DNA of 64,000 nt, from positions 30,446-94,445 of IMG/VR virus record IMGVR_UViG_3300045988_127716. One strand, 5' to 3'. A program made the position numbers and the translations under genes. Numbering within the stretch: the first letter of the stretch is position 1; each line of letters starts with the position of its first letter. Source of the stretch: a virus. Shown here piece by piece: positions 1 to 64,000 of the stretch. The notes below the pieces were generated by a model. That model had not been told where the DNA came from, searched no databases, and worked only from the letters and a program-made list of their open reading frames with translations.

Positions 1-351
1 TCAGATGATCAGAAGTTAGAGAAAACTCTTAGAAATAGACTAGATGGGGCTAAAAGAAGAGCCATAAAGAAAAATATTCCTTTTGATTTAGATTTGGAAT
101 TTATAAGAAAACTGTGGGATGAACAACGTGGACTGTGTAAAGTATCTAAGCTGCCTATGACATATACTTTAGATAGTGGAAGAACTTTTTCTAATGTAAG
201 CATTGATCAAATAAATCCTTCTTTAGGATATACTAGAGATAATATACAACTTGTATGTATGTCTATAAATCAATTAAAATCAGATTTTGATATGAATACA
301 GTTTTACTAATTTGTTCTAATGTAGTTAAAAATTACGAGAATGTCAAGTGA
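1..351 (+). CDS. HNH-family endonuclease-like protein, C-terminal part (reading frame is open from window start)
   Basis: Frame 1 has no stop from nt 1 to the TGA at 349-351. The ...GLCKVSKLPM...SIDQINPSLGYTRDNIQLVC... region resembles the His-Me finger region of freestanding phage HNH endonucleases. Listed start 94 is an internal Met. Confidence 0.4.
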   Translation, partial: SDDQKLEKTLRNRLDGAKRRAIKKNIPFDLDLEFIRKLWDEQRGLCKVSKLPMTYTLDSGRTFSNVSIDQINPSLGYTRDNIQLVCMSINQLKSDFDMNTVLLICSNVVKNYENVK

Positions 352-1066
352 AAAATATGTAAAAGATATTAGTAAATTTCAAATGGGAGGAACTATGAAT
401 GGTTTATCCCCTTTACCTATTTGGAGTTTATTTAAATCTAGTAAAGAAGTTAGGGAAGAACCTAAAAAAGTATCTAAACAACCTCAATTTGAATCTAATA
501 AATCAATCTATGAGGATAAAATTAAATCTAATCCTAAATTTGATAAGAGAATAAATTGGGATAATATAGATTGGCTACAGCAATTTTTTCATAAAAATCT
601 AGGATATAAAACATCCTTAGGAATATTGCCCTCTGTTATTAAAGAAAGTTTTGGAAATCCTAAAATTAAACAGATAGGTGGAGGGCCTGGATATGGACTA
701 TTACAATGGGAGAAAGGATCTGATAGATATAATAGAATGATGAAGTATCGCACTGATAGTATTATTCCAGGAGTAGATCCAGAGCTTCAAAGGCAAGCAG
801 AATTTATTATTAACACTACACTTGACTCTCAGCATCCAGATGATTGGCATCATGGAGGTAAAGGAAGTGGATTTAATACTGCTGAGGATGCAAGAAAAGC
901 TTTTATTAGTAGAAAAAGTTCTGCTGAAGAAAAAGCTTATGCATTGTCTGCTGGATATGTAAGACCCAAAGGAGGATTAAATGAAGCTAAGAGAAGAAGT
1001 AAAATGACACATTCATTAGATTCTTTATATAATAGTAAGTATTTTAAAATGTTAACAAATAAGTAA
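341..1066 (+). CDS. hypothetical protein, possible peptidoglycan hydrolase/tail-lysozyme-like domain
   Basis: 241-aa ORF. GPGYGLLQWEKGSDRY segment recalls phage tail-lysozyme type domains. It sits directly upstream of a holin-like ORF and a GH108 endolysin. Weak call. Confidence 0.3.
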   Translation: MSSEKYVKDISKFQMGGTMNGLSPLPIWSLFKSSKEVREEPKKVSKQPQFESNKSIYEDKIKSNPKFDKRINWDNIDWLQQFFHKNLGYKTSLGILPSVIKESFGNPKIKQIGGGPGYGLLQWEKGSDRYNRMMKYRTDSIIPGVDPELQRQAEFIINTTLDSQHPDDWHHGGKGSGFNTAEDARKAFISRKSSAEEKAYALSAGYVRPKGGLNEAKRRSKMTHSLDSLYNSKYFKMLTNK

Positions 1067-1068
1067 TT

Positions 1069-1263
1069 ATGTTAGGAGGAATAATATTTGTATTCATAGT
1101 TTGGTTTGTCCCTATGATTTTATGGTTGATATTCCAAAATCCATTTAAAAAGAATTCTTCTTGTGAAAATGGTAAAGCTGAGAATAAGTTAGATAAGAAA
1201 ATGTTTTGGGCCGCTTTATCTATTGGTATAGCAATTTTATTAGGAATAATTATATTAGCATAA
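1069..1263 (+). CDS. small two-TM membrane protein, holin-like
   Basis: 64 aa with two hydrophobic helices (IIFVFIVWFVPMILWLIF and ALSIGIAILLGIIILA) and a charged linker. It lies inside the lysis-like cassette. Confidence 0.4.
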   Translation: MLGGIIFVFIVWFVPMILWLIFQNPFKKNSSCENGKAENKLDKKMFWAALSIGIAILLGIIILA

Positions 1264-1264
1264 A

Positions 1265-1942
1265 ATGTCAGAATTAGGTAAGAATTATATAGATGTAGAA
1301 GTAGGAGACAATGATTATGTCTGTAGAGTAGCCTACGATACTTGGGAAAAAGGTAGAGGGCTAATGAATGAGGAGAATCTAGGAGATAATGAGGGGATGC
1401 TATTTATATATGATGAACCTCAAGAAGAGATCTCCTTTTGGATGAAGGATACTCCTTTAGATTTGGATATTGTATTTATATGTCCATGTAAAAAAGTTAT
1501 TTCAGTTGGGCAAGGAATAGCTAATACTACTGATTTAATAACAGAGAATAATGTTCAGTTTGTATTGGAAGTAAAAGCTGGATCAGGAATAAAAGAAGGA
1601 GATGAGGTAGAATTCGATGGGTTAGAAGATTTTATTGAAAATAGAATTGAATCATTACCACAAGAAAATGTTGAAAAAGTTCTTGACTCTGAAAGAGAAA
1701 AACTCTCTGCTCTTCTTAAAGTATTAGATCCTGATGGAGAAGTTCAACTGGTTATAAAAGGAGATGTTAGGATATTCTCTAGAAAAAATACTAAAGTCCT
1801 AATCAGACAAGCTAAGAAAGCTGATAAATTAAAAACTGATTCAGCCTATAAAAGATTAGGAAAATCAATATTTAAATATATGAGAATACAAGATGAGAAT
1901 GGGGAAGAATATGTAAAACCTAATAAGAAGAGTAATGAGTAA
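1265..1942 (+). CDS. hypothetical acidic protein
   Basis: 225-aa ORF, tightly packed (1-nt gap from upstream ORF). No motif recognised. Confidence 0.4.
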   Translation: MSELGKNYIDVEVGDNDYVCRVAYDTWEKGRGLMNEENLGDNEGMLFIYDEPQEEISFWMKDTPLDLDIVFICPCKKVISVGQGIANTTDLITENNVQFVLEVKAGSGIKEGDEVEFDGLEDFIENRIESLPQENVEKVLDSEREKLSALLKVLDPDGEVQLVIKGDVRIFSRKNTKVLIRQAKKADKLKTDSAYKRLGKSIFKYMRIQDENGEEYVKPNKKSNE

Positions 1943-2507
1943 AAAGATAAATCTAATCAATTTAATTCTTGAAGGAGAAGGAGGATATGTAAATGATTCA
2001 GATGATTCTGGAGGAAGAACTTATAAAGGAATCTCTGAAAAGAATTTCCCTAATTGGGAAGGTTGGAATATAATTAATAAGCATGAACCACTGAAAAGAG
2101 GACAAGTGATTAGGGATGAGGATTTAGAGGAAGAAATATATGAATTTTATTTAGTTCATTTCTATTCCAAACTAAAAATAGATCAGATTAATAATTTATA
2201 TATCTCAGCTCATTTATTGGATCATGGAGTTAATGCTGGAATCTCTAATGGTGTTAAATGTTTACAAAGAGCAGTTAATAAAACTTGTCCAGCTAATTTA
2301 TCTATAGATGGTAAAATTGGCCCTAAGACAATCAATGAGGCAAATACTTGTAGTCCCAGAATACTTTTAGATAATTTTATTAAAGAAAGACAAGAATATT
2401 ATAAATCTATTGTAACTAAGAATCCTAAACAAGAGAAATTTTTGAAGGGATGGTTAAATAGAATAGATAATGTAAATAAATATATTAACAATTTAAAAGA
2501 GAAATAA
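1935..2507 (+). CDS. endolysin, glycoside hydrolase family 108 N-terminal domain plus peptidoglycan-binding (PG_binding_3-like) C-terminal domain
   Basis: N-terminus EGEGGYVNDSDDSGGRTYKGISEKNF matches the GH108 signature (EGGYvnDp.D.GG.T..GIt). C-terminal ...DGKIGPKTINEA... resembles the PG-binding domain that accompanies GH108. Confidence 0.75.
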   Translation: MSKKINLINLILEGEGGYVNDSDDSGGRTYKGISEKNFPNWEGWNIINKHEPLKRGQVIRDEDLEEEIYEFYLVHFYSKLKIDQINNLYISAHLLDHGVNAGISNGVKCLQRAVNKTCPANLSIDGKIGPKTINEANTCSPRILLDNFIKERQEYYKSIVTKNPKQEKFLKGWLNRIDNVNKYINNLKEK

Positions 2508-2598
2508 TTATGGCTTGTAAAGGTAGTAAAAAATCTGGATCTTCTAAAGGAAAATCTGGAAAAGGAAGTAAATAATTAATTAATAATTTAAATTAGGT

Positions 2599-3088
2599 AT
2601 GGCAATATATGTAGGAAACACATTAGTTGCTGATGTAGGAGGGGGGGGTAAGCCTCTCTACCTCTACTGCAACTAGATATTTAGTTGGATCGGCTTCTAC
2701 TACAGGAGATACTGAAAATTTGTATACTAATTCTAATTGTTATATGAGTAATAATAATTTATATAGTAATGGTAATAAAGTAGTGACAGAAACTGACTAT
2801 CTTAAATTAGTAGGGGATCATAGGGCAACTGTTAATGGATATATAACATTGGGGAGAATAAAAATTAATTGGGGAACATTATCTATAGGCCCAAATACTA
2901 GAGGAAGCACAAATTTTGCTAGTTCTTTTGGTGGAAATCCTTATACGGCAGTTTGTACATGGGATTATGATGCTTTAGGAGGACAAGAAAATTATGCAAT
3001 TTATCAGTTATCTTCCTCAACAATTTATATTGTTAATGGTGAAGGAACCACCAGATTATTTAGATATATAGCTATAGGTCCAGCATAA
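2599..3088 (+). pseudogene. tail-fibre-like gene split by frameshift at a G8 homopolymer (candidate phase-variable or slippage-expressed gene)
   Basis: ATG 2599 frame (MAIYVGNTLVADVGGGGKPLYLYCN*) stops at 2674-2676. The +1 frame is open from 2639 through the listed ORF 2720-3088 (TTG start only). The two frames overlap exactly at the G8 run 2641-2648; a -1G variant would fuse them. N-terminus MAIYVG resembles MAVYVG of ORF 3729-4598. Confidence 0.5.
2641..2648. repeat. G8 homopolymer tract
   Basis: ggggggggta at 2641-2650. Only long G run seen in this AT-rich window. It sits at the frame junction of the split gene. Confidence 0.9.
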
Positions 3089-3089
3089 T

Positions 3090-3497
3090 ATGAAAATTAA
3101 ATACTCTTCATTGATTCTATTTAAAGGATTTTATGCAATAAATCTTTATGGAACTATGTATATTAGGAAAGAATTTAAAGATAGTCCTTTGAGATTAGAT
3201 GAGTATGATATAAATCATGAAGAAATTCATTCAGCTCAAGCAAGGGACTTCTGTAAGATAAACTGGATAGGATATACTATATTCTATATATTTTATTTCT
3301 TATTCTGGTTAGTAGAATTAGTAAGACCTCCATATGATGAGGCATATCATGATATATGTTTTGAAAAGGAAGCATATATTCATGAGAATAATTTAGATTA
3401 TTTAAAACAAAGAACTAGGTGGTGTTGGTTAAAAGAGAAGTATTGGAGAAATTATGAAGAACCTAGGAAAAATAAGACTAAAAAGTATAATCAATAA
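3090..3497 (+). CDS. hypothetical protein with central hydrophobic segment
   Basis: 135-aa ORF with YTIFYIFYFLFWLVELV hydrophobic stretch. No motif recognised. Confidence 0.4.
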   Translation: MKIKYSSLILFKGFYAINLYGTMYIRKEFKDSPLRLDEYDINHEEIHSAQARDFCKINWIGYTIFYIFYFLFWLVELVRPPYDEAYHDICFEKEAYIHENNLDYLKQRTRWCWLKEKYWRNYEEPRKNKTKKYNQ

Positions 3498-3508
3498 ATT
3501 TAAATGAT

Positions 3509-3727
3509 ATGAATAAAATTAGAGAAATAATTAATAAAATTTTATCTACTAAAGTAGGAAAGTTCTTATTCGAATTTACTAACATGGTTGCATTGATATT
3601 CTTAACTATTTATATGTTTGCACATGTTGAAATTGTTTTTGGAATAATTGCATTATTCTGTGCATTTTCTAATGCTTTAGTATTAGTTGATAAATACTTC
3701 ATTAAGAATAAAAATAAAATAGAATAA
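3509..3727 (+). CDS. small membrane protein
   Basis: 72 aa with two hydrophobic helices. Confidence 0.35.
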   Translation: MNKIREIINKILSTKVGKFLFEFTNMVALIFLTIYMFAHVEIVFGIIALFCAFSNALVLVDKYFIKNKNKIE

Positions 3728-3728
3728 A

Positions 3729-4598
3729 ATGGCGGTATATGTAGGAGCTGATGAATTATCTAAAATATATGTTGGAAATTCTAATGGAAATAGTATTTAT
3801 TTAGGAGATAAAAAGGTTTGGCCTAATTATCCTGATTTAGATCCTATAGTAGCACAGATAACAAAAGATTTAAAAATAGTGCCTATCCATTATTGCAAAT
3901 TTGATGGAAATATAACACAAACTCCTTTACTTATTGATGGAGTTCAAATGAGTCCTATTAACTTTATCAGTACTCCAAACAGTCCTACATATGAAAAAGG
4001 TGTTGGAGGGAGGAAAGCACTGAAATGTAGTTATGTTGATATTTCTTTAGCTCAATTAGCTAAAGCACAACATAGTGTATTCATATCAATGCTAATAAAA
4101 CAAACTACTTCAAATAGTACTTATTCAGGAGTTTTAGGAGGAACTATATTTGGATTAAATACTAAAGGATATGGATATGCTTTAGGATGGGGTCCTAGTA
4201 TACAAAATAATAAAATCTGTGCTGAAAGTTATGCTGGTGGTGCAGCAGCAGCTTCTTATAATACTGTTATGACTGCCAATAAATGGTATCATGTTATGAT
4301 GGAATTTAGAAGTCCAATAACTGCAACAGGAGATGGAACACCAACATCTTTTCTTTCTATAAATGGTTCTGAATTTACTAAAGGTGTTGGAGCAGGTAGT
4401 ATAGGTAGTCCATTAGATTATAGTGATTTATCTAGTGAGCAAGGTGATAGTTACATTCATTTGGGTTGTGTATGGCAGAGTGAAAAAAAATACTTTAAAG
4501 GACTTATTCAAGATTTTGTATTATGGATAGATAACAAACTTACAGATGCTCATGTAGAATTATTAAAAAATTATTATAGAGAACTTGGAGTATATTAA
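3729..4598 (+). CDS. LamG/concanavalin-A-like jelly-roll domain protein, putative tail fibre/receptor-binding protein
   Basis: 289 aa. C-terminal half (…WYHVMMEFRS…SFLSINGSEF…YIHLGCVWQSEKKYFKGLIQDFVLWIDNKLTD…) resembles Laminin_G_3/LamG-like domains common in phage fibres. N-terminus is paralogous to the split gene at 2599. Confidence 0.45.
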   Translation: MAVYVGADELSKIYVGNSNGNSIYLGDKKVWPNYPDLDPIVAQITKDLKIVPIHYCKFDGNITQTPLLIDGVQMSPINFISTPNSPTYEKGVGGRKALKCSYVDISLAQLAKAQHSVFISMLIKQTTSNSTYSGVLGGTIFGLNTKGYGYALGWGPSIQNNKICAESYAGGAAAASYNTVMTANKWYHVMMEFRSPITATGDGTPTSFLSINGSEFTKGVGAGSIGSPLDYSDLSSEQGDSYIHLGCVWQSEKKYFKGLIQDFVLWIDNKLTDAHVELLKNYYRELGVY

Positions 4599-4599
4599 A

Positions 4600-4640
4600 A
4601 TAAAAAAGGACTAATCAATTAAGATTAGTCCTTTTTTGTT
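4600..4640. terminator. bidirectional rho-independent terminator between convergent genes
   Basis: aggactaatc-aattaa-gattagtcct 10-bp perfect stem flanked by A-run upstream and T-run downstream. Confidence 0.7.
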
Positions 4641-4854
4641 ATACTTTTATTTCATTTATTAGATTAGTAGAACAATAAACTTTTCCATTTTTCCACCAAT
4701 CATTCCAATTGCCCGAGCCAGTATTCCAAGGAGTGCTAGTTATAGTGTAGGGTCGACTATTTTTTATATTTATTTGAATATCTATATCTAAATCTTTTAT
4801 ATTACTTAGCTTTTCTAAAGCTTCAGCAATTTCTTTCAATTCACTTATTCCCAT
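4639..4854 (-). CDS. hypothetical protein
   Basis: 71-aa ORF on minus strand, adjacent (2-nt gap) to the coiled-coil gene. Confidence 0.35.
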   Translation of the reverse strand: MGISELKEIAEALEKLSNIKDLDIDIQINIKNSRPYTITSTPWNTGSGNWNDWWKNGKVYCSTNLINEIKV

Positions 4855-4856
4855 AT

Positions 4857-5834
4857 TTAATCATTTAATAATTCAAAAGCATTTACAGTATCAACAGTTT
4901 TAATTCCCATAGATTCTAATAATTCTAAAAATCCAGTGATAACTGGGTTGTCATTATATAAATCTTTAGCCTCTTCTATTGTTAATTTATTTCTTGATAA
5001 TTCCTTTTCAGATTTACCAATCTTAGCATATTCTGGAATCTTATCTAATTTCTCCTCAGGATCATTAGTTGATGCTGAAGCATAAGTATCTTCTATTTTA
5101 TTTTCTTCTTCTTTCTTTCCAAAATATTCTTCAAGTTCCCATTTTGCATAATCTTCACAGAATTTTCTATAGTTTTCATCAAGTCTATCAAGCTCAATTC
5201 TTTCATGTTGCTCAGCTAACTTTTTCCATTGGTTATAATTATGTATTGCAAGAACCTTAGCTTGATTTAATTGATCTTTTAATCTAGCTATCTCTTCCTC
5301 TGCATTTTTCTTATATGTATCATTTTCAATATAATCACTTTGCCATTTTACAGTTTCTTCAAGTTGAGATATTTGTTCTTTTGATTCACATAATTTTTCT
5401 CCCAAGTTAGCCACTCTTTCCCTTTCTATACCAAGAGCTTCCTTTAAATCATCTATAGTATCATCATAGGCTACTTCATTATTTTTATATTCTTCAATCT
5501 CACGATGTAATTTTATATTTTCATCATGTAATTCTTCAATAGTTTGGTATAATCCCTCTTCTTTATTTCTTAATACATAATTCTCAGAATTAACAGCTTC
5601 TAGAATTTCCTTATTTTCTGATAATTCTTCTTTTAAAGAAGTTCTTTCAGCTATATAACCACTTACCATCTTTTTTAACTTAGAAATTTCTTGATTCTTA
5701 GCCTCAATCAAATCATCCATATTCTTGATAATCTTTAATAAAGATCCTTCCAATTCACAAAGTTTTCCAACTTCACCATTCATAAAAGAGTCAATCTTTT
5801 CGTAAAATTCTTCACTAATTTTTCCCATAATCAT
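4857..5834 (-). CDS. coiled-coil protein
   Basis: 325 aa, E/K/L-rich heptad-like sequence throughout. No catalytic motif. Confidence 0.5.
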   Translation of the reverse strand: MIMGKISEEFYEKIDSFMNGEVGKLCELEGSLLKIIKNMDDLIEAKNQEISKLKKMVSGYIAERTSLKEELSENKEILEAVNSENYVLRNKEEGLYQTIEELHDENIKLHREIEEYKNNEVAYDDTIDDLKEALGIERERVANLGEKLCESKEQISQLEETVKWQSDYIENDTYKKNAEEEIARLKDQLNQAKVLAIHNYNQWKKLAEQHERIELDRLDENYRKFCEDYAKWELEEYFGKKEEENKIEDTYASASTNDPEEKLDKIPEYAKIGKSEKELSRNKLTIEEAKDLYNDNPVITGFLELLESMGIKTVDTVNAFELLND

Positions 5835-5964
5835 ATTTAATATTAAATTAATTTATAAAAACAAAGATACTATTTAGAATCTACTTTTCCAAGTAATCCG
5901 ATTCTAAATAGTATCTAAATAAGGTTATCATACTCAACATTTAAATCTTTATGGATTCATCTAA

Positions 5965-6240
5965 TTATCTTAGTTTCTCTCTAAATTCTGGAAGTAGTTC
6001 TTTAAGCTCTTCCTTAACTATTCTTTGTCTATCTAAATAACTTTTATTTGGATACTTGATTGCACCTAATTCATTAACTATTTGTGTAGCTTCTGGAGAT
6101 GTTAAATCTGGATCTTCAGACAATATCTTTTGCATTGATTGCATATTATTTTGTATATAATTTAACATCTTTAAAGCATTTTGTATTACTCTAGGATCAA
6201 ATTGAGAAAAATCAAAATTCCCAAAATTAAAATTAGCCAT
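5965..6240 (-). CDS. hypothetical protein
   Basis: 91-aa ORF. Confidence 0.35.
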   Translation of the reverse strand: MANFNFGNFDFSQFDPRVIQNALKMLNYIQNNMQSMQKILSEDPDLTSPEATQIVNELGAIKYPNKSYLDRQRIVKEELKELLPEFREKLR

Positions 6241-6515
6241 ACCTGATTCAATTTAATATTAATATCATTTGTTATTTATTAATACAAAGATAGTAAATAT
6301 TTAATAAAGTATAGCTTAGATTATGAATTTATATTATCATGTGCTATTTAAAATTATACCTTTATTATATAACGTGCACACGTATAATTTAAAATAATAT
6401 TTCCAAATTAATTTTGGGAATTTTTATTTATCTAATAGGAGAATTTATTAGAGTAATATTATTGCTGATAATAGTGCAACTATTGCAATAAATAACTTTA
6501 ATGCCTTACTAGTCT

Positions 6516-6743
6516 TCATATTGAGTTTAATTTATATTTAAGTTCTCTTAGATTATTTTCTAATTGAACAACCTTATTTATTTCAAATGATTTTATTGTC
6601 ATGATCTTAGCTTCTAAATCTCCTACACTTAATTTAAGATCTATTATAGCCTTTATTAATAACTCCCACTTATCCTCAGGATTCATTAATTTATTCTTAC
6701 AATCCTCTAATTGATTTATTGTCACTGAATTTATCATACTCAT
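6516..6743 (-). CDS. hypothetical protein
   Basis: 75-aa ORF overlapping the 3' end of 6697-7014. Confidence 0.3.
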   Translation of the reverse strand: MSMINSVTINQLEDCKNKLMNPEDKWELLIKAIIDLKLSVGDLEAKIMTIKSFEINKVVQLENNLRELKYKLNSI

Positions 6744-7014
6744 TAATCATATTTAATGCCATATTGGCAGCATTGTGTAATAAATTATTATTTACTTCAA
6801 CATCTATTATATTAGAATAACTTTCTAATATACTTATTATCTTATTCATACATTCCTGTTTAGCAAATGTTTTATAGAACACAGATTCAAGTATTGCTTT
6901 TTGCATTTCTGAATCTGGAGCGTCATTAGAATCTAAAGGAAATCTTACTTCTGAATCTCCAAATTCTGAATCAGTAAATATTGTATAACCATTTTCTACA
7001 TCAACTCTTAGCAT
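6697..7014 (-). CDS. hypothetical protein
   Basis: 105-aa ORF. Confidence 0.35.
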   Translation of the reverse strand: MLRVDVENGYTIFTDSEFGDSEVRFPLDSNDAPDSEMQKAILESVFYKTFAKQECMNKIISILESYSNIIDVEVNNNLLHNAANMALNMINEYDKFSDNKSIRGL

Positions 7015-7170
7015 CTTCCCAGCTTTTGTCTAATAATTTCCAAAAATCATAATCATTGACTCCCATTTCCTCTAAGTCTTTGTAAAAACTTTTAGAGTTA
7101 TCTAATAATTTTTCTTCAAATTCTCTAAGAGCTTTTATTAGTTCTTCTTTCACAAATACTTCATTTTCCA

Positions 7171-7917
7171 TTACTCTGTTTCACATTTAATTACATCCTC
7201 ATAATTTACATGAATATAAGATTCCTTATCACGATCTCTATTTATAATATTTATTTGATCTATTAGACTCTTAATTATCCTATCCTTCTCTTGGTCTTTT
7301 CTTTTCAATTCCATAATATCTTCTGTATTTTCTTGCACTTGTGCAGCCAAAAATAAAACTGCTTGTCCTACCTTATTCAAATCAAATACAAAAGATTTAT
7401 TCATTTTAGATATAATACTTTTCTCCTCTAAACCTGTAATAATTTTTTTAGTTACATGAGGAGAACATCCCATTATCTTTGAAATCTTATTAGTAGTTAA
7501 ATTCACATTTCCCATTCCGGTATTAGGATCTTTCTCCATTTTATTCTGAATACATAAAAATAATGCCTTCTCAGACCCAGTATACTCTTTACTCCTAATA
7601 AACTCCATAGTAAACTCTTCCTTATCTCTTAAACTCTTTGGAGGTCTTTTTAAAGTATATAAATTAGATTTCCCCTTCTTTCCGATTTCTAAATTCCCGT
7701 TTTCTTGTAACTTCTTTAATCTATTAGAAATAGTATTCTTTGCCATATTGGCCTCCTTAGATAAAGTATCTAAAGAAACAAAAGTTTGGAATGTTTCTTT
7801 ATCTGCATAACTTAATAATATCCCATATAACAATACATCTTTATAATCTAAATTCTCATCATTTGGAATATCATTATCCAATTGAATTCTTTGTGGCTTT
7901 TTCTTTCCATTAATCAT
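7171..7917 (-). CDS. two-winged-helix DNA-binding protein, candidate replication initiator or transcriptional regulator
   Basis: 248 aa. Two HTH/winged-helix-like segments (…LSKEANMAKNTISNRLKKLQENG… and …NKISKIMGCSPHVTKKIITGLEEKSII…). Divergently oriented from the repeat-rich 7918-8710 region. Confidence 0.4.
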   Translation of the reverse strand: MINGKKKPQRIQLDNDIPNDENLDYKDVLLYGILLSYADKETFQTFVSLDTLSKEANMAKNTISNRLKKLQENGNLEIGKKGKSNLYTLKRPPKSLRDKEEFTMEFIRSKEYTGSEKALFLCIQNKMEKDPNTGMGNVNLTTNKISKIMGCSPHVTKKIITGLEEKSIISKMNKSFVFDLNKVGQAVLFLAAQVQENTEDIMELKRKDQEKDRIIKSLIDQINIINRDRDKESYIHVNYEDVIKCETE

Positions 7918-8129
7918 TCTGCTTCATGAAATATTTTCATTTTATTTAATCATTTATCAACATTACAAAGATAATAATTATATTTTTGAAAACCGATTGA
8001 ATATAGAAAATTATAAAATTTTGAACTAATGAGCTCTTCTTAAATACTATATTTAAAAATGATTATATCTCAATATAATACACTTATTAAAATAATCATT
8101 TTATTTAAATATCCAATATAAAACCGATT

Positions 8130-8169
8130 GTTTGCACTGGTTGAGATTGAAGTTTGCACTGGTTGAGAT
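8130..8169. repeat. tandem 18-bp direct repeats gtttgcactggttgagat x2 (iteron/operator-like)
   Basis: Copies at 8130-8147 and 8152-8169, 22 bp centre to centre. aaaccgattg also occurs twice (7987-7996, 8121-8130) in the same ~800-nt non-coding region. Confidence 0.6.
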
Positions 8170-8710
8170 ATAGAAAATTATTCTTCCAGTTTAATTTAAC
8201 ATTTTTTAACTATTAAAAGTATATATTTAATAAACTTATAACTTCATTAACTTAAAATTTTGGATCATAAAAGTTTGCATATATTGACACCTATCTATAC
8301 TAGCAACTTGGAATCCAGCTACCGACCCTACCCTAGCCAGGGTTTACAACTCTTCTTCGAAGAGTTTGAAGATTTAAATTTATTTTTATTTTGTTTAAAT
8401 TGAATACTTTTTATATTTGTACTTTAAATAATTGTTTCCATTTTAAAAATTTTTCTCATATTTTAGATGATAAAAATTCTATCTCCCTAGGTGATTATTT
8501 AGATCCCCTGTGGGTATATTAGGGTTAATGATTTAAGTAATTTAGATAATTTTAATAGGAAGAATTTGAATAATGTAAGTTGAAATATAAAAAATCTAGA
8601 ACTAGTCGAGTGACAGATGTATTCCCCCAAAACACCCCCTAACCACCTTGAGGAAAAAGTGAAATTCCTTACCAAAATAAAAAATAATAAATCATTTAAA
8701 TTTTACAATT

Positions 8711-9106
8711 ATGGCAATAAATAGAAGCCTATCAAAAGAAGATTTGGAAAAAATCGCATTTGTAGCATCAGAATTTGGTTCTAGTGCTCAAGTAAATGAC
8801 ACCATCAAAGTTCCTGAAGATCCACACTTTGATGAGGTAAAACAAGAAATTGGTGGACAAGACAGAACTTGGTACGTTGTTAAAGACATTCTTTACAATG
8901 GAAAGAGCAAAGAGTCTCAATCAGTCAATTTCGCAAGAAGAGGTAAAAAGTCAGAAAGATCTCAGGCTACCAACGACAAGTTGGCCAACACTCATACTTT
9001 ACTTGATCTATACAAGCTGATTGCCGGAACCACTTGGAAATGTGTCTATGTTGAAACAAATCCATTTGGAACCACCAATGCAACTTGGGATTTGGTAACT
9101 GAGTAA
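8711..9106 (+). CDS. hypothetical protein with atypical (C-ending) codon usage
   Basis: 131-aa ORF. Codons such as gac, acc, atc, aag, ggt dominate, unlike the gat/act/att/aaa bias of neighbouring genes. It is followed by a small 30-aa ORF and a strong terminator. Confidence 0.5.
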   Translation: MAINRSLSKEDLEKIAFVASEFGSSAQVNDTIKVPEDPHFDEVKQEIGGQDRTWYVVKDILYNGKSKESQSVNFARRGKKSERSQATNDKLANTHTLLDLYKLIAGTTWKCVYVETNPFGTTNATWDLVTE

Positions 9107-9217
9107 TAACAATAAAAATTTACAATCATGAATAACATTATCGAAGATTACTGGTCTGATGACTACGGTTACGTAGAAGTTCTTTACCTAAATGGTGAAA
9201 TATATCAGATACAAAGA

Positions 9218-9246
9218 TAAAGGGTTAAAACCCTTTATCTTTTTTA
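9218..9246 (+). terminator. rho-independent terminator
   Basis: taaaggg-ttaaaa-cccttta then tcttttt. Confidence 0.65.
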
Positions 9247-9397
9247 AGTATTTTTTAATCTTCATCATGTTATTCAATTGTGAATTTTAATGCAGCCAAA
9301 GACTGTCTCAAGCCAGTAGAATGCAGAGAGTTATTCATGATTGGGCACTCCTGAGTATGAGTATAAACTACTCTATTAATTTTAAATATAACACACT

Positions 9398-9613
9398 ATG
9401 GAAACAGTTGAAAAGAGAAAGAAATTATTTGAAAAAGCATGTGAAGGATTTCTAAATGCTTTATATATTGAAAAAGGAAAGAGTGATAATATTACATCAG
9501 ATGATATTGATGTAGTTTGGGAAACATTATTATTATCTTTACATAAATTTGAGCCAAATTTAAGAGAGGCTGCAGAAGAAGTTTGTGATAGAATTGTGGA
9601 AAATAAAATATAA
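9398..9613 (+). CDS. hypothetical protein
   Basis: 71-aa ORF with a natural-looking sequence. The overlapping minus-strand ORF 9382-9624 looks low-complexity and is judged antisense. Confidence 0.3.
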   Translation: METVEKRKKLFEKACEGFLNALYIEKGKSDNITSDDIDVVWETLLLSLHKFEPNLREAAEEVCDRIVENKI

Positions 9614-10375
9614 CTCGAACTCATGCTGATGATTACTGGAAATTAATGTCCAGATTCACTATAATTAGGTTATTTATCTATAGTTGCGATGCAGGAAACT
9701 ATACTATCTGAATAAGAGCACTGTAATTATATGTTGTCAGATGTAAATAATTCTAATATAAGTGGGCTTAAACGAGTATAAATAAAAGCCGAAAAGTATT
9801 GTTTTAGTTGTGGAAATCCTAGTGAAGTAGAGTAGCTAGGATTTTTTATTTTGATTATATTGGTGTATTTATATATTTTGGGTTTTAGGATGTTTGTTCC
9901 CAGATTAGATGATTATGATGATTATCTAATGTTTGATGGAGAGGATATGGTGTGAGGGGTGAGTATACCTCCAACTCCACCATCTCCATCTTTTTCATCC
10001 AAATCATCACCAAAATTATCTCTACAACTAGGTAAATTTTCAAGATTTCTTTCATTATAATAAATATTTAATTTATAATATTCATAATTTTTTTGATTAG
10101 TTTTAACTTGTTATGCATTTTATTTACTTTTAACTTTTCGTTTTAATTTTTTGAAAAAAATTAATCATAGTTTTTAGAAAAAATTAAACATTAGATTAAT
10201 ATAAAGTCGTGAGATTCATATTAATCGAATAATCTAAATCATTATATAGATTTTTATTATATCCAGCTGATACATTATTATATAACAGAAGTTTATAATA
10301 ATGATTTAGATTATAAATAATATCTAATTCCGGAAGGTACCAATAAGTTCGGATTAGGTGTTATTAGTTACTAAC

Positions 10376-10402
10376 AGGAAGGAGAAATCCTTCCTATTTT
10401 TA
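10376..10402 (+). terminator. rho-independent terminator
   Basis: aggaagg-agaaat-ccttcct followed by attttta. Confidence 0.55.
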
Positions 10403-10597
10403 TTTGAGTATTATGAAGAAAAGATATATAAAACATTTAGGGATAGTGCTTATTATATTAGACATAATGAGTGCTATAATGGTGTTTATAACAGGAGCTG
10501 ATTGGACTATAATTACATTTGTAATTTGTTTGATCTTATCATTTATAACACTTATTACAATAGATTTTGGATAAATAACACTAAAACACTAAATATT

Positions 10598-11116
10598 ATG
10601 GAATTATATAATAAAGAGGAATTATTAGAATATGCTAAAGCTTGTAATTTATCAGATGTAGCTGATAGAGCTTTAATGGCGATTCTTAGATTAAGTGATA
10701 CAGAGAAAGAAATGGGACTTAACCCAAGTTTAGATTTTTCTAAGATTCAGATAAAGATTCAAGATAGTAGGACCAGATGTAGAAAGTTATTAAATGCATT
10801 AGAAGAGAAGTTCTATGATACTTTTAAAGGATTTAAGGAAGATTTAGATGAATCTGAGATGATTGTAGAGAAATTTGAACTATACGCAAATAGAAGTATT
10901 TCAAAAGGTGAATATGTATATGATAACTATTTAAATATTAAGATAAGAGATAAAGATGGTCATTTAAATATTGTTAATACACTTATTCAATCTTCTGGAG
11001 ATAAACTTGCATGTTGTATAGGAAAGCATAGTAATGCGGAATTAGATAGTATTTGCGAAAAATATTTTCAAGTAGTACCTGCAATATTGTTTAAACCAGA
11101 ACTTATTTATTTATAA
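10598..11116 (+). CDS. hypothetical protein
   Basis: Listed ORF 10502-11116. The internal Met at 10598 (MELYNKEELLEY…) is preferred because 10502-10597 overlaps a 54-aa membrane-peptide ORF (10411-10575) in another frame. Confidence 0.4.
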   Translation: MELYNKEELLEYAKACNLSDVADRALMAILRLSDTEKEMGLNPSLDFSKIQIKIQDSRTRCRKLLNALEEKFYDTFKGFKEDLDESEMIVEKFELYANRSISKGEYVYDNYLNIKIRDKDGHLNIVNTLIQSSGDKLACCIGKHSNAELDSICEKYFQVVPAILFKPELIYL

Positions 11117-11123
11117 AAAAATC

Positions 11124-11218
11124 ATCCACCTTGTGTTCCCTTCTTGCCTATTTTAGTACGTCAGACTTGCAACACAATACACATATAAGCTTACATTTAA
11201 GTTCAACACAAGGTGGAT
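11124..11218. repeat. 14-bp perfect inverted repeat enclosing a 67-nt loop
   Basis: atccaccttgtgtt (11124-11137) and aacacaaggtggat (11205-11218). Confidence 0.8.
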
Positions 11219-11271
11219 TCTATAAGATATTTATATTAAATTATTAGATAACATATTAAAACACTAAAACT

Positions 11272-11817
11272 ATGGAAAATTATCAAAACACTAAAGAGAG
11301 AAGAGCTCAAGAAGTTGAAAGATATTCAATTTTGGTTACTAAATCTTTAAATACTCTAAGATTAAATTCCAGAGATGGGATATTTTATAAAGAGGATTTG
11401 AAGAATTTATTGAAAGAGATTTCTGGAACAAAAAGATCCATAATCATGTCTAGATTAGTTGGAAGAGGAATTATTGCGAGAATAGGAAAAGATGATATTG
11501 GGTCATTATATAGTATTAACAATGCTTCCAATCCTGTTTATGTAGGAAATGTAAGAGAAGCTGTAAAAGCAGCTTGTGATTACTATAACAAGAATTATCT
11601 TGATTATTACAAAGTTGGACAATCTAAAGAAAATAAATTGGAAATTAAAGTTGGCCCAATTGAAAAAGTTTCTGACAGTAAAAAGTTCTTTTTAGATAGA
11701 GATGAATTATCTCAAGAAGAAAAGGAAAGAATGTGTGTTGAGTTCTTATTGAGAGTTGAAGGGAATAGAAAGTACAGAATTATTAAAGAAACTTCTGAAG
11801 AATTGAAACTTCAATAA
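11272..11817 (+). CDS. hypothetical protein
   Basis: 181-aa ORF. No motif recognised. Confidence 0.4.
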   Translation: MENYQNTKERRAQEVERYSILVTKSLNTLRLNSRDGIFYKEDLKNLLKEISGTKRSIIMSRLVGRGIIARIGKDDIGSLYSINNASNPVYVGNVREAVKAACDYYNKNYLDYYKVGQSKENKLEIKVGPIEKVSDSKKFFLDRDELSQEEKERMCVEFLLRVEGNRKYRIIKETSEELKLQ

Positions 11818-11897
11818 CTATTGAGGTAATAATGTATATAGAGTTAAATAATTAAATTACTCGAATTAGTTCTTTTCATTCATAGCAAATATACATT

Positions 11898-12083
11898 ATG
11901 AAAACAATAGGTATGATAGTTATATTTGTGATTTTGATTTTATTTTGGTTTATGATTGGAAGAATGGGTGCTATTATATTATTTATAATAATGATAGTTC
12001 TGTTCCTTATTGTTCAAATCATCCAAACTTATTTAGAAGATCGAAAGAACAAACTAAACAACAAAAACAAAAACAAAAAATGA
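11898..12083 (+). CDS. small membrane protein
   Basis: 61 aa, mostly hydrophobic (IVIFVILILFWFMIG…), with a K/N-rich tail. Confidence 0.35.
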   Translation: MKTIGMIVIFVILILFWFMIGRMGAIILFIIMIVLFLIVQIIQTYLEDRKNKLNNKNKNKK

Positions 12084-12133
12084 TTGACTTTAGGCTGTGG
12101 TAGAAATATCACAGCCTTTTTCTATTTAATCCA

Positions 12134-12367
12134 ATGGCAAAGAAAAAAGAAGTTGATTATAAAAGAGCTTGGAATAGTGTAACATATTTAAATAATATGT
12201 ATAGTAGAACCAAGAAGAGTATCTACTTTGATTTAGCTATATTATATAAAATGGCTATTGATTGGTATGATATGGACAATGCAAATACAGAAGGAGGAAA
12301 GAAATTTGATGAGCAATGTTATTTAAATAATGTTGAAGCAGAATTTTATACTCCTTGGAGAATATAA
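12134..12367 (+). CDS. hypothetical protein
   Basis: 77-aa ORF. Confidence 0.35.
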   Translation: MAKKKEVDYKRAWNSVTYLNNMYSRTKKSIYFDLAILYKMAIDWYDMDNANTEGGKKFDEQCYLNNVEAEFYTPWRI

Positions 12368-12783
12368 ATTTATCCATTTTTATCTGAGATTTCTATCAAG
12401 ACTTCATCAGACTTGGAAATATATCTGAAGAAGACTTAAGCCAAGTAAAATAAAAGTTGAAACCTCTTATATTATGGGAGAGCTGTTAGGCTGGAACTAA
12501 CAGAGTAATCCTGAGGAATATAATCCTGATATAAGTTAGATAAGAAGAAAATTCTCATCTGTTAAAAGGTTATATATTAAAATCCGAAAGGGTTTAAGAT
12601 ATGTATAGGGTTAATATTGTATAAAGGGTCATCTAGCTAGTGACCCTTTAAAGAAGGGGATAGTTAATTTAAATATTATGAAGAAGATTGGAAATATTTT
12701 AGAGAAGCTATTCTTATGGTTTATATTAATCTTAGTAATAGCTGTTGGGATCTCATACTTATTAGTATGGATAGGGATATTAT

Positions 12784-13071
12784 TTGTCCCATTTTTCAGA
12801 TGAACCTCAATGTCAAAAGGTTATTATATGTGGATTGATGTTTATGGTATATGATTTTTATGAATTGTATAACATTTTAAACTTTATTACTATGGAAACA
12901 TCAATTATCCTATGTGCGATTGCACTTTTAGTGTATTATTCAACGATTTTCTTTCTTATTAGATGGTTAATAGATAGTAAGAAAAGAGATCCAAAGAAAG
13001 TATTTGTATTTAAGCTACTTTCGGTATTATTGGCCTTTATCGCAGGTTGGGCAGTAGTATTTTTTGCTTAA
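12784..13071 (+). CDS. membrane protein
   Basis: 95 aa with two or three hydrophobic helices. Confidence 0.35.
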   Translation: MSHFSDEPQCQKVIICGLMFMVYDFYELYNILNFITMETSIILCAIALLVYYSTIFFLIRWLIDSKKRDPKKVFVFKLLSVLLAFIAGWAVVFFA

Positions 13072-13214
13072 GTAATGATTGATGATTATGATATATGCTC
13101 AAAGGTAGAAGTGGAAACACTTGCTATCTATATTTAAATACTCCTATTCATTAGGGAATACTCAGGTTCGAATCCTGAAAGGAGTACTATTTATAACATT
13201 AAATATTAAATATT

Positions 13215-13688
13215 ATGGAAGAGATAAAAGAGATGAAAATTCAGATACCAGAAGGTTATGAAATTGATGAAAAGAATAGTACATTTAAATGTATTAAATT
13301 TAAGAAAATCCCTCAAAATTATCCAACTTATAAAGATTTGAAAAAAGTTTCAGGATATTTCATTGTAATTGATGGCATATCTAAAACTATGGATTCGGAT
13401 TTAAAGGTTAGAAAAATTGTCTTCAAAGAAGAGAGACATGCAAAAATGGCAATGGCTGCCGCACAAATAAGTCAGCTAATGCCTTATTATGGAGGAGAAA
13501 TAATTCCAGATGAATATTACTCAGGAATAATTCATTACAGAATTGAACATAATGGAATGAGAAGTGATTTTGAAATTATTGAAACAAGTAGGCATAATAA
13601 TCTTTTAGAATTTCATACTAAGGAACAAGCAAGTGCATTTGTTGAAAATAATAGAATTTTACTAAAAGATTATTTTATGATTGATTAA
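13215..13688 (+). CDS. hypothetical protein
   Basis: 157-aa ORF. Confidence 0.4.
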   Translation: MEEIKEMKIQIPEGYEIDEKNSTFKCIKFKKIPQNYPTYKDLKKVSGYFIVIDGISKTMDSDLKVRKIVFKEERHAKMAMAAAQISQLMPYYGGEIIPDEYYSGIIHYRIEHNGMRSDFEIIETSRHNNLLEFHTKEQASAFVENNRILLKDYFMID

Positions 13689-13699
13689 ATATTAAGAGT

Positions 13700-13918
13700 A
13701 TGATTACATATTTAATCCTTTATAGAGTATTTTTGTTCTTATGTATAACAGGTTTTACATTTTCATTAATATTTGGAGTTTCTTATGCAGAATTTGAAGG
13801 GAGACTTTCAAGAATAATAGCTATAATCTCAGTTGCGGTCTTTATTATAAGTGGGATTTTAACTATAATTTTTGGAACACTTTATGAGCCAAATTCTTGT
13901 TTTCATATAACTAACTAA
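13700..13918 (+). CDS. small membrane protein
   Basis: 72 aa, two hydrophobic helices. Confidence 0.35.
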   Translation: MITYLILYRVFLFLCITGFTFSLIFGVSYAEFEGRLSRIIAIISVAVFIISGILTIIFGTLYEPNSCFHITN

Positions 13919-14023
13919 GTATCAATGATGTGCAATTTATTTTAAACTTTCTTATTAAATAATTTGGAAGTATTAAATGAATTGTATATCTTTGTACTCA
14001 CATTTTGATAATAAAGCTATGAT

Positions 14024-14110
14024 GCCGAAGTGGTGAAACTGGATATACACGTTAGACTTAAGATCTAATGGTCAGTAATGGCCGTGTGGGTTCGAGTCCC
14101 ACCTTCGGTA
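14024..14110 (+). tRNA. tRNA-Leu(TAA), type II
   Basis: Acceptor gccgaag/cttcggt, anticodon arm ttaga-ctTAAga-tctaa, long variable arm, T-arm gtggg-ttcgagt-cccac. Confidence 0.8.
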
Positions 14111-14163
14111 CACTTTTCTCTTTTATGGATATTTTTCATAAAGGTTAGTATTTAGTGTGTTAG

Positions 14164-14195
14164 GTAAGGAGTAGAAATACTCCTTACTATTTATC
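14164..14195 (+). terminator. hairpin with GNRA tetraloop after tRNA-Leu
   Basis: gtaaggagta-gaaa-tactccttac. The downstream T-run is weak (tatttatc). Confidence 0.45.
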
Positions 14196-14214
14196 AGATT
14201 TAAAATTAAATAAT

Positions 14215-14430
14215 ATGACTTCAGAAATAATTTTATGGATAATCAGTTCTGCATTATTTTTAACTTCAATGCTCATTATAACATTAATACTTGCTGATGA
14301 TAAGATTCTTTCTTCATCACAGCGTGCAATGGGTTGTGTTATACTTTTTGGTGTTACTCTTTTATTCATAATGAGTCTTATTCAAGCAATAAGTTCAACA
14401 ATTGAATTAACAATTCAACAATTGAAATAA
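14215..14430 (+). CDS. small membrane protein
   Basis: 71 aa, two hydrophobic helices. Preferred over the overlapping minus-strand ORF 14187-14369. Confidence 0.35.
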   Translation: MTSEIILWIISSALFLTSMLIITLILADDKILSSSQRAMGCVILFGVTLLFIMSLIQAISSTIELTIQQLK

Positions 14431-14437
14431 ATTATAT

Positions 14438-14510
14438 AGCCTCAAGGTCAAATGGTTAAGATGTCCGACTGTCTATCGGTACGGAGCGGGTTCGATTCCC
14501 GTTGGGGCTG
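14438..14510 (+). tRNA. tRNA-Asp(GTC)
   Basis: 73 nt. Acceptor agcctca/tggggct, anticodon arm tccga-ctGTCta-tcggt, T-arm gcggg-ttcgatt-cccgt. Confidence 0.75.
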
Positions 14511-14515
14511 CATAT

Positions 14516-14590
14516 GTGAAGTTACCAGAGTGGCTTAATGGCTCAGACTGCAAATCTGTTGATTCGGGAGTTCGAATCTCCCACTTCACT
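14516..14590 (+). tRNA. tRNA-Cys(GCA)
   Basis: Acceptor gtgaagt/acttcac perfect, anticodon loop ctGCAaa, T-arm gggag-ttcgaat-ctccc. Confidence 0.8.
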
Positions 14591-14625
14591 CAATATTAAT
14601 TAAAGTTAAATTTAAATTTAAGATT

Positions 14626-15006
14626 ATGTGGTTAATAATTATTTTAGCAGTAGTATTTATTATTTGTGTTATAGGAGCATTTAAGTTAGATGATGATTAC
14701 TTTGGGCTACAAATATTTTGTGGATTTGCATCTTTTGCAACTGGAATTACAATATTAGTGATGTTGTGTAGTATTCCTGGTAATGATTATGAGAAGAAGA
14801 TCCTTCAAAAATCTGAGCTTATCACACTGCAATTAAGTGATACTACTTTATCTAATATAGAAAGATCCATTATTATAAAAGAGGCTATAGAATTAAATAA
14901 TACTTTATTAGATAATAAGGTATATCATAATAATAAACTCTATGGAGTTATTTATTCTGATAAAATTGCAGAAATTCCTTATATTGAATTAAGAAAAGAT
15001 AAATAA
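14626..15006 (+). CDS. membrane-anchored hypothetical protein
   Basis: 126 aa with two N-terminal hydrophobic helices. Confidence 0.4.
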   Translation: MWLIIILAVVFIICVIGAFKLDDDYFGLQIFCGFASFATGITILVMLCSIPGNDYEKKILQKSELITLQLSDTTLSNIERSIIIKEAIELNNTLLDNKVYHNNKLYGVIYSDKIAEIPYIELRKDK

Positions 15007-15060
15007 ATTATTAATCCATTTTAACACAGAGTTTGTAAGTTCTCTAAAAACTTACATTAT

Positions 15061-15143
15061 TCCTCCTTCGCATAGTGGTTGATTGCACTAGTTTTGTAAC
15101 CTAGTCCTGAAAAGGCGCGTCAGTTCGAATCTGACAGGAGGAT
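15061..15143 (+). tRNA. tRNA (type II, 83 nt), anticodon uncertain; anticodon arm has a perfect 5-bp stem with an apparent 9-nt loop ttttgtaac
   Basis: Acceptor tcctcct/aggagga perfect, T-arm gtcag-ttcgaat-ctgac, variable arm about 13 nt, anticodon stem actag/ctagt. Candidate anticodon GTA or TGT depending on loop register. Confidence 0.55.
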
Positions 15144-15177
15144 CAATTAAATAATAACACATTAAATAGATAATATT

Positions 15178-15774
15178 ATGACTAAAGAAGAATATATAGA
15201 ATATCTTGAAAGGAGAAAAGAAGATTTCAAAAGAATGTATCCTTGTATATTATCAATTAAAGAAAAAATTGATATTGTAGAAAGCATTTTAGATACTGCT
15301 AAAACCATCAAAAGAGGAATAGGAAGAGTTTATATTTGTCATGAGTTACAAGACATGAGCACAGAATATAATTTATCCTCTGTAAATATAGGACTTGATG
15401 ATAATGTTTTATTTACAATTCTTGCTAAAAAAGAAGATTTTTGGTATTTACTTGACGAAGGAGATAATGATACTCCTCTTTCTGAAGAAGATGTATTAAA
15501 GAGAATTTTAGAAAAAATTCCTTCTGCAGAATACTTAGAAGATGCTTCCTATTATCAACCTTCTTTTCAATCATCTTATGATATGTTAGAAGATGATTTT
15601 TATGAATTATATGAAGACTCCTCTTCTTTATCAATTATAGCATTAATGCTTCCAGAATTAATGGATTATATGCCTTTAACTCTATGTGAAGATGTAAGTT
15701 ATTTTGATTCTACAGAGGAAAGAATTCAAGCATTAGAAAATATATTACAAGACTTAAAAACACAAATCCAATAG
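15178..15774 (+). CDS. hypothetical acidic protein
   Basis: 198-aa ORF. The overlapping minus ORF 15425-15634 is judged spurious. Confidence 0.4.
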   Translation: MTKEEYIEYLERRKEDFKRMYPCILSIKEKIDIVESILDTAKTIKRGIGRVYICHELQDMSTEYNLSSVNIGLDDNVLFTILAKKEDFWYLLDEGDNDTPLSEEDVLKRILEKIPSAEYLEDASYYQPSFQSSYDMLEDDFYELYEDSSSLSIIALMLPELMDYMPLTLCEDVSYFDSTEERIQALENILQDLKTQIQ

Positions 15775-16072
15775 GGCAGTGAAACTTCATCACTGGTAGA
15801 ATTCTAGTTAAGGGTGGATATTATAATTTGTTCGAAAAATACTAGATATTAGGTTACTTTGGGACTATGTTCAATCTCCTGATTTAACAAGAACTACTAA
15901 CAAAGAATTGAGCCTTAGATAGTGATTTATTTAACATTGACACAGAGATAGTTCATCTATCATAAAGTCCAAATGGTTAGACCATCAGGGATATTAATAG
16001 AGTTAGGCTTTACTCATAGTTATCCTTATGTTAAATAATCTCACTATCTAAGATTATATTAAATAATTAAGT

Positions 16073-16342
16073 ATGGAAATAGATTACAGAAAAGCATTTA
16101 TATCAATGGAGAATATATCAGAATGTGCTTGTAGATTTAAGGCATTTAAGGTATATGATGATTTACAAACTGCATTGAACTTATTAAGAGAATATTCGGA
16201 ATTGATTAGATTTTGCTCTAAATCTTCTAATGTAGAAGAATATGAAAGGCTTAAGAATATTTTTAAATCTCATGTAAATGAAATTAAATCCGATTTTAGT
16301 AGAGCAGAGTTAATTATTAATCTTTATTTTCCTGAAATATGA
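16073..16342 (+). CDS. hypothetical protein
   Basis: 89-aa ORF. Confidence 0.35.
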   Translation: MEIDYRKAFISMENISECACRFKAFKVYDDLQTALNLLREYSELIRFCSKSSNVEEYERLKNIFKSHVNEIKSDFSRAELIINLYFPEI

Positions 16343-16590
16343 TTATTAATTTAGATTACACAGGAAAATCTCTAGAGGAAATATATCGTCCAGATGAAAA
16401 TGATATAATTATTGATAATAACAATAATATTATTCATGAAAAGGAAATAGAAAGAAGTCCAAAAGTTGTCATTAATGGTGTTACATTTTACTATTATAGA
16501 ACATCTAAACTAGCTGAAAAGTTGGCTGGACATAAAGTAACTCTTGAGATTGATATAACTACTAGAAAGTTAGAGTTTATATTTAAATAA
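16339..16590 (+). CDS. hypothetical protein
   Basis: 83-aa ORF, 4-nt overlap with upstream ORF. Confidence 0.35.
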   Translation: MIINLDYTGKSLEEIYRPDENDIIIDNNNNIIHEKEIERSPKVVINGVTFYYYRTSKLAEKLAGHKVTLEIDITTRKLEFIFK

Positions 16591-16702
16591 TATTAAAATC
16601 CTTGTCCAGTACTAATAATTCACTGCAGGATCTGTTATTAATGTCATGGACTAAAGTAATGATGAGTAAGGGATCTCATCTTATCTTTTTACAAAACTTT
16701 AA

Positions 16703-17098
16703 ATGTTTAGCAATTGTGTTAATTTCAAGAAACAGGGTGATGTGGGAATGTGTTATGCTATAGCATATTATTCGAAACTGGGATGGACAATCTCAATTCC
16801 AGTTACTGATTCTCAAGATTATGATTTAATAGTAGATACAGGAACTAAGTTGTTAAAGGTGCAAGTAAAGACTACTACTCAAAAAAGTAATTATGGTGTT
16901 TATATTGCAAATTTAAAAACTTGTGGAGGTAATAGGAGCGGAGACACTATTAAGACCTTTGAAAGTAATCAGTCAGATTTAATATTTATACTAACAGATA
17001 GTGGTGATTGTTATTCAATTCCTAGAGATGCTGTTTCTTCTAAGACTACAATTAATTTAGGCGAAAAAGTTTTAATGTACAAGGTGTCATTATTTTAA
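16703..17098 (+). CDS. putative PD-(D/E)XK-fold nuclease-like protein
   Basis: 131 aa. …DSQDYDLIVDTGTKLLKVQVKTT… is compatible with a D…(D/E/Q)xK restriction-endonuclease-like core. It lies at the edge of the tRNA island. Weak call. Confidence 0.3.
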   Translation: MFSNCVNFKKQGDVGMCYAIAYYSKLGWTISIPVTDSQDYDLIVDTGTKLLKVQVKTTTQKSNYGVYIANLKTCGGNRSGDTIKTFESNQSDLIFILTDSGDCYSIPRDAVSSKTTINLGEKVLMYKVSLF

Positions 17099-17102
17099 TA
17101 AT

Positions 17103-17191
17103 GGGTATGCAGCGACGATGGTGGTGTCGTGCGAGACTGTAAATCTCGTCCCTTAGGGTAAACATTGGTAGTTCGAATCTACCCATGCCCA
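17103..17191 (+). tRNA. tRNA-Tyr(GTA), type II
   Basis: Acceptor gggtatg/catgccc, anticodon arm cgaga-ctGTAaa-tctcg perfect, long variable arm, T-arm ggtag-ttcgaat-ctacc. Confidence 0.8.
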
Positions 17192-17193
17192 CA

Positions 17194-17272
17194 TGCGGGT
17201 GGGTGAAATGGATATATAAATCATTCCAGCCTCATAAGCTGGAGATACTAGGTTCGATTCCTAGACCCGCTA
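17194..17272 (+). tRNA. tRNA-Met(CAT), copy 1 (long D-loop; acceptor register slightly ambiguous)
   Basis: Anticodon arm ccagc-ctCATaa-gctgg perfect, T-arm ctagg-ttcgatt-cctag. Confidence 0.65.
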
Positions 17273-17302
17273 CAAAAGTCACTTACAATACTGCATATTT
17301 AA

Positions 17303-17373
17303 GAACGAATAGCTTAGCGGATAAAGCAATTATCTTCAAATAATAGTTCTGGGTTCGATTCCCAGTTTGTTTA
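17303..17373 (+). tRNA. tRNA, 71 nt, atypical anticodon arm; loop reads cttcaa(a) so candidate anticodon TCA (UGA-reading) or TTC
   Basis: Acceptor gaacgaa/tttgttt (two G-U pairs), D-arm gctt-agcggata-aagc, T-arm ctggg-ttcgatt-cccag. The anticodon stem attat/ataat is perfect only with a 6-nt loop; other registers give a 7- or 8-nt loop with a weaker stem. ACTTACAATA lies 13 nt upstream. Confidence 0.5.
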
Positions 17374-18116
17374 GTAAAATTAGTGACTATTTATATGGGC
17401 TAGTTCTGGCTTTGACAGGTGATTAGAACAGTATTAAGACATGTAGGAAGGCAGTTTCCTTATAAAGGCAAAACTAATAAATGCTAAAGGTAGAGTAATC
17501 TCCTTCTCTAGACCTGCAGCTATTGCAGCGTAAGAGTTGGGTTGTCAACTGACCTAGAAACAGAATAGTTGTAAATATTAAAAAAGGATTGTATTAATAT
17601 AAACAAACCAGAATCCTTGAACCTTAAAAGGTGACAGACCATTGGGTAATTCCATAGGAGCGCTGTTAGGTTTATGAAGTTTCCTTATTCTTTAAAAATA
17701 AGGTGGTGGAGTGGTAATCTACGGTTACCCCAAAGTTTGATAGTTTGTATATACTAGTCATTATAAATACATTGTATTTATTGCACTATTTTAAGAGTTC
17801 TAGTAAAACTATCTATAATTGATCTATGTGATTTATAGATCATAAACATGTATATCTTAATACTAAGTAAATTGTCTGGACCGGAGTTCGACTCTCCGCT
17901 AGTCCACGGGAACAAGTTAGATGTGCTCAGGGGGGATACCCTGAGGGTTAGATAGGGATGGAATCAGAAGTACTAGTCTCCTTCTAGATTGAACCAAGAA
18001 AAGAGTATATAAGCATAGTGGACGCACTAAATTTTGTGAAATTACTCCGCCAAAGAGATTTGGTCTAGTGGCATCTAACTTTTTAAAAATATTAACATTT
18101 TAAATAACAAAACAGT

Positions 18117-18563
18117 ATGGAAAGAATTAACTTCACAGAAGAGAACTTAGCTCAGCTAAAAGATCTTGCAGTAGAGTTCTTATTTAATAGAACTACATTT
18201 AATGGTCCTATGAGTACTCAATATGATGTAACTCAAGTGATACATGACACTACTATGAGTTCTTTAAAGTCTATGTTCAATAGCATTAAATCTGCAATAG
18301 ATAAGAAATCTAATGTAAGTAGATGGACTACTTCAGCTGCAGAACAGAAAGAATTGAAGATTCTTGAGGATAAGAAAGAGTTCTTAGACCTATTAATGGG
18401 ATATAAACTCTATCAAGCTCAGGAAGCTGAAGTTGCTAGAGAAGCAGAAGCTCTTAGAGCTGAGATTAAATCTCTTGAGGAAGATACAAAAACTCCTGAA
18501 GAGAAACTTAAAGAGAAGAAAGAAGCTTTATCTAAGTTAGAGAATTTCTTCAAAATGGTTTAG
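18117..18563 (+). CDS. coiled-coil protein
   Basis: 148 aa; the C-terminal half is heptad-like (AEVAREAEALRAEIKSLEEDTKTPEEKLKEKKEALSKLENF). Confidence 0.4.
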   Translation: MERINFTEENLAQLKDLAVEFLFNRTTFNGPMSTQYDVTQVIHDTTMSSLKSMFNSIKSAIDKKSNVSRWTTSAAEQKELKILEDKKEFLDLLMGYKLYQAQEAEVAREAEALRAEIKSLEEDTKTPEEKLKEKKEALSKLENFFKMV

Positions 18564-18711
18564 GTTTATAAAAACAGTAGCAAGATTATAGTTTACATTT
18601 CTTGCTACTGCATGTTACTTACAATCTAACAAAACTTGTCTGATCTGCAAGTAAAAAAGGATCTCCATAGCTATCATCTTTATTAATAATTAAGTTTAAC
18701 CAAGTAACATT

Positions 18712-20544
18712 ATGAAAGTAGAATTAAATAACAAAGAAACAAATCCTTTTTCTGGGTTAAGAAACTGTTTGAAGATTTTCAACAACGGTGGTCAAGGCAT
18801 CACATTAAGTCAAGATGATTTAAATAAAGCCTGGGAAGAGGTAAAAGATAGTAAAGAGAAGAAAGAGATGTTTTTCTCTCTATTATTCTCATTAGGAGAT
18901 ATTACTGCCAGACAACACAACATCTTTAGAGGTCAAAAAGTTGATTCTGGAGGTAATTCTCAAAGGGAAATCTTTTTCAATTGCATGGAGTGGATGAAAA
19001 AGAATATCCCAGATCAGTTCTTTAAATTCATGAAATCTCATTTATTTAATGAGTATACTTGTTTTGATAATCTATTTAGGAATAGAGTTCAAACTCAGGG
19101 TAAGAAGATTATATCTATTAAATCTGTGTTGAATACATCTGATAATAGATATTTCAATGAGTTATTAGATTACACTGAATCTATTATCAAAGGTAAAAAT
19201 CCTTATGACAAGATGCTTGTAGCTAAATTCTTAACTCTTCCTAGATTATCTCCAAGAAAAGAGCATAAACAAATGCTTCCTCAAACTAAAGAATTGATGA
19301 AAGCAAAGGCTAAATTCTTAGAAGAATTATCTAAGAGAATGAATTGGTCTTATAAAATTGAAGGAAATATACTAAACTTCAAAGGATATAGAGAGTGGAG
19401 GAAGGAATACAACTCTACATTAGAATCTGTTCTTTTCAGTACTGGAAAGATTAAAGATTTTGATGAAATTCAGTTCTTAGAATGGTTGGATAGAATCCCT
19501 GCGCAAGCTAGATTCAGAGTGAGAAACAGAATCATGTTTGAGAAAGAGGGGGTATTTAAATATCCTAAACTGAAAGAGTGGTATGAAAAGTGGGAGAAAT
19601 ACAAAGAAGAGAAACAGGCAGAGCAAAGAGTTCTTGAAGAGAAAGTTCGTCAAGGACAGGCTAGTGTAGAGGATAAAGTTAAATTGGAAAAGGTTAAAAA
19701 AGAAGCCAAGGTAACAGTTGGATCTACTAACTTCCAAGAACTTTATAAAGAGATCCTTAGTGGAAGGATTGATAAACTTAAATTGGAGTCTTTTGTGAAT
19801 AACAAAGTAAGTCTTCAATATAATAGTTTAGTGATTATTGATGACTCTGGATCTATGGGTGGTGCGCCTTTCAACTTTGCTAAATTTATTGCATCTGTTT
19901 GTCTTGTTAAAAATCCAGATGATGATGGAAGAAACCTTTTAGGATTCTTCAATTATGACTCTAGACTATATGGAAGTATGGATAGAGCTGGAAGTAAGAC
20001 TCCTAATAGCTTAATGAGATCAAGTGTGAAGAACATTGTTAAGAAACCTTTTGTAGATCCTCATAAGAGTTTCTATGAAAACTATCAAAACATTTCTTCA
20101 TTCTGCCAAGGTGTATTCCAAGGTGGAGGTACTAGAATAAATAGTATCCCAAAAGGATTTGCTGAACAAGCTAATAATAATCCTGTATTATTAGATGAAC
20201 TTATGCAATATCCAGTTTGGACAATTGTCTCAGATGGAGAATGGAATAATATGTATTCTCCAGAAGCTTCAATGAATGAATTCTTCAGAGATTGTGAGAA
20301 TCTTTTAGGATTTAGACCATTTATCATTGCGATAGATATTCAAAATCCTAATTGGGCACATCAGATATTTAAAGCTGATAGATTTACTGGTATAGATAAC
20401 ATGATCTATATTCCAAGTAACCCAGCTCAAATTGAGCAAATTCTTACAAATTTCAAGGACATTGAAATCTTTGATGTCTATACTCCGTTACTCTCTTTAT
20501 ACAGAAGTAATAGATATGATCTAGTAAGGGCTAATGTAATTTAG
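18712..20544 (+). CDS. vWA-domain protein with large N-terminal domain; hypothesised TROVE/Ro60 (Rsr)-like RNA-binding protein
   Basis: 610 aa. Clear MIDAS motif LVIIDDSGSMGG at about residue 377, the position of the vWA domain in Ro60. N-terminal segments LRNCLKIFNNGGQGITL and EMFFSLLFSLGDI recall Ro60 TROVE segments (…FL.FGSEGGTYY… and …PMLFALA…). Permuted tRNA-like ncRNA candidates lie immediately downstream. The vWA call is firm; the TROVE assignment is inference. Confidence 0.45.
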   Translation: MKVELNNKETNPFSGLRNCLKIFNNGGQGITLSQDDLNKAWEEVKDSKEKKEMFFSLLFSLGDITARQHNIFRGQKVDSGGNSQREIFFNCMEWMKKNIPDQFFKFMKSHLFNEYTCFDNLFRNRVQTQGKKIISIKSVLNTSDNRYFNELLDYTESIIKGKNPYDKMLVAKFLTLPRLSPRKEHKQMLPQTKELMKAKAKFLEELSKRMNWSYKIEGNILNFKGYREWRKEYNSTLESVLFSTGKIKDFDEIQFLEWLDRIPAQARFRVRNRIMFEKEGVFKYPKLKEWYEKWEKYKEEKQAEQRVLEEKVRQGQASVEDKVKLEKVKKEAKVTVGSTNFQELYKEILSGRIDKLKLESFVNNKVSLQYNSLVIIDDSGSMGGAPFNFAKFIASVCLVKNPDDDGRNLLGFFNYDSRLYGSMDRAGSKTPNSLMRSSVKNIVKKPFVDPHKSFYENYQNISSFCQGVFQGGGTRINSIPKGFAEQANNNPVLLDELMQYPVWTIVSDGEWNNMYSPEASMNEFFRDCENLLGFRPFIIAIDIQNPNWAHQIFKADRFTGIDNMIYIPSNPAQIEQILTNFKDIEIFDVYTPLLSLYRSNRYDLVRANVI

Positions 20545-20618
20545 TCCTTACTATTAAAATGACTCAATTATTATAAAAAACAATACAGATACTTACAATA
20601 TTATAAGAATCAATTTAT

Positions 20619-20674
20619 GCAGGTTCGACTCCTGTCTTTTGCATTGGCAGAAGTGGCGAAATTGGTATACGCAC
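20619..20674 (+). ncRNA. permuted tRNA-like module 1 (T-arm, then 3' acceptor strand, tetraloop, 5' acceptor strand, then D-arm); YrlA/Y-RNA-like candidate
   Basis: gcagg-ttcgact-cctgt T-arm (20619-20635). cttttgc-attg-gcagaag forms a 7-bp acceptor-like hairpin. Then tg-gcg-aaattggtata-cgc D-arm-like. ACTTACAATA lies 19 nt upstream. Confidence 0.45.
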
Positions 20675-20779
20675 TGGTCTGAAAAACTGGGGAATATAAT
20701 ATTCAATAGTATCTATTTATGACTTTTCTTTTCCTTGCATGATATATTGATACTTACAAGATCAGACAATCTGTAGGTC

Positions 20780-20837
20780 GAGGGTTCGAATCCTTCAAAT
20801 CGCGCGTTTTGCGAATTTAGCTCAGTAGGTTTAGAGC
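20780..20837 (+). ncRNA. permuted tRNA-like module 2 (T-arm, then acceptor-like hairpin, then canonical D-arm tagctcagtaggtttagagc)
   Basis: gaggg-ttcgaat-ccttc T-arm. aaatcgc-gcgtttt-gcgaatt hairpin with 6 of 7 pairs. Then ta-gctc-agtaggttta-gagc. ACTTACAAGA lies about 20 nt upstream. Confidence 0.45.
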
Positions 20838-20920
20838 AATAGACATTGAAGTATCATTCATATAAGAAAATAATGTTTAGAATAAAAATTATAAAGTCAC
20901 TTACAATATTATCATAATTC

Positions 20921-20994
20921 GTAGAAATAACTCAATAGGATAGAGTACAAAACTTATAATTTTGGTGTTCAGGGTTCAAGTCCCTGTTTTTACA
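20921..20994 (+). tRNA. tRNA-Ile(TAT)
   Basis: Acceptor gtagaaa/tttttac, D-arm actc/gagt, anticodon arm caaaa-ctTATaa-ttttg perfect, T-arm caggg-ttcaagt-ccctg. ACTTACAATA lies 15 nt upstream. Confidence 0.75.
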
Positions 20995-21031
20995 GTGTAA
21001 TTATTATAGTGACTAATTTTATATTTTAAGG

Positions 21032-21133
21032 GGATGGTTTATAACTATTAGTAAATTTATATTTACTTACAAAATCATAAACTGTATGGAAAAATTTACA
21101 CCACAAATGTAGATAAGCAGGTTCGAATCCTGC
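21032..21133 (+). ncRNA. tRNA-like element with ~30-nt insertion (perfect 7-bp long-range acceptor pairing ggggatg/catcccc about 95 nt apart)
   Basis: 5' strand at 21032-21038; T-arm gcagg-ttcgaat-cctgc then catcccc-g. The insertion contains the hairpin agtaaat-ttat-atttact followed by tacaaaatc (the ACTTACAAAATC motif). Confidence 0.4.
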
Positions 21134-21170
21134 CATCCCCGCAAAAGCTACTTACAATAAGATTTAAATT

Positions 21171-21243
21171 ATAACAATAGCTCAATAGGCTGAGCAAATT
21201 TCTGGGGAAAATTAGGTTGTAGGTTCAAGTCCTACTTGTTAAT
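21171..21243 (+). tRNA. tRNA-Pro(GGG)
   Basis: 73 nt. D-arm gctc-aataggct-gagc, anticodon arm aattt-ctGGGga-aaatt perfect, T-arm gtagg-ttcaagt-cctac. Acceptor ataacaa/ttgttaa has an A-A at position 1:72. Motif lies 21 nt upstream. Confidence 0.65.
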
Positions 21244-21277
21244 AAATTTAAAAGTAGCTATTTTTATGAATACTTAA

Positions 21278-21688
21278 TTGGACATTATGTATGATATTAA
21301 TAGAATGAAAGGAGATTTATATGTAAATCATTATCTCTATAAATCTCGTAATGAATACAATCAAATAATTGTATGTGAGATATATAGAGACATTCATGAA
21401 CATATAAATTTCACATTCTATATAACTAGCAAAAGAAAGAGGGGATTTCAAGAAGGAAAGATAACTGGTAAAGATGGAATAAAATCTTTAATATGGGCGA
21501 AAAATTGTCTATTAGATTTTATTAAATATGCTAAACATCATTATCCAAAAGATATTATTACAATTTGGGCGACAGATAAAAGAAGATATAAAGTATATGA
21601 GAGAAGTTTAATTCCATTAGGATTTAAGCATGCAAATGATAGATATAGACATTTTTATCTTAAACTTGATGAATATAGTATAGAATAA
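21278..21688 (+). CDS. hypothetical protein
   Basis: 136-aa ORF embedded in the tRNA island. Confidence 0.4.
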   Translation: MDIMYDINRMKGDLYVNHYLYKSRNEYNQIIVCEIYRDIHEHINFTFYITSKRKRGFQEGKITGKDGIKSLIWAKNCLLDFIKYAKHHYPKDIITIWATDKRRYKVYERSLIPLGFKHANDRYRHFYLKLDEYSIE

Positions 21689-21694
21689 TTAATA

Positions 21695-21808
21695 GGGGAG
21701 GTTGAAATGTTGGAATAAGAGTATCAGTTCATTGTGATACTTACAAAATCAAATTAATTTTCGAATAAATTTGGGTTTTATCTTAACGCAGGTTCGATTC
21801 CTGTCCTC
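21695..21808 (+). ncRNA. tRNA-like element with ~35-nt insertion (perfect 7-bp long-range acceptor pairing ggggagg/cctcccc); 3' part contains a Pro(TGG)-like anticodon arm
   Basis: 5' strand 21695-21701. Insertion has the hairpin agtatca-gttcattg-tgatact followed by tacaaaatc. Then ataaa-ttTGGgt-tttat arm, then T-arm gcagg-ttcgatt-cctgt, then cctcccc-a. Confidence 0.4.
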
Positions 21809-21854
21809 CCCACTACGTTTCGTAAGAGCAAATAGTCAGACACTTACAATACTA

Positions 21855-21927
21855 TAAATTGTAGCTCATTGGGTAGAGCATTTGATTTTTAATCAAAGGG
21901 TAATGGGTTCAAATCCCATCTTAGTGT
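21855..21927 (+). tRNA. tRNA-Lys(TTT), copy 1, with non-pairing acceptor stem as drawn
   Basis: Canonical D-arm tagctcattgggtagagca, anticodon arm tttga-ttTTTaa-tcaaa, T-arm atggg-ttcaaat-cccat. But the 5' strand taaattg does not pair with 3' cttagtg. Motif lies 4 nt upstream. Confidence 0.45.
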
Positions 21928-21939
21928 CTATTTTTAAAT

Positions 21940-22011
21940 TGAGACATCGTATAACGGTTAATACATCAGATTTTGGTTCTGAGAATCTAGGTTCGAATCC
22001 TAGTGCCTCAA
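21940..22011 (+). tRNA. tRNA-Gln(TTG)
   Basis: Acceptor tgagaca/tgcctca (one mismatch), D-arm gtat/atac, anticodon arm tcaga-ttTTGgt-tctga perfect, T-arm ctagg-ttcgaat-cctag. Confidence 0.7.
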
Positions 22012-22101
22012 CATTTATTCTTGTTTATTGTTCCATATGTGTTATTGAATGAGTGTATAGGTAGAAATACTTATACACTCTTTTTATTTAAAATTAGTTA
22101 T

Positions 22102-23553
22102 ATGTTATTTAAGAAAGAATATAAGATAGGAGATGTAGTTACATTTTTCCTTAGAGATGGTAAAGAAGAATTTATTGCCACTTTTAAAGTTGAGCTTGAG
22201 TCACTGCCTACAGTATCATTTTATTATTTAAAAGGATTTACTGAAAAATATGGTGAAGAGTGTGGTAGTCATTATTCCACTTGGAATAAAATTCTTTCCA
22301 TGTATGAAAGTTGGGCAGTACAGGCAAGTGAGAGAACTTTAAAAAATCTTGTTAAAGATTGTCAAGATCAAAAGTCATTCAAATGTAATTGTCCTGAGGG
22401 AAGTATATCACCAGAATTCGCTAATCTGGGAGAGTTAAATGTTTTCATTAGAGCTTTTAGATTATTATTAATAGATAAGTACCTTAATCTTTGTTCTACT
22501 TCAGAATCTATACAAAAATTAATAAGCAAAGCTAATGAAAACTATGAAGAATTTTCCTCAACTATTTACAAAGATGCCTTATCTTATAGTCAGGCAAAGG
22601 AGTATTTATACCGGTATGTTACTTATAAAAATTCCATTCAAGAACAACCTATTAATATAATAGGCAATGGAACAATTACAGCATCTACTATATCTCCTCA
22701 GGAATTTACAATTACTCAAGTTAAGAAAGAAGAAGAAAAACCTATTATAAAAGAAAATTTAATTATGAAAGAAGATGTATTATTCTCAAAAGAAGGAAAA
22801 GAAGCAACTTTTGTAAATCCGTTAAACAATATTTTTGGAAATATGTTCAAAGGTATGAATATGCAAGGAGCTAACATCGAATTTGGGTTTATCCAAGATC
22901 AATCAATTGCTATCTCACCTAAAGGAATCGCATTCTTTGATCCAGAAACTCAAGGATACAAAGCATGGGATGCTAATAATAAAGAGTTAGTAGATATGGG
23001 AACTTTTGCTATGCAAGGTATCTTTATGAAAGTTCCTGTGAAAAGAGAAAGTCTTAAAGAAGGAGATATTCTCCTCATCCAAGATGAGTACAGAATCTTT
23101 GATGGCTTTGCTACTAAGACCATGAAATTGATTAATCCTCTTACAGGAGTACAAACTAATAAACAAAAACAAACTAACATTTTGAATTTTAATGTATTCA
23201 TTAAAGTTGTTTGTGCAATGAATCCTTTTGCTAAAGGAACTATGAATGAATTCATGAAAATTAGCATGATGAGTTCTATGTTTGGAGGTCAAGGAATGCA
23301 GGGAATGTTTGGAGGTAATTGTGGAAGAGATATGGTATCTCAAATGTTCCAACTACAAATGTTAAGTAGTCTTTTTGGAAACGGTAAAGGATTTGATCTA
23401 AATTTCGATATGGATTTTGGATCTGTTTTTGATTCAGTGTTAGGAACTGAAGCTACTGAAGAGTCAGAGTTGAAAAAGAAGCTCAAGGCTCTTGAAAAAG
23501 AAAATGCTAAACTCAAAGCAGCAAAAGAAGAATCTAAAGATAAAGAAGATTAA
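22102..23553 (+). CDS. hypothetical protein with Q/M/G-rich low-complexity region and C-terminal coiled coil
   Basis: Listed ORF starts at 22003 but nt 22003-22011 overlap tRNA-Gln. Internal ATG 22102 (MLFKKEYKIGD…) is preferred. …GQGMQGMFGGNCGRDMVSQMFQLQMLSSLFGNG… then ELKKKLKALEKENAKLKAAKEESKDKED. Confidence 0.45.
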   Translation: MLFKKEYKIGDVVTFFLRDGKEEFIATFKVELESLPTVSFYYLKGFTEKYGEECGSHYSTWNKILSMYESWAVQASERTLKNLVKDCQDQKSFKCNCPEGSISPEFANLGELNVFIRAFRLLLIDKYLNLCSTSESIQKLISKANENYEEFSSTIYKDALSYSQAKEYLYRYVTYKNSIQEQPINIIGNGTITASTISPQEFTITQVKKEEEKPIIKENLIMKEDVLFSKEGKEATFVNPLNNIFGNMFKGMNMQGANIEFGFIQDQSIAISPKGIAFFDPETQGYKAWDANNKELVDMGTFAMQGIFMKVPVKRESLKEGDILLIQDEYRIFDGFATKTMKLINPLTGVQTNKQKQTNILNFNVFIKVVCAMNPFAKGTMNEFMKISMMSSMFGGQGMQGMFGGNCGRDMVSQMFQLQMLSSLFGNGKGFDLNFDMDFGSVFDSVLGTEATEESELKKKLKALEKENAKLKAAKEESKDKED

Positions 23554-23739
23554 GATTTAGATAGGAATAATTTTTATGAAAATTTCTTATAAAATTATTT
23601 GGAATTTGAAAATTATTACCTTATCTTTGTATTCATCTTCGATAAGATAAACTGTTGAAAGGAATTTAATAGTTCTAAGTAAATAAAGGATGAGAGTTTC
23701 ATAAAATATTATCATATTTTACTTTAGATCATCCTAAAT

Positions 23740-23814
23740 GGGTTCTTAGCCAAGTAGGTAAAGGCACCTGACTCATAATCAGGAGATACGCTGGTTCGAT
23801 CCCAGCAGAGCCCA
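23740..23814 (+). tRNA. tRNA-Met(CAT), copy 2
   Basis: Acceptor gggttct/agagccc, anticodon arm cctga-ctCATaa-tcagg perfect, T-arm gctgg-ttcgatc-ccagc. Confidence 0.75.
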
Positions 23815-23824
23815 CATATACTAT

Positions 23825-23897
23825 ATAGGTGTAGTTCAGTTGGTAGAACGCTGCATTTGGGATGCAGAGGCCGCTAGTTCAAGTCTAGTCACCTATA
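23825..23897 (+). tRNA. tRNA-Pro(TGG)
   Basis: Acceptor ataggtg/cacctat perfect, anticodon arm ctgca-ttTGGga-tgcag perfect, T-arm gctag-ttcaagt-ctagt. Confidence 0.75.
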
Positions 23898-23923
23898 CAA
23901 ATTTAACCTAATCCAATTAAATT

Positions 23924-24214
23924 ATGAGATATTTATTCATTTTATTAGTTATCCTATTACTAGGTAGTTGTACAATTTCTCCTAAAAGAGAAGAACCAAA
24001 AACTATAGATTCTAAAATAGAATTAATTACTCCTGATACTTGTTTAGTCAGAATTGATGATGGGATGTTTTATATAACCACTACAAATAATGTAATTATG
24101 TACAAAGCAACTCAATATGATTCTGAATTTTTATCAGTGCCTTTATCTGTGATAATTGCCCTTTCTATTATATTTTTATTTGGACTTGTAGGTTTTATAA
24201 CACTATTTAAATAG
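23924..24214 (+). CDS. small lipoprotein-like/membrane protein
   Basis: 96 aa. N-terminal signal peptide with lipobox-like LLGSC, C-terminal hydrophobic helix. Confidence 0.4.
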   Translation: MRYLFILLVILLLGSCTISPKREEPKTIDSKIELITPDTCLVRIDDGMFYITTTNNVIMYKATQYDSEFLSVPLSVIIALSIIFLFGLVGFITLFK

Positions 24215-24320
24215 AATAATACTTTAAATCCAAGTTGGTGGTAAGGACTTTAACATCACTTTGTACATCATTGTATAATAAACCCATGTGAGTAGTATTT
24301 AAAATGGAGGCTCACAAATT

Positions 24321-24408
24321 GGAAGATTGCTAGAACGGTAATAGAACAGTCTTGAAAACTGATGTAACGTAATCATTCGTTGAGCAGGTTCGACTCCTGC
24401 ATCTTCCT
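24321..24408 (+). tRNA. tRNA-Ser(TGA), type II
   Basis: Acceptor ggaagat/atcttcc perfect, anticodon loop ctTGAaa, long variable arm with aacg/cgtt stem, T-arm gcagg-ttcgact-cctgc. Confidence 0.75.
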
Positions 24409-24419
24409 CATTAAATAAT

Positions 24420-24491
24420 GCTCCAATAGTTTAACGGATAAAACAATTCTCTTCTAAAGAATAAATTCTAGTTCGATTCTAGGTTGGAGTA
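24420..24491 (+). tRNA. tRNA-Arg(TCT)
   Basis: D-arm gttt/aaac, anticodon arm attct-ctTCTaa-agaat perfect, T-arm tctag-ttcgatt-ctagg. Confidence 0.75.
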
Positions 24492-24501
24492 CTAGTTATA
24501 A

Positions 24502-24573
24502 GCATTTGTGGTGCAACTGGTAGCATTTCGGATTCCAACCCCGAAGATCAGAGTTCGAATCTTTGCAAATGTG
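24502..24573 (+). tRNA. tRNA-Trp(CCA)
   Basis: Acceptor gcatttg/caaatgt, anticodon loop ttCCAac, T-arm cagag-ttcgaat-ctttg. Confidence 0.7.
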
Positions 24574-24658
24574 CGATTTTACTAAATAAAAATTTTATTA
24601 TAACTTTTCTTGTTATACTTCTATAGTTTCAGTATTTTTGTAGTACAAAATATGTACT

Positions 24659-25144
24659 ATGAAATACGAACATGATTATTCTAAAGAAACATTATCTGAA
24701 ATAGTTTCTAAATGTAGTAACTTAGCTCAAGTATGCAGAGCATATGGAATAACTTCCAGCTCAGGAAACTACAAAACCATCAAGAAAAAGATACAAGAAT
24801 TTAACATAGATATATCTCACTTTACTAGAAAACTTAAAAAAGTAAAGGTATCAGAGAGAGTAAATAATATAGAAGATATTTTAGTAGAAAATTCTCCATA
24901 TCAAAATATTTCTTCCTTAAAGAAAAAGATTTTGAAACAAGGTCTCATGGAATATAAGTGTGCAATATGTGGAATTTCTGAGTGGCTGGGCAATCCTTTA
25001 TCTTTACAATTAGATCACATAAATGGAATTAGTAACGACCATAGACTAGAAAACTTACGACTTGTGTGCCCTAATTGTCATTCACAAACTGAAACATTTG
25101 CGGGAAGAAATGTAAAATTATTAAATGCTTCTAAGACAGAATGA
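24659..25144 (+). CDS. freestanding HNH homing endonuclease
   Basis: 161 aa. N-terminal HTH-like region, C-terminal …CAICGISEW…LQLDHINGISNDHRLENLRLVCPNCHSQTE HNH/zinc-ribbon motif. Lies between tRNA genes. Confidence 0.8.
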   Translation: MKYEHDYSKETLSEIVSKCSNLAQVCRAYGITSSSGNYKTIKKKIQEFNIDISHFTRKLKKVKVSERVNNIEDILVENSPYQNISSLKKKILKQGLMEYKCAICGISEWLGNPLSLQLDHINGISNDHRLENLRLVCPNCHSQTETFAGRNVKLLNASKTE

Positions 25145-25533
25145 ATGTAACAAATTTATCTAAAGAAGAAAGATTGAAGCTCTTTCAAGAGTGGATGGAT
25201 GCTAATAAGAAAGCTAATAAAGAGGGGTATAATCCAGATATAACATCTAAAGATGGATATTATCTTACATTTGGCCATGATTATGATATATCTAAAGAAG
25301 AATTAGAAGATCCTAATTTCTATTTAATAGAATGGGGAGAAAGTTCTAAACTTCCTTATTGGATGAGACAAATGGCTGATAAAATAGGCAAAAGATGTAC
25401 TATAGATTGTTCTGGAGAAACAGGGATATTTTTGGGATTTACAGCTTCTTATGAGGATTTTTATTATAGAATAAAGCTTGATACAGGTGAGAATACATTA
25501 GAAACTTGTGTAAGTAATTTATTATTTGAATAG
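25141..25533 (+). CDS. hypothetical protein
   Basis: 130-aa ORF, 4-nt overlap with the HNH gene. Its stop overlaps the start of tRNA-Ile(GAT) by 2 nt. Confidence 0.4.
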   Translation: MNVTNLSKEERLKLFQEWMDANKKANKEGYNPDITSKDGYYLTFGHDYDISKEELEDPNFYLIEWGESSKLPYWMRQMADKIGKRCTIDCSGETGIFLGFTASYEDFYYRIKLDTGENTLETCVSNLLFE

Positions 25534-25603
25534 GATTATCTTCCAAAGGTTAGGAAACTTGACTGATACTCAAGCAATCATGGTTCGAATCCATGTAATC
25601 CTA
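25532..25603 (+). tRNA. tRNA-Ile(GAT)
   Basis: Acceptor aggatta/taatcct perfect, D-arm ttcc/ggaa, anticodon arm cttga-ctGATac-tcaag perfect, T-arm catgg-ttcgaat-ccatg. Confidence 0.8.
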
Positions 25604-25705
25604 CCCATTAAGTAGTAATACTTGGTGCTGTTCGGAGTTAAGTTGAAAGTGCGCCTCTGCAACCGGGAAATGTTGTAAAACTAATTAGAAAAACTTATCG
25701 CACCA

Positions 25706-25737
25706 TGAGAGGGAGACAGTTGACCTCTCACTTTTTG
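25706..25737 (+). terminator. rho-independent terminator
   Basis: tgagagg-gagacagttga-cctctca followed by ctttttg. Confidence 0.55.
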
Positions 25738-25905
25738 TAAATAGAACTATAAAAACTAGCAACTGTACTGATGAGAGTATGTACAGGACTTTTTAAGTCA
25801 AATCTCTCACTTTGGGGTCATAGTATAAAGGCTATTATACTAGATTATTTAATTTTTATAGGTATATAATTCAGATTGATTAGGATATACATAGATTACA
25901 ACATT

Positions 25906-25977
25906 GGGGGTATAGTATAGTGGTAATTATATTAGTTTTGCACATTAAAGACCTGAGTTCGATTCTCAGTACCTCCA
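25906..25977 (+). tRNA. tRNA-Ala(TGC)
   Basis: Acceptor gggggta/tacctcc (one G-U), anticodon arm ttagt-ttTGCac-attaa, T-arm ctgag-ttcgatt-ctcag. Confidence 0.7.
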
Positions 25978-26064
25978 CAAGTCTAGTATTTAAAAAAGTG
26001 TTGAATTTTGTTTGATTCGAACTAATATGTTCGTATATTTGCATATATCAAATGTGCGAATATT

Positions 26065-26634
26065 ATGAGCAAATATAATAAAGAAGAATTAGAAAATTTA
26101 ATACTTGACCAGAACTTATCATACGAAGCTATTGGAAGGATGTATGGAGTTACTGGTAATGCCATTAAGAAGGCAGCTACTAGATTAGGTATAAAATTAC
26201 CCTCAAGAAGGAAGATTAATCCTTGTGAGACATTTAACAAAGATAATTCTAAAGAAGTTAGACATTGCTTAAATTGTGATAAAGAGCTAGATTACAGTGC
26301 TAAGAAATTTTGCTCTCATGAATGCCAACAGGAGTATCAATATTTAACTTATATAGATAGATGGAAGAAAGGATTAGAAACAGGAACTAAAGGTTCTGAT
26401 GCAGTATCAAACTATCTTCGTAAATATTTATTTAATAAGTTTAATAACAAATGTTGTAAATGTCATTGGCTAGAAACTAATCCTTATAGTGGACTTATTC
26501 CTCTACAAGTACATCATAAAGATGGAAATTGCCTTAATAATAATGAAGATAATTTAGAATTATTATGTCCTAATTGTCATGCATTGACTGAAAATTATGG
26601 AAATTTAAATAAAAACTCAAAAAGAATTAGATAG
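26065..26634 (+). CDS. freestanding HNH homing endonuclease
   Basis: 189 aa. HTH-like N-terminus (…AIGRMYGVTGNAIKKAATRLGI…), C-terminal …CCKCHW…LQVHHKDGNCLNNNEDNLELLCPNCHALTE HNH motif. Between tRNA-Ala and an orphan T-arm fragment. Confidence 0.8.
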   Translation: MSKYNKEELENLILDQNLSYEAIGRMYGVTGNAIKKAATRLGIKLPSRRKINPCETFNKDNSKEVRHCLNCDKELDYSAKKFCSHECQQEYQYLTYIDRWKKGLETGTKGSDAVSNYLRKYLFNKFNNKCCKCHWLETNPYSGLIPLQVHHKDGNCLNNNEDNLELLCPNCHALTENYGNLNKNSKRIR

Positions 26635-26639
26635 TCTAA

Positions 26640-26670
26640 AGATCTGGGTTCGATTCCCAGTGATTCCACA
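26640..26670 (+). other. orphan tRNA 3' fragment (T-arm plus 3' acceptor strand) immediately after the HNH gene
   Basis: ctggg-ttcgatt-cccag then tgattcc-a-caa. No matching 5' half within 100 nt upstream (that stretch is HNH coding sequence). Resembles the 3' ends of the tRNAs at 17303 and 25906. Confidence 0.5.
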
Positions 26671-26678
26671 ATTATTTA

Positions 26679-26764
26679 AGTACCTTTGGCCGAGTGGACG
26701 ATGGCAGCAGACCGTTAATCTGCCGGGAGAAATCCTCACCGTAAGTTCGAATCTTACAGGGTAC
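26679..26764 (+). tRNA. tRNA, type II (86 nt), anticodon loop ccGTTaa (GTT) with C at position 33; isotype uncertain
   Basis: Ser/Leu-like D-arm tggccgagtggacgatggc, acceptor gtacctt/agggtac (one G-U), anticodon stem gcaga/tctgc perfect, long variable arm, T-arm gtaag-ttcgaat-cttac. Confidence 0.55.
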
Positions 26765-26896
26765 GCTCATTCTTAACCTACATCCTAGGATGCTAACATA
26801 GTTGTACAAGAATGTCTTTACAGTGTTAGGTGGATACAAAGACGCTGGCTGCAGCGTGATACTCAATGGTGGAATTAAGAGCAGCACCACCAATTT

Positions 26897-26967
26897 GCAG
26901 GTATAGCACAGTGGTAGTGCAGGAGCCTTCCAAGCTCACTACGTGGGTTCGATTCCCATTACCTGCT
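26897..26967 (+). tRNA. tRNA-Gly(TCC)
   Basis: Acceptor gcaggta/tacctgc perfect, D-arm gcac/gtgc, anticodon loop ctTCCaa, T-arm gtggg-ttcgatt-cccat. Confidence 0.75.
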
Positions 26968-26997
26968 CTATTAATTAACACATTAAATAAGATAATT

Positions 26998-27354
26998 ATG
27001 ATCAATTTAGAAGAGAAAATTAAAAATAATGAAGATTTAATTAGAAAGTATACATTAGATCAATGGATTGTGCTATTAAAGCATATATGTATATCTTGTA
27101 TAAGAATTCCTTCTAAAAAGGAAATAGAATCTATTATGAATGCAAATTCATTTAAAGTAGAATATGCAGAAGGAAGGATTATAAAAATAGAACTTTACAC
27201 AAATAATCTGTGTTGGGAAGACTTTAAAATGGAGTTAAATATATTAAATATAGTAATTTCTAGACAGAAAGGATATAACACATTTGAACAAATTACATTT
27301 ATTCCTCTTGAAGTGTTTAAAATATTAAATGATGGTATTTTTAAATGTAAATAA
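26998..27354 (+). CDS. hypothetical protein
   Basis: Listed ORF 26866-27354 overlaps tRNA-Gly. Internal ATG 26998 (MINLEEKIKNNEDL…) is preferred. Confidence 0.4.
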   Translation: MINLEEKIKNNEDLIRKYTLDQWIVLLKHICISCIRIPSKKEIESIMNANSFKVEYAEGRIIKIELYTNNLCWEDFKMELNILNIVISRQKGYNTFEQITFIPLEVFKILNDGIFKCK

Positions 27355-27360
27355 TTATAT

Positions 27361-27435
27361 TGCGGGATAGACTGGAGAGGTTCCAGCTCAGTCTCATAAG
27401 CTGAATTACGTGAGTTCGATTCTCACTCCCGCAAC
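27361..27435 (+). tRNA. tRNA-Met(CAT), copy 3
   Basis: Acceptor tgcggga/tcccgca perfect, anticodon arm tcagt-ctCATaa-gctga, T-arm gtgag-ttcgatt-ctcac. Three CAT tRNAs in total; which is fMet, Met or lysidine-Ile cannot be told by eye. Confidence 0.7.
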
Positions 27436-27461
27436 TATTTATTACTTAAATTAGATAAATT

Positions 27462-27869
27462 ATGATTAATCTACAAGTTATTCCCTTTGAAGAATTACTT
27501 CAATGGAAAGAGAAAATTCAAGAAGAATTGGACAGAAGAGATCTCTATGCATTCGATATTACTGTAAAAGCATTATTTGAACTTCATCCAGAAAAGAAAG
27601 TATTAGTGTTAGGAATGTCTTATAAAGCATATGATGCCCCTTATGAAACAGGAACTAGTTCTGCAATTTGGGTTGATGAGGCATTTGGGGAATATAAAGA
27701 AGATGATATAATCAACTTCTGCGAGGATGAGGAGACAGAGAATCTTATTCAAAAGTTAGCAAGATGCTTTAACCTTGAAGAAGACAATGAATTATATCCT
27801 GGACAAAGATGTATTTATTATATAGATAGATCTGATCCAGAGAATATTCAGACATATATAGAGGGTTAA
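27462..27869 (+). CDS. hypothetical acidic protein
   Basis: 135-aa ORF. Confidence 0.4.
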   Translation: MINLQVIPFEELLQWKEKIQEELDRRDLYAFDITVKALFELHPEKKVLVLGMSYKAYDAPYETGTSSAIWVDEAFGEYKEDDIINFCEDEETENLIQKLARCFNLEEDNELYPGQRCIYYIDRSDPENIQTYIEG

Positions 27870-27881
27870 TAATCCTCTAAT

Positions 27882-27955
27882 GGAACTGTAGCTCAGTAGG
27901 TAGAGCACTAGATTGAAGATCTAGGTTTGCACTGGTTCGATCCCAGTTAGTTCCA
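27882..27955 (+). tRNA. tRNA-Phe(GAA)
   Basis: Canonical D-arm tagctcagtaggtagagca, anticodon arm ctaga-ttGAAga-tctag perfect, T-arm actgg-ttcgatc-ccagt, acceptor ggaactg/tagttcc. Confidence 0.8.
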
Positions 27956-28230
27956 CGTTTAATATTCTATAATAGACTATTATGTAGTATAGTTTTATTA
28001 TGTTGAATATATGTTTTAAGTAGTTGTATCATTGAAAACTACTCCCTCTTAGTGCTTTGGTTGGTAAAATAAAGCAGGCGAAAGTTTCAGCTCTTTCTAG
28101 AGAGTCTTTCAGACAGCCATAAGGAATTTGAAAAATTGTATTCTAGACCTTTCATACTAGAAGGTTAAAAGTATGATATTTATTGTGCACAATTTTAGGG
28201 GAGAGGTACATGTACTATCTCCCTAAATAT

Positions 28231-28302
28231 TACCCTGTAACTCAATGGCAGAGTACTACACTTTTAATGTAGGAGTTGTGGGTTCAAGTCCCATCAGGGT
28301 AA
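28231..28302 (+). tRNA. tRNA-Lys(TTT), copy 2
   Basis: Acceptor taccctg/cagggta perfect, D-arm actc/gagt, anticodon arm ctaca-ctTTTaa-tgtag perfect, T-arm gtggg-ttcaagt-cccat. Confidence 0.75.
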
Positions 28303-28312
28303 CTAATTTTAT

Positions 28313-28386
28313 AGAGGATTAACTCAGCGGTTGAGAGTGTCACTTTTACACAGTGAAAGTCATAGGTTCGAATCCTATATCCTCTA
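28313..28386 (+). tRNA. tRNA-Val(TAC)
   Basis: Acceptor agaggat/atcctct perfect, anticodon arm tcact-ttTACac-agtga perfect, T-arm atagg-ttcgaat-cctat. Confidence 0.8.
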
Positions 28387-28388
28387 CT

Positions 28389-28462
28389 GTGTTATTAGCT
28401 TAGTTGGTTAAAGCGCTGGGTTGTGGTTCCAGAGATCATGGGTTCAAGTCCCATATAACACC
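28389..28462 (+). tRNA. tRNA-His(GTG)
   Basis: Acceptor gtgttat/ataacac perfect, D-arm gctt/aagc, anticodon arm ctggg-ttGTGgt-tccag, T-arm atggg-ttcaagt-cccat. Confidence 0.8.
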
Positions 28463-28478
28463 TAATGTTTAATTTTAT

Positions 28479-28566
28479 GGAAGGTTACTCAAATTGGTTA
28501 AGAGGACACATTGCTAACGTGTTAGAGCAGTAAAATGCTGTGAGAGTTCGAACCTCTCACCTTCCT
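28479..28566 (+). tRNA. tRNA-Ser(GCT), type II
   Basis: Acceptor ggaaggt/accttcc perfect, anticodon loop ttGCTaa, long variable arm, T-arm gagag-ttcgaac-ctctc. Confidence 0.75.
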
Positions 28567-28584
28567 CAAATAATAAATAATGCA

Positions 28585-28725
28585 ATGGAAAAGAGATTTA
28601 AAGTAATAACTAAAATGAATCAGATTCATTTAGTTACAATAGAAACAGAAGAGAAGTATAAATTAGGGTTATACTTATCCTATTTAACAGAATTATTTGG
28701 TGAATCAGAAATAATTTCTCTATAA
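28585..28725 (+). CDS. small hypothetical protein
   Basis: Listed ORF 28540-28725 overlaps tRNA-Ser. Internal ATG 28585 (MEKRFKVITKMNQ…) is preferred. 46 aa. Confidence 0.3.
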   Translation: MEKRFKVITKMNQIHLVTIETEEKYKLGLYLSYLTELFGESEIISL

Positions 28726-28730
28726 TAAAT

Positions 28731-29036
28731 ATGGAAAGTAATATTGAGATAAATGACGGAGATATTATCCAATTTAAGAATGAAAATAATTCAAGATATT
28801 GGGTTGCAATACATCATTCTAAATGTAATATGGATAATAGAGAGAAATTTAGAAGAAATATCGCTGATCATACTGGATATTATTTATTTAGTGGAATTTG
28901 GTATGAGGGAGATATTTTAACTGATAAACCTTATGGAAAATGTATAGAACAGCTCAGAAGAGGTATGTTTCCCAATATAGAAATAGTAGGAAATATTATT
29001 AAAGATTTTGAGAAGTTTAAAGAAATGTTAATGTAG
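28731..29036 (+). CDS. hypothetical protein
   Basis: 101-aa ORF. Confidence 0.4.
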   Translation: MESNIEINDGDIIQFKNENNSRYWVAIHHSKCNMDNREKFRRNIADHTGYYLFSGIWYEGDILTDKPYGKCIEQLRRGMFPNIEIVGNIIKDFEKFKEMLM

Positions 29037-29047
29037 CATTTATATAA

Positions 29048-29119
29048 GTCGGGTTCATCTAGGGGTCAGGATTACAGATTTTCGATCTGTTCACAGGGGT
29101 TCAAATCCCCTACCCGATA
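29048..29119 (+). tRNA. tRNA-Glu(TTC)
   Basis: Acceptor gtcgggt/acccgat, D-arm atct-aggggtca-ggat, anticodon arm acaga-ttTTCga-tctgt perfect, T-arm agggg-ttcaaat-cccct. Confidence 0.75.
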
Positions 29120-29229
29120 CAAAATTTAGTTAAACAATAATGGCAGCTTAATAGTATAGGTGATGCTTTTTTATCTAATTAGAAATAATTTAATTAAGAA
29201 GCACTCAACCTATATTATTAAGATTTTAA

Positions 29230-29303
29230 GCACCTGTAGCCCAATTGGCAGAGGCAATAGATTTAGGCTCTATCCAGTGTGAGTTCGAATCTCACTAGGT
29301 GTA
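29230..29303 (+). tRNA. tRNA with anticodon TAG (Leu-type anticodon) but type-I length (74 nt)
   Basis: Acceptor gcacctg/taggtgt (two G-U), anticodon arm ataga-ttTAGgc-tctat perfect, T-arm gtgag-ttcgaat-ctcac. The short variable region is unusual for tRNA-Leu. Confidence 0.55.
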
Positions 29304-29346
29304 CGAAAATCAAGAAAGAACAGGTTTTCGATTTTTTGGTGCAGTT

Positions 29347-29396
29347 TGGGGTATTTGAAGATTGATTTCATCTTTGAATACCCCATTTTTATTTTC
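29347..29396 (+). terminator. strong rho-independent terminator closing the tRNA island
   Basis: ggggtatttgaagat…atctttgaatacccc 15-bp stem (two G-U) followed by atttttatttt. Confidence 0.75.
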
Positions 29397-29589
29397 ATAC
29401 CTAACTTCAAAATATGAGCCTATTTTATACCCAAAATGACATGATTTTTAAAATCTCATTCTGGAACTGTATATTGAAAATAATAAAAATTTCATAAGGT
29501 GTATATATAATGAAATTATGAGTAGTTTAGTTAAATATTTTTAAATTTATTTGATGTTGAATTTTATAAATAATAGATAGAATATAATT

Positions 29590-30045
29590 ATGAATGATTA
29601 CACATTTAAAAATCCTTGTTGTGAGGATGGCAGAACATCTACATTCCATAATTGTGCTGAATTTAAAGAAAAGTTCAGGGAATTTTTGAGGGTATTTAGT
29701 AGGTTTAGTTCTGATATCCTTGGTTATAAAGAGGATAAAGAAGAGAGAATTTGGTCTGGAAACAGGTTTGACAGAAGAGAAGATTGTGAACGTTTTGAAG
29801 AAGAGCTTCTTTTGTATTTAAGATTAAGAGCATATCTTAGTTTTAGAAACTGGTTAGTGACCAAAAAAGATTATGTATCAAATATAAGAATAGTATACTC
29901 TTACAATGAAAACAGATGGGTAGTAAGCAGTGAAAAGAATAAAGGAATCTTGGCTTTGTATGTAGATACACTTGAACATGCTGAAAAGGTTGCTAATATG
30001 CTTAACTATAGTAAAGCAGAGTTTGATAATTTATTTTCTGAATAA
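29590..30045 (+). CDS. hypothetical protein
   Basis: 151-aa ORF. Confidence 0.4.
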   Translation: MNDYTFKNPCCEDGRTSTFHNCAEFKEKFREFLRVFSRFSSDILGYKEDKEERIWSGNRFDRREDCERFEEELLLYLRLRAYLSFRNWLVTKKDYVSNIRIVYSYNENRWVVSSEKNKGILALYVDTLEHAEKVANMLNYSKAEFDNLFSE

Positions 30046-30048
30046 TTT

Positions 30049-30540
30049 ATGAAAAGATTTATTTTAATTATTGGTATTATATTTATATCACTATCAGGGT
30101 TTTCTCAAGAGGTAGTATCTAGGGATTCTACAAATATATTATCAGAGAAAATATATAATGATGTAAAACAGGCTATAGTAGGAGCCTCTCAAGCCCTTAA
30201 AGTAGGAGCTGAGAATGTTTATGAAATTGTTAAAGCTCAGCAGGCTGTTAATAGTATTATCAATCTTTGTGTGATTGTATGTGGTGTTCTTCTAACTTTA
30301 CTTATATTTCGTTATCTTAAATCTACTATAAAAGTAGTGACAAAGAAGGATGAGAAGGGAAAAGCTATTGATTGGTATTATAATAAAGACTCAGAAACAT
30401 GGGCATTTGCACATGTATTAGGAGGAACGATGTTAGCGGTAATAGTAGTATTTACTATGGTCACTATTAAAAATACTATAACAGGATTTTTAAATCCAGA
30501 CTTTGGAGTTATTAATTATTTATTAGAATTTATAAAATGA
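30049..30540 (+). CDS. membrane protein (signal/anchor plus two TM helices)
   Basis: 163 aa. Hydrophobic N-terminus and two internal TM segments. First gene of the NfeD/flotillin cluster. Confidence 0.45.
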   Translation: MKRFILIIGIIFISLSGFSQEVVSRDSTNILSEKIYNDVKQAIVGASQALKVGAENVYEIVKAQQAVNSIINLCVIVCGVLLTLLIFRYLKSTIKVVTKKDEKGKAIDWYYNKDSETWAFAHVLGGTMLAVIVVFTMVTIKNTITGFLNPDFGVINYLLEFIK

Positions 30541-31067
30541 TAGATATTATATTAACATTAGCTATAGTAGTTTCTGCTATATTTATAATCCAATTCTTAG
30601 TATCTATATTAGGTATGGGAGTAGACATGGATGTTGATTTAGATTCTAGCTTTGATACTGATATAGATAGTACAGGTTCTACAGTAGGAGACTTAATATC
30701 CTTTAAAGGAGTATTGCATTTCTTATTAGGATTCTGTTGGACTTTAGTATTGTTGAAGGAGATTAAAGCTCTAACTGTAGCCGTTGCTATAGGAGTTGGA
30801 ATACTATTTGTAATAGTACTATATCATGTATATAAAGGTATTAATAAATTAAAATCTGAACCAACTAGAGAAACTTTATCAGATCTAGTAGGAAGATCTT
30901 GTACTATATATTGTAAACTACCTAATGAAAATGGATATATGGTGAGTATAGTTGTTAATGGTTTAGTAACAGAAAAGACTGTATTTTCTCAATCCAATAC
31001 ACCTTATGAGGTAGGAGATATAGTATTTATTGCAGATTGTAATGATGAGTTTTTATTTATTGAATAG
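30537..31067 (+). CDS. NfeD-like membrane protein (N-terminal TM helices, C-terminal OB-fold-like domain)
   Basis: 176 aa. TM helices, then …GRSCTIYCKLPNENGYMVSIVVNGLVTEKTVFSQSNTPYEVGDIVFIADCNDEFLFIE typical of short NfeD C-domains. Immediately upstream of an SPFH/flotillin gene. Confidence 0.5.
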   Translation: MIDIILTLAIVVSAIFIIQFLVSILGMGVDMDVDLDSSFDTDIDSTGSTVGDLISFKGVLHFLLGFCWTLVLLKEIKALTVAVAIGVGILFVIVLYHVYKGINKLKSEPTRETLSDLVGRSCTIYCKLPNENGYMVSIVVNGLVTEKTVFSQSNTPYEVGDIVFIADCNDEFLFIE

Positions 31068-31091
31068 TTATATAATTTTAATTAGTTAAAA

Positions 31092-32918
31092 ATGGAAGGA
31101 TTAGATTTAAGTTCACTATTAATTGTAGCAGGAATTTTAGTTGTAGTAATTATTATTACTATCATTGCGGTTTTATCAAGATATAGGAAATGTCCTCCTG
31201 ATAAAATCTTAATAATTTATGGTAAATCTTCTAAGGATAAAGAAGGTAATAAGAAACCTTCTAAGGTTATTCATGGAGGATCTACATTTGTTTGGCCTTA
31301 TTTCCAAGGTTATACCACAATGTCCTTAATTCCAATTCAGTTTAAATGTACTATTGCTGATGCATTATCAAGTCAATATATTAGAGTAACTGTGCCTATT
31401 ACAGCTACAGTTGCTGTAAATTCTGAAGAACCATTTGTTCAAAATGCAGTGAGTAGATTGGCTGGATTGACTGAGGATACTATTATAGAAATGACTAGAG
31501 AAATTATCTATGGCCAATTTAGGGAAATTATTTCTAAATCTTCTATTGAACAGTTAAATGCTGACAGAGATGCTTTTAGAACTAACTGTGAGCAAAGTAT
31601 TGCTAGTGAGTTAAATAAACTAGGATTGAAACTTATCAATATTAACATTGTGGATATTCAAGATGAAGCTGGATATATTGCAAATATTGGTAAGAAAGAA
31701 GCAGCTAAGGCAGTTAATCAAGCTAAAGTAGAAACCGCAGAGGAAGACAAACAAGGAGCAACTAAGAGTGCTGAGATTGAAAAGGATAAAGCAACCCAAG
31801 TAGCAGAGACTGAGAAGAATAGAATTAGTATTTTAGCAGAAACTAAGAAAGAAGAAGCTATTAAGGTTGCAGAAACTGAGAAGAATAGAGTAAGTGCTCT
31901 AGCAGAGATTGAGAAGGAGAAAGCTACTCAAGTAGCAGAAGCTGATAGGATTAGAGAGACCACTGTGGCTGAAACCAAAGCTCAAGAAAGTGCAAGTATT
32001 GTACAATCTAAGAATAATGCAGCTGTAGAAATTGCTAAATCAGATGCAGAAAGGGAATCTAAACAAGTAGAGTTTGATAACTCTAAGGAAATTAAGATTG
32101 CCCAATCTAATTCTGAAATGGAAATTAGAAAAGCGGAAGCTGAGAAGAATGCAATGGTTGGGAAGAATGAGGCAATGAAAGCTGTTGCAACCTCTGAAGG
32201 AGAATTGAAAGTAACTGAAGCAGAAGCTGAGAGAAAAGCTAGAGAGGCTCAAGTAATTGCAGATGCTAAGGTTAAAGAAAGACAAGAGCTTCAACAAAAA
32301 GCTGTAGAAGAAGCTAGAGCACAAAAGGTTGAAACCCAGTTAAAAGCTGAAAAGATTGTTCCTGCAGAAATTGAGAAGGAGAAAGCTCGTCTTAATGCGG
32401 AGGCTTATCAGAATGAAGTAACTGGTAAAGCTAAAGCTGAAGCTGAGGCTATTAAACTCAAAGCAGAGGCAGAAGCAGCTGCAATTAGATTAAAACAAGA
32501 AGCAGAAGCAGCAGGTATTCAGGCTAAACTTGAAGCTGAGGCTGAGGGTAAGAGAAAGTCTGCATTGGCTGAGGCTGAGGGATTTAAGGCAACCATGGAA
32601 GCAGCTAAAGGAAATGAAACCTTAGCAATTCATTACAAGATGGTTACTCAATACAAAGAAATTGCTGGTGAGCAGGTTAAAGCATTTGAGAAGATGAACC
32701 TTGGAAATATCAATATCTTTGATACTGGTGATGGTAAAGGTGCTGGGAAGTTCATGAGAGATATTGTTAACACAGTTGCACCTGCAACTAGTGTGTTATC
32801 CGAAATGCCAGTAATTGGAAAAGCTGTAAAAGCATTAGAGAGTGCTTTGGATAAGAAGAATGAGAGTGGGAATGAAGAGGGAGATGTTAAATCTTCTGCT
32901 TTTGAAGAAGTAAAGTAA
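31092..32918 (+). CDS. SPFH/band-7 flotillin-like protein (YqiK/FloA-like) with long EA-rich coiled coil
   Basis: 608 aa. N-terminal TM (LLIVAGILVVVIIITIIAVL), SPFH-like domain (…KVIHGGSTFVWPYFQGYTTMSLIPIQF…IRVTVPITATVAV…), then about 300 aa of A/E/K-rich repeats (flotillin-type coiled coil). Confidence 0.65.
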   Translation: MEGLDLSSLLIVAGILVVVIIITIIAVLSRYRKCPPDKILIIYGKSSKDKEGNKKPSKVIHGGSTFVWPYFQGYTTMSLIPIQFKCTIADALSSQYIRVTVPITATVAVNSEEPFVQNAVSRLAGLTEDTIIEMTREIIYGQFREIISKSSIEQLNADRDAFRTNCEQSIASELNKLGLKLININIVDIQDEAGYIANIGKKEAAKAVNQAKVETAEEDKQGATKSAEIEKDKATQVAETEKNRISILAETKKEEAIKVAETEKNRVSALAEIEKEKATQVAEADRIRETTVAETKAQESASIVQSKNNAAVEIAKSDAERESKQVEFDNSKEIKIAQSNSEMEIRKAEAEKNAMVGKNEAMKAVATSEGELKVTEAEAERKAREAQVIADAKVKERQELQQKAVEEARAQKVETQLKAEKIVPAEIEKEKARLNAEAYQNEVTGKAKAEAEAIKLKAEAEAAAIRLKQEAEAAGIQAKLEAEAEGKRKSALAEAEGFKATMEAAKGNETLAIHYKMVTQYKEIAGEQVKAFEKMNLGNINIFDTGDGKGAGKFMRDIVNTVAPATSVLSEMPVIGKAVKALESALDKKNESGNEEGDVKSSAFEEVK

Positions 32919-32924
32919 ATTTTT

Positions 32925-32958
32925 AGAGGAGTTAGGAAACTAACTCCTCTTTTTATTT
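32925..32958 (+). terminator. rho-independent terminator after flotillin gene
   Basis: agaggagtta-ggaaac-taactcctct 10-bp perfect stem, then ttttatttg. Confidence 0.7.
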
Positions 32959-32966
32959 GAATATGA

Positions 32967-33287
32967 ATGAAGCAAGTATTAGTTTTTGTAAAGGCTAAGA
33001 ATTCTTTATTGTTTAGACAATATTCAACTTGTGTTCCTAAGGGAGAATTACTTCCAGATGAAACTCCAGTTAAAGCAGCGATGAGAATTCTTAAAGAAAT
33101 ATATGGATTAAGATTTAAAGAACTACAATTTATAGAGCTAGATAATAATGAAAAGCATGTAAATGTAGGTCTTTCTTTAGATTATTATCCAGAAAGTTAT
33201 ATGGATGAAGATCCAACATTTGTAGATACTAAAGAAGTTTCTTTAAACGGAGAGTGTCCTTTAACAGAAAAATTTCTTACTAAATAA
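32967..33287 (+). CDS. hypothetical protein
   Basis: 106-aa ORF. Confidence 0.4.
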   Translation: MKQVLVFVKAKNSLLFRQYSTCVPKGELLPDETPVKAAMRILKEIYGLRFKELQFIELDNNEKHVNVGLSLDYYPESYMDEDPTFVDTKEVSLNGECPLTEKFLTK

Positions 33288-33296
33288 TTGGTTAAA

Positions 33297-33325
33297 AGAG
33301 GTTCGAATCCTCATTTAGTACAAAT
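33297..33325 (+). other. isolated tRNA T-arm-like element (gagg-ttcgaat-cctc) with 3' tail
   Basis: aaaagaggttcgaatcctcatttagtaca. No 5' half found upstream (the stretch is coding). Confidence 0.4.
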
Positions 33326-33457
33326 TTAAATTAGATAATTATGAACAAAAGTAATACAACAGAGAAAGTGATTACAAGTGTCTTCACTCTCATAATTGGA
33401 GTACTTTTATTAACTGGTATGTTATGGTAGTTATAATTGGTATAGTTGTGACGTTAA

Positions 33458-33919
33458 TTGCTGCAGCAATTTTTGAAGATTAACATGAAACTCCCATATA
33501 CAAAGAAATTAGTTAAGGATAAAGTACATTCCAAATTAATCACTATTTATGGGAGATTAAGAAAAGGAGATCAGTATGCTCAAGATTTATTTAATCCTAG
33601 TTATCATTATAGAGTATTATACCAACCTTCTGAAAAAGATATTCAAGGTTGGATGTATTTAGAAAGTTCTAGACATGTTACGCTAAGAAGATTAAAATCT
33701 ATTTTACATGATATAATTTATATATATAAATTATTAAATAATAAATATACTATATATATAATTAGGAAAAATCAAGAGCATGAGTATTATTATAACGTAG
33801 AGAAGAAGGATGTAATGAATAAGATAGGGTTAGGATATAATGGATATATTTATTACAATGGAGTAATTGATAAGGATCACTCTATGTTAAATGAATTTAA
33901 GAAAGTATTAGATAACTAA
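33458..33919 (+). CDS. hypothetical protein
   Basis: 153-aa ORF. Confidence 0.4.
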   Translation: MLQQFLKINMKLPYTKKLVKDKVHSKLITIYGRLRKGDQYAQDLFNPSYHYRVLYQPSEKDIQGWMYLESSRHVTLRRLKSILHDIIYIYKLLNNKYTIYIIRKNQEHEYYYNVEKKDVMNKIGLGYNGYIYYNGVIDKDHSMLNEFKKVLDN

Positions 33920-33964
33920 CCCTTGTTGATGGATTGCCATTAGCTAGGGTTTTATTCTTTTTAT

Positions 33965-34267
33965 ATGGATAAGTATTTAAGTTGCAAGGATTATAGAGAG
34001 TATAAGAGAGATGTATTAGATCCTCTTAAAGTTGATATAAATAATATCGGCAAAATGTTAAATAAATCTAGGAAGAATGTAAATGGGTTATTTATAGAAG
34101 AGTTACCTACTGTAGATGATTCTTATATTCTTCCTGATGATGAAGAGTATCAAACATTCTGTGATAAGGTTGTCTTGGAATTGGATAAAGAAGTAAGAGA
34201 GTGTGAATTAAATAAATTTAGAATAGATGAAAGAAGAATCAATTTCTGGGATTTCTCAAAAAACTGA
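33965..34267 (+). CDS. hypothetical protein
   Basis: 100-aa ORF. Confidence 0.35.
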   Translation: MDKYLSCKDYREYKRDVLDPLKVDINNIGKMLNKSRKNVNGLFIEELPTVDDSYILPDDEEYQTFCDKVVLELDKEVRECELNKFRIDERRINFWDFSKN

Positions 34268-34691
34268 CAATTCTGAGAGGAGAGAATATTTGGAAAATTC
34301 TAAAAGAAATCTTATTGAGAAGTTCAATAAACTACAAAAGGAAATAAAAGGAATTTCTGAAGAACTTAAAGAGGTTAATTCAATGTTAGATGAACTTAAA
34401 TATCCAGAATTTGTATCTAAATATTTAATATTAAGATATAAGAATGGAAATATGGTCTTCGCTAAAATTGGAAGCTCTTTTAAGGTACTAGAATTAGGAT
34501 ACAACGATTATTCTAAAGATTTTTCTATACATGAAAATTTCTTCGAAACTTCCATAATAAAATATGATATTGGAAGTAAGGATATAAACCAATATTGTGT
34601 GGATGAAGAAGAATTTTATGAATCTCTCAGAAGATTTTTATTAGTAAATAATCATCAGGTAACTAAAAAGTTTGAAGGATGGGGAGAATAA
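34227..34691 (+). CDS. hypothetical protein
   Basis: 154-aa ORF, overlapping the previous ORF by 41 nt in a different frame. Confidence 0.4.
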   Translation: MKEESISGISQKTDNSERREYLENSKRNLIEKFNKLQKEIKGISEELKEVNSMLDELKYPEFVSKYLILRYKNGNMVFAKIGSSFKVLELGYNDYSKDFSIHENFFETSIIKYDIGSKDINQYCVDEEEFYESLRRFLLVNNHQVTKKFEGWGE

Positions 34692-35119
34692 ATTTTGATA
34701 AATATTGTTATACAGATGTTTGTGTGGAGAAGTTATTAAAGACTTATAAAGAAAGAGGATATTTAATCATAGCCTTTGACTTTGATGATACTTTAATATC
34801 TTCTGAGCCTGATTATGAATGCCAACTTCCTTTAAGACTATTATCATTGTGCAAAGAATATATTAATTGTAAATTAATCTTATACACTTGTAGATCTAGT
34901 AATAGAGGAGATGGAAGGAATCTTAGAAGAGCAATTGAGACATGTAAGAGTTTAGGAATTGAGCCAGATTATGTTAATGAACATGCTTATGAAGAATATA
35001 AAGGATTAGATGGTAAAGTATTTTATGATATATTCCTTGATGATAAAGCTGGGTTGGGGCAGGCATGTGAAATACTAGGACTGGTTATAAATAAAATATT
35101 GAATAATGAAGATATTTAA
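34679..35119 (+). CDS. HAD-superfamily phosphatase-like protein
   Basis: 146 aa. LIIAFDFDDTL matches HAD motif I (DxDxT). Small cap-less size. Confidence 0.45.
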   Translation: MGRINFDKYCYTDVCVEKLLKTYKERGYLIIAFDFDDTLISSEPDYECQLPLRLLSLCKEYINCKLILYTCRSSNRGDGRNLRRAIETCKSLGIEPDYVNEHAYEEYKGLDGKVFYDIFLDDKAGLGQACEILGLVINKILNNEDI

Positions 35120-35357
35120 AAATGTAATTTGTATTATACTAACATTAATTGTAGTATGTGTAATAGTAGATGTGGTAGGGTATGAGTCTCAAATTAATCC
35201 CAGAGACATGGATATAACTCTTCTAATATCTTCAATGATATATAGCATCTCCATTGGTTTTATAACGGGTCATGTTTTGGGTTTTATAATTGCCATATTA
35301 GGAGGTAAGGATTACATATTTAAGAATAATAAATTTCAAATAATAGATAAAGAATGA
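35106..35357 (+). CDS. small membrane protein
   Basis: 83 aa, two or three TM helices. Confidence 0.35.
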   Translation: MKIFKNVICIILTLIVVCVIVDVVGYESQINPRDMDITLLISSMIYSISIGFITGHVLGFIIAILGGKDYIFKNNKFQIIDKE

Positions 35358-35857
35358 AAGGTGAATTAGTTATTGGAGCAATTGCAGGTGATATTCTGGG
35401 ATCTCCTTATGAAAGAAATGCAGTATATAATCCAGATGTAGATCTTACTGATGAACAAGATTTTACAGATGATTCTATATTAACTATCGCAACTATGGAA
35501 TGTATGCTTGATGATTCTGAGGAATTTGAAAAATATTACATGAAATGGGGAAGAAAATTTATAGGTGAATCTATATGGGGTAAAAATTTCTTTAAATGGT
35601 TACATGATGGAGATTGTAAGGCAATTAATCATTCATGGGGAAATGGATGTTTAATGAGAATTAGTCCTATAGCATACTTTCCTGGAACTGAAGAAGATTG
35701 TAAAAGATTAGCTATTTTATCTTGTCAATATACTCATAATTGTCCAGAGAGTTTCTTAGCCGCAATTGAGTATGTAGGATATTTATATAGATTTGGAACA
35801 TTGTCTAGTTATGGAAGTCTTTGTATTAAATTTGTGGAAAAATGTATGATTTCATAA
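35354..35857 (+). CDS. ADP-ribosylglycohydrolase (ARH/DraG-family)-like protein, short form or N-terminal portion
   Basis: 167 aa. VIGAIAGDILGSPYE matches the N-terminal signature of the ARH family (G.A.GD..G.P.E); FTDDSILT matches the second metal-site motif. Typical ARHs are about 300 aa, so this may be truncated. Confidence 0.5.
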   Translation: MKGELVIGAIAGDILGSPYERNAVYNPDVDLTDEQDFTDDSILTIATMECMLDDSEEFEKYYMKWGRKFIGESIWGKNFFKWLHDGDCKAINHSWGNGCLMRISPIAYFPGTEEDCKRLAILSCQYTHNCPESFLAAIEYVGYLYRFGTLSSYGSLCIKFVEKCMIS

Positions 35858-36276
35858 TTTATACAGATGGATCTTATAAATCATCTAGAAAGCAGGGAGG
35901 ATATAGTGTAGTAATATGTAACAACAATGAGGAGGTAATAAAAACTATCTTCAAAGGAGTTAAAAATACTACCAACAACAGAATGGAATTATCTGGATTT
36001 ATTTCAGCATTGGAAAACATTCCAAAGGGATCTAAAGTGAAAATAATATCTGATTCAGAATATGTCTTAAATCCTCTGACTAAAGGATGGTTGGATAAAT
36101 GGATAAAAGAAGATTTCAAGGACAAGAAAAATCCGGATTTGTGGAAGAAAGTTGCGGAATTATTACCTGATTATAATATAGAATTGGAATGGGTTAAAGG
36201 TCATGAAGATTCTAAATTAAATAATCTAGCTGATATGTTAGCACAACACGCTGGAGAAGTGGATTTAGATAATTAA
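35842..36276 (+). CDS. rnhA: ribonuclease HI
   Basis: 144 aa. IYTDGS, TNNRMELSGFISALE, SDSEYV, WVKGHEDSKLNNLADMLA align with the RNase H1 catalytic motifs of E. coli RnhA (DEDD residues). Confidence 0.85.
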   Translation: MYDFIIYTDGSYKSSRKQGGYSVVICNNNEEVIKTIFKGVKNTTNNRMELSGFISALENIPKGSKVKIISDSEYVLNPLTKGWLDKWIKEDFKDKKNPDLWKKVAELLPDYNIELEWVKGHEDSKLNNLADMLAQHAGEVDLDN

Positions 36277-36286
36277 AATTAAAAAC

Positions 36287-36724
36287 ATGTGTTTAATAGT
36301 ACAATCAAGAGAACCTAAGATAGCAGAGGAAGATATAGTCTGTTATAAATTAGTTAAATATTGGGAAGATGCAGATATTTATGTATCTTCCATGCAGCAC
36401 TTTCCTATAGCCTCTTCTAGAAAAATTATAGGATTTGCACAAAAGGAGGATTCTGAATATGAAATTTATTCTGATATAAGACGAGAATTAGGATATAATA
36501 TTCATGGAGGATTTTTACATACTTTTGCAAACTTAAAAGATGCTAAACACATTTTATCTGAAGTAAGTAATAAATCTGAATACAGAATGTTTAAATGCAT
36601 TATTCCTATTAGTACTACATATTATGAAGGTACAACAAGATTCATAGTTAATGGAAAGTTTATTTCTAATAAAAGTTTTGCATCAAGAGGATTAATTTAT
36701 AAAGAAGAAATACCATGTGTTTAA
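36287..36724 (+). CDS. hypothetical protein, paralogue A (MCLIVQ… family)
   Basis: 145 aa. Its N-terminal region (MCLIVQSREPKIAEEDIVCYKLVKYW…GGFLHTF) is paralogous to the N-terminus of the next ORF (MCLTVLNKNHHIAESDITCYKLFKIK…GGVIHSF). Confidence 0.4.
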   Translation: MCLIVQSREPKIAEEDIVCYKLVKYWEDADIYVSSMQHFPIASSRKIIGFAQKEDSEYEIYSDIRRELGYNIHGGFLHTFANLKDAKHILSEVSNKSEYRMFKCIIPISTTYYEGTTRFIVNGKFISNKSFASRGLIYKEEIPCV

Positions 36725-37518
36725 CAGTATTAAATAAAAATCATCATATAGCCGAGAGTGACATTACTTGCTATAAGTTATTTAAAATAAAAAGTGGAAA
36801 ACTTGTTACTAAATATCAAGAATTTGAGGTGGATCCAACAAAAGAGCTAGTGGCCAAAGGGAGACTTGATATTGTAAAATGTAATGAGGAGTGGGAGATT
36901 AATGGAGGAGTAATTCATTCATTTTCAACTATTCTTGGAGCACTTTTATATAGTGAAAGGAATACAGTTTTATATGAATGTGTTATCCCGAAAGGAGCTA
37001 AATATTATATTGGAAAGTTCTCAGCATCTGGTTCTTATGGATCTGAAAAACTTACTTTAGTAAGAAAAATAGAAGTAACAGAGTATAGAAGCCTGTTGAA
37101 TGAATATCTTTCAGACATTCCTGACAAGTTTGAGAATGTTTATGATATTAAGTCCTATTCTGCAGCTCTTAAGTATTTAAATGAAGAAGCTGCTCCAGAA
37201 ACTGGAGATGAGTGTGTTGATGCTTTCATTAAATTAAGAACAATTGCTAGAGCATGGAATAAATTTATGGGATTTGAGATTAATTTTAAGGATTTTAATC
37301 AATATAGATATGCTCCATATTTTTATTTGGCAGATATACTAAGCAATGACGGTGCCTACTCCGGTTTCGGCTACTGTTGTTCGCACTCCGGCGTGTCTTC
37401 TGCCGTTGCCTATGTCAGCGGCCGGCTTTTATTTGAAAATGATGGAACTGCCAGATTATTTGGGTTTATGTTCTTTGATTTGTACAAAAAGTATTTAATG
37501 CTTGATGGCGACTTCTAA
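36715..37518 (+). CDS. hypothetical protein, paralogue B with C-terminal extension containing a GC-rich patch
   Basis: 267-aa ORF. Nucleotides about 37349-37427 are strikingly GC-rich (…ggtgcctactccggtttcggctactgttgttcgcactccggcgtgtcttctgccgttgcctatgtcagcggccggc…). Confidence 0.4.
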   Translation: MCLTVLNKNHHIAESDITCYKLFKIKSGKLVTKYQEFEVDPTKELVAKGRLDIVKCNEEWEINGGVIHSFSTILGALLYSERNTVLYECVIPKGAKYYIGKFSASGSYGSEKLTLVRKIEVTEYRSLLNEYLSDIPDKFENVYDIKSYSAALKYLNEEAAPETGDECVDAFIKLRTIARAWNKFMGFEINFKDFNQYRYAPYFYLADILSNDGAYSGFGYCCSHSGVSSAVAYVSGRLLFENDGTARLFGFMFFDLYKKYLMLDGDF

Positions 37519-37831
37519 AAAATCAAATAACACAGAAGAAGAAGAAAAGGTCTCCTCTAAAACTATCATTCTAGAAGAAAACTTTAGAATTGATCAGGGA
37601 GGAGCACCTGGTAGATATAGTTTATATGTTAAAAAGATAATTAGTAAAGGTAAATCCTCTGAAAGAGAAGATTGGGATATAGTAGGATATGATTTTCATA
37701 TGGATGTTCTTTTGAAAAAACTTACTCACATCTTAACTGATAAGAAATTTCCAGAGGCAGTTACTATAAAAGAGTATTTTAAAGAATATTTTAAGGTATC
37801 CAAATATCTTACTGATTTGATAAAAATATGA
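37502..37831 (+). CDS. hypothetical protein
   Basis: 109-aa ORF. Confidence 0.4.
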   Translation: MMATSKKSNNTEEEEKVSSKTIILEENFRIDQGGAPGRYSLYVKKIISKGKSSEREDWDIVGYDFHMDVLLKKLTHILTDKKFPEAVTIKEYFKEYFKVSKYLTDLIKI

Positions 37832-38160
37832 AAAGTTATAATTTATTAGAAGAAATTTATAGCGTCCTAGATGCTTATGAATTATCTACAAAAGACATTT
37901 TATGGTGCGGAAGTGAGGATTTCAGAACTGTATGGAAGCAATTTGAAGAAGTTGCTAAGTATACTGATTATGAAAAGAAATCTGAATTACCTCAGGACTT
38001 AGTCATTGTGGCTAATGGATGGTATTTATCACTTATTCCTGACGAAATGGATCCAGATTTATTTGAAGTCATTGAAACACCTAGGATGCCAAGTTTAATA
38101 AAGGATATTAAACATTTAACTAGTAAAGAATCATATCTCAATTTAATTGATATTAATTAA
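37828..38160 (+). CDS. hypothetical protein
   Basis: 110-aa ORF. Confidence 0.4.
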   Translation: MKSYNLLEEIYSVLDAYELSTKDILWCGSEDFRTVWKQFEEVAKYTDYEKKSELPQDLVIVANGWYLSLIPDEMDPDLFEVIETPRMPSLIKDIKHLTSKESYLNLIDIN

Positions 38161-38435
38161 TGTTAGCTGAAGTAAAAGTTTTAGCAAATTTTAAAGAGCT
38201 TGAGGAAAACCAAAGGCAAAGAGATAAAGAAGAGGATACTATGGGTATGGCTAGTACTCCTAAATTAAAAGAAGAGTACAAGTATGTTCCTTTTGTATTT
38301 AAATTAGATGAAGTTAAGAGAGCTTATTACTCCTCAGATTTAAAAGATATTATATTAGGATTTGCTGACTCTGATTTTACAGTAAAAGCTAGTGAAGAAT
38401 TATGGAACTTAATTTTAACAAAAATAAATAATTAA
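38160..38435 (+). CDS. hypothetical protein
   Basis: 91-aa ORF. Confidence 0.35.
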   Translation: MLAEVKVLANFKELEENQRQRDKEEDTMGMASTPKLKEEYKYVPFVFKLDEVKRAYYSSDLKDIILGFADSDFTVKASEELWNLILTKINN

Positions 38436-38437
38436 CT

Positions 38438-39019
38438 ATGAAAAATAAGGAATCAAAAATTAGAGATCAGTATGTAATTGGTGAGTTTACTGATTTTACA
38501 GGAGAGAAAAGAGAGTTTGTTATCTGTGGTATTAGTAAAGAGATTTACTATGAAACTAGAAGAGTGGTTGTAGATGCTCTAGGTTTTCATGAACCAGTTA
38601 AAGAAAAGGATGAGTTTGCTTTTAAGAGCGTAAATTTTGGAATTGCAGTGAGAAATCATGGAGATGTATTTTCTGAAGAAGTAGGAAAGTCTATAGCTAA
38701 ATCTTACGCAATGAATAAACCATTTGAAACAGTATGTGCATATAATAAGTTTACCCTTAATTATGACACTATCAGTGCAATGTTAGATTCATTTGCAAAA
38801 TTCTTCATTGAGAATCCTGCAATGTTTATTCCATCTTATGCTAAACGTAAAGCAGAATATGATAAAAATCCCAACTTGTGGTTAGCTAAGAGAGATTTCC
38901 AAGCACAAAAGGAAGAGAATATTAAGAAGGCTGAACTTGCTCTGAAAGAGGCTAAAGCATCTAAGTTTGGAGGCTTTATCAACGATCCAGAAGAAGCTCC
39001 TAAACTCTTAACTAGGTAA
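38438..39019 (+). CDS. hypothetical protein
   Basis: 193-aa ORF. Confidence 0.4.
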   Translation: MKNKESKIRDQYVIGEFTDFTGEKREFVICGISKEIYYETRRVVVDALGFHEPVKEKDEFAFKSVNFGIAVRNHGDVFSEEVGKSIAKSYAMNKPFETVCAYNKFTLNYDTISAMLDSFAKFFIENPAMFIPSYAKRKAEYDKNPNLWLAKRDFQAQKEENIKKAELALKEAKASKFGGFINDPEEAPKLLTR

Positions 39020-39023
39020 TATA

Positions 39024-39302
39024 ATGTTATATAAAAAAGATCGTAGCGTTATAAAATGTAATTCTAAAGATCTTTTTATATATGAAGCTACTTGTTATAG
39101 AACTATAGATAGATTTACAATCTGTTTAGAAGATACTATCTTTCTTCAAAGTAAAGAGTTTATTAAAGAACAGAATGTTATTCAAGGAGATCTTGTAAAA
39201 TCCCTAACTCTAATTTCAGCTCCCATGAGCTGGATTAGAGGAATGGGTTATGAGGAAGTAGATGATAATTATGGAATTAAAAAGAAATTTATTAAAAAAT
39301 AA
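39024..39302 (+). CDS. hypothetical protein
   Basis: 92-aa ORF. Confidence 0.35.
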   Translation: MLYKKDRSVIKCNSKDLFIYEATCYRTIDRFTICLEDTIFLQSKEFIKEQNVIQGDLVKSLTLISAPMSWIRGMGYEEVDDNYGIKKKFIKK

Positions 39303-39307
39303 TTATT

Positions 39308-39730
39308 ATGAACAACGAAGTATTACAAATGTATCAGAAAATATATTATCTATTCCCTGAAGAAAGAGTTAATCTCTCCAAAATGATTGATCTTAGATTA
39401 TTAAGAATATTATCTTGGGAAGAGTATATTAAGATATTTCCAGATCCAACTATGGGATTACCAAATAGTGTTCTTGAAGATTCTTTTCTTTTAGCTACTT
39501 TTAAGCACAGACAGATGATGAATAAATATTATGAAGCTTTAAATTATACTCCAGATTGGCTTCTTAAAGATGATATTAAATCCTGTCTATATATGAGAGA
39601 TACTCATTTTGAATATGGAGATTTTTATACTATGTATATGTTCTTACTAGCATTTAAAGATAAGAATGATGCTCAATTATATGGAGAAAAGAATAGACAA
39701 CTAGTTAAACAACTTTATTTTATAGATTAA
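39308..39730 (+). CDS. hypothetical protein
   Basis: 140-aa ORF. Confidence 0.4.
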   Translation: MNNEVLQMYQKIYYLFPEERVNLSKMIDLRLLRILSWEEYIKIFPDPTMGLPNSVLEDSFLLATFKHRQMMNKYYEALNYTPDWLLKDDIKSCLYMRDTHFEYGDFYTMYMFLLAFKDKNDAQLYGEKNRQLVKQLYFID

Positions 39731-40320
39731 TGAAAATATTAATTATAGTAGACCCGCAGTATGATTTTCTTGATGAAAATGGGTCTTTATATGTAAAGAA
39801 TGATCATTTAACAGAGTCCATTAGTGATTATGCAATATATCATAAAGACTTTGATAGAGTATTTATTACTATGGATAATCACCCAATTAATCATTGTAGC
39901 TTTATCCAATTTGGAGGACAATTTCCTACTCATTGTGTAGAAGGAAGTTTAGGAGCTTCTTATGATAATAATATATTAAGTATTATAGATCATTATAGAG
40001 ATAAATACACAATAATTTCCAAAGGAGGATGGGCTCATCAAGAGGAATTTGGGGCTTTTGGAAGTACGCATACAATCAGTCTTTTTAAACTTCTTCTATT
40101 ATCTAATAAAGAGGAACACTCAATAGAGGTTTGTGGAGTTGCAGGAGATTATTGTGTAAAGGAAACTATATCTAATTTATTAAATAATTTCAAAGGAATT
40201 ATTAGTAATGAGGATATTTATGTTCTTGAAGATTTGGTAGTATCTATTGATGATGGAACTGCTCTTAAGGAATTTATTAGAGAAAAAGGAATACAAGTAA
40301 TAAATGAATTGCGTAGCTGA
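39730..40320 (+). CDS. pncA: nicotinamidase (PncA; isochorismatase-fold)
   Basis: 196 aa. MKILIIVDPQYDFLDENGSLYV (the D.Q.DF…G.L.V nicotinamidase N-terminus), MDNHPINHCSF and FPTHCVEGSLGA match the PncA metal/active-site signatures (DWHP..H.SF, WP.HCV). Confidence 0.7.
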   Translation: MKILIIVDPQYDFLDENGSLYVKNDHLTESISDYAIYHKDFDRVFITMDNHPINHCSFIQFGGQFPTHCVEGSLGASYDNNILSIIDHYRDKYTIISKGGWAHQEEFGAFGSTHTISLFKLLLLSNKEEHSIEVCGVAGDYCVKETISNLLNNFKGIISNEDIYVLEDLVVSIDDGTALKEFIREKGIQVINELRS

Positions 40321-40639
40321 ATGTGAATATTGCAGAAGTGTTAATGTATGTATAGATAGTCCTAACTGTAATACAACTGGACACTTTTGTACTAAATTAA
40401 ATAGATTAGTTTCTATTAATAAACCTGTTGACGAAGATTGTCCATTTTATTTTAATAAATATAGTTATAGGGAGTTAATCAATTTAAGAGATTCTTTAAT
40501 TTCAGAACTGTACAAAATTAGAGTTAAATGGCGCAAAGGAATTACTGTCACTTTAGAAGATTCACTATTTGCTCAGGATATCGAAGATACAATATACAAT
40601 GTATTTAATAAATTATTAGATAAACAAAATGGAGATTAA
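40304..40639 (+). CDS. Cys-rich small protein (possible zinc-binding)
   Basis: 111 aa with CEYC…C…C…C…C pattern in the first 50 residues. Confidence 0.35.
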   Translation: MNCVAECEYCRSVNVCIDSPNCNTTGHFCTKLNRLVSINKPVDEDCPFYFNKYSYRELINLRDSLISELYKIRVKWRKGITVTLEDSLFAQDIEDTIYNVFNKLLDKQNGD

Positions 40640-41798
40640 ATCAATTTTAGATACAGATCTATATAAATTCTCTGTATCATATGCTTATATGAGATTATTC
40701 CCAGACGCAATTGGAACATTTGAATTTGTAGATAGGAATAAATCTCATTATACAGAAGATGATCTGGATTATATAAATTATGAACTTGCAAATCTTTCTG
40801 CACTTAAATTAAGTGATAATGAAAAAAGATTTATGCAAGATAGATGTTACTTTATTCCAGACTACTATTTTGAATGGTTACAATCATTTAAATTTGATTG
40901 TAGAAATTTATCTATTTCCTTAGATGAAGAAAATCATCTTCATATAAAAGTTACAGATTATTTATATAAAGTAACTCTTTGGGAAATTCCAATTCTTGCA
41001 ATAGTTAGTAGAACCCAGCATAGAGAAGACAAATGGAATATAGATGATTTATATACTAGAACTAGTAATAAAGTACACAACCTTCCATATGAATTCAAAG
41101 TCGCCGATTTCGGAACCAGAAGAAGATTTAATTTTGAAGTTCAGTCAGAAGTGATTGATAAACTATTACATGACTGTCCTCAGAATTTTGTTGGAACATC
41201 CAATTGTTATATAGCTTATCTAAGAGATATTAAAATGATTGGAACTTTTCCTCATGAGTGGGTGATGTTTCATGGTGCTATGTATGGATATGATCAAGCT
41301 AACTATTTAGCTTTAGAGAATTGGGTTAATGTATATGATGGAGAATTAGGAATTGCTTTATCTGATACTTACACATCTGATGTGTTCTTTAGAAATTTCT
41401 CTAAGAAACATGCAAGATTATTTGATGGAGTAAGACAAGATTCTGGAGATCCATTTCAGTTTATTAATAAATGTATTGATAGGTATAGAGAATTAAATGT
41501 AGATCCTCTTACTAAGACTATTGTATTCTCTGATTCATTAGATTTCAAGAAAGCAGTTGATATATTTAATTGCTGTAAGGGAAGGATTAAATGTTCATTT
41601 GGAATTGGAACTAATTTAACTTGCGATTTAGAGGGAGTTAAACCTTCTAATATTGTGATGAAGTTAGTTTCTTGTCAGATGAATAGTAAACAACCTGTGA
41701 AGAAATGTATTAAACTATCTGATGTAGAAGGAAAACATATAGGTGATCCAGAAGAAGTAGCGTTAGCACAAATGATAATAAGTCAACATTATGAGTGA
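40629..41798 (+). CDS. pncB: nicotinate phosphoribosyltransferase (PncB-type, NAPRTase family)
   Basis: 389 aa. N-terminal ILDTDLYKFSVSYAYMRLFP resembles the PncB N-terminus (LLDTDAYKL…). Size fits PncB (about 400 aa) rather than NAMPT (about 480 aa). Adjacent to PncA. Confidence 0.65.
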   Translation: MEIKSILDTDLYKFSVSYAYMRLFPDAIGTFEFVDRNKSHYTEDDLDYINYELANLSALKLSDNEKRFMQDRCYFIPDYYFEWLQSFKFDCRNLSISLDEENHLHIKVTDYLYKVTLWEIPILAIVSRTQHREDKWNIDDLYTRTSNKVHNLPYEFKVADFGTRRRFNFEVQSEVIDKLLHDCPQNFVGTSNCYIAYLRDIKMIGTFPHEWVMFHGAMYGYDQANYLALENWVNVYDGELGIALSDTYTSDVFFRNFSKKHARLFDGVRQDSGDPFQFINKCIDRYRELNVDPLTKTIVFSDSLDFKKAVDIFNCCKGRIKCSFGIGTNLTCDLEGVKPSNIVMKLVSCQMNSKQPVKKCIKLSDVEGKHIGDPEEVALAQMIISQHYE

Positions 41799-42751
41799 AA
41801 TTAGAGAAATTAAAGAATGTTATGAATAGAGATTTAAATTATTCAAAAGTATTTGATACTTTAGTAAATGAAACTAAGAAATATCTTGAAGACCATAATT
41901 TACAAGCTATGGTTCTGGGCATTAGTGGTGGTATTGATTCTACTGTTACTGCTGCGATTTGTTCTGAAGTTAGTAAATGCACTGATATTCCATTGATTGG
42001 AAGAAGTCTTCCAATTAAAAACAAGGATGATGAATTTAATGTATCTAAGTTAGTTGGAGAAGCATTTTGTACTAATTTCCAAGTATGTAATCTTGACGAG
42101 AGTTTATTATACACTAAAGTATTACAAACTATAGAACACTTTGAAGGGGAGGGATCTATATCTAAAATAGCCAATGGAAATATTCAAGCTAGACTTAGGA
42201 TGATTTATCTTTATAATTTAGCATCAACTCATAATGGAATAGTAATATCTACTGATAATCAAACAGAATATCAGTTAGGATTCTGGACTTTACATGGTGA
42301 TGTTGGAGATTTTAACCCTCTATTTGGGTTATGGAAGACTGAGATATATGAGTTAGCTAAACAATTAGAGACTTGGTATGGTACAGAAGCAGAAGGAGCA
42401 GAAGAAGAATATTTTGTAGGGTGCTGTGAAAGAGAAAATGCCATTCATCAATCTATTAAACTCACTCCAACTGATGGACTTGGAATTAGTAATTCCGATT
42501 TAGATCAGATAGGAGCTAAATCTTATTCAGAAGTTGATGATATTTTACAGGAATTTGAGGCTTTTCAATACTTATATCCAAAACAACTTGCAGGAATGAC
42601 TTTAAAGGAAAAGGCTAAAGAGTTTTTGGATAATCAAGAAATGCTTTATATAGAGCCAGAAGTTATCGTTAAGGTAATTGATAGACACGTTAAATCAGAA
42701 TTCAAAAGAAAGAATCTTCCAATTTGTATAACTAGAGATAAGTATGAATAA
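41795..42751 (+). CDS. nadE: NH3-dependent NAD+ synthetase (NadE, PP-loop ATP pyrophosphatase)
   Basis: 318 aa. LGISGGIDSTVTAA is the SGGxDS PP-loop. NadE-like length and layout. Confidence 0.75.
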   Translation: MKLEKLKNVMNRDLNYSKVFDTLVNETKKYLEDHNLQAMVLGISGGIDSTVTAAICSEVSKCTDIPLIGRSLPIKNKDDEFNVSKLVGEAFCTNFQVCNLDESLLYTKVLQTIEHFEGEGSISKIANGNIQARLRMIYLYNLASTHNGIVISTDNQTEYQLGFWTLHGDVGDFNPLFGLWKTEIYELAKQLETWYGTEAEGAEEEYFVGCCERENAIHQSIKLTPTDGLGISNSDLDQIGAKSYSEVDDILQEFEAFQYLYPKQLAGMTLKEKAKEFLDNQEMLYIEPEVIVKVIDRHVKSEFKRKNLPICITRDKYE

Positions 42752-43256
42752 AAAACTTAGATTGTTAATAACAACAAAGTGTCCTAATAATTGTCCTTTA
42801 TGCTGTAATAAAAATTTTGATTTAGATTCTCTTGAAGGATTAGAAGATTTAACTCAATATGATGAAGTGAGTATTACTGGAGGAGAACCTATGTTAATTA
42901 ATGTAGACATCCTCACTAGATTCATAAATCTTTTGAGTAGTATGAAGAAGAAAGTATATTTATACACATCTATCGCAACTATAGATACTATTGATATGGG
43001 GTGCTTTTCTGCACTTAATGGAATTACTCTTACATTACATTCTCAGAAAGATTTGGATAATTTTATTATCTCTAATAAGAGATGTTTAGAAAGAAAGAAT
43101 CCATTAAGAAAAGTTTCATTAATTCTTAAATACTTTAAGGGTATGGAACTTCCTAAAGATATTGATTTATCTATGTGGAAAGTTAAAGAAACAGAGTGGG
43201 TAGAAAACTGCCCACTTCCGGAAGGAGAAGATTTTAAGAAATTTATTTTGTTTTAA
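42744..43256 (+). CDS. small radical-SAM-like protein (organic-radical-activating-enzyme-like: NrdG/QueE-type size)
   Basis: 170 aa. CPNNCPLCC gives Cx3Cx2C; ITGGEPML is the glycine-rich SAM-binding motif. No NrdD or other obvious partner nearby. Confidence 0.45.
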   Translation: MNKKLRLLITTKCPNNCPLCCNKNFDLDSLEGLEDLTQYDEVSITGGEPMLINVDILTRFINLLSSMKKKVYLYTSIATIDTIDMGCFSALNGITLTLHSQKDLDNFIISNKRCLERKNPLRKVSLILKYFKGMELPKDIDLSMWKVKETEWVENCPLPEGEDFKKFILF

Positions 43257-43258
43257 CT

Positions 43259-43555
43259 ATGCACAAAATAGGAGATACAATTTCTTTGTTTGGGAAGGTT
43301 TATATCGTTAAGTCTAAGAGTTCAATTGATGGTTGTTTGGGGTGTGAGGGACTTTTCAATGTTAGTTTTTGTGAGAATATTAGGAAAGTCTTTAATAATG
43401 AGTGTTTCGATTTAAATTGTGTTTATACTCCTTATGAGGCTCCTCCCTCTAAAGAGTCTAGAATAAGTAATTTAAAGATAATTATTAAATATGAAGAAGA
43501 AAAACTACTTGGACTTAAAAAAGAATTAGAACAATTAGAAATGGGAAGTGATTAA
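43259..43555 (+). CDS. hypothetical Cys-containing protein
   Basis: 98-aa ORF; DGCLGCEG…C…C. Confidence 0.35.
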   Translation: MHKIGDTISLFGKVYIVKSKSSIDGCLGCEGLFNVSFCENIRKVFNNECFDLNCVYTPYEAPPSKESRISNLKIIIKYEEEKLLGLKKELEQLEMGSD

Positions 43556-43557
43556 AT

Positions 43558-43929
43558 ATGATTTATTTTATAAGTGGACATAGAGACATAACTAGAGCCG
43601 AATTTGAATATTGGTATGTTCCAATCATTAAAAATGCTGTAGAGCGCGATAAACATGCTAGATTTGTACTGGGAGGGTGTGAAGGTGTAGATTCTATGGC
43701 TTTGGAATATTTAGATGAATTAGCTTTTAATCCTGATAGAGTAACTGTTTATTATAATACTAAGGAAACAAAGTATTTATTTACTTGTAACTCTAAAGGA
43801 TTTGATTCATATGAAGAAGCTGATCAGAACATGACTAAAGATTCAGACATAGATATTGCTTTCATTAGACCTGGCAAAGAAGATTCTTATACAGCTAAGA
43901 ACATTTTAAGAAGATATTTAATGAAATAA
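43558..43929 (+). CDS. hypothetical protein, possible SLOG/DprA-like Rossmann-fold nucleotide-binding domain
   Basis: 123 aa. ARFVLGGCEGVDSMALEY loosely resembles the GGA.G.D.LA glycine motif of the SLOG superfamily. Weak. Confidence 0.25.
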   Translation: MIYFISGHRDITRAEFEYWYVPIIKNAVERDKHARFVLGGCEGVDSMALEYLDELAFNPDRVTVYYNTKETKYLFTCNSKGFDSYEEADQNMTKDSDIDIAFIRPGKEDSYTAKNILRRYLMK

Positions 43930-43930
43930 T

Positions 43931-44554
43931 ATGAAGATAATAGGTAAATATAAAGATTATTATGACTATATCCAGGGAAAATATGGAATAGATGAAGATG
44001 TAATACTTGATAGAAGGAATTTTGTGTGGGATGTACCTGCTACTTATAAATCCTTTAATCCTGACCCGTATGTTTCACACAGGTTCAGGAGTTTAAAGGA
44101 ATATTCTTATGAAGTATTATTACAAACAGGATTTGTTCAATATTTAATAGAAGTTCAACATAATTTAGATGGAGCTAATGTTCCAACTTTAGTAAAGAAG
44201 TTTGAATCAGAAGTAAATATTGGATCTTGCCCTGTGCTTCTAATGCCTCCAGAGATCACTTATTGTATTAGTGGGGCATTTTATAGAGAGTTGAAAGACT
44301 ATAATCTTGATGATATTAAGTCAATTAAAAGAGCCTTTGAAAAAGGAAAAAGTGAACTTCTTAGAAGCACTAAACTTCCAATTTTAAAAGATACTTTTAT
44401 TCCTAAAATTATTCCTGCAGAAGAAGTGTATAATAATATTTATAATTATCTATTATACATGAAAGAGCCCAAAGTAGTAGATACGAGGACTAACAAGCAG
44501 AAAATTGAGGGAAAAGGATTTGATTACAAAGAAAGTTTTAGAAATATAAAATGA
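43931..44554 (+). CDS. hypothetical protein
   Basis: 207-aa ORF inside the NAD cluster. Confidence 0.4.
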   Translation: MKIIGKYKDYYDYIQGKYGIDEDVILDRRNFVWDVPATYKSFNPDPYVSHRFRSLKEYSYEVLLQTGFVQYLIEVQHNLDGANVPTLVKKFESEVNIGSCPVLLMPPEITYCISGAFYRELKDYNLDDIKSIKRAFEKGKSELLRSTKLPILKDTFIPKIIPAEEVYNNIYNYLLYMKEPKVVDTRTNKQKIEGKGFDYKESFRNIK

Positions 44555-45150
44555 AAATAGGGTTATTATTTGGATCATTTGATCCATTTCATATTGGTCA
44601 TTTATCTGTAGTTACTTCTGCATTAAATTCTGGTCAGGTAGAAAAAGTTTGGATTATTCCTGCATTTAAAAGTCCTTGGAAAAATCATTATGCTGATTTC
44701 TATTCTAGATATAGAATGATTTTATCTGCTTGCATAGGGTTGTATGATAAAGTTAGTGTTTATCCAGTTGAGAGTGATCTTATTAAAATTCTAGGAAGAC
44801 CTCCTTATACTATAGATGTAATAGATTTCATTAAGGAAACTTATGAAGATTTTGAGTTCTATATAATTACTTCTACTGAAACAATAGTTGAAATAGAAAA
44901 ATGGCATGAAGGAAAGAGAATCCTAGAAGAAAATAGATTCATAGTAGTAGGCAGAGAAGGGTTTCCTATAAGTCCAGATATTAAAAAAGTAAAACCTTTA
45001 GAATGGATAGATGCATTTGGGTTTGAAGGAATATCTATATCTTCAACCAAAATCAGAAAATGGATAAGTAATAAATATATTCCAATTCCTTATATCAATG
45101 CAGATCAATATGATCTAATTAAACAAAATCATCTTTATGAAAAACTTTAG
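44551..45150 (+). CDS. nadD: nicotinate/nicotinamide mononucleotide adenylyltransferase (NadD-like)
   Basis: 199 aa. IGLLFGSFDPFHIGHL matches the (H/T)xGH nucleotidyltransferase motif in NadD context (GG.FDP.H.GHL). Confidence 0.75.
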   Translation: MKIGLLFGSFDPFHIGHLSVVTSALNSGQVEKVWIIPAFKSPWKNHYADFYSRYRMILSACIGLYDKVSVYPVESDLIKILGRPPYTIDVIDFIKETYEDFEFYIITSTETIVEIEKWHEGKRILEENRFIVVGREGFPISPDIKKVKPLEWIDAFGFEGISISSTKIRKWISNKYIPIPYINADQYDLIKQNHLYEKL

Positions 45151-45634
45151 TGTAGAAGTAGAAGGAAAAACTTATTGGATTTCTAGATCCATTGCAGTAG
45201 CTGGATTTATATTCTCCAAACTTGGAAATAACTGGTATGTACTAGCGAATAAAAGAGGAGAAGGTGCTCCTGATTATGTAGGATGCTGGAATTGTCCTTG
45301 TGGATATTTAGATTATGATGAAACCTTATCAGAGGCCTGCTCAAGAGAAATCTTTGAAGAAACAGGAGTGTCTATAAGAGAGGATGAACTAAACTTTGAA
45401 GAGATTAATGATTCTTTGGAAAATAGACAAAATGTTACAATTAGATTTACTAAATTTGATGATACAGGTAAACTGATTAATCAAGGACTAACATCTAGAT
45501 ATTCGGAAGATCAGGAAGTAGATGATATTAAATGGATCAGGGTTAAGAGTATTGATAACTATGATTGGGCATTTAATCATAAAGAGATTATTAAGGATTT
45601 AGCAAAATTTTATTTAAATTTTAAATATGAATAG
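45137..45634 (+). CDS. Nudix hydrolase
   Basis: 165 aa. GYLDYDETLSEACSREIFEETGV is a perfect Nudix box (Gx5Ex7REUxEExGU). Confidence 0.8.
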   Translation: MKNFSVEVEGKTYWISRSIAVAGFIFSKLGNNWYVLANKRGEGAPDYVGCWNCPCGYLDYDETLSEACSREIFEETGVSIREDELNFEEINDSLENRQNVTIRFTKFDDTGKLINQGLTSRYSEDQEVDDIKWIRVKSIDNYDWAFNHKEIIKDLAKFYLNFKYE

Positions 45635-46205
45635 AAGAGAGCAGACTATAAGCAATGAAGTAGCACAGTTAATGATAGATCAAATTAGTAGAGAGTTATA
45701 TAATCATAATGTTTATAGAACTTATGCTAATTTTTATTATCAAAGAGGATTGTGTAAATTATTTGATTATTATCAATTAAGAGCTTTTGAAGAGTATAAT
45801 CATCATAGTTGGTTGTTTGATAGATTAACTCAATGTGGTGTAGAGTTTGAATATCCAAAAGTGGATGCAATTAAATCTGAACATGTTATTACTAAATTAG
45901 AAGAATCCTTCCCTAATACAGTAAGTTTAGAGATTGAGACTACTGGATGGATTAATGGTATTGTTAAGCAATGTATTAAAGAAGGAGATTATACTACTGA
46001 ACAGTGGTTGAAAGAAGTAATGTTGGGAGAACAGCATGAAGAGGAGAATATCTCTAGACATATACAAGCCATTACTGAAGATGATACTGATTGGTTAACT
46101 AAACAAGATACTATTCTTAGTTATTATAATAATAGAGAGTATGCTACTGATACTCAGAGAGATATTATAAATGCTGAGAAGGTTGATGATGAGGATGATG
46201 ATTAA
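45627..46205 (+). CDS. ferritin-like di-iron protein
   Basis: 192 aa. …YNHNVYRTYANFYY… and …RAFEEYNHHSWLFDRL… resemble ferritin/bacterioferritin ferroxidase-site helices (E…ExxH). Confidence 0.45.
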   Translation: MNRREQTISNEVAQLMIDQISRELYNHNVYRTYANFYYQRGLCKLFDYYQLRAFEEYNHHSWLFDRLTQCGVEFEYPKVDAIKSEHVITKLEESFPNTVSLEIETTGWINGIVKQCIKEGDYTTEQWLKEVMLGEQHEEENISRHIQAITEDDTDWLTKQDTILSYYNNREYATDTQRDIINAEKVDDEDDD

Positions 46206-46218
46206 TAAAATTTAATCT

Positions 46219-46575
46219 ATGAAGAAATTTAAATTAAAGAGAAGAAAATTTAGGCCTAACAAAGTATATAGTTCAGAAAAACTTCTTAAATGTATCATAG
46301 ATGCTGAACTTAGACCATATGGTAAAACATTAGAAGATATTAATACAGAAGAAAATGGAATTATCAATGGCCTTAAGTGGTTTGAATATTATACCTTTAA
46401 AACTCCTTCTCAGGAAAGAGTTTGGGATGAGTATTGTAATAAACTAGTTAGAAAGCATTGGTTGCCTTGGTATATATCTAAAAGAGAAGCAGACAGACAT
46501 TTATCTATGATTAGATTAGGTTATGGACTTAAATCTGAATATATTACTTCAAAGTTAGAAAAGAATGAGAATTAG
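46219..46575 (+). CDS. hypothetical protein
   Basis: 118-aa ORF. Confidence 0.4.
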   Translation: MKKFKLKRRKFRPNKVYSSEKLLKCIIDAELRPYGKTLEDINTEENGIINGLKWFEYYTFKTPSQERVWDEYCNKLVRKHWLPWYISKREADRHLSMIRLGYGLKSEYITSKLEKNEN

Positions 46576-47395
46576 AATTATTCCAGATCTTCATGGATCT
46601 GATTGGTGGAAAGAAGAAATTAAGGATATTGATGAGTTAGATCATTGTATCTTCTTAGGTGATTATGTTGATGATTGGGATGCTAAGAATGAAGTGATAT
46701 TTAAAAACTTAGAAGAAATAATAAGTTTCAAAAAAGAATATATGGATAAGGTTACTCTTTTATATGGTAATCATGAATTTAATTACATTCATCCATATAC
46801 TGGATATTGTAGTGGTTTCAGACCTACTATGAAAGATTCCTTAGGTATTCTTCTCTTTGAAAATAAAAACTTATTTCAAATTTGTAAGTTAATAAATATT
46901 TCATTACCTTTGTATTCTTCTCCTCAACAGAAATTATTATTTTCTCATGCTGGATTTTCTAAGAATTGGATAAAGGATAATTACTATTGGATAAATGAAG
47001 AACATTGGAAGACAATTAGTGAAGAGGATTGGAAGAAGTTTAAAGACTTTCAGTTAGATAATTTAGAAGAAGTAATTAATAATTCATTCGATTCTTATAC
47101 TGTATTAGATAAAGTTATGTCTATTGGCAGATTAAGAGGAGGTTGCTCTCCAGAAGGTGGACCACTGTGGGCAGATATGAGAGAAACTTTCAATAGGTAT
47201 CTTTTAGGTTATAGACAATTTGTTGGGCATACTCCTTCAATGAAAGTTACTACTGGATCTTATCCTGATAGATCTCCTGAAAATTCTTCAATTACATTTT
47301 GTGATTGCGGAAGTAAAAGAGTAGATATAACTTTAGATATAACTAATTTTAATATAGCTCTAATAGTTAATAATGAAAGTACAATATTATGTTAA
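46565..47395 (+). CDS. calcineurin-like metallophosphatase (PPP-family Ser/Thr phosphatase-like)
   Basis: 276 aa. IIPDLHG, FLGDYVDDWD, LYGNHEF match PPP motifs GDxHG / GDxVDRG / GNHE. Confidence 0.65.
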   Translation: MRIRIIPDLHGSDWWKEEIKDIDELDHCIFLGDYVDDWDAKNEVIFKNLEEIISFKKEYMDKVTLLYGNHEFNYIHPYTGYCSGFRPTMKDSLGILLFENKNLFQICKLINISLPLYSSPQQKLLFSHAGFSKNWIKDNYYWINEEHWKTISEEDWKKFKDFQLDNLEEVINNSFDSYTVLDKVMSIGRLRGGCSPEGGPLWADMRETFNRYLLGYRQFVGHTPSMKVTTGSYPDRSPENSSITFCDCGSKRVDITLDITNFNIALIVNNESTILC

Positions 47396-48051
47396 TAGGT
47401 ATTAGTGGCAAGATCAAATCTGGTAAAGATACTATAGCTGATATATTTATGGCAGATTTTTGGAAGAATGGTTGTGGAGGAAGATTTTATACTATTGAGA
47501 GACATTCTTTCGCGGATAAATTAAAATCTATAGTTGCAGCTATAGTTGGGTGTCATAGAGAGGATTTAGATTCTCAAGAATTTAAATCTAAAGCAATTCC
47601 TGATTTTACCAAGATTTCTCAGAATGGAATCATTACTCATGTAGTTCCTAGTGATAAGATCTTTTACAATGATGTTTTTAAGGAATATAGTATAGTTACT
47701 TACAGAGAAGCTCTACAATTCTTCGGAACCAAATTCAGAAATGAATATGGAGAGAATTTCTGGGTGAACTTATTACTTAATTCCCTACCTTCTACATCAA
47801 AGGAGGAGATAATACTAATTACTGATGTAAGGTATTTAAATGAAGCAGAAGCTATTAAATCTAGAGGAGGAATTTTAATAAGAGTTAATAGACCTCACAA
47901 TGAATCTCCTAAGGATATTTCTAATCACCCTTCCGAAACAGGCCTTGATAATTATAATAATTTTGATTACATCATTGAGAATGATGGGTCTCTAGAAGAT
48001 TTAGAGGGGAAAGTTAAATTAATCTATTCACATTTAAAAACTAAACATTAA
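47389..48051 (+). CDS. deoxynucleoside monophosphate kinase-like P-loop kinase (T4 gp1-like)
   Basis: 220 aa. MLIGISGKIKSGKDTIADIF closely parallels the T4 dNMP kinase N-terminus (MKLIFLSGVKRSGKDTTADFI). Confidence 0.6.
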   Translation: MLIGISGKIKSGKDTIADIFMADFWKNGCGGRFYTIERHSFADKLKSIVAAIVGCHREDLDSQEFKSKAIPDFTKISQNGIITHVVPSDKIFYNDVFKEYSIVTYREALQFFGTKFRNEYGENFWVNLLLNSLPSTSKEEIILITDVRYLNEAEAIKSRGGILIRVNRPHNESPKDISNHPSETGLDNYNNFDYIIENDGSLEDLEGKVKLIYSHLKTKH

Positions 48052-48052
48052 A

Positions 48053-48250
48053 TTGTTAATTGGAGAACTTTTATTAGAAATCAATTACCTTAAAGAAAAA
48101 GAGGGTTTTACAGATAAAGATAAAATAAAGATTACAAATTTTAAAGAAGATTTTGATATTCAGTGTGTTACTACTCAATCAGAAGAGGGTCTCAAAAATG
48201 GAGAACCTAACTGTATTTTCTTAACTTTTAATCAAGAGAATGGGGACTAG
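48053..48250 (+). CDS. hypothetical protein
   Basis: 65-aa ORF. Confidence 0.3.
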   Translation: MLIGELLLEINYLKEKEGFTDKDKIKITNFKEDFDIQCVTTQSEEGLKNGEPNCIFLTFNQENGD

Positions 48251-48434
48251 GGAATATTTAAAAGCTAGGAATTTATTAGATATTCTAATGAATCTTACTG
48301 ATGAAGAAGGAGAAAGTGAAATAATTCTAATAGATAATAGATCTAAAAAATATTTTCTTATAAGTGGAGTAGAACTATCAAGGGATTTAATAACTGATGA
48401 TAAAACTCTTATAATAAACATTTCAGAAGAGTGA
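48240..48434 (+). CDS. hypothetical protein
   Basis: 64-aa ORF. The minus ORF 48221-48421 is judged antisense. Confidence 0.3.
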   Translation: MGTREYLKARNLLDILMNLTDEEGESEIILIDNRSKKYFLISGVELSRDLITDDKTLIINISEE

Positions 48435-49036
48435 TATTAAAATTTAAGAAAGAGGAAAATCGGAAGATTTATTTTACTTCAGATTTGCACTTTTGTCATA
48501 AGAATATATTATCCTATGATAATAGACCTTATGATACTATTGAGGAGATGAACAGGGATATAGTAGAAACTTGGAATAATATAGTTTCCGAGAACGATAT
48601 TATATTCCTGTTAGGGGATATTACCTTGTATGAAAAAAGTAACACAGTATTGAGTTTATTAAAAGAATTAAAAGGTGATATTTATTTTATACAGGGTAAT
48701 CATGATACAGATAAAGCAGTGAACTTTTATGTGGAGAATAAGGTATTTAAAAAAGTTTGTTCTCCTCTGCAAGTCATTGAATATAGTTTAGATAATACTG
48801 ATGAAGGAAAGTTTACCTTTCAACTTTGTCATTATCCTATGTTAGATTGGTGGAAGAAACAAAAAGGTGGATTTCAGATATTTGGTCATACTCATGGTAA
48901 TTTAAAAGATCATGATGTTGCCCAAATTGAAATCAGTTGGCCTGTTTGGTATCGTCCTATAGAGATTGATGAGATATTAGTTTATTTAACAAAGCAACAA
49001 CAATCATTGAAAACACATTATCATTTTAATGATTGA
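48431..49036 (+). CDS. metallophosphoesterase
   Basis: 201 aa. YFTSDLHFCH, LLGDIT, QGNHD, GHTH motifs of the calcineurin-like phosphoesterase fold. Confidence 0.6.
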   Translation: MILKFKKEENRKIYFTSDLHFCHKNILSYDNRPYDTIEEMNRDIVETWNNIVSENDIIFLLGDITLYEKSNTVLSLLKELKGDIYFIQGNHDTDKAVNFYVENKVFKKVCSPLQVIEYSLDNTDEGKFTFQLCHYPMLDWWKKQKGGFQIFGHTHGNLKDHDVAQIEISWPVWYRPIEIDEILVYLTKQQQSLKTHYHFND

Positions 49037-49397
49037 TGATGAAGTACTTAAGTCTACTCCTCTCCCTTGTACAAGTAGAGTACAATTATTAGAAAAAGAG
49101 GATGGATATTATACTACTTATGTTTTTGTTGATCTTGATACTGGGGAATATCTTATGGTAACTAAATACCCAAATTGGATACAGTCAGAGATTAATATAG
49201 GGGATACTGGGTATCTAACCTATTATCTTATTTTAGCTGGAATAACTAAGTGGTATTGTAAAGTAGGAGAAAACGATGAAGAAAGATTTGTTCCATATAA
49301 TTATACCCATATTGCTTTTGTTAAATTTATAAAGGATAGTAGTGAAATCATTAAAAGGGAGACAGATAATGATTTTAAGATTAAAGTTATTGTTTAA
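49029..49397 (+). CDS. hypothetical protein
   Basis: 122-aa ORF. Confidence 0.4.
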   Translation: MIDDEVLKSTPLPCTSRVQLLEKEDGYYTTYVFVDLDTGEYLMVTKYPNWIQSEINIGDTGYLTYYLILAGITKWYCKVGENDEERFVPYNYTHIAFVKFIKDSSEIIKRETDNDFKIKVIV

Positions 49398-49408
49398 ATT
49401 ATTTAATT

Positions 49409-50281
49409 ATGGCAGCAGTTATAGGAGATAAACTAAAAGAAGCGTTGAGAGAAAAAGAAAATGATGTGAATACATTTGTATGGAGGTATCCTAAAGATAG
49501 AGATAATGGAAATGCTCAGGATGAGGTTAAATTAATGGATTGTTCCCAGGAACAATTACAGGAGTTTTATGATCATTGTGAGAGTATGTTAAGGAATAAT
49601 GACAAGTTAAGTCCTGGTAGATATAATGTTTTAGCATTGATTAAATCCCAAAAAGATAAAATTGGGGCAGAATTATTGTTAAGAGAGATGCAACAGGCTA
49701 ATAAGAATTTTACTAGATATGCTCTTAATGAAGCCATAATTGAATTTATTGATAAGAATAAAGAGAATGGAGTAGAAATTAATCCAGAGGTGTCTACATT
49801 TGGACAATATTATGAATATGATATTTCTACTAAGTATAATAAGATTAATCTTCAATTGATTTTAGACGCTTGTAATGACAGATTAGGAGTTTTTGATAAT
49901 TCTCATTTAACTAAATCTTTCTTGTTAAAAAGAGGAGTTTGGTTTGATAGAGATGATGTTCAAAAGTTAAAAACATTTGCTTTAAAGAATGGAATTAACT
50001 CTAAAACTCCTAGATTGGAAGTCGCAAGGCAATATTTAAAATTGAAGGATTATCAAGTTCTTAAACAAAATTCTAGAGGATTAACAGTAGAAGAGTTAAG
50101 ATTAATGTTAATCCTGCGGCCATCTAAAATCAAAGATTTAACTACTGAGCAATTAGAAATTTTGAGATATAAATTACTACTTGATCTTGAAAGAAATGTT
50201 AGAGACCACATCGAGAGATGGGAAACTTTAGAATCTCAGATTAAGAAAGTTGCTAAAGTAAAAAAGTTTACTATTCAGTAA
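49409..50281 (+). CDS. hypothetical protein
   Basis: 290-aa ORF immediately upstream of the DNA polymerase. Confidence 0.4.
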   Translation: MAAVIGDKLKEALREKENDVNTFVWRYPKDRDNGNAQDEVKLMDCSQEQLQEFYDHCESMLRNNDKLSPGRYNVLALIKSQKDKIGAELLLREMQQANKNFTRYALNEAIIEFIDKNKENGVEINPEVSTFGQYYEYDISTKYNKINLQLILDACNDRLGVFDNSHLTKSFLLKRGVWFDRDDVQKLKTFALKNGINSKTPRLEVARQYLKLKDYQVLKQNSRGLTVEELRLMLILRPSKIKDLTTEQLEILRYKLLLDLERNVRDHIERWETLESQIKKVAKVKKFTIQ

Positions 50282-50286
50282 TATAA

Positions 50287-52458
50287 ATGAGATATTTTGT
50301 AAGTAATCAGAATTCTTTATTTAATTCAGATAATTACAAAGTTATTTCAGTAGAAGAATCCTTAAAGATCTTAGAGCCAATGAGAATAGTTGGTCTAGAT
50401 ACTGAGACTGAAGGATTCGATGTTTATACAAAAAAACTTTTATCAGTTCAGATAGGTGATTATGAAAATCAAGTTATGATTGATTGTACTACAATTGATA
50501 TTAGATTGTACAAAGATTACCTTGAATCTGATAGAATTTTTATTTTATGGAATGCAAAATTTGACTTAAAGTTTTTCTATCATCAAAGAATATTGATTAA
50601 TAATGTATTTGATGGTTATTTAGCTGAAAAGTTACTTTGGTTAGGTTATCCTCCTGGTATGCATGGCATGGGTCTTAAAGACGCAGCCATGAATTATCTA
50701 AATATTGTAATGGATAAGACTGTCAGGGGTAAGATTATAAATGTGGGTCTTACTGATGAAGTAGTAGTTTATGGTTGTAATGATGTTAAATATCTTCCTG
50801 ATATTAGAAAGTTACAATTAATTAAATTAGAGAAAGCTGATCTATTAGAAGCAATTAGATTTGAAAATGAATTTGTTAAAGTTTTAGCTTACATTGAGTA
50901 TTGTGGAGTCAAACTAGATGTAGACAAATGGAAAGCTAAAATGGCTAAAGACAAAGAGAGATTACTTAAAGCTGAAAAGGAGCTTAATGATTGGGTTGCA
51001 GAGTATTATGTAAAGAATAAGGGATCTAAAGAGTATTGGGTTAAGAAGTATTTAAAGATTCAAGATAGAATGAAGGAATACGAAGAAGTTTCCACAATTC
51101 CTAATGAAGCTTCAAATGTAGATAGAATTGTGAATGATGGGGAAGTTTATTATATATATGAAGTTCCTTATAAATTTGTTTCTATCAACCTTCAAGGAGA
51201 TCTCTTCTCAGGATTTGATACTACTCCTAAATGTAACATTAACTGGAATTCAGCTAAACAAGTAATTCCTCTATTCGAACTACTAGGATTTAATCTAAAA
51301 ACCTTTGATAAAGAAACAGGTAAGTCTAAGAAATCTATTGATGCTAAAATCATAGAACCTCAAAAGTCAATTTCTCCTATAGCTCAAGTGTATTTAAATT
51401 ATAGAGCTAATCAAAAAGTGGTTAGTACTTATGGAGAAAACTTTTTAAAACAAATCAACCCAATAACTGGAAGAATCCATACCCAATTTAATCAGTTAAT
51501 GGATACTGCTAGATTATCATGTGGTGGTAAAAACAGACAAACTGGAGAAGAATATGTAAATCTTCAAAATCTTCCTAAAGATGCTGAAACTAGAGCATGT
51601 TTTGTTGCTGAACCTGGAAATCTATGGATCTCAGCAGACTATAAATCTCAAGAATCTGTTATTATTGCTAATGTGACTCAAGATCCAGCAATGATTGATA
51701 TATTCTTAAATGGTGATGGAGATATTCATTCCTTGGCTGCTAAAATGGCTTTCCCTAAAGAATTAGAAGGGATTGAGGTAAAGGATGTAAAAGCGAAAGC
51801 TCATGATTATAGGGACAAAGGTAAAAAGGTTGAATTTGGTATAAATTATGGAGGAGATGGAAATACTATTGCTCAAAATTTAGCATTAACTAAAAAAGAA
51901 GGAGAGAGAATATATGAGGATTATATGAAGGGTTTCATTGGCCTGAAATTATATCAAGATTTTTGTAGAAAGGATGTAATGGAGAAAGGTTATATATTAT
52001 TAAATCCAGTTACTAGACATAAAGCTTATATTTATGACTATGCTGAATTAATAAAAACTGCTTCCACATTCACACAAGAGTTTTGGCAACAATACAGAGA
52101 ATTAAAAGCAATGGGAGATACTGATAATAGCACAGTATATAGTGTTAAGAAGTATTTCAAAAGAAAGGCAGCTTCTGAAAAGCAGTCTATTAATTATAGA
52201 ATACAAGGTACTGGTGCTATGTGTTTTAAATTATTTTCTATTAAACTATTTAATTCTCTAAAGAAAGCAAATCTCCTATTTACTGTTAAATATTGTATTC
52301 CAGTTCATGATGAGGCAAATCTAGAGGCTCCAGCAGAAATTGCAGATAAAATAGCTAAATTATTAGTTACCTGTATGAAGAAAGCTGGAGATGTATTTTG
52401 TACTACTGTGAAGCTAGATGCGGATGTAGTAGTTTCCGATCATTGGATACATGAATAA
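50287..52458 (+). CDS. family-A DNA polymerase with 3'-5' exonuclease domain
   Basis: 723 aa. Exo I VGLDTETEG; Exo II/III (…WNAKFDLKF…, YGCNDVKY). Pol motif A ISADYKSQESVI (DYSQIELR-like), motif B RDKGKKVEFGINYGG (R…K…FG..YG), motif C IPVHDE. Confidence 0.9.
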   Translation: MRYFVSNQNSLFNSDNYKVISVEESLKILEPMRIVGLDTETEGFDVYTKKLLSVQIGDYENQVMIDCTTIDIRLYKDYLESDRIFILWNAKFDLKFFYHQRILINNVFDGYLAEKLLWLGYPPGMHGMGLKDAAMNYLNIVMDKTVRGKIINVGLTDEVVVYGCNDVKYLPDIRKLQLIKLEKADLLEAIRFENEFVKVLAYIEYCGVKLDVDKWKAKMAKDKERLLKAEKELNDWVAEYYVKNKGSKEYWVKKYLKIQDRMKEYEEVSTIPNEASNVDRIVNDGEVYYIYEVPYKFVSINLQGDLFSGFDTTPKCNINWNSAKQVIPLFELLGFNLKTFDKETGKSKKSIDAKIIEPQKSISPIAQVYLNYRANQKVVSTYGENFLKQINPITGRIHTQFNQLMDTARLSCGGKNRQTGEEYVNLQNLPKDAETRACFVAEPGNLWISADYKSQESVIIANVTQDPAMIDIFLNGDGDIHSLAAKMAFPKELEGIEVKDVKAKAHDYRDKGKKVEFGINYGGDGNTIAQNLALTKKEGERIYEDYMKGFIGLKLYQDFCRKDVMEKGYILLNPVTRHKAYIYDYAELIKTASTFTQEFWQQYRELKAMGDTDNSTVYSVKKYFKRKAASEKQSINYRIQGTGAMCFKLFSIKLFNSLKKANLLFTVKYCIPVHDEANLEAPAEIADKIAKLLVTCMKKAGDVFCTTVKLDADVVVSDHWIHE

Positions 52459-52465
52459 ATAACTT

Positions 52466-52699
52466 ATGAAGGATTTAGATAAACAAATAGAAGCAAAAGA
52501 TAAAGTCTATAAAGTAATATTATCCTGTGAAAACAGAAAACAGCTTGAAGAGGCTCAAAATTGGATTGATGGTTTATGTAAAATATATGAAAGATCTAAG
52601 AATGAGTCTATTAAAGAAAGTTCTTTAAATGTATTAAAAGGATGTTCAGACTTAGTTTACCATAGACTAAGAGAGTTTGATAAAAAAGAAGGTTCTTAA
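52466..52699 (+). CDS. hypothetical protein
   Basis: 77-aa ORF. Confidence 0.35.
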   Translation: MKDLDKQIEAKDKVYKVILSCENRKQLEEAQNWIDGLCKIYERSKNESIKESSLNVLKGCSDLVYHRLREFDKKEGS

Positions 52700-53918
52700 T
52701 ATGGAAAAGTCTGAGAAAATACTAGAGGTAATTGATAAATGGAAAGCTAATAAAGGAAGAGGTTTAGTAGAGTGGCCCACACGTATGGGAAAAAGCCTAT
52801 TAGCTTTAGAAGTTATTAGAAGATTCTTAAATTCTAATCCAAATAAGAATGTTATAGTAGCGGTTCCTACTCAAGCTTTACAATATCAATGGTTCAATCT
52901 ATTATTAGATAAAGGGTTTTATGGTAAATGTAAAGCTTACACATATGATTATATAATTAAAAATATAAAATCATGTGATTTATTAATAGTAGATGAGATT
53001 CATAAATCTGTATCTGAAGTAAATATTAAATTATATTCAATACAATTTAAATTATTACTAGGATTAACTGCAACCTTAGAAAGATCAGATAATAGGCATC
53101 TAAAATTATCTGTTATTTGTCCTGTTATAGATAAAGTATCTAAAGAGGAGGCAATTAAGAATGGATGGATTAATGAGTATAAAGAATATAAATTAATCAT
53201 TGATGTTGAGGATATAGATAAATATAAGGAGCATGATGAGAAATTTCAAAAGTACTTTAATTTCTTTAATCAAGATTTCAATTTGGCTATGTCATGTGTT
53301 AAAAGTAAGGATGTAAGAAGAACTATTACTGATTTCAAAAAATGTAATCCAAAGATAACAGATGCTTGTACATTTGGATTTAACAGAGAATTGAAAGCAA
53401 GAATAGAGTTCATACAGTCCCATCCAAAAAAGACCCAATTAGCTAAGAAAATTTTAGAGAAAAGGAAGACATCGAAAACTATAATATTCTCTCCCACAAT
53501 CGAAATTTCACGTAAATTTCAGGGTTTTTATTATAACTCTAATATGAGTAATAAGGAAAAAATTAGAGAATTGTCAGATTTTCAAAATTGTGTTTCTGGA
53601 GTTTTATCAGCTGTGAATGGGATTACCTTAGGAATGGAGTTGAATGGATGTAATCTAGCATTGATGTTATGTAATAATTCATCTTTTGATGTAAAAGAGC
53701 AGAAGATTGGAAGATTGTTATCTAAAAGAAAGGATGGAATTATTCCAGAAGCTTTTACTTTTGTATTGAAGAATACTGTTGAAGAAGAATGGTTTAGAAG
53801 AAGTACAAAAGAGAATGATTATATAACTATTACAGAAAAAATGTTAGATAGATTGTTAGACGGTGAGGAAATTCTTGAAGAAAGGATTGAAGGACCTATA
53901 ATGTTAAATAATTATTGA
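52677..53918 (+). CDS. SF2 (DExH-type) helicase
   Basis: 413 aa. Motif I WPTRMGKS, Ia VAVPTQAL, II LLIVDEIHK, III GLTATLE. Confidence 0.6.
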   Translation: MIKKKVLNMEKSEKILEVIDKWKANKGRGLVEWPTRMGKSLLALEVIRRFLNSNPNKNVIVAVPTQALQYQWFNLLLDKGFYGKCKAYTYDYIIKNIKSCDLLIVDEIHKSVSEVNIKLYSIQFKLLLGLTATLERSDNRHLKLSVICPVIDKVSKEEAIKNGWINEYKEYKLIIDVEDIDKYKEHDEKFQKYFNFFNQDFNLAMSCVKSKDVRRTITDFKKCNPKITDACTFGFNRELKARIEFIQSHPKKTQLAKKILEKRKTSKTIIFSPTIEISRKFQGFYYNSNMSNKEKIRELSDFQNCVSGVLSAVNGITLGMELNGCNLALMLCNNSSFDVKEQKIGRLLSKRKDGIIPEAFTFVLKNTVEEEWFRRSTKENDYITITEKMLDRLLDGEEILEERIEGPIMLNNY

Positions 53919-54319
53919 TTATGGATAATACTAAGGAATATATTCTATGTGCAGCTGTAAGAAGAAAATCCAAAAGATTCTCTACTAATGGAAGCCCTTA
54001 TTGGGAAGGCACTAATGACATCTGTGATATAGAAATTGGATATAGGCATCATGATATTTATCAAAGATTTAGAGAGGAGATATCTATGAAATCTAAAGAC
54101 CAAGGATTTTACACATCTAAAGGAAGATTTGTAGATAGATATGAGGGGATGAAAATAGCCTATGAAGCTGGTCAATATACTAAAAGAGTATTTAAAAAAG
54201 ATGCTCCAGATATTGAGATTCACTGTATAAATGTTTTACTAGATAATGATGGCTATTCGGATTCAGAAATTAAATTTAAAGACATCTATTTGCCATTATT
54301 TTCCGAAGATTTATATTAA
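53915..54319 (+). CDS. hypothetical protein
   Basis: 134-aa ORF. The minus ORF 53945-54223 is judged antisense. Confidence 0.4.
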   Translation: MIMDNTKEYILCAAVRRKSKRFSTNGSPYWEGTNDICDIEIGYRHHDIYQRFREEISMKSKDQGFYTSKGRFVDRYEGMKIAYEAGQYTKRVFKKDAPDIEIHCINVLLDNDGYSDSEIKFKDIYLPLFSEDLY

Positions 54320-54321
54320 GT

Positions 54322-54519
54322 ATGGAAGAACTTTCAAATAAACTAGACCTAATTATCAAGAACCAAGAAGAAATTAAAACTATGCAGGTTATAGGACTAA
54401 GAGCTCTTAACTATTTAGTTAATCATGAGAAGAGTCCTGATGAGTTTATACAAAACCTAGTAGCTAATGTACTTGGTGATGAGATAGAATGGAATAGAAG
54501 AGGTAAATTTCAAAAATAA
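54322..54519 (+). CDS. hypothetical protein
   Basis: 65-aa ORF. Confidence 0.3.
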   Translation: MEELSNKLDLIIKNQEEIKTMQVIGLRALNYLVNHEKSPDEFIQNLVANVLGDEIEWNRRGKFQK

Positions 54520-54525
54520 AAAAAG

Positions 54526-54972
54526 ATGTTACTATTAGAAAAACTAGACAAGATTTTAGATGTAGAATCTCTAGAAAAGGAAACTAAAGAATCTTTAGTT
54601 GAGTTCTTAAAAGAATTAAGAGATGAAGTTGAAAAAGAGGATAGAAGAATAAAATATCCTTTTGAATTATTTGGCATTGAGTGTGGATATGGGTGGTATG
54701 GACTTATACTTCCTATCTATATGAAAATTACCAAATATAATAAAAACAAACCAGAAAACGAACAAATTCGCATTGATCAGATTAAAGAAAAATTCGGAGG
54801 CTTAAGATTCTATATATCTAATGCTCCTAGAGAGTTTTATGATATGATAGATGAGGCTGAGGAGTTATCTTATAAAGTCTGTGAACTATGTGGTTCTCCA
54901 ATTGATGTAACTACAGAAGGGAGAGGTTGGATCACAACTCAATGTAAAAAGTGTAGAACAAAAAATGATTAA
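54526..54972 (+). CDS. hypothetical protein with C-terminal zinc-ribbon-like CxxC…CxxC
   Basis: 148 aa; CELCGSP…TQCKKCR. Confidence 0.4.
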   Translation: MLLLEKLDKILDVESLEKETKESLVEFLKELRDEVEKEDRRIKYPFELFGIECGYGWYGLILPIYMKITKYNKNKPENEQIRIDQIKEKFGGLRFYISNAPREFYDMIDEAEELSYKVCELCGSPIDVTTEGRGWITTQCKKCRTKND

Positions 54973-55068
54973 TTAGCAACTAATTTTCCATCTGCATATC
55001 ATCTAATACCCTAGAATTAACTGCAGTTGTTTAAGTTGTATTGTCTAACAATATAAATTTAAACATTC

Positions 55069-55722
55069 ATGGAAAAAATCTCTATTGCAATAGATAAGGA
55101 ATTAAATCTATTGACACAATATGGTCTCACTGCTGAGGAATGGTGGATCATAAAGTTGTTATTCCTCGCTAACTATCCAGAAAGTAGAGTACAACCTTTA
55201 GAACAATATTCTAAAATAGTTGGTGGATTAAAGTTAGATATAATAGAATCTCTACAAAACAAAGGAATCTTAAAGAAATTTAAGGTTAAAAAGAATGATC
55301 ATTTAGATATAGATAATCTCCAATTTAATTTCGTAAAAGGAGAAGATGGGAAATCTTATCCAGACATACCTTTCACAGCCAATTTTATCAAGAGCTTCTT
55401 AAAGCACTCTGGTGAATTGGGGAAAGAATTATTCTTAACATATCCAACATTCATTTATATAAATGGACAGCCTGTTGGTGCTAGAAATATCACTACAGGA
55501 AATCACTTTGGTTCTATGGACGACTTCTTTTTCTTTTATGGAAAAACAATTAAATGGAATCCTGAAACTCATACTCAGATAATTAAGTTATTAGAGTATG
55601 CTAAGGAGAACAATTTAATTAATTATAGTATAGCTACTTTTGTTATTAATGAGAAGTGGAGAGAGATTCAAAAGGCTATACAAGAGGGGTTAGGAACTTA
55701 TCAATCTAGTATTCTTATCTAA
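55069..55722 (+). CDS. hypothetical protein (possible helicase-associated N-terminal module)
   Basis: 217-aa ORF. Its stop overlaps the ATG of the DnaB-like exon 1 (taATG). Confidence 0.4.
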   Translation: MEKISIAIDKELNLLTQYGLTAEEWWIIKLLFLANYPESRVQPLEQYSKIVGGLKLDIIESLQNKGILKKFKVKKNDHLDIDNLQFNFVKGEDGKSYPDIPFTANFIKSFLKHSGELGKELFLTYPTFIYINGQPVGARNITTGNHFGSMDDFFFFYGKTIKWNPETHTQIIKLLEYAKENNLINYSIATFVINEKWREIQKAIQEGLGTYQSSILI

Positions 55723-55869
55723 TGGGAGTAATAGATTCATTATATAAAAGAATAGAGGCAGGAAGAGAAGGTAAGAATATAGGTATTCCTACTGGTCTTC
55801 CAGATTTAGATAAATATACATACGGGATACAAAAGGGGTTTATGACTACTATATTTGGTGACAGTGGGT
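55722..55869 (+). CDS. DnaB-like replicative helicase, exon 1 (proposed)
   Basis: ATG 55722 frame reads MGVIDSLYKRIEAGREGKNIGIPTGLPDLDKYTYGIQKGFMTTIFGDSG then …LILSLNVNFQ*. The G.PTG...LD....G...G.L..I.G region of DnaB-family helicases is obvious, but it stops before Walker A is complete. Confidence 0.5.
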
Positions 55870-57085
55870 TAATTTTGTCACTAAACGTTAATTTTCAGTA
55901 AATAATATATTTTATATACATTATTTGGAGATGTCTCCAAATATGTTTATCTTTGTAATTATTAATTTAATTACATTTAAACATGAAAAATGATATAGAA
56001 TATAACATTTCTGGAATTTATAAAATTACAAACATTGTAAATAATAAAATTTATATCGGATCATCTAAAAATATAAAAAATAGATGGTTTAAACACACAG
56101 CATTGTTAAGACATAACAAACATGAAAATAAACATCTCCAAAATGCTTGGAACAAGTATGGAGAAGAGAATTTTAAATTTGAAATTGTTGAACAATGTGA
56201 AGTTGAAGAATTACTAATCAGAGAACAATTTTATTTGGACTCTTTATTATTTGCTCAAGAATTTATATCTAATAAAGATATAAGATTCTATAAACTAGGA
56301 TACAATCAAACCCCTATTTCTAATGGAGATTATAACACTGAGGAATCAAAAAAGAAAATTTCAGAAACTCTTAAAAGAAAATATGATTCTGGAGAAATAG
56401 AAAAGCAACATACTAAAATTGTATTTCAATACAACAGATTTAATGGAAATCTTATAAAAGTATGGGATTGTATAAATGATGCAAATAGACATTATGGAGT
56501 AACTAATCTAAGATCATCTAAAATAAACAGATGTCTTTGGGGAGAAACTCCAAGTGCATTTGATTCCTATTGGTCTTTAGAGCCTATAGAGTTCATATAT
56601 GCTAAAAAACCTCAAACAAAAGAAGGAATAATTTGCGTACAAGATGTGGAAAGAAATACTTATTTTTTTGCATCTTCGTATACAGAACTTGCTGAAATGC
56701 TTGGAGTTCCTGGAGCAAGGAGTACTTTAAAAAAATGTCATGATTCGAATTCTTTATATAAAAATAGATACAAATTTACAATGATTATGGCCCCTATCAT
56801 TTATGATAGCAAACCTTTTGAATTGCTGGGACATCGCGAAGATTTAGAAACTAAAACAGAAGAAGAAATTCTAAATGGAAATGTAAAAAATTCTAAATTA
56901 TGTGATAATCAGCAGCCAAGCTCCTAAGTGAAAATATGGAGAAGGTTCACAGACTATCCTGAAAAGGAGTAGAAATCAAGTGATTTCGAAGCGGAAGGTA
57001 CTACAATATAGTAGTAATGATATAGTCAGAACTTATGTGAAAGCATAAGAGAATATATGGAAACGATATATTCGTAACAAAATTG
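55870..57085 (+). mobile_element. proposed group I-like intron (about 1.2 kb) carrying a GIY-YIG homing-endonuclease ORF, inserted in the Walker A codons of the DnaB-like helicase
   Basis: Exon 1 ends in U (55869). Joining it to ca-gga-aag-act (57086 onward) gives GDSG-S-GKTT, a perfect Gx4GKT P-loop. The proposed intron ends with G (57085). HEG sits 113 nt from the 5' splice site and 158 nt from the 3' site. Exact boundaries are inferred, not demonstrated. Confidence 0.5.
55983..56927 (+). CDS. GIY-YIG homing endonuclease (intron-encoded)
   Basis: 314 aa. SGIYKITNIVNNKIYIGSSKNIKNRWFKH is a textbook GIY-YIG motif. The long C-terminal region is consistent with a DNA-binding domain. Confidence 0.85.
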   Translation: MKNDIEYNISGIYKITNIVNNKIYIGSSKNIKNRWFKHTALLRHNKHENKHLQNAWNKYGEENFKFEIVEQCEVEELLIREQFYLDSLLFAQEFISNKDIRFYKLGYNQTPISNGDYNTEESKKKISETLKRKYDSGEIEKQHTKIVFQYNRFNGNLIKVWDCINDANRHYGVTNLRSSKINRCLWGETPSAFDSYWSLEPIEFIYAKKPQTKEGIICVQDVERNTYFFASSYTELAEMLGVPGARSTLKKCHDSNSLYKNRYKFTMIMAPIIYDSKPFELLGHREDLETKTEEEILNGNVKNSKLCDNQQPSS

Positions 57086-58107
57086 CAGGAAAGACTACTT
57101 ATACATTATTTACTCATGTATATAAACCTTTACAGTTCGCATTAGAAAATCCAAATATTCCAGTGAAGATATTATATTTTTCCTTGGAAATGAGTCCAGA
57201 AGTATTACTAGCTAAGTTATTAAGTTTATTTATTTCAGATCAATTCCATGTTCAAATATCTTATAAAGAAATTTTATCTTTAGGAGGTATTTTGGATGAT
57301 GATAAATTTGAATTAATATGTAAGGCTAAGGCTTGGTTGGAAAGAGTTGTTCAACATTTAACTATTTATGACAAAGCTGTTAATGCAGTTAGAGTTTATA
57401 ATGTAGTTAGAGAATGGGCAGGCAACTTTGGAACTTTTATGGAAGAGGAAAGTATGGAAATCTATGTTCCTAAGAATCCAGATATGTATAAAATTGTCGT
57501 TATTGACCATATGAGGCTATTAGTTGGATCAGATAAGAAAACGGAAATCAATACTTGTGCTGATTATTTAATCAACTTAAGAGATTTATGTAATCTTACG
57601 GTAGCTTTAGTTCAACAGGCCAATAGACAAATTAAATCTATGGATAGAAGAAATGGCGGTTATCAATATCTTCAGTTGGATGATATGGCTGATGCTTCTG
57701 GGCCTGCTCAAGGTTCTGAGGTTGTTATTGGTATATATTATCCTCATAGAGAGAAGAGAACCACTTGTGAAGGTTATGATATAAAGAAATTAAGAGACCA
57801 TGCTAGGATTATTCAAATCCTAAAGCATAGGTATGGAGTCTCAGATGTAATGAAGGGTATATTATTTAGAGGGGAGATAGGGTATTATAAAGAATTACCC
57901 AATCCCAATGATGGAGCCTTAAATTATGATGAGATATTAGATTATAATTATCTGTACATGGACAAACCATTATCAGATAATAACATCCTAGATAAATTAC
58001 CACCATTAGATGAAGAAAAAGATTTTACTTCTACGGAAGATTTATTTAATGATATAGATAGTTCTGATGGAAGTAGTGGGTTAAACTTTAATTTTGTTTT
58101 TGATTAA
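57086..58107 (+). CDS. DnaB-like replicative helicase, exon 2 (RecA-fold domain)
   Basis: Frame open from 57049. Contains …GKTTYTLF…ILYFSLEMS (H1a), KIVVIDHMRLL (Walker B), LVQQANRQIKSMDRRNG (H3), ARIIQILKHRYG (H4). Listed ORF 57163-58107 is the portion after an internal Met. Confidence 0.6.
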
Positions 58108-58796
58108 TGGCAAATTTAATAGGAATTGTAGGAGAATCTGGAAGTGGAAAGTCAACTAGTATTGGATTTCTAAATCCTACTGAGACAGTAGTAATAAGTG
58201 TGGCTAACAAACCATTACCAATTAAAGGATTTCAAAAGAAATATACTCTGTTTGATGGCAAAACCAACCCAAAAGGAAATTTATTTAATAGCTCAAATGT
58301 AGAGCAAATTAGGAAATTTATGCAGTTTATTAGTGATCGAAGACCTGATATTAAGAATTTAATTATTGACGATGCGCAATATCTCATGTCCTTCGAGTTA
58401 ATGAATAGAGCTGAGGAAAAATCTTATGACAAATTCACTCAAATAGCTGCTCACTTTTATTCTGTCTTAAAAGAAGCTATAAACTTAAGACCTGATTTAA
58501 ACATTATTATAATGACTCACTCTGAAAATATTGGAGATGCAATAAATCCTCAATACAAGATGAAGACAATTGGAAAAATGCTTGACAGTGCTATTACTGT
58601 TGAAGGATTATTCACTTATGTAATCTTTACAAGAAAGAGTCTTGATGATAATGATAAACCGGTATATGAGTTTATCACTAATTATGACGGAACTAATACA
58701 GCTAAAACTCCAGCTGGATGTTTTGAGTCACTTACTATGCCTAATAATCTACAAATGGTAGTTGAGGCAATTGATAAATATAATAACGAAGAATGA
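58107..58796 (+). CDS. RecA-fold P-loop ATPase (Sak4-like/phage replication-recombination ATPase)
   Basis: 229 aa. IGIVGESGSGKST Walker A near the N-terminus; Walker-B-like LIIDDAQYL. Confidence 0.5.
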   Translation: MANLIGIVGESGSGKSTSIGFLNPTETVVISVANKPLPIKGFQKKYTLFDGKTNPKGNLFNSSNVEQIRKFMQFISDRRPDIKNLIIDDAQYLMSFELMNRAEEKSYDKFTQIAAHFYSVLKEAINLRPDLNIIIMTHSENIGDAINPQYKMKTIGKMLDSAITVEGLFTYVIFTRKSLDDNDKPVYEFITNYDGTNTAKTPAGCFESLTMPNNLQMVVEAIDKYNNEE

Positions 58797-59542
58797 TAAA
58801 TATTTCATTTGATTTCGATCCAGTTAGTTATTCAGTATCTAATATATTAGTTACAGAAAAAGGCACATCTGGCCTTGATAAGATTGTGGAACAGATGAAG
58901 GAAGTTATTCCTTCACCTACTAAATCTACAACTAAAACTACTGGAAGAAAGAAAAAAGAAAAGAATGAAGATATAATCAAACTTGAAGATAACAAACTTG
59001 TTCTAACTCAAAAATTAATTGATTTATTAGAAGCAGAGCCTGGAGATAGGTTATGTATTAGATTTAAAGATTTTAACGGAGAGTATTTCCCTATTATAGC
59101 TAAGTCGGAAGTATTTGCTGATCCAGAAGCTGGAAATAAACTTACTAAGAGTTTAACAGTTTCTTATAGAGGCAAACAAAGGGAAGAATTAGTTATATAT
59201 GGAGAGGAATTTACATTTGAAGAAACTTTTGAAGGATCTGGAATATGTAAATTAATAGGACAGAACACAATAACAGCAGATGATAAGGTATTTAAAGGTA
59301 ATAAAGACCTTGATTACTATGATGATGAAGATAAAGAAAAGAAGAAATCTAATAAATCTCAGAAGAAAGAAGATGTAGTTGGATTAAATCCAGATACTAA
59401 GTTCTCTTATACTCCAGTTTTACCTAATAGTAAATCTAGAGTAGATTCTTCTGTTAATATTTTAGATTTCGATTTTAATAAAAAGTCAGATAGTAACATA
59501 GATAATCTTTTGAAAGAGATTGAAGGGGTTGAGGATTTATAA
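58793..59542 (+). CDS. hypothetical protein
   Basis: 249-aa ORF with a K/E-rich middle region. Confidence 0.4.
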   Translation: MINISFDFDPVSYSVSNILVTEKGTSGLDKIVEQMKEVIPSPTKSTTKTTGRKKKEKNEDIIKLEDNKLVLTQKLIDLLEAEPGDRLCIRFKDFNGEYFPIIAKSEVFADPEAGNKLTKSLTVSYRGKQREELVIYGEEFTFEETFEGSGICKLIGQNTITADDKVFKGNKDLDYYDDEDKEKKKSNKSQKKEDVVGLNPDTKFSYTPVLPNSKSRVDSSVNILDFDFNKKSDSNIDNLLKEIEGVEDL

Positions 59543-59567
59543 ATATTAAATTTAAATACTATATATT

Positions 59568-60401
59568 ATGAATATGAATTTTGGAAGTGATTTAGCTAAT
59601 AAAGACGTAAAAGCAACAGCAGGTGAATCTAATTTTCTTAAAGGCGATGCTATTTATGATGTAAAATTAAAAGATGTAAGAGAGGAAGTTATTAAAGGTA
59701 AAGAAAAAGATGGTGCTCCTGGTCAGGAATATCATGTATTAGTTATGGAGTTTGCTGAGATAAATCCTGAAACTGGAACTATTGATGAAAATAGTAAAGT
59801 TTATGCTGATAAAACTTTCCCTATTACAGAACAATCTGCAAAGAGAAATACCTTTAAGAGAGTAGTAGATGGCAAAGAAACTGAGATAGAATTACCATCT
59901 ATTTATGAAACTACTATGGCTAAATTTAAGCAATATATGAGCCAACTTTGTCCAGAGTATTATAATAGCTTACTTACTGGTAAGAATAGTTTATCTGGAA
60001 TTAATAGCTGGGATGCATTTAAGAAAGTAATGATCACTTTGTTCTCTAAAGTAATTAAGTCTGACAAAAATCCTTCTTGTAAACTTAAACTAGTTAAAAA
60101 TAAACAAGGATTTGCTACTATTCCAAACTTTGTTGCATTAAATAGAGAAGGACAGTATTATGTTAATAATAACTTCCTTGGAAATGTTGATCTATTAACT
60201 AAAGAGAAAAGAGAAATTGCATTCTCTGACTATGAAATGAGTCAAATTGAAAAGAGAAAGAAAGCAGCTAAAGAAGCTACTTCTACTACTCAATTAATGG
60301 GAATGTCTGCTCCTGCAGCATCTAACACAGCTCCTATTGCTGGAGGCTCTGAAAGTGTAGATCAAGTAAACTTTGATGATATTGATCTAAGCAGTCTTTA
60401 A
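59568..60401 (+). CDS. hypothetical protein
   Basis: 277-aa ORF in the replication module. No motif recognised. Confidence 0.4.
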   Translation: MNMNFGSDLANKDVKATAGESNFLKGDAIYDVKLKDVREEVIKGKEKDGAPGQEYHVLVMEFAEINPETGTIDENSKVYADKTFPITEQSAKRNTFKRVVDGKETEIELPSIYETTMAKFKQYMSQLCPEYYNSLLTGKNSLSGINSWDAFKKVMITLFSKVIKSDKNPSCKLKLVKNKQGFATIPNFVALNREGQYYVNNNFLGNVDLLTKEKREIAFSDYEMSQIEKRKKAAKEATSTTQLMGMSAPAASNTAPIAGGSESVDQVNFDDIDLSSL

Positions 60402-60413
60402 TAATAACAACAA

Positions 60414-61424
60414 ATGGAGTTACGAATATTTCCAGAGAAGTTAACTCAAGAAGAATTATTAAAGCACAATTCTGAGGAGACTTATATGGAACATTATTTA
60501 GGGATTCCAGTAAAAAAAGGACTATTTAAGTCTCCACTTAGGAAAGATAATACTCCAACTTGTTCTTTTTATAGAGATAAAGCTGGAAGACTTATTTTTA
60601 AAGATTTTCGTGGGGATTTTTATGGGAATTTTGTAGAAGTTGTTAAATTTAAGTACAATGTATCATACCATAAGGCATTGGCTATTATAGCCAATGACTT
60701 TGGTATTTTACTTAATCCTGAACTAGAAAAACATAAATCTTGTATTAAAAAATATACTAATAATGTTCTCAAACCATCTGAAGAATCTATCATTAAAGTT
60801 AAAGTAAAAGACTTTACTAAAGAAGAATTAGATTGGTGGGGAAGTTTTGGTATAGGACTTACTACACTAAAGAAGTTTTTTGTCTTCTCTTGTGAAATAG
60901 TATTTCTAAATGATCAGATTTATTCTTATTCCACTCCTACTAGTTTCAATTTTGGGTATTTTTATCCATCGAGAGATAGTAAGAAACAATTCTGGAGGAT
61001 CTATTATCCTCAAAATAAAAAGTATCGTTTCATATCCAACTGGAATAAGACAATGATTCAAGGATTTCACATGATGCCTAAGTCTGGAGAATTCTTAGTG
61101 ATAACAAAATCAATGAAAGATGTAATGTTATGCTATGAATTAGGAATCCCTGCAATTGCCCCGAATTCTGAGAATTTATTTATAACTGAAGCTCAATGGG
61201 ATAATATAGTTATAAAGTTCAGGAAAATTTTTTTATTATATGATACAGACTTAGCAGGAGTATCTAATAGTAAGAGGATTAAAAAGAAATTTCCTAAGAT
61301 TCAAGTTTTACTAATCCCTAGGAAATACAAAGCAAAAGATCTAACTGATTTATATAAGAAGTTAGGAACAGAGAAGATGTTAAATTTAGTTGAAGAAGCT
61401 AAACAATATTATTTAAACCAGTGA
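60414..61424 (+). CDS. DNA primase (Toprim domain)
   Basis: 336 aa. The C-terminal half has a Toprim-like arrangement (…LVITKSMKDVMLCYELGIPAIAP…LLYDTDLAG…) with conserved E and DxD. The N-terminal half has a possible zinc-binding/primase-like region. Confidence 0.55.
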   Translation: MELRIFPEKLTQEELLKHNSEETYMEHYLGIPVKKGLFKSPLRKDNTPTCSFYRDKAGRLIFKDFRGDFYGNFVEVVKFKYNVSYHKALAIIANDFGILLNPELEKHKSCIKKYTNNVLKPSEESIIKVKVKDFTKEELDWWGSFGIGLTTLKKFFVFSCEIVFLNDQIYSYSTPTSFNFGYFYPSRDSKKQFWRIYYPQNKKYRFISNWNKTMIQGFHMMPKSGEFLVITKSMKDVMLCYELGIPAIAPNSENLFITEAQWDNIVIKFRKIFLLYDTDLAGVSNSKRIKKKFPKIQVLLIPRKYKAKDLTDLYKKLGTEKMLNLVEEAKQYYLNQ

Positions 61425-61942
61425 AAGATTTAAGAATTATTATAGATATTGATGATACAATAAATTCCTGGATGGAGTATTATAAAGAATGGTTTGATAC
61501 AGATCATCATCCTTATAGATTGATAGATCATGTGATTACTAGAAATGTTTTTAAATTGAGGCATAATAAGGATTTTTGGTTAAATGTGCCTAAATTAAGA
61601 GATGTTGAATCTCCAATAGTTGCATATTGTACTAAAAGGGTAAATCCAAAATCTTATACTAAAGAATGGCTAAGTAAAAATGGATTTCCAAATAAGCCTA
61701 TTTATCAAATGTTATATCAACACGGTAATAAAGCAAGACTTATCAAAGGCAAATGTGATGTATTTATTGATGATTCAGTATCTAATTTTAAGAGTTGTAA
61801 TGAATCAGGAGTATTTACATTACTAATAGATGCTCCTCACAATAGACATTTCAATACAGATCTTAGGATTTATTCATTAAATTATAATGAAATAAAAGAA
61901 AAGTATGAGCAATTTAGAGAGGACTTTAGCGCTGATATTTGA
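61421..61942 (+). CDS. HAD-family 5'(3')-deoxyribonucleotidase-like protein
   Basis: 173 aa. IIIDIDDTIN matches HAD motif I. Size and layout resemble NT5C-type nucleotidases. Confidence 0.45.
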   Translation: MKDLRIIIDIDDTINSWMEYYKEWFDTDHHPYRLIDHVITRNVFKLRHNKDFWLNVPKLRDVESPIVAYCTKRVNPKSYTKEWLSKNGFPNKPIYQMLYQHGNKARLIKGKCDVFIDDSVSNFKSCNESGVFTLLIDAPHNRHFNTDLRIYSLNYNEIKEKYEQFREDFSADI

Positions 61943-62309
61943 AGTAGATGATCAATTTATAAAGGATATAATTGATCTCCCTGTTTCTGATGATGGTATT
62001 ATGGATGCAAGTGAACAACTTTGTCAAAGTAATGAGTTCTTTGATTGTAGCACTATTGCAAATGCTATATTGAAAGAATATATTATTGACAAAATACTAG
62101 AAGATGAAGATTTTGATAATGAGTTCAATTATTACGATTTATATGTTACGGTATATTGCCCTACTTATTTAGAAAGAAAGTACAAAATTGCAATTTGTAC
62201 AAAAGACTTTCTACTAGAAAAAGTAAGATCTATATTAAATCAAGATAGTATTTTATCTGAACTCATTTCTGAATATGAAGTGATGATCATTTATGATATT
62301 TTGCAATAA
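61905..62309 (+). CDS. hypothetical acidic protein
   Basis: 134-aa ORF. Confidence 0.35.
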   Translation: MSNLERTLALIFEVDDQFIKDIIDLPVSDDGIMDASEQLCQSNEFFDCSTIANAILKEYIIDKILEDEDFDNEFNYYDLYVTVYCPTYLERKYKIAICTKDFLLEKVRSILNQDSILSELISEYEVMIIYDILQ

Positions 62310-63440
62310 ATGATCTCTGAAGAAGTATTAAATAAATTTGAAATAATACCAGACTATGATTCAGTTGAATGTAAGGAAATAGATGATGAAACTTACTTTA
62401 GCTCAGAATATAGAAATTATATATCTAATTCTAAGTTAAAATTAATCAATCCAGATGAGGGAGGATCTTTTGAAACATACCTAAAAGGTTTACAATCTAC
62501 TTCATCTACATCACTCTCAGTAGGAACTGCAGTTCATGAAGTTATTCTTCAAGAAGAGAATTTCGAAATCTCTGATCAACTAAAACCAACTGCAAAAGCT
62601 GGAATGATGATTGATAGAATCTTCTATTACCGAAATAAGAAAAATGAAAAAGGAAAATATTGCTACAAAATAGGTGAATCTATTATATTTGCATCAGAAG
62701 ATGTTGGATATTATACTAATCAATTAACTAAAAAGAGGTTAGAGGCTCTACTAAAAAGTGGTTGGGATTATTATAAATATCTAAGAAGATTGCAATCTTT
62801 TAAACCTTCTAAAGAACAGATTGTATTAGATAAGACCACTAGACCAATTGTATTATCTTGTATAGAACAGTTAAGAAGGAATGAAGATGCAATGAATCTA
62901 TTACGTCCTGATGCCTTCAACTTTATGGGATATGATATAATCAATAGAAATGAAGATGCAATATTTATTAATGTAACAGTTAAGTTTCCTAATAGTTTAA
63001 CTGATCCAAATGCAGAAATAGTTTCTCAAGATCTAGCATTAAAGATCAAAATAGACAACTGGAGCATAGATTTAGATAACAAATATTTAACACTTAATGA
63101 TTTAAAGACTACCGGAAAGGCTGTTTATATGTTTCCTGGAAGTATTAGAAATGAAACTGGAGAATTCTTAGAAGGATCATTCCAACATTATCATTACTAT
63201 CGCCAGATGGGCATGTATATATGGGTTTTAAGGCAGTATGTAAAAAGAGAGTTTAATATAGATTTAAAGGAATTTACTACAAACCTAAATATGATTGTAG
63301 TATCAACAGTTCCCAATTATTCTACTTCCGTCTTTAGAGTAACTAATGAATGGGCAGAGAAAGGTTTTGAGGAATTTGCAAAACTCTTGAAATATGCAGC
63401 TTATGCTGAATATAATAGAGAGAAATTATTAAAAGAATAA
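62310..63440 (+). CDS. putative PD-(D/E)XK-family exonuclease (YqaJ/lambda-Exo-like)
   Basis: 376 aa. Conserved acidic residues followed by …LTLNDLKTTGK… are consistent with a D…(D/E)xK core. Position next to an ATPase and primase fits a recombination exonuclease. Weak. Confidence 0.3.
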   Translation: MISEEVLNKFEIIPDYDSVECKEIDDETYFSSEYRNYISNSKLKLINPDEGGSFETYLKGLQSTSSTSLSVGTAVHEVILQEENFEISDQLKPTAKAGMMIDRIFYYRNKKNEKGKYCYKIGESIIFASEDVGYYTNQLTKKRLEALLKSGWDYYKYLRRLQSFKPSKEQIVLDKTTRPIVLSCIEQLRRNEDAMNLLRPDAFNFMGYDIINRNEDAIFINVTVKFPNSLTDPNAEIVSQDLALKIKIDNWSIDLDNKYLTLNDLKTTGKAVYMFPGSIRNETGEFLEGSFQHYHYYRQMGMYIWVLRQYVKREFNIDLKEFTTNLNMIVVSTVPNYSTSVFRVTNEWAEKGFEEFAKLLKYAAYAEYNREKLLKE

Positions 63441-63444
63441 CATC

Positions 63445-63843
63445 ATGGAAAAAGAAGAATTGAATGAATACAGGATTAATGATGCCTGTAATAGTTTTAA
63501 TTTACTTACCTATGATGAGAAGAAGGCTTTTATAAATAGAACATTTGGATTTAGATTACTAACAGTTCCTGATTTAGATAATAGATTAGTGTTGGTATCT
63601 TTATTAAATGCAATATTTAGGGCTTATAAGAAGAATCATCCAGAGGAGACAATGGATGCATTTATCCCAAAGCTTCTTAAAGATAAACTATGTGATTTAG
63701 ATAAGGAATGGTTTGTGAATTTTCTACCGTTTGCAGAATCTTTAGCAGAAGGATGTGATAAGGTTAATACATTTGGGCTAAAGACAGCAGGAGATTTTAA
63801 AAATGAAATCTGTAAGATATTAAATTTACTCCTTCCATTTTAG
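63445..63843 (+). CDS. hypothetical protein
   Basis: 132-aa ORF. Confidence 0.4.
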   Translation: MEKEELNEYRINDACNSFNLLTYDEKKAFINRTFGFRLLTVPDLDNRLVLVSLLNAIFRAYKKNHPEETMDAFIPKLLKDKLCDLDKEWFVNFLPFAESLAEGCDKVNTFGLKTAGDFKNEICKILNLLLPF

Positions 63844-63875
63844 TAGATAAATATTAATGAGTTAGATAAATCCAA

Positions 63876-63920
63876 GAAATTTAAGAAATTTTTTCTGTGA
63901 ATTTAAGAAATTTTTTCTTT
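63876..63920. repeat. tandem 19-bp direct repeat aatttaagaaattttttct x2
   Basis: Copies at 63876-63894 and 63902-63920, separated by gtgaatt, in the non-coding stretch at the window end. Confidence 0.7.
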
Positions 63921-64000
63921 AATAAAATTTGGAAAGTATGAAGATTTCCCTTATCTTTGTATCATAAAATTAAGGGAAAATATATTTATTAATTATAATA

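Follow-up and report, generated by a model that had tools for sequence, protein, structure and literature searches.

Poly-G and poly-C tracts form contingency loci in bacteria such as Campylobacter, Haemophilus, and Neisseria. The locus that we describe here, which lies in a 64,000-nucleotide stretch of viral DNA (the window; positions 30,446 to 94,445 of IMG/VR record IMGVR_UViG_3300045988_127716), shares with those loci a homopolymer in the 5' part of an open reading frame (ORF), changes in one-base steps, and ON (in-frame) and OFF (frameshifted) states in otherwise identical genomes, although in our case the tract is carried by a virus. Its closest analogue is the poly-G phase variation of RBP2 and RBP3 in Campylobacter Fletchervirus phages, which goes along with phenotypically mixed phage populations (Sorensen et al. 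2021, Cell Rep 35:109214; as relayed in PMC8713573 and PMC10877375). As far as those accounts go, the two systems have in common a hypermutable poly-G tract within a phage receptor-binding or fiber gene, ON and OFF states set by frameshift, and an AT-rich genome in which a G run stands out. They differ in that ours belongs to an uncultivated gut phage of ~183 kb with a PolA that shares ~50% identity with that of crAss-like phages, and in that our case for switching and for a phenotype is drawn from metagenome contigs. They also share no sequence homology: a tblastn search with the fused form of our protein against 50,697 GenBank phage records (INPHARED) gave no match at E <= 0.01, and megablast with window positions 1900 to 4700 found none in the same records. 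Therefore, these records hold no annotated cultured relative of the locus and no homology to the Campylobacter phage receptor-binding proteins.

A second set of described loci comes from T2, T4, and other cultured phages, in which ORF homopolymers of at least 6 bases slip at a high rate and produce reversible frameshifts that serve in bet-hedging (Gomez, Barrick & Waters 2025, bioRxiv 10.1101/2025.10.21.683753). Those loci consist mostly of A/T runs, for example in agt and rIIA, and according to that study such repeats are underrepresented in tail fiber genes. Our locus differs from these T-even contingency loci in that it is a single, unusually long G run that sits in a fiber-type gene and has been kept across diverged lineages, and in that OFF is the consensus state in ~45% of the assemblies from natural populations (counted among listed cluster members; see below). 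The literature that we searched did not describe a poly-G switch in any gut phage, crAss-like or other. If our interpretation is correct, homopolymer phase variation of receptor-binding proteins extends beyond Campylobacter phages and laboratory coliphages to a widely sampled, uncultivated gut lineage, and public read sets, longitudinal infant cohorts included, would offer a cheap test bed for phage bet-hedging in the gut.

We consider it likely that slipped-strand changes make this a contingency locus through which an accessory receptor-binding fiber is phase-varied, and that the window carries its OFF allele. The length of the tract is polymorphic at the DNA level, the tract itself is conserved, the ORF that contains it is under purifying selection, and its product shows homology, at the level of profiles, to the tips of fibers.

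An earlier note on this DNA, made from the letters of the window, had placed a G8 homopolymer exactly at the frame junction of a split, fiber-like gene, and this arrangement is confirmed (Table 1). The note had also called it the only long G run in the window; it is indeed the sole run of G or C of at least 7 bases in the 64 kb, where the G+C content is 29.6% and the next longest such run is a G6 at 17930. A lone G8 is not improbable by itself, since 14 of 100 dinucleotide-preserving shuffles of the window contain at least one G8 or C8. The weight of the tract comes instead from its position and from its behavior across related genomes. The single protein of about 163 aa that had been predicted to follow from the loss of one G is likewise confirmed as an ORF, with 162 aa encoded by G7 (the window's G8 minus one G) and 163 aa by G10 (plus two G's). 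One statement has to be corrected, namely, that the downstream ORF has no ATG: an in-frame ATG lies at 2744, and from it gene finders call a 114-aa protein on OFF alleles of relatives. Residues 1 to 13 of the fiber-like protein form an N-terminal beta-strand motif that is kept in relatives (MAIYLGNELIADV, MGAIYLGSKLIASL, MPGIYIGGELIANV), and the 3' part of the gene in the window is free of any second lesion. The predicted junction peptide of the fused protein is MAIYVGNTLVADVGGG(G)V(S/N)LSTSTATR.

Table 1. Coordinates of the fiber-like gene, its parts, and other features of the window
Feature	Position	Strand	Remarks
GH108 + PG_binding_3 endolysin-like gene	1935..2507	+	immediately 5' of the fiber gene; same neighbor in relatives
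Very basic 21-aa ORF	2510..2575	+	MACKGSKKSGSSKGKSGKGSK; spacer between the GH108 gene and the fiber gene
Whole fiber-like gene, probably phase-variable	2599..3088	+	here the frameshifted, OFF G8 allele
5' segment, G8 state	2599..2676	+	ATG 2599; 25 codons, MAIYVGNTLVADVGGGGKPLYLYCN; stop TAG 2674-2676
3' segment, +1 frame	2639..3088	+	open from 2639 to TAA 3086-3088
Poly-G tract, G8	2641..2648	+	GGA just before; codons 14-17; Gly linker
Foot-type lectin domain, Gp53-like_C / R-pyocin (putative)	residues ~72-162 of the window protein	+	profile matches
HExxH (HEEIH) protein, 135 aa	3090..3497	+	phrog_15610 'protease', E 1.5e-24
Laminin_G_3-like protein, 289 aa	3729..4598	+	PF13385, E 2.4e-4, below cutoff
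Terminator-like hairpin, bidirectional	4599..4640		end of the gene block
tmRNA	17397-17909	+	Rfam RF00023, 51.5 bits (gathering score 47); tag peptide VNIKKGLY* by ARAGORN

We read the tract directly in the DNA of 20 near-identical contigs from different samples, the window included, and found 11 of them in frame and 9 out of frame. The out-of-frame lengths were G6 (L002), G8 (the window and L011), and G9 (L003, L004, L005, L018, L019, and L020), and the in-frame tracts were G10 (L001, L006, L017, L021, L025, and L026), G10 directly after GTA (L008 to L010), GGAGGAG7 (L015), and G6AG3 (L007). The runs behind these contigs include ERR14673552 (G10), ERR15003919 (G6), and ERR10422953 (G8). Loci were fetched in three ways: via proteins, by scanning IMG/VR and JGI metagenomes for a sequence pattern, and via an invariant neighboring gene. 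Those fetched via full-length proteins are ON by construction; the pattern scans and the neighbor-gene look-up, which make up a small but unbiased subset, gave four ON and three OFF loci in addition to the window.

Both of the flanking haplotypes that we distinguished, TAAAC and TAAGC, carry G9 as well as G10, and the changes in length are therefore recurrent. Over 3.4 kb, L026 (a 37.5-kb contig from run SRR31145596) differs from the window in having G10 instead of G8 and in one SNP, at 2975, and is identical to it elsewhere, including in the A8 run at 4483 to 4490. Given this near-identity, the split state of the window represents a very recent change of the tract in a gene that is otherwise intact. 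Across 12 loci aligned over window positions 443 to 3709, all indels outside the tract are multiples of 3, and the A6 and T6 runs are constant; the G tract alone varies. Thus, the phase variation of this gene that the earlier note had suspected is supported by a tract whose length is polymorphic among near-identical genomes and which is kept in diverged ones.

A search with the fused protein against 5.8 billion proteins returned 14 matches. Relatives do not simply carry separate small ORFs that are never fused; fused forms of 161 to 164 aa are common among them, since 10 of the 14 matches are full length (161 to 166 aa, 60 to 98% identity; P0001 to P0004, P0007 to P0011, and P0013). Three further matches (P0005, P0006, and P0012) are 114-aa proteins beginning at the residue equivalent to M49, and the last, P0014, is a partial form of 100 aa. 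One cluster member has been named 'putative tail fiber protein' by NCBI.

We counted contigs over seven 90%-identity clusters, using the listed members only (15 out of as many as 46), and these contigs do not count as independent samples. Among these listed members, intact forms of 161 to 164 aa occur on 117 contigs and the truncated 114-aa call on 97, so that OFF is the consensus state of ~45% of the 214 classified contigs, and the ON share is above the one-third expected from random frames. Both states occur, again among listed members, in five sequence lineages, which include each larger lineage and one at 70% identity, and the 114-aa call is found on contigs of about 185 kb as well. The glycine runs of the 117 listed full-length proteins (GGGG in 61, GGG in 39, GG in 7, GGE in 6, GGGR in 3, and GGGGG in 1) imply tract lengths from G4 to G13. 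At all five loci with a 114-aa call (P0005, P0006, or P0012) that were read in DNA, the call results from a frameshift at the tract; for the remaining 114-aa members, we take the frameshift from the protein call. With tract lengths in all three frames, the comparison with related genomes that had been proposed for this locus favors phase variation. In one lineage (P0140/P0141), the longest ON contig (162 aa) has 184,866 bp and the longest OFF contig (114 aa) has 184,867 bp, a one-base gap as expected if the whole genomes differ solely at the tract.

The counts and the near-identical contigs also bear on the simplest alternative, a homopolymer sequencing or assembly error, by which the true window would have G7 or G10, the gene would be intact, and G8 would be a mistake of the consensus. 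Tracts of 8 to 10 G's are a difficult context, and poly-G is error-prone for Illumina sequencing. Several of the related contigs have a coverage of 1 to 5x by their names, and the closest relative, L026, is just the G10 sequence, otherwise identical bar one SNP, that such an error would predict. However, out-of-frame lengths make up ~45% of more than 200 contigs (listed members), and these come from varied assemblers and archives (Logan, ENA metaSPAdes/MEGAHIT, IMG/VR, and NCBI). The affected contigs include ones of about 185 kb, the lengths span G4 to G13, and the other homopolymers in the same loci keep their length. A mistake of this kind could have produced the G8 of the window but not the pattern seen across the locus, and we judge it improbable. 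These observations carry a warning for annotation, in that OFF alleles are given a 114-aa 'hypothetical protein' and quality filters may flag the G tract as an assembly error.

In the contingency locus that we favor, slipped-strand mispairing during replication of the phage DNA would add or remove G's at codons 14 to 17. Lengths of 3n+1 after the GGA (G4, G7, G10, and G13) would give the intact protein of 161 to 164 aa, and other lengths would end translation after 16 to 25 codons; the G6 and G9 alleles run straight into a TAA, and G8 reads 25 codons. The G8 of the window would then be an OFF allele of very recent origin from a G10 or G7 ON allele, or one with a future reversion to it. Since slippage of the G count would move the gene between ON and OFF, phage populations would be mixed, or would alternate, between particles with and without the fiber. 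We infer both the replication slippage and its reversibility within a lineage from the contig comparisons, and the tract is presumably copied by the phage's own proofreading family-A polymerase.

It is also conceivable that the split form is itself the designed one, with the full protein made by +1 or -1 ribosomal frameshifting or by RNA polymerase slippage. G GGG GGG is slippery in principle, and the TAA directly after the run in the G6 and G9 alleles is a context that can favor shifting. Such programmed recoding should require a conserved frame offset, yet relatives are in frame, +1, or +2, and about half of them (listed members) need no recoding at all. Nor did we find a stimulatory RNA structure 3' of the tract, as the 82 nt downstream (window positions 2649 to 2730) fold at -11.7 kcal/mol, no better than shuffles (z 0.18). 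The programmed slippage that had been suggested alongside phase variation is therefore not borne out, given the varying offset and the lack of a downstream structure, and we hold it to be even less probable than error. OFF alleles of the contingency locus may be leaky through slippage of RNA polymerase or of the ribosome.

The tract is retained at the DNA level despite the codon usage of the phage. In the 43 other ORFs of the window, GGG makes up 8.9% of the Gly codons, and the pair GGG-GGG is found at none of the 37 Gly-Gly dipeptides; GGG GGG GGG G is still spelled in L014, L016, and L024, which have 60 to 73% aa identity to the window protein and dS values of 0.58 to 1.33 against the window. 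Maintenance of the tract is not universal, since the run is interrupted in two lineages, by a T in L012/13 (G5TG4) and by an A in L007 (G6AG3). We considered whether such interrupted, or "locked," tracts are always in frame and dropped this idea, as those loci were fetched via full-length proteins and are ON by construction. Between the window and the diverged members, dN/dS across the fused ORF is 0.19 to 0.40. The whole ORF is thus under purifying selection, which fits a working gene and not a decaying one.

A decaying pseudogene, in which a dispensable gene is being lost and the tract is merely the breaking point, would accord with the large share of OFF alleles (97 among the 214 contigs classified from listed members) and with a gene that has no known function, but it is the least probable of these alternatives in view of the dN/dS of 0.19 to 0.40 across lineages, OFF alleles without a second lesion, a G tract kept against codon bias in diverged lineages, and an ON state commoner (listed members) than the one-third expected from random frames. 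Even so, the OFF share of ~45% could also arise without an adaptive switch, if the gene is dispensable and drifts at a hot spot for mutation.

The identity of the phase-varied protein was addressed through profiles. The window protein alone reaches 16.4 bits (E 0.013) against Pfam PF21882 (Gp53-like_C), below the cutoff of 24.9, and its relative P0010 has PF21882 on record. A profile of the family matched 112 proteins among 1.84 billion representatives. The final ~90 query residues pair with the very C-terminus of these proteins, which include ones of 1882 (the longest), 1527, and 1037 aa; in nearly all 112, the alignment stops at most a few residues short of the end of the protein. PF21882 scored above its cutoff in all 10 of the profile matches that we scanned, among which one, also one of the three long proteins just named, has phage-fiber repeats (Phage_fiber_rpt) and one a BppL_N baseplate-protein motif. 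Against the PDB, a deeper profile (A3) matched the C-terminal part of the R2/R1 pyocin fibers (6CT8, E 6e-9; 6CL6, 1e-8; 6CXB, 1e-6), and a shallow one (A1) gave only noise (E 0.47). AlphaFold2, run on a 10-sequence alignment, produced a poor model (mean pLDDT 50), whose best PDB matches in Foldseek were again 6ct8, 6cl6, and 6cxb, weakly (E 3.7e-3, TM 0.34); our conclusions were drawn without this model. The fused protein had no match in PHROGs. The tail-fiber-like identity that had been read from the window is thus supported at the level of profiles, by PF21882 in 10 of 10 scanned matches and by the three pyocin structures.

In R-pyocins, the 'foot' is a distal, trimeric, discoidin-like domain of lectin type that resembles gp53 of Acinetobacter phage AP22 and is proposed to be the primary sugar-binding domain, with the sugars of LPS as its targets (PMC6363177). 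Our protein resembles the R-pyocin foot and AP22 gp53 (6CT8, 6CL6, 6CXB, and 4MTM; PF21882) in its C-terminal ~90 aa, with the E of 6e-9 given above, and in the position of the domain, which lies at the C-terminus in every case. It differs from the R-pyocin fiber in being just 162 aa long, without the long shaft or the head or knob domains, and the window sequence taken alone falls below the Pfam threshold; a trimer and sugar binding are here putative. We conclude from these sequence comparisons that the product is probably a short fiber or receptor-binding protein, composed of a beta-strand motif, a linker of two to five glycines, and a lectin-type tip, and we infer receptor binding, along with a role in bet-hedging.

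The fiber gene stands in a block whose gene order is kept in close relatives. On its 5' side, a lysozyme-like gene and a DUF192 gene precede the GH108/PG_binding_3 endolysin-like gene. The 21-aa ORF that follows is kept in nine related loci, where its changes are mostly synonymous, and this conservation suggests that it is translated. In L015, the A6 run of this small ORF is A5, which would shift its frame. On the 3' side lie the HExxH protein, a 72-aa ORF, the Laminin_G_3-like (LamG) protein, and a strong bidirectional terminator. The HExxH protein starts 1 nt after the stop of the fiber gene, has a hydrophobic stretch, and adjoins or sits near the fiber gene in L001 and in the diverged L014 and L024. 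Translational coupling with the switch gene is possible, and the protein may serve the fiber as a partner or in its maturation. A promoter scan was at background, with 17 found and 16.6 expected.

The LamG protein, which had no match in PHROGs, is possibly a second fiber-like protein of the same gene block. Its N-terminal motifs are MAVYVG, KIYVGN, and SIYLGD, and its N-terminus is conserved in relatives. The match between MAIYVG of the fiber gene and the N-terminus of this protein, to which the earlier note had pointed, stands as a motif, with five of six residues agreeing (MAIYVG/MAVYVG), but not as a statistically weighty similarity (BLASTP E 0.66). A longer motif, (I/V)Y(V/L/K)G...(V/I)WP, recurs in the LamG protein (SIYLGDKKVWP) and in a 185-aa protein of L024 (L024 1143-1700), and the switch gene shares just the (I/V)Y(V/L)G part of it. 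The motif is possibly a shared docking element, although at that BLASTP E the match is weak. L024 (IMGVR_UViG_3300045988_105375) also has a second long G run, an intergenic G9 at 1102-1110, that lies 33 nt 5' of the ATG of the 185-aa protein, which begins MAINIGS...AIYKGDTLIWP. This G9 may be a second poly-G switch, one that acts on expression rather than on frame.

A bolder version of the contingency locus can be built from these neighbors. In it, the locus would have evolved as a bet-hedging switch in a phage that is prevalent in the human gut, and it would decide whether the lectin-foot fiber (2599-3088) or the LamG protein (3729-4598), which would share an N-terminal (M)A(I/V)YVG docking motif, decorates the virion; receptor use would track the phase-variable surface polysaccharides of the host, and OFF alleles would perhaps be rescued in part by RNA or ribosome slippage, so that the switch doubles as a dosage rheostat. 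We regard this full version as speculative and rather unlikely, though less so than any of the alternatives weighed above.

Contigs of this uncultivated phage reach about 183 to 186 kb. Its PolA is a proofreading family-A polymerase (PF00476 + PF01612) that shows ~50% identity to the enzymes of cr108_1, IAS virus, and Bacteroides crAss phages, and it alone is clearly related to crAss-like phages. The helicase matches unclassified fecal phages only, and a 610-aa ORF had no match. None of the structural hallmark genes of crAss-like phages (capsid, terminase, virion RNA polymerase) was found in the window. A 652-aa upstream protein of L017, a terminase according to PHROGs, was rejected as such since it resembles RecB/Cas4-type exonuclease-helicases instead. 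The size of ~183 kb, the ~27 tRNAs, the polA gene, and the ~30% GC resemble the 'zeta' crAss-like genomes tabulated in PMC12386605. Judging from the fecal source of the nearest database phages, the phage probably comes from the human gut. We found no relatives of the locus in 185,579 bacterial and archaeal genomes, and these genomes therefore provided no prophage copy and no clue to the host.

The tmRNA lies within the block of ~27 tRNA genes, at 14024-29304. Near it is an odd tRNA (17303-17373), for which ARAGORN was unable to assign an anticodon; a further tRNA match, a partial one, lies at 21861-21920. Farther along, the window encodes a 608-aa protein with an SPFH/flotillin domain (31092-32918, + strand) and adjacent nicotinamide phosphoribosyltransferase-like and NAD synthase genes (40629-42751, + strand), which are possibly an NAD+ salvage pair.

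What the first reader, a model, noticed from the sequence alone, without database searches (positions are those of the whole stretch)
18712..20860. Ro60/TROVE-like vWA protein followed by two circularly permuted tRNA-like RNAs (Y-RNA/YrlA-like candidates)
The 610-aa ORF has an unambiguous vWA MIDAS motif (IIDDSGSMGG) at about residue 377, the position of the vWA domain in Ro60/Rsr, and N-terminal segments reminiscent of the TROVE domain. Directly downstream are two modules in which a canonical T-arm and 3' acceptor strand come first, a short loop closes an acceptor-like hairpin (cttttgc-attg-gcagaag; aaatcgc-gcgtttt-gcgaatt), and the 5' acceptor strand and D-arm follow. That is the tRNA order rotated so the ends emerge where the anticodon stem would be. 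Bacterial YrlA Y RNAs, the RNA partners of Rsr, are described as having such a tRNA-like domain, and rsr and Y-RNA genes are usually adjacent. A phage-borne Ro60/Y-RNA pair inside a tRNA island would be notable.
Basis: partly seen in the sequence, partly recalled or inferred. Interest (0 to 1): 0.85.

Follow-up and report, generated by a model that had tools for sequence, protein, structure and literature searches.

The report
Phage Ro60-like protein with permuted tRNAs
A gut crAss-like phage encodes a Ro60-like (helical + vWA) protein next to a cluster of small RNA genes, two of them tRNAs written in rotated order, that all share one conserved stem-plus-ACUUACAA tag; it looks like a new, very divergent version of the Ro60/Y-RNA particle and includes the first rotated tRNA genes with anticodon arms seen in a phage.

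Summary

The two downstream modules (20587-20714 and 20748-20856) are circularly permuted tRNA-like genes. They are conserved in more than 35 related phage loci with strong covariation. A covariance model built without the window finds them at E 7e-14 and 2e-7. Rfam YrlA is their best non-tRNA match but scores far below threshold.

Several things are new. Module 1 has a canonical anticodon arm. Related units encode NCCA in the acceptor loop. Every unit is closed by a covarying 7-8 bp helix next to an invariant ACUUACAA.

The same helix-plus-motif tag flanks three ordinary tRNAs, interrupts other tRNAs, and sits in the 5' UTR of the protein gene. It occurs almost only beside this gene.

The best reading is a divergent Ro60/YrlA-like ribonucleoprotein. 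The rival is true permuted or spliced tRNAs that use a new processing signal. No experiment tests either.

The parts
18117..18563 (+). 148-aa coiled-coil-like ORF, a conserved upstream neighbour of the 610-aa gene
   Evidence: tblastn finds it directly upstream of the 610-aa gene in 29 of 32 related loci. It has no Pfam, PHROG, NCBIfam or PDB match.
18613..18709 (+). Tag copy in the 5' UTR of the 610-aa gene: TGTTAC + TTACAA ... GTAACA, ending 3 nt before the ATG
   Evidence: Nearly every related locus has GTTAC-TTACAA about 35-40 nt before the start codon. There the partner strand lies in codons 8-9, so the helix encloses the ribosome-binding site and the ATG.
18712..20544 (+). 610-aa protein: helical N-terminal half (residues 1-365) and vWA/MIDAS domain (residues 366-610)
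20587..20714 (+). Permuted tRNA unit 1. Order: X AGATAC, TTACAA, spacer, T arm 20619-20635, acceptor 3' strand, loop ATTG, acceptor 5' strand 20647-20653, D arm 20656-20672, anticodon arm 20674-20690 (loop CUGAAAA, GAA), spacer, Y GTATCT 20709-20714
   Evidence: R1 scores 81.2 bits, E 7e-14. Rfam YrlA scores 22.4 bits. Coordinates were checked. Covariation is shown.
20748..20856 (+). Permuted tRNA-like unit 2, YrlA-type. Order: X TGATAC, TTACAA, spacer, T arm 20780-20796, closed acceptor hairpin 20797-20817, D arm 20820-20837, Y GTATCA 20851-20856. It has no anticodon loop. UCUGU (20770-20774) can pair with AUAGA (20839-20843) in the anticodon-stem position
   Evidence: R1 scores 49.3 bits, E 2e-7. 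Rfam YrlA scores 19.9 bits over the full model. The fold shows the closing helix.
17277..17388 (+). Tag cassette AGTCAC-TTACAA ... GTGACT around an ordinary-topology tRNA (17303-17373)
   Evidence: 31.8 bits.
20895..21014 (+). Tag cassette AGTCAC-TTACAA ... GTGACT around tRNA-Ile(TAT) 20921-20994
21030..21140 (+). tRNA-like gene with 7/7 acceptor pairs and the tag in closed form (GTAAA-loop-TTTAC + TTACAA) inserted between the D region and the T arm
   Evidence: (z -3.9).
21146..21259 (+). Tag cassette AGCTAC-TTACAA ... GTAGCT around tRNA-Pro(GGG) 21171-21243
   Evidence: 33.1 bits.
21695..21811 (+). Second tRNA-like gene with an internal closed tag (GTATC-loop-GATAC + TTACAA) and 7/7 acceptor pairs
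21838..21929 (+). tRNA-like body (D, anticodon and T arms, 21861-21920) without an acceptor stem. The tag helix AGACAC(U)/(A)GTGTCT takes the place of the acceptor stem
   Evidence: The Rfam tRNA match covers model positions 7-64 only.

Best explanation
The region encodes a phage ribonucleoprotein system that works like Ro60 with its YrlA-type Y RNAs, but it is built from parts too divergent to be recognised by the family models.

The protein.
- The 610-aa protein has a helical half plus a MIDAS vWA domain. It is Ro60-like by fold.
- I infer that it binds a portable RNA tag. The tag is a 7-8 bp helix, 5'-W G N N A C U-3' paired with 5'-A G U N N C W-3', whose 5' strand runs directly into the invariant single-stranded ACAA (together ACUUACAA).

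The RNAs.
- Each RNA gene beside the protein gene joins this tag to a tRNA-shaped body.
- In the two units of the finding the body is written in rotated order: T arm, acceptor stem closed by a short loop, D arm. The tag is formed by the paired 5' and 3' ends of the transcript. This is exactly the YrlA layout. Unit 1 also keeps a canonical anticodon arm.

Processing (inferred).
- The acceptor stems are 7 bp and many relatives encode NCCA at the start of the loop.
- I therefore infer that host RNase P and 3' processing with CCA addition open the loop. Chen et al. 2014 showed this for Mycobacterium smegmatis YrlA.
- The product would be a two-piece, CCA-ended tRNA mimic held together by the acceptor stem and the tag, and carried on the protein.

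Function (inferred).
- The particle would present tRNA look-alikes with variable anticodons to a host tRNA-binding factor such as a nuclease, modification enzyme or defence protein, or would tether the Ro-like protein to that factor.
- The tag copy over the ribosome-binding site of the protein's own mRNA would give autoregulation.

Shown versus inferred.
- Shown: the RNA structures, their conservation and covariation, the tag, its exclusive linkage to the gene, and the protein's domain layout.
- Inferred: protein-tag binding, RNase P/CCA processing, and the downstream function.
For: RNA structure.
- 27 pairs are 94.8% paired. 22 carry changes on both sides, and no shuffle or slide control comes near.
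- The independent model finds both window units.

The tag is an RNA helix.
- The middle pairs covary (AU, CG, UA at pair 3; UA, CG at pair 4) while the flanking pairs are fixed.
- Neighbouring units in one genome use different helices, each complementary to its own partner. Examples: L007 AGATAC/GTATCT followed by AGCTAC/GTAGCT; L024 GTTAC/GTAAC and GGCTAC/GTAGCC.

Linkage to the gene.
- In the window all 9 plus-strand ACTTACAA sites lie at 17281-21849 and all have a partner strand. The 3 minus-strand sites elsewhere have none.
- In 32 loci there are 144 cassettes within -1/+2.7 kb of the gene and 5 elsewhere.
- A protein-blind DNA pattern scan found 23 loci with permuted units, and 20 of them encode the protein. 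Only 2 of 96 control hits do.
- A crAss-like phage with a canonical TROVE gene has no such cassette.

Tag in the gene's own 5' UTR.
- It is present in nearly all loci. The partner strand has been relocated in the window, where the N-terminal codons differ.

Protein.
- The vWA domain is homologous to TROVE-family vWA.
- MIDAS residues are invariant.

YrlA parallels (from PMC4201824).
- The conserved motif lies near the 5' end on the 5' strand.
- The genes lie within 4 kb on the same strand.
- A YrlA with a 7-bp acceptor stem is cut by RNase P and CCA-added, and both halves stay on Rsr.
- Rfam YrlA is the best non-tRNA family for the units.

NCCA at the loop start.
- 8 of 38 distinct units have it, against 0.22 expected.

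Anticodon arm dispensable.
- Orthologous units carry UUU, GAU, UCA or GUU anticodons, or no anticodon arm at all.
- The window also has an ordinary tRNA-Phe(GAA) at 27882.
Against: - The N-terminal half has no sequence similarity to TROVE.
- Foldseek against the PDB finds only generic vWA domains.
- The best full-length structural matches among viral models are uncharacterised VWFA/DUF7788 proteins (TM 0.5-0.68). A crAss-like TROVE protein ranks fifth with TM 0.29.
- YrlA scores are far below the gathering score, and the Rsr-binding motif is absent.
- Canonical anticodon loops (U33 in 30/31, purine 37 in 31/31) and encoded CCA are what real tRNAs have. YrlA lacks both (10.1101/312249).
- Nothing here shows expression, protein binding or cleavage.
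Confidence: 0.5

Rival explanations
1. These are genuine discontinuous tRNA genes: permuted, intron-bearing and leader/trailer-flanked. They mature into working tRNAs. The helix plus ACUUACAA is a processing signal that plays the role of the archaeal/algal bulge-helix-bulge motif. An endonuclease cuts beside it and a ligase such as host RtcB joins the ends. Permuted precursors become circles that RNase P and a 3' nuclease then open at the acceptor loop, and D-loop insertions are spliced out. In a variant, the two-piece molecule is charged and used without ligation. The 610-aa protein would be a processing or scaffold factor.
For: - After in-silico rotation ARAGORN of 27 units as tRNAs.
- Anticodon loops are canonical: U33 in 30/31 and purine 37 in 31/31. 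There are 15 different anticodons.
- NCCA is encoded at the loop start in 8 of 38 units.
- Some discriminator bases fit the anticodon, for example U73 with GCA and G73 with GUU.
- The tag is found inside otherwise complete tRNAs that Rfam scores at 40-55 bits with an insertion of about 40 nt. In L010 6158-6265 it sits in the D loop of a tRNA-Lys(UUU).
- The mix of permuted, interrupted and flanked genes sharing one motif mirrors the BHB-dependent gene types of archaea and Cyanidioschyzon (background knowledge; discussed in 10.1101/312249).
Against: - The tag also sits in the 5' UTR and start of the protein's own mRNA, and around cargoes of about 50 nt with no tRNA features. A splice signal makes no sense in either place.
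- Distances from the tag to the tRNA body vary by 10-20 nt, so cut sites are not fixed relative to the motif.
- The helix is 7-8 bp with no paired 3-nt bulges, so it is not a BHB.
- Orthologous units lose the whole anticodon arm or swap anticodon without changing the acceptor stem.
- Unit 1 duplicates an ordinary tRNA-Phe(GAA) in the same window.
- No RNA ligase, kinase or splicing-type nuclease was found among 28 window ORFs scanned.
- No protein-based tRNA splicing is known in bacteria (background knowledge).
Confidence: 0.22
2. The helix plus ACUUACAA is transcript punctuation for this part of the tRNA island, and the vWA protein is functionally unrelated to it. The leader-trailer stem followed by a U-run would act as a processing stem (as in rRNA operons), a terminator or a stability element. 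The protein would simply share the same expression signals.
For: - The 3' strand is usually followed by AUUUUU.
- The same element flanks ordinary tRNAs at a fixed 13 nt from their 5' ends.
- TACAAT resembles a -10 hexamer.
Against: - Covariation requires the 5' strand to be in the RNA, so the motif cannot be a -10 element with a start site just downstream.
- The other 17 tRNAs of the same phage (23.7-29.3 kb) and the rest of the 64 kb lack the element.
- The closed form of the tag lies inside tRNA-like genes, where it would be retained after end processing.
- In most loci the partner strand lies inside codons 8-9 of the gene, so excision or termination there would destroy the mRNA.
- The element is linked to this one gene family: 20/23 against 2/96.
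Confidence: 0.1
3. The modules are decayed remnants: the 3' half of one dead tRNA next to the 5' half of another, with no function.
For: The family model also scores junctions between adjacent ordinary tRNAs in the window, for example 28338-28453 at 40.6 bits.
Against: - At such junctions the acceptor pairs fail, shown by the 'vvvv' marks. In the real units 97.7% of acceptor cells pair, with 3-5 pair types per position.
- Units are conserved across phages whose protein is only 44-70% identical.
Confidence: 0.02

Closest known systems
Ro60 (Rsr) with YrlA-type Y RNAs, including phage versions in mycobacteriophages, CcrColossus, Bacillus phage G and Thermus phage phiLo (PMC4201824, PMC12135203, 10.1101/312249)
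   Same: - The protein is a helical half plus a MIDAS vWA domain.
- The RNA genes lie on the same strand within a few hundred bases of the protein gene.
- The RNA ends pair, with a short conserved motif on the 5' strand.
- The tRNA-like domain is written T arm, closed acceptor stem, D arm.
- There are several RNAs per locus.
[quoted passage not shown]
   Different: - No TROVE sequence signal.
- Rfam YrlA scores 20-35 bits against a gathering score of 69.
- The recognition motif is ACUUACAA, not GNCGAAN0-1G.
- Most units keep a canonical anticodon arm, and many encode CCA.
- The tag is also attached to ordinary tRNAs, inserted inside tRNAs, and present in the 5' UTR of the protein gene.
- A conserved 148-aa partner gene lies upstream.
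Circularly permuted tRNA genes of Cyanidioschyzon merolae, other algae and Thermofilum pendens (Soma 2007, Maruyama 2010, Chan 2011; cited through 10.1101/312249)
   Same: - The 3' half precedes the 5' half.
- The acceptor stem is closed by a short linker.
- Leader and trailer pair.
- Permuted genes co-occur with genes interrupted at unusual positions.
   Different: - The closing helix is not a bulge-helix-bulge motif.
- The break lies in the variable region or replaces the anticodon arm.
- The host is a bacterium with no known splicing endonuclease.
- Maturation to a continuous tRNA is unproven.
- Orthologs can lose the anticodon arm.
Two-piece tmRNA from circularly permuted ssrA genes in alpha-proteobacteria and others (background knowledge; Rfam tmRNA_permuted)
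   Same: It is a bacterial precedent for a rotated gene whose transcript is cut into two RNAs. The two pieces stay paired and together form a CCA-ended tRNA-like domain.
   Different: tmRNA has a fixed alanine identity, a coding segment and an SmpB partner. Here there are many bodies with many anticodons and a vWA protein partner.
Uncharacterised viral VWFA/DUF7788 proteins (Acinetobacter phage ME3 A0A172Q0K1, Pithovirus, Myoviridae, ChoanoV1)
   Same: They are the best full-length structural matches to the model (Foldseek E 5e-11 to 1e-8, TM 0.5-0.68).
   Different: Sequence identity is 10-16%. Their function is unknown, and their genomic context was not examined here.

Membership tests
Ro60 / TROVE proteins (PF05731 + PF25045) | TROVE domain detectable by sequence in the N-terminal ~350 residues | tested here: not met
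   Pfam gives no hit at E<10. None of 64 family members hits TROVE. hhalign of the N-terminal profile against a TROVE N-terminal profile gives probability 0.2%. As a positive control, the cr111_1 protein hits TROVE at 1.4e-18.
Ro60 / TROVE proteins (PF05731 + PF25045) | C-terminal vWA domain with a MIDAS site, related to the Ro60 vWA domain | tested here: met
   D377, S379, S381, T474 and D508 are invariant. VWA_2 is found in 17/64 members and vWA_Ro60 in 2/64. hhalign to TROVE-family vWA gives 90%, E 1.7e-6, over 182 columns.
Ro60 / TROVE proteins (PF05731 + PF25045) | Ring of HEAT-like helices closed by the vWA domain (fold) | tested here: inconclusive
Ro60 / TROVE proteins (PF05731 + PF25045) | Binds Y RNA through the stem formed by the RNA ends | not testable with these tools
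   Only genomic linkage is available.
YrlA Y RNA (Rfam RF02553) | Score at or above the family gathering score (69 bits) | tested here: not met
   The window units score 22.4 and 19.9 bits. The best relative scores 35.4 bits (L021 5918-6029).
YrlA Y RNA (Rfam RF02553) | Order: paired ends, T arm, closed acceptor-like hairpin, D arm, with conserved D- and T-loop nucleotides | tested here: met
   Full-length alignments to the YrlA model. Covariation of all helices. GG in the D loops and UUCRA in the T loops.
YrlA Y RNA (Rfam RF02553) | GNCGAAN0-1G motif near the 5' end (the proposed Rsr contact) | tested here: not met
   There is no match in 17201-22000. The only GNCGAA in unit 1 is inside its D arm. 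ACUUACAA occupies the equivalent position.
YrlA Y RNA (Rfam RF02553) | Encoded within about 4 kb of the Ro60 gene on the same strand | tested here: met
   The units start 43 and 204 nt after the stop codon on the same strand. The same holds in the related loci.
Circularly permuted tRNA genes (algal/archaeal type) | The rotated sequence is a canonical tRNA with an anticodon arm | tested here: met
   Met for unit 1 and most relatives. 31 of 38 have a 5-bp/7-nt anticodon arm with U33 and R37. ARAGORN of 27 rotated sequences as tRNAs. It does not call rotated unit 1 itself, and unit 2 has no anticodon loop.
Circularly permuted tRNA genes (algal/archaeal type) | Bulge-helix-bulge motif at the leader/trailer junction | tested here: not met
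   The closing helix is 7-8 continuous pairs followed by ACAA on one strand. There is no pair of 3-nt bulges around a 4-bp helix.
Circularly permuted tRNA genes (algal/archaeal type) | Circular intermediate and a continuous mature tRNA | not testable with these tools
   This needs RNA sequencing of infected cells.

The most novel reading that the evidence does not exclude
CrAss-like phages carry true discontinuous tRNA genes: circularly permuted, D-loop-interrupted and leader/trailer-flanked. All of them are processed through one new RNA signal, the covarying 7-8 bp helix plus ACUUACAA, with the Ro60-like vWA protein as its reader. The products are charged, decoding tRNAs, either religated or working as two-piece molecules. 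This would be the first protein-dependent tRNA splicing or permutation system outside archaea and eukaryotes. It would also be a direct evolutionary bridge between permuted tRNAs and YrlA-type Y RNAs.
Probability: 0.2. Interest if true: 0.95.

Novelty: new variant of a known kind. Interest (0 to 1): 0.8.

Why it matters
What the tRNA-like module of bacterial Y RNAs is for, and whether YrlA RNAs are ever processed towards real tRNAs, are open questions. The second was raised explicitly by Wang et al. 2018 (10.1101/312249).

This phage family offers a natural series running from complete tRNAs to YrlA-like mimics:
- ordinary tRNAs,
- rotated tRNAs with anticodon arms and encoded CCA,
- rotated units that have lost the anticodon arm.

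All of these carry one simple, mutable tag and sit next to one protein gene. That makes protein-RNA recognition, RNase P opening, charging and function directly testable.

The finding also does three other things:
- It defines a protein family of more than 1,200 metagenomic sequences with no annotation and no tblastn match in the GenBank phage collection searched (INPHARED release).
- It shows that rotated tRNA genes exist in phages.
- It points to rapid anticodon turnover in tagged tRNAs of abundant human-gut phages. This may bear on phage counter-measures against tRNA-targeting host defences.

Tried and rejected
- **Sequence searches of the protein.** Pfam, PHROGs, NCBIfam, PADLOC and PDB sequence searches gave nothing beyond weak vWA/MIDAS hits.
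- **GenBank phages.** A megablast of 18000-22000 and a tblastn of the 610-aa protein both found no match, although the DNA polymerase is about 50% identical to Crassvirales.
- **First structure model.** The model from 16 close homologs was poor (pLDDT 70) and was replaced by the 64-sequence model.
- **AFDB fold search.** It was unavailable.
- **Promoter reading of ACTTACAA.** I first took it for a promoter in front of each tRNA. I rejected this because the strand 5' of it covaries with a downstream partner.
- **Integron attC-like or inverted-repeat DNA elements.** Considered and dropped. The variable middle pairs are perfectly compensated and the element occurs inside RNA genes.
- **Self-cleaving ribozymes in the flanks.** No Rfam ribozyme hit at E<10.
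- **Canonical TROVE phage cr111_1.** I looked for YrlA and the tag next to its TROVE gene and found neither.
- **Phage RNA ligase, kinase or splicing nuclease.** None was found among 28 window ORFs. There are only homing endonucleases (PDDEXK_5 and two HNH).
- **Literature.** Searches for permuted tRNAs in phages or Crassvirales found no report.


Full report
**Context.** The window comes from an AT-rich phage with a genome of about 185 kb. ARAGORN finds 27 tRNA genes and a tmRNA, and Rfam adds one more tRNA-like match that ARAGORN misses (21861-21920). Its DNA polymerase is about 50% identical to those of Crassvirales such as cr108_1, IAS virus and Kehishuvirus. The finding lies at the left end of the tRNA island.

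**The protein: sequence evidence.**
- ORF 18712-20544 encodes 610 aa. It has more than 1,200 metagenomic homologs on contigs of about 100 kb and about 185 kb. At 50% clustering it has 156 representative clusters, nearly all 590-690 aa.
- It has no tblastn match in the GenBank phage collection searched. It also has no Pfam, PHROG, NCBIfam, PADLOC or PDB sequence match.
- In a 64-sequence alignment reaching 20% identity, the invariant residues include D377, S379, S381, T474 and D508, a complete MIDAS site.
- Seventeen members hit Pfam VWA_2 and two weakly hit vWA_Ro60.
- A profile-profile comparison with a genuine TROVE family was run. That family was built around the Ro60 homolog of crAss-like phage cr111_1, which hits Pfam TROVE at 1.4e-18. 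The comparison aligns the C-terminal 182 columns at 90% probability.
- The N-terminal halves give 0.2% probability.

**The protein: structural evidence.**
- With the deep alignment AlphaFold gives a confident model, pLDDT 86 and pTM 0.84. It has about 18 helices and three short hairpins in residues 1-365, followed by an alpha/beta vWA domain.
- Foldseek against the PDB sees only vWA domains.
- Among viral models the best full-length matches are uncharacterised VWFA/DUF7788 proteins. The cr111_1 TROVE protein ranks fifth.
- My conclusion is that the layout is Ro60-like and the vWA domain is homologous. The helical half is at best a very remote relative. I put common ancestry of the whole protein with Ro60 at about 50%.

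**The two modules.**
- Unit 1 reads: T arm, CTTTTGC, ATTG, GCAGAAG (7/7 pairs), D arm. Its break is therefore in the variable region.
- Unit 2 has no anticodon loop. Its 5' UCUGU and 3' AUAGA can form the anticodon-stem position, as in YrlA.
- ARAGORN and the Rfam tRNA model do not call either unit.
- RF02553 (YrlA) aligns both over its full length, but at 22.4 and 19.9 bits against a gathering score of 69.

**Conservation of the modules.**
- Thirty-two related phage loci were fetched through the protein. A simple structural scan found the same rotated arrangement next to the gene in most of them, with different acceptor sequences each time.
- An alignment of 18 such units, excluding the window and its 97%-identical twin L001, supports five helices. 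94.8% of cells pair, against 69% after shuffling and 35-41% after sliding. 22 of 27 pairs have changes on both sides.
- The covariance model built from that alignment finds unit 1 at 81.2 bits (E 7e-14) and unit 2 at 49.3 bits (E 2e-7).
- These are real, conserved, structured RNA genes.

**The tag.**
- Every unit begins with 5'-WGNNAC-TTACAA and ends with the exact complement GTNNCW, usually followed by ATTTTT. The middle pairs covary and the outer ones are fixed.
- The first U of UUACAA pairs with an invariant A before the 3' strand, which makes the helix 7-8 bp.
- Adjacent units in one genome use different helices, each matched to its own partner. The pairing is therefore within a unit and at the RNA level. 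That rules out ACTTACAA as a -10 element with a start site just downstream.

**Where else the tag occurs in the window.**
- Around three ordinary-topology tRNAs: 17277-17388, 20895-21014 and 21146-21259.
- In place of the acceptor stem of a tRNA-like body: 21838-21929.
- In closed-hairpin form inside two tRNA-like genes with perfect acceptor stems: 21030-21140 and 21695-21811.
- In the 5' UTR of the 610-aa gene: 18613-18709.
- In relatives the closed form sits in the D loop of otherwise complete tRNAs, which Rfam scores at 40-55 bits.

**Linkage between the tag and the gene.**
- In the window all nine plus-strand ACTTACAA sites lie between 17281 and 21849 and all have a partner strand. The other 17 tRNAs and the rest of the 64 kb have none.
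- In the 32 loci there are 144 cassettes within -1/+2.7 kb of the gene and 5 elsewhere.
- A DNA pattern scan of IMG/VR that knew nothing of the protein returned at least 119 stretches. Twenty-three hold a full rotated unit, and 20 of these encode a family member in the few kilobases fetched.
- The remaining 96 are mainly ordinary tRNA-Val(UAC) genes, whose anticodon loop happens to read CUUACAA. Only 2 of them encode a family member.
- Phage cr111_1, which has a canonical TROVE gene, has no such cassette and no YrlA hit.
- Nearly every locus has the tag over the start of the protein gene. The partner strand usually lies in codons 8-9. In the window, where those codons differ, it lies 3 nt before the ATG. 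This argues for selection on the helix itself.
- A 148-aa ORF precedes the gene in 29 of 32 loci.

**tRNA-like detail in the rotated units.**
- Among 38 distinct units, 31 have a 5-bp/7-nt anticodon arm. U33 is present in 30 and a purine at position 37 in all 31. They carry 15 different anticodons.
- Eight acceptor loops begin with NCCA, against 0.22 expected and at most 3 in 5,000 shuffles.
- After rotation in silico ARAGORN of 27 as tRNAs.
- Against a decoding role, one orthologous unit (same tag, T arm and acceptor stem) carries UUU, GAU, UCA or GUU in different phages, or has no anticodon arm at all.
- Unit 1 duplicates an ordinary tRNA-Phe(GAA) in the window.
- The window and L001, 97% identical here, differ in the anticodon of unit 1 (GAA/GAG). 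They also differ at three positions in the anticodon loop of the tagged tRNA at 21171-21243 (GGG/GGU).

**Interpretation.**
- Chen et al. 2014 report several YrlA properties. YrlA genes lie within 4 kb of rsr on the same strand. They carry a short conserved motif near the 5' end, on the strand Ro60 mainly contacts. They have the T arm, closed acceptor and D arm order.
- The same paper shows that in M. smegmatis, where the acceptor stem is 7 bp, YrlA is cut by RNase P and CCA-added in vivo, and both halves stay on Rsr.
- Wang et al. 2018 describe YrlA as resembling a circularly permuted tRNA that lacks an anticodon loop and a CCA end. They speculate that some YrlAs might be processed further.
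- The phage system matches this design point for point, but with another motif (ACUUACAA instead of GNCGAAN0-1G) and a protein whose helical half is unrecognisable by sequence.
- A protein-binding tag explains every place the element occurs, including the protein's own mRNA and the cargo-less cassettes. A splice signal does not explain those two cases.
- I therefore favour a Ro60/YrlA-like particle, at about 0.5. I keep as the main rival, at about 0.2, that these are true discontinuous tRNA genes with a new processing signal.
- Decay remnants are excluded by covariation. Simple transcript punctuation is unlikely.

**Limits.**
- There are no expression, binding or cleavage data.
- The transcription start is unknown.
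- The model coordinates could not be inspected for a ring.
- Only 64 kb of the roughly 185 kb genome was available to look for a ligase.

Noticed in passing
window 17397-17909: Phage-encoded tmRNA (Rfam 51.5 bits against a gathering score of 47). ARAGORN predicts a very short tag, VNIKKGLY*. tmRNA genes also lie near the 610-aa gene in L007, L015, L024, L025 and L028.
   Followed up: no
window 18117-18563: A 148-aa coiled-coil-like ORF with no family match lies directly upstream of the 610-aa gene in 29 of 32 loci. It may be a partner of the system.
   Followed up: partly
window 21171-21243 vs L001 7668-7742; window 20679-20685 vs L001: Between two phages that are 97% identical in this region, a tagged tRNA changes from Pro(GGG) to Thr(GGU) with three changes in its 7-nt anticodon loop. 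Permuted unit 1 changes from GAA to GAG. Anticodon loops of tagged RNAs look hypervariable.
   Followed up: partly
L006 6208-6283, L007 5985-6060 and 6781-6855, L017 5733-5806, L031 6299-6374; window 17303-17373: ARAGORN reports tagged tRNAs with irregular anticodon loops. It calls four-base 'anticodons' (tttg, ttct, ttgg) in relatives and a two-base call in the window. These could be 8-nt loops or miscalls.
   Followed up: no
window 20593-20598 and all tags: CUUACAA, the last C of the helix plus UUACAA, is identical to the anticodon loop of tRNA-Val(UAC). This is why the IMG/VR pattern scan also returned ordinary tRNA-Val genes. Whether it is mimicry or coincidence is unknown.
   Followed up: partly
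window 16703-17098, 24659-25144, 26065-26634: Free-standing homing-endonuclease-type genes lie in the tRNA island: PDDEXK_5 (I-Ssp6803I family, E 1e-20) and two HNH genes. L005 2036-2276 holds a group I intron (Rfam 99.9 bits).
   Followed up: partly
window 35354-42751: A cluster of NAD-related genes: ADP-ribosylglycohydrolase, a nicotinamide phosphoribosyltransferase-like gene (phrog_448), an isochorismatase/nicotinamidase-like gene and NAD synthase. This looks like an NAD+ salvage or reconstitution module.
   Followed up: no
window 31092-32918: A 608-aa SPFH/Band 7 (flotillin-like) protein is encoded by the phage.
   Followed up: no
L011 5833-5901 and 5941-6003; L007 5849-5917; L018 5839-5894: Short tag cassettes directly after the 610-aa gene enclose only about 40-50 nt with no tRNA features. 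They are small tagged RNAs of unknown role.
   Followed up: partly
window 20655-20660: The D arm of unit 1 (UGGCGAAAUUGG) contains GGCGAA, which matches the core of the YrlA GNCGAA motif but in the wrong place. The same D arm recurs in L003, L007, L019 and L060.
   Followed up: no

What the first reader, a model, noticed from the sequence alone, without database searches (positions are those of the whole stretch)
20619..20837. Two tRNA-like modules with permuted arm order (T-arm, acceptor hairpin, D-arm)
This is independent of the Ro60 hypothesis. The order of recognisable tRNA parts is inverted in two adjacent copies: gcagg-ttcgact-cctgt then a 7-bp hairpin then the D-arm gcg…cgc, and gaggg-ttcgaat-ccttc then a hairpin then tagctcagtaggtttagagc. 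Each copy is preceded by the ACTTACAA motif. No matching normal-order partner halves exist nearby, so these are not simply split genes. Possibilities are permuted tRNA genes processed through a circular intermediate, tRNA-mimic ncRNAs, or recombination scars.
Basis: seen in the sequence. Interest (0 to 1): 0.6.

Follow-up and report, generated by a model that had tools for sequence, protein, structure and literature searches.

The report
Phage Ro60-linked permuted tRNA mimics
The two "scrambled tRNAs" are real, conserved RNA genes of the Y-RNA type: tRNA look-alikes opened at the bottom instead of the top, sitting beside a very diverged phage Ro60-like protein and carrying a docking motif not described before.

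Summary
Module 1 is 20587-20714 and module 2 is 20748-20856.

Each module is closed by a 7-bp terminal helix (NGNNACU paired with AGUNNCU). After the invariant UACAA come a T arm, a 7-bp closed "acceptor" hairpin, U8-R9 and a D arm. Module 1 also has a canonical anticodon arm (GAA).

A covariance model trained only on relatives finds both modules as its top two hits in the window (73.7 and 55.3 bits). In 23 relatives, 97.6% of structure cells pair and 21 of 28 pairs show compensatory changes, so these are not scars.

The family fails two YrlA criteria: the GNCGAA Ro-binding motif is absent (0 of 59 units) and Rfam YrlA scores 19.9 bits against a threshold of 69.

New features are the ACUUACAA stalk, full anticodon arms with fast-changing anticodons, an encoded N-CCA in 11 of 51 acceptor loops, and the same stalk used in three topologies.

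Verdict: a new variant of the Ro60/Y-RNA system. Protein binding, RNase P cleavage and function are inferred, not shown.

The parts
18712..20544 (+). 610-aa Ro60-like protein gene (N-terminal alpha-solenoid plus C-terminal vWA domain with MIDAS DxSxS, invariant D377/S379/S381)
18613..18709 (+). Stalk unit in the leader of the Ro60-like gene (X TGTTACT 18613-18619, UACAA, X' AGTAACA 18703-18709, ATG at 18712)
   Evidence: At least 20 related loci have the same arrangement, with X = [C/T/A]GTTACT or TTTTACT, its complement about 45-80 nt downstream, and the start codon at or inside the enclosed loop.
20587..20714 (+). Module 1: permuted, complete tRNA-like RNA. X 20587-20593; UACAA 20594-20598; T arm 20619-20635; 3' acceptor strand 20636-20642; loop ATTG 20643-20646; 5' acceptor strand 20647-20653; U8-G9; D arm 20656-20672; anticodon arm 20674-20690 (GAA); X' 20708-20714.
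   Evidence: Sequence. The MFE fold recovers every helix. Model R1, trained without the window, gives 73.7 bits and E 4e-14. The ortholog directly downstream of the gene in L026 has compensatory changes in the T stem and acceptor stem and anticodon CAA.
20748..20856 (+). Module 2: YrlA-like tRNA mimic without an anticodon arm. X 20748-20754; UACAA 20755-20759; small V-like hairpin CAGA-CAA-TCTG 20763-20773; T arm 20780-20796; acceptor hairpin 20797-20817; UA; D arm 20820-20837; X' 20850-20856.
   Evidence: Sequence. Rfam YrlA RF02553 aligns end to end but at only 19.9 bits against a gathering score of 69. R1 gives 55.3 bits and E 6e-10.
17277..17388 (+). Stalk unit enclosing a normal-order tRNA with anticodon loop CTTCAAA (UCA, opal-suppressor-like), 17303-17373
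   Evidence: X AGTCACT at 17277 and X' AGTGACT at 17382; tRNA.
20895..21014 (+). Stalk unit enclosing tRNA-Ile(UAU), 20921-20994
   Evidence: X AGTCACT at 20895 and X' at 21008; tRNA.
21030..21143 (+). 'Interrupted' tRNA-like RNA: open acceptor stem GGGGATG/CATCCCC and T arm 21117-21133. The anticodon arm is replaced by the closed stalk hairpin AGTAAAT-ttat-ATTTACT plus UACAA. It has the same circular order as modules 1 and 2.
   Evidence: Rfam tmRNA model hit is weak (12.1 bits).
21146..21259 (+). Stalk unit enclosing tRNA-Pro(GGG), 21171-21243
   Evidence: X AGCTACT at 21146 and X' at 21253.
21695..21812 (+). Second 'interrupted' tRNA-like RNA: GGGGAGG ... stalk hairpin AGTATCA-gttcattg-TGATACT plus UACAA ... 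T arm 21788-21804 ... CCTCCCC-A.
21838..21929 (+). Stalk unit in which the X/X' helix (AGACACT/AGTGTCT) takes the place of the acceptor stem of a tRNA-like body (D, anticodon UUU and T arms)
   Evidence: The Rfam tRNA hit 21861-20 covers only model positions 7-64. Sequence. R1 gives 42.2 bits.

Best explanation
Modules 1 and 2 are genes for Y-RNA-like tRNA mimics that belong to a Ro60-like ribonucleoprotein system of this ~185-kb uncultivated phage.

Each RNA folds as a tRNA body (T arm stacked on a 7-bp acceptor helix, U8-R9, D arm). The acceptor end is closed by a short loop. The RNA's own 5' and 3' ends meet at the other end in a 7-bp helix (5'-NGNNACU / AGUNNCU-3') that runs straight into the invariant single-stranded UACAA.

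I infer that this helix-plus-UACAA junction replaces the canonical GNCGAA bulged helix as the docking site for the adjacent diverged Ro60-like protein. I also infer that the same element in the protein's own mRNA leader gives feedback control.

By analogy with M. smegmatis YrlA, which has a 7-bp acceptor stem, is cut by RNase P and receives CCA, the acceptor loop is probably cut by host RNase P. That would give a two-piece, CCA-ended tRNA-like RNA held together by the stalk.

Module 2 is the plain YrlA design. Module 1 additionally keeps a true anticodon arm.

Shown: the structure, its conservation and covariation, the Ro60-like fold of the neighbour, and the exclusive clustering of the motif around that gene.

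Inferred: protein binding, RNase P and CCA processing, and the downstream role. By analogy with other Ro60/Y RNA systems, that role could be tethering a host exonuclease or serving as a tRNA-shaped platform or decoy in RNA damage conflicts.
For: (1) Architecture. The order T / acceptor hairpin / D with termini paired is that of YrlA (PMC4201824). Rfam YrlA aligns end to end to module 2.

(2) Selection on structure. In 23 relatives, with the window excluded, 97.6% of cells pair against 72% in shuffles and 34-41% when partners are slid. 21 of 28 pairs show double changes, and 0 of 500 shuffles reach the observed values. The acceptor hairpin is 7/7 in 22 of 26 units against 3.8% of shuffles, with 21 distinct sequences; U8-R9 is present in 25 of 26.

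(3) Independent detection. Model R1 ranks the two modules first and second in the 64-kb window. It finds 61 units at E<=1e-5 in about 40 loci, usually 2-4 adjacent. 19 of 25 units from untrained loci have 7/7 acceptor pairing.

(4) Stalk. 178 of 218 motif sites have an exact 7-mer complement, against 4-16 (downstream) and 1-10 (upstream) for decoy 7-mers. Stem positions 1-4 co-vary.

(6) Specific association. All 9 plus-strand motifs lie at 17.28-21.85 kb, flanking the gene. Only the 3 tRNAs beside it have the stalk; the other 24 do not. In a protein-blind scan of viral contigs, 17 of 23 stem-bearing matches lie in a stretch that also encodes the protein, against 5 of 65 matches without a stem.

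(7) The stalk is modular. It occurs outside the acceptor of normal tRNAs, in place of the anticodon arm (closed by a loop), and as the open end of the permuted units. This fits a binding platform better than a mere end-processing signal.

(8) N-CCA lies exactly after the 3' acceptor strand in 5 of 26 units (0.18 expected, P about 1e-6) and in 11 of 51.

(9) Precedent. Phage Ro60 proteins with adjacent Y-like RNAs are known (PMC12135203; PMC4201824).
Against: No binding, transcript or processing data exist; everything after the structure is inference.

The canonical Ro60-binding motif is absent: GNCGAA or CGAA is found in 0 of 59 units. Rfam YrlA never reaches its gathering score in the window or in 17 related loci.

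The motif stays the same down to about 30% protein identity, so there is no protein-RNA co-variation to support a direct contact. A host factor could read it instead.

A second stalk helix that would create a Y-RNA-like 'bulged helix' is not supported statistically (5.73 bp observed, 5.73 shuffled).

Full anticodon arms and encoded CCA are more tRNA-like than any described Y RNA.

TACAAT also resembles a -10 box.
Confidence: 0.6

Rival explanations
1. Functional circularly permuted (two-piece) tRNAs. The transcript is cut in the acceptor loop by RNase P and trimmed or extended to CCA. The two pieces stay together through the acceptor, D/T and X/X' helices, with the stalk taking the place of a long variable arm. 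The RNA is then aminoacylated and decodes. This applies to module 1 (anticodon GAA), not to module 2.
For: 31 of 51 units have a 5-bp stem and 7-nt loop at the exact tRNA position with U33 and R37 (mostly CU-NNN-AA), and 19 different anticodons. The acceptor is exactly 7 bp and abuts the T stem; U8-R9 and D-loop GG are kept. N-CCA is encoded in 11 of 51 units, often followed by a T-run. All parsed GAA units have A at the discriminator position (window, L017, L018, L028). Permuted genes giving two-piece tmRNAs are an established bacterial precedent (own knowledge).
Against: The same body carries UUU, GUU, GAU, GUC or UCA in near-identical relatives, and in L007, L010, L011 and L015 the anticodon arm is simply deleted. 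The base at the discriminator position is U in 19 of 51 units and does not track the anticodon. Some linkers are only 2 nt. Module 1 duplicates the phage's ordinary tRNA-Phe(GAA) at 27882 and is unrelated to it in sequence. 20 of 51 units, including module 2, have no anticodon arm yet share everything else. No bulge-helix-bulge was seen for a circular-intermediate route.
Confidence: 0.15
2. The stalk is only a processing or stability element of a polycistronic tRNA array, for example a leader-trailer helix for a host double-strand RNase. The link to the Ro60-like gene is just synteny. On this view modules 1 and 2 are tRNA-derived RNAs of some other function, or relics kept in the array.
For: Normal tRNAs (Ile, Pro, UCA) sit inside the same stalk. 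Units are packed head to tail with one strong terminator at the end of the array, 22051-22080. The motif does not co-vary with the protein.
Against: The stalk also occurs inside tRNA-like bodies closed by a loop, where cleavage would destroy them, and in the leader of the Ro60-like mRNA in at least 20 loci. 24 other tRNAs of the same phage are made without it. The strong purifying and compensatory pattern in the permuted bodies themselves shows they are not relics.
Confidence: 0.15
3. ACTTACAA(T) is a phage promoter (TACAAT as -10), and the permuted modules are decay products or recombination scars of tandem tRNA genes (a T arm of one gene next to the D arm of the next).
For: TACAAT is one mismatch from TATAAT; two sites pass the sigma-70 scan. 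Dimeric tRNAs are a known false-positive source for YrlA models (PMC4201824), and R1 does give weak hits at true tRNA-tRNA junctions (28338-28453 and 24357-24473).
Against: Nothing is conserved upstream of X, so there is no -35 element, and promoter-like sites are not enriched (30 against 24.8). The 7 nt overlapping the motif co-vary with a distal complement, which a promoter does not explain. The two acceptor strands are complementary, with 21 distinct sequences. Only one protein-coding gene in 64 kb has the motif upstream.
Confidence: 0.04

Closest known systems
YrlA-type bacterial and phage Y RNAs (Rfam RF02553; Chen et al. 2014, PMC4201824)
   Same: T-like, acceptor-like (AS) and D-like stem-loops in that order, with an optional V hairpin before T (module 2). 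The termini are paired in a stem. The genes lie next to a Ro60-type gene, often with two or more RNAs per locus. tRNA tertiary-pair nucleotides are kept.
   Different: There is no GNCGAA(N0-1)G motif (0 of 59 units); the invariant element is NGNNACU-UACAA instead. Rfam score is 19.9 against a threshold of 69. Many members, including module 1, keep a full anticodon arm. Arrays of up to about 9 stalk units surround the gene. The partner protein lacks a recognisable TROVE sequence signature.
Mycobacterium smegmatis YrlA (PMC4201824)
   Same: It has a 7-bp acceptor stem. That RNA is cleaved by RNase P and carries CCA in vivo. Here the acceptor hairpin is exactly 7 bp in 41 of 51 units, and N-CCA is encoded in 11 of 51.
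   Different: Cleavage and CCA status are untested here. In module 1 the loop is only 4 nt (A-TTG) with no encoded CCA.
Thermus phage phiLo Ro60 with Yrl1/Yrl2 (PMC12135203; PDB 9KOP, 9L5Y)
   Different: The phiLo RNAs were defined by a stem-bulge-stem with a CGAA motif and lie upstream of the gene. Here the motif is different and the RNAs are explicit tRNA bodies on both sides of the gene.
Deinococcus radiodurans Yrn1 (as described in PMC4201824)
   Same: It has the opposite permutation (D ... stem-loop ... T, with the termini at the other end). This parallels the 'interrupted' units at 21030-21143 and 21695-21812.
   Different: Those units have a perfect 7-bp G-rich acceptor stem and the ACUUACAA hairpin.
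Circularly permuted tRNA genes of Cyanidioschyzon merolae, and two-piece tmRNAs from permuted genes (own knowledge; reviewed in PMC3400036 and PMC4238349)
   Same: The 3' half (T arm plus 3' acceptor strand) is encoded upstream of the 5' half, with a short linker at the acceptor. The leader and trailer pair.
   Different: No bulge-helix-bulge was seen and the splicing-endonuclease context is unknown. The break lies in the variable region and would stay open. Discriminator bases and anticodons are inconsistent. Half of the family has no anticodon arm.

Membership tests
YrlA / bacterial Y RNA (RF02553) | T-like stem-loop with tRNA T-loop consensus | tested here: met
   GCAGG-TTCGACT-CCTGT and GAGGG-TTCGAAT-CCTTC. 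The T stem was 5/5 in the 26 parsed relatives (a selection criterion of that set), and 4 of its 5 pairs show compensatory changes.
YrlA / bacterial Y RNA (RF02553) | [quoted passage not shown] | tested here: met
   7 bp in module 1 and 6 of 7 in module 2. All 7 pairs co-vary in relatives. 22 of 26 units are 7/7 against 3.8% in shuffles.
YrlA / bacterial Y RNA (RF02553) | D-like stem-loop with conserved D-loop nucleotides, preceded by U8 | tested here: met
   TG-GCG-AAATTGGTATA-CGC and TA-GCTC-AGTAGGTTTA-GAGC. U8-R9 is present in 25 of 26 units. The D stem is 90% paired, with 3 of 4 pairs compensatory.
YrlA / bacterial Y RNA (RF02553) | 5' and 3' ends pair to form the stem that carries the Ro60 site | tested here: met
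   The X/X' helix of 7 bp is perfect in both modules. It is 100% paired in A2, and 178 of 218 sites have an exact complement against 4-16 and 1-10 for decoys.
YrlA / bacterial Y RNA (RF02553) | Conserved GNCGAA(N0-1)G (CGAA) Ro60-binding motif on the 5' strand | tested here: not met
   0 of 59 units contain GNCGAA or even CGAA 5' of the T arm; 46 of 59 start with NGNNACTTACAA.
YrlA / bacterial Y RNA (RF02553) | Reaches the Rfam gathering score | tested here: not met
   Module 2 scores 19.9 bits against 69, and module 1 has no hit. There is no YrlA hit in 17 related loci.
YrlA / bacterial Y RNA (RF02553) | Encoded adjacent to a Ro60 (TROVE plus vWA) gene | tested here: inconclusive
YrlA / bacterial Y RNA (RF02553) | Physically bound by Ro60 | not testable with these tools
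   Needs RIP or EMSA.
Ro60 / TROVE protein family (for the 610-aa ORF) | HEAT-like alpha-solenoid ring followed by a vWA domain with MIDAS | tested here: met
Ro60 / TROVE protein family (for the 610-aa ORF) | Sequence-level TROVE signature | tested here: not met
   There is no Pfam TROVE hit. The profile-vs-PDB search matches Ro60/TROVE only over the MIDAS region at E 0.018-0.34.
Circularly permuted tRNA gene (C. merolae type) | 3' half upstream of the 5' half, together giving a complete cloverleaf | tested here: met
   Module 1 only: T arm, both acceptor strands, D arm and anticodon arm are all present. Module 2 lacks the anticodon arm.
Circularly permuted tRNA gene (C. merolae type) | Bulge-helix-bulge at the leader-trailer junction for endonuclease cleavage and ligation into a circle | tested here: not met
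   The X/X' helix is an uninterrupted 7-bp helix in both modules and in the relatives. No 3-nt / 4-bp / 3-nt motif was seen by inspection of the folds. No dedicated BHB search was run.
Circularly permuted tRNA gene (C. merolae type) | Coherent aminoacylation identity (discriminator and body match the anticodon) | tested here: inconclusive
   GAA units have A at the discriminator position. But one body carries 5 different anticodons or none, and that position is U in 19 of 51 units.
Circularly permuted tRNA gene (C. merolae type) | Circular RNA intermediate and mature linear tRNA detected | not testable with these tools
   Needs RNA-seq or RT-PCR across the junction.

The most novel reading that the evidence does not exclude
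The members with anticodon arms, module 1 included, are true circularly permuted tRNA genes, the first in bacteria or their viruses. RNase P opens the acceptor loop, the 3' strand ends in CCA, and the result is a two-piece tRNA whose halves are clamped by the 7-bp stalk on a Ro60-like scaffold. Its rapidly switching anticodon (UUU, GUU, GAU, GUC, UCA on one body) is the functional read-out, either for decoding or as an anticodon-specific decoy or repair platform against host anticodon nucleases.
Probability: 0.2. Interest if true: 0.9.

Novelty: new variant of a known kind. Interest (0 to 1): 0.7.

Why it matters
Ro60/Y-RNA particles are conserved from bacteria to humans, and how Y RNAs specify what Ro60 does is still open.

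This is a large, abundant and entirely unannotated phage clade. The protein has 1220 homologs in the collection and none in GenBank phage records. Its sequence has diverged beyond Pfam recognition, the canonical RNA docking motif has been replaced, and the RNA partners have multiplied into arrays of up to about nine per locus.

Those arrays span a graded series from genuine tRNAs to tRNA mimics in three circular permutations. That gives a natural set of variants for asking what the stalk binds and what the tRNA-shaped head is for. The fast-changing anticodons and encoded CCA ends point to a link with tRNA-targeting conflicts between phage and host.

Practically, the covariance model built here finds RNA genes that tRNA finders and Rfam miss or mis-call.

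Tried and rejected
The structure only appears with the corrected boundaries.

(2) A second stalk helix inside X/X', which would make UACAA a Y-RNA-style bulge, is present in module 1 (20597-20605 with 20695-20703) and in L008. It is not supported family-wide: the longest helix is 5.73 bp both observed and shuffled. I dropped it as a family feature.

(4) Rfam YrlA at gathering threshold gave no hit anywhere.

(5) blastn and tblastn against GenBank phages found only stray tRNA matches or nothing.

(6) The search for related loci with the 52-sequence alignment failed because there was no conserved peptide stretch. A single closer protein worked.

(7) The protein-RNA co-evolution test failed to discriminate. 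The motif is unchanged at 30-34% protein identity and absent, together with tRNAs, at 27%.

(8) Module 1 as a rearranged copy of the phage's own tRNA-Phe: rejected, the sequences are unrelated.

(9) The promoter reading: there is no conserved upstream element and no enrichment of promoter-like sites.

(10) RNA ligase or repair genes among the ten largest other ORFs of the window: none found; they encode replication and NAD-salvage functions.

Full report
**Context.** The window comes from a ~185-kb uncultivated phage (100% match to IMGVR_UViG_3300045988_116753). It carries 27 ARAGORN tRNA genes and a tmRNA. Its large ORFs encode family A DNA polymerase, helicase, primase and NAD-salvage enzymes. 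No GenBank phage is related at the DNA level beyond single tRNAs.

**The observation.**
- Module 1 has T arm 20619-20635, a 7-bp hairpin CTTTTGC/GCAGAAG closed by ATTG (20636-20653), then TG and the D arm 20656-20672.
Rfam's tRNA model picks up this 5' half at 22.5 bits.
- Module 2 has T arm 20780-20796, hairpin 20797-20817 (6 of 7 bp), TA, and D arm 20820-20837, with no anticodon arm.
- ACTTACAA precedes both modules. It occurs 12 times in the window against 3.2 expected.

**The missed half of the motif.** The 7 nt that end inside each ACTTACAA are variable, and each is exactly complementary to a 7-mer downstream of the tRNA-like body: AGATACT 20587 with AGTATCT 20708, and TGATACT 20748 with AGTATCA 20850.
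- All nine plus-strand motifs in the window have such a partner. The three minus-strand motifs have none.
- Across 33 non-redundant sources, 178 of 218 motif sites have an exact complement, against 4-16 (downstream) and 1-10 (upstream) for decoy 7-mers. The four outer stem positions show all Watson-Crick types.
- The consensus is 5'-[A/U]GNNACU-UACAA[U]A ... AGUNNC[U]-AU-3', and nothing is conserved upstream of it.
- The real units are therefore 20587-20714 and 20748-20856. With these ends, the minimum-energy fold of module 1 reproduces the stalk, T arm, acceptor hairpin, D stem and anticodon arm.

**Relatives.** The upstream 610-aa ORF has 1220 homologs in the protein collection and 156 clusters at 50% identity, none of them named. 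I fetched loci for homologs of 27-71% identity. In them the motif-plus-stem unit recurs in four forms:
- Normal-order tRNAs enclosed by the stalk (50 units).
- Permuted units like modules 1 and 2 (30 units).
- 'Interrupted' tRNA-likes, in which the stalk is a closed hairpin replacing the anticodon arm while a 7-bp acceptor stem is open (22 distinct, 19 with 7/7 acceptor pairing). This is the exact circular permutation of the permuted class.
- Short stalk-only units (64). One of these always lies in the leader of the 610-aa gene, with the start codon at or inside the enclosed loop.

**The permuted class is under strong structural selection.** In 26 distinct units (selected for a 5/5 T stem) the results are as follows.
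- The next 7 nt pair 7/7 with a strand 2-12 nt further on in 22 of 26 units (3.8% in shuffles), using 21 different sequences.
- U8-R9 follows in 25 of 26 units.
- 16 of 26 units have a 5-bp/7-nt anticodon arm at the tRNA position.

On a MAFFT alignment of 23 relatives, with the window excluded, the five-helix structure is 97.6% paired. That compares with 72% in shuffles and 34-41% when partners are slid. 21 of 28 pairs show changes on both sides, and no shuffle out of 500 reached the observed values.

A covariance model from that alignment ranks module 1 (73.7 bits, E 4e-14) and module 2 (55.3 bits, E 6e-10) first and second in the 64-kb window. It finds 61 units at E<=1e-5 in about 40 loci, usually 2-4 side by side. 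Of 25 units from loci never used in training, 19 have a perfect acceptor hairpin.

The module 1 ortholog in L026 sits directly after the gene. It has compensatory changes in the T and acceptor stems and anticodon CAA instead of GAA. Recombination scars or decaying pseudogenes are therefore excluded.

**What it resembles.** T arm, closed acceptor-like hairpin, D arm, paired termini and an optional small hairpin before T are the defining layout of YrlA-type Y RNAs. Those RNAs lie beside Ro60 genes in more than 250 bacteria and phages (PMC4201824). Rfam's YrlA model aligns end to end to module 2, but only at 19.9 bits.

The neighbouring ORF has no Pfam, PHROG or PDB sequence hit. A confident AF2 model (pLDDT 87.5) shows an alpha-solenoid followed by a vWA domain with an invariant MIDAS motif.

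**Link between stalk and gene.**
- In the window the motif-bearing units lie only at 17.28-21.85 kb, on both sides of the gene. The three tRNAs there have the stalk, and the other 24 tRNAs do not.
- A protein-blind scan of viral contigs for ACTTACAA-N8-38-GGTTCGANTCC returned 88 matches. Of the 23 with the stem, 17 lie in a stretch where the gene is detectable, and two more are on the contig that L024 came from. Of the 65 without a stem, 60 have no gene; from the pattern, many of these are probably ordinary tRNA-Val(UAC) genes, although I did not confirm that.
- The same stalk sits in the gene's own leader in at least 20 loci.

**Where it departs from the known family.**
- The Ro60-binding signature GNCGAA(N0-1)G, or CGAA in the phiLo RNAs (PMC12135203), is absent from all 59 units; 46 of 59 begin with NGNNACUUACAA instead.
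- YrlA never reaches Rfam's gathering score.
- 31 of 51 units keep a real anticodon arm, with 19 different anticodons. One nearly invariant body carries UUU, GUU, GAU, GUC or UCA in different phages, or has the arm deleted.
- N-CCA is encoded exactly after the 3' acceptor strand in 5 of 26 units (0.18 expected, P about 1e-6) and in 11 of 51, often followed by a T-run.
- The only Y RNA with a 7-bp acceptor stem studied so far, M. smegmatis YrlA, is cut by RNase P and carries CCA (PMC4201824). The same fate is the simplest prediction here, and it would yield two-piece tRNA-like RNAs.

**Mechanism, and what is inferred.** Shown: the RNA structures, their conservation, the Ro60-like fold next door, and the exclusive clustering. 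Inferred: that the helix-UACAA junction is the docking site of the protein, that its copy in the mRNA leader mediates feedback, that RNase P opens the acceptor loop, and that the particle acts like other Ro60/Y RNPs. Known examples of that action are tethering an exonuclease such as PNPase (as shown for D. radiodurans and phiLo) or acting as a tRNA-shaped platform in RNA-damage conflicts (as proposed for jumbo-phage TROVE proteins, PMC7824862).

Cautions:
- A second stalk helix is not supported statistically.
- TACAAT could double as a -10 box, although no upstream element or promoter enrichment exists.

**Rivals.**
- A decoding two-piece tRNA is attractive for module 1. It is weakened by anticodon-independent bodies, a U at the discriminator position in 19 of 51 units, 2-nt linkers, redundancy with the normal tRNA-Phe, and the many arm-less members.
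- A pure processing stalk does not explain the internal, loop-closed stalks or the copy in the mRNA leader.
- Promoter plus scars is refuted by covariation.

**Verdict.** The finding is real and more interesting than described. It is a new variant of the Ro60/Y-RNA system in an unannotated phage clade, with a new docking motif and unusually complete, permuted tRNA bodies. I found no description of it in the searchable literature.

Noticed in passing
window 21030-21143 and 21695-21812; 20 more in L002-L030: 'Interrupted' tRNA-like genes. A perfect G-rich 7-bp acceptor stem (GGGGATG/CATCCCC, GGGGAGG/CCTCCCC) and a T arm are separated by about 80 nt, in which a closed X'-loop-X hairpin plus UACAA takes the place of the anticodon arm. 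The 3' tails read R-C-[A/T]. Rfam's tRNA model scores many relatives at 40-57 bits as 108-142-nt 'tRNAs', so annotation pipelines may mis-call them as intron-containing tRNAs.
   Followed up: partly
window 18613-18709; same position in at least 20 related loci: The ACUUACAA stalk also sits in the leader of the Ro60-like gene. Its complementary 7-mer lies 3 nt before the ATG here and inside the first ~10 codons in most relatives, so the start codon lies at or within the enclosed loop. X co-varies with its partner (C-G, T-A and A-T at position 1). This suggests autoregulation.
   Followed up: partly
L008 5973-6089, L009 5921-6031, L012 5870-5983, L014 5985-6093, L027 6027-6138: Nearly identical permuted bodies with an identical anticodon stem ATACA/TGTAT differ almost only in the three anticodon bases (UUU, GUU, GAU, GUC, UCA). 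In L007, L010, L011 and L015 the whole arm is deleted. This looks like diversifying change focused on the anticodon.
   Followed up: partly
window 21838-21929: A tRNA-like body (D arm, anticodon arm UUU, T arm) with no acceptor stem of its own. The stalk helix AGACACT/AGTGTCT sits where the acceptor stem should be, and UACAA plus 12 nt is inserted before the D arm. Rfam matches only tRNA model positions 7-64. Similar truncated hits occur in L026, L019, L022 and L014.
   Followed up: partly
window 17303-17373 (unit 17277-17388): A stalk-enclosed tRNA with anticodon loop CTTCAAA (UCA), which would read UGA. ARAGORN calls it tRNA-???. It may be a suppressor tRNA and hint at stop-codon recoding in part of this genome. 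The ORFs I examined are intact under code 11.
   Followed up: no
window 17397-17909; also L004 1996-2417, L020 2481-2968, L155 257-630: A phage-encoded tmRNA lies just upstream of the Ro60-like locus (Rfam 51.5 bits; ARAGORN tag VNIKKGLY*). It is conserved in position in distant relatives.
   Followed up: no
L002 5840-5891, L025 5342-5390, and about 60 others: Short stalk-only units: X-UACAA, 28-60 nt with no tRNA features, then X'. They often lie directly after the Ro60-like gene, where the window has module 1. They are possibly the counterpart of the short Y RNAs (YrlB-like).
   Followed up: no
window 28338-28453, 24357-24473, 23695-23792: Model R1 gives 30-36-bit hits across junctions of adjacent ordinary tRNAs (the T arm of one with the D arm of the next). 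This is the 'dimeric tRNA' false positive warned about for YrlA searches (PMC4201824). These hits lack the stalk and the complementary acceptor strands.
   Followed up: yes
window 40629-42751: Adjacent NAPRTase and NAD synthase genes (Pfam E 8e-59 and 1e-37). This NAD-salvage pair is of the kind phages use against NAD-depleting defences (own knowledge).
   Followed up: no
window 55983-56927: A GIY-YIG homing-endonuclease ORF lies between the helicase (52677-53918) and a DnaB_C-like ORF (57163-58107) in the replication module. It is possibly a mobile insertion.
   Followed up: no
window 22051-22080: This is the only convincing intrinsic terminator in 16.9-22.2 kb (13-bp stem plus T-run), and it lies just after tRNA-Gln. 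That is consistent with the whole stalk-unit array plus the Ro60-like gene being one or a few transcription units.
   Followed up: no
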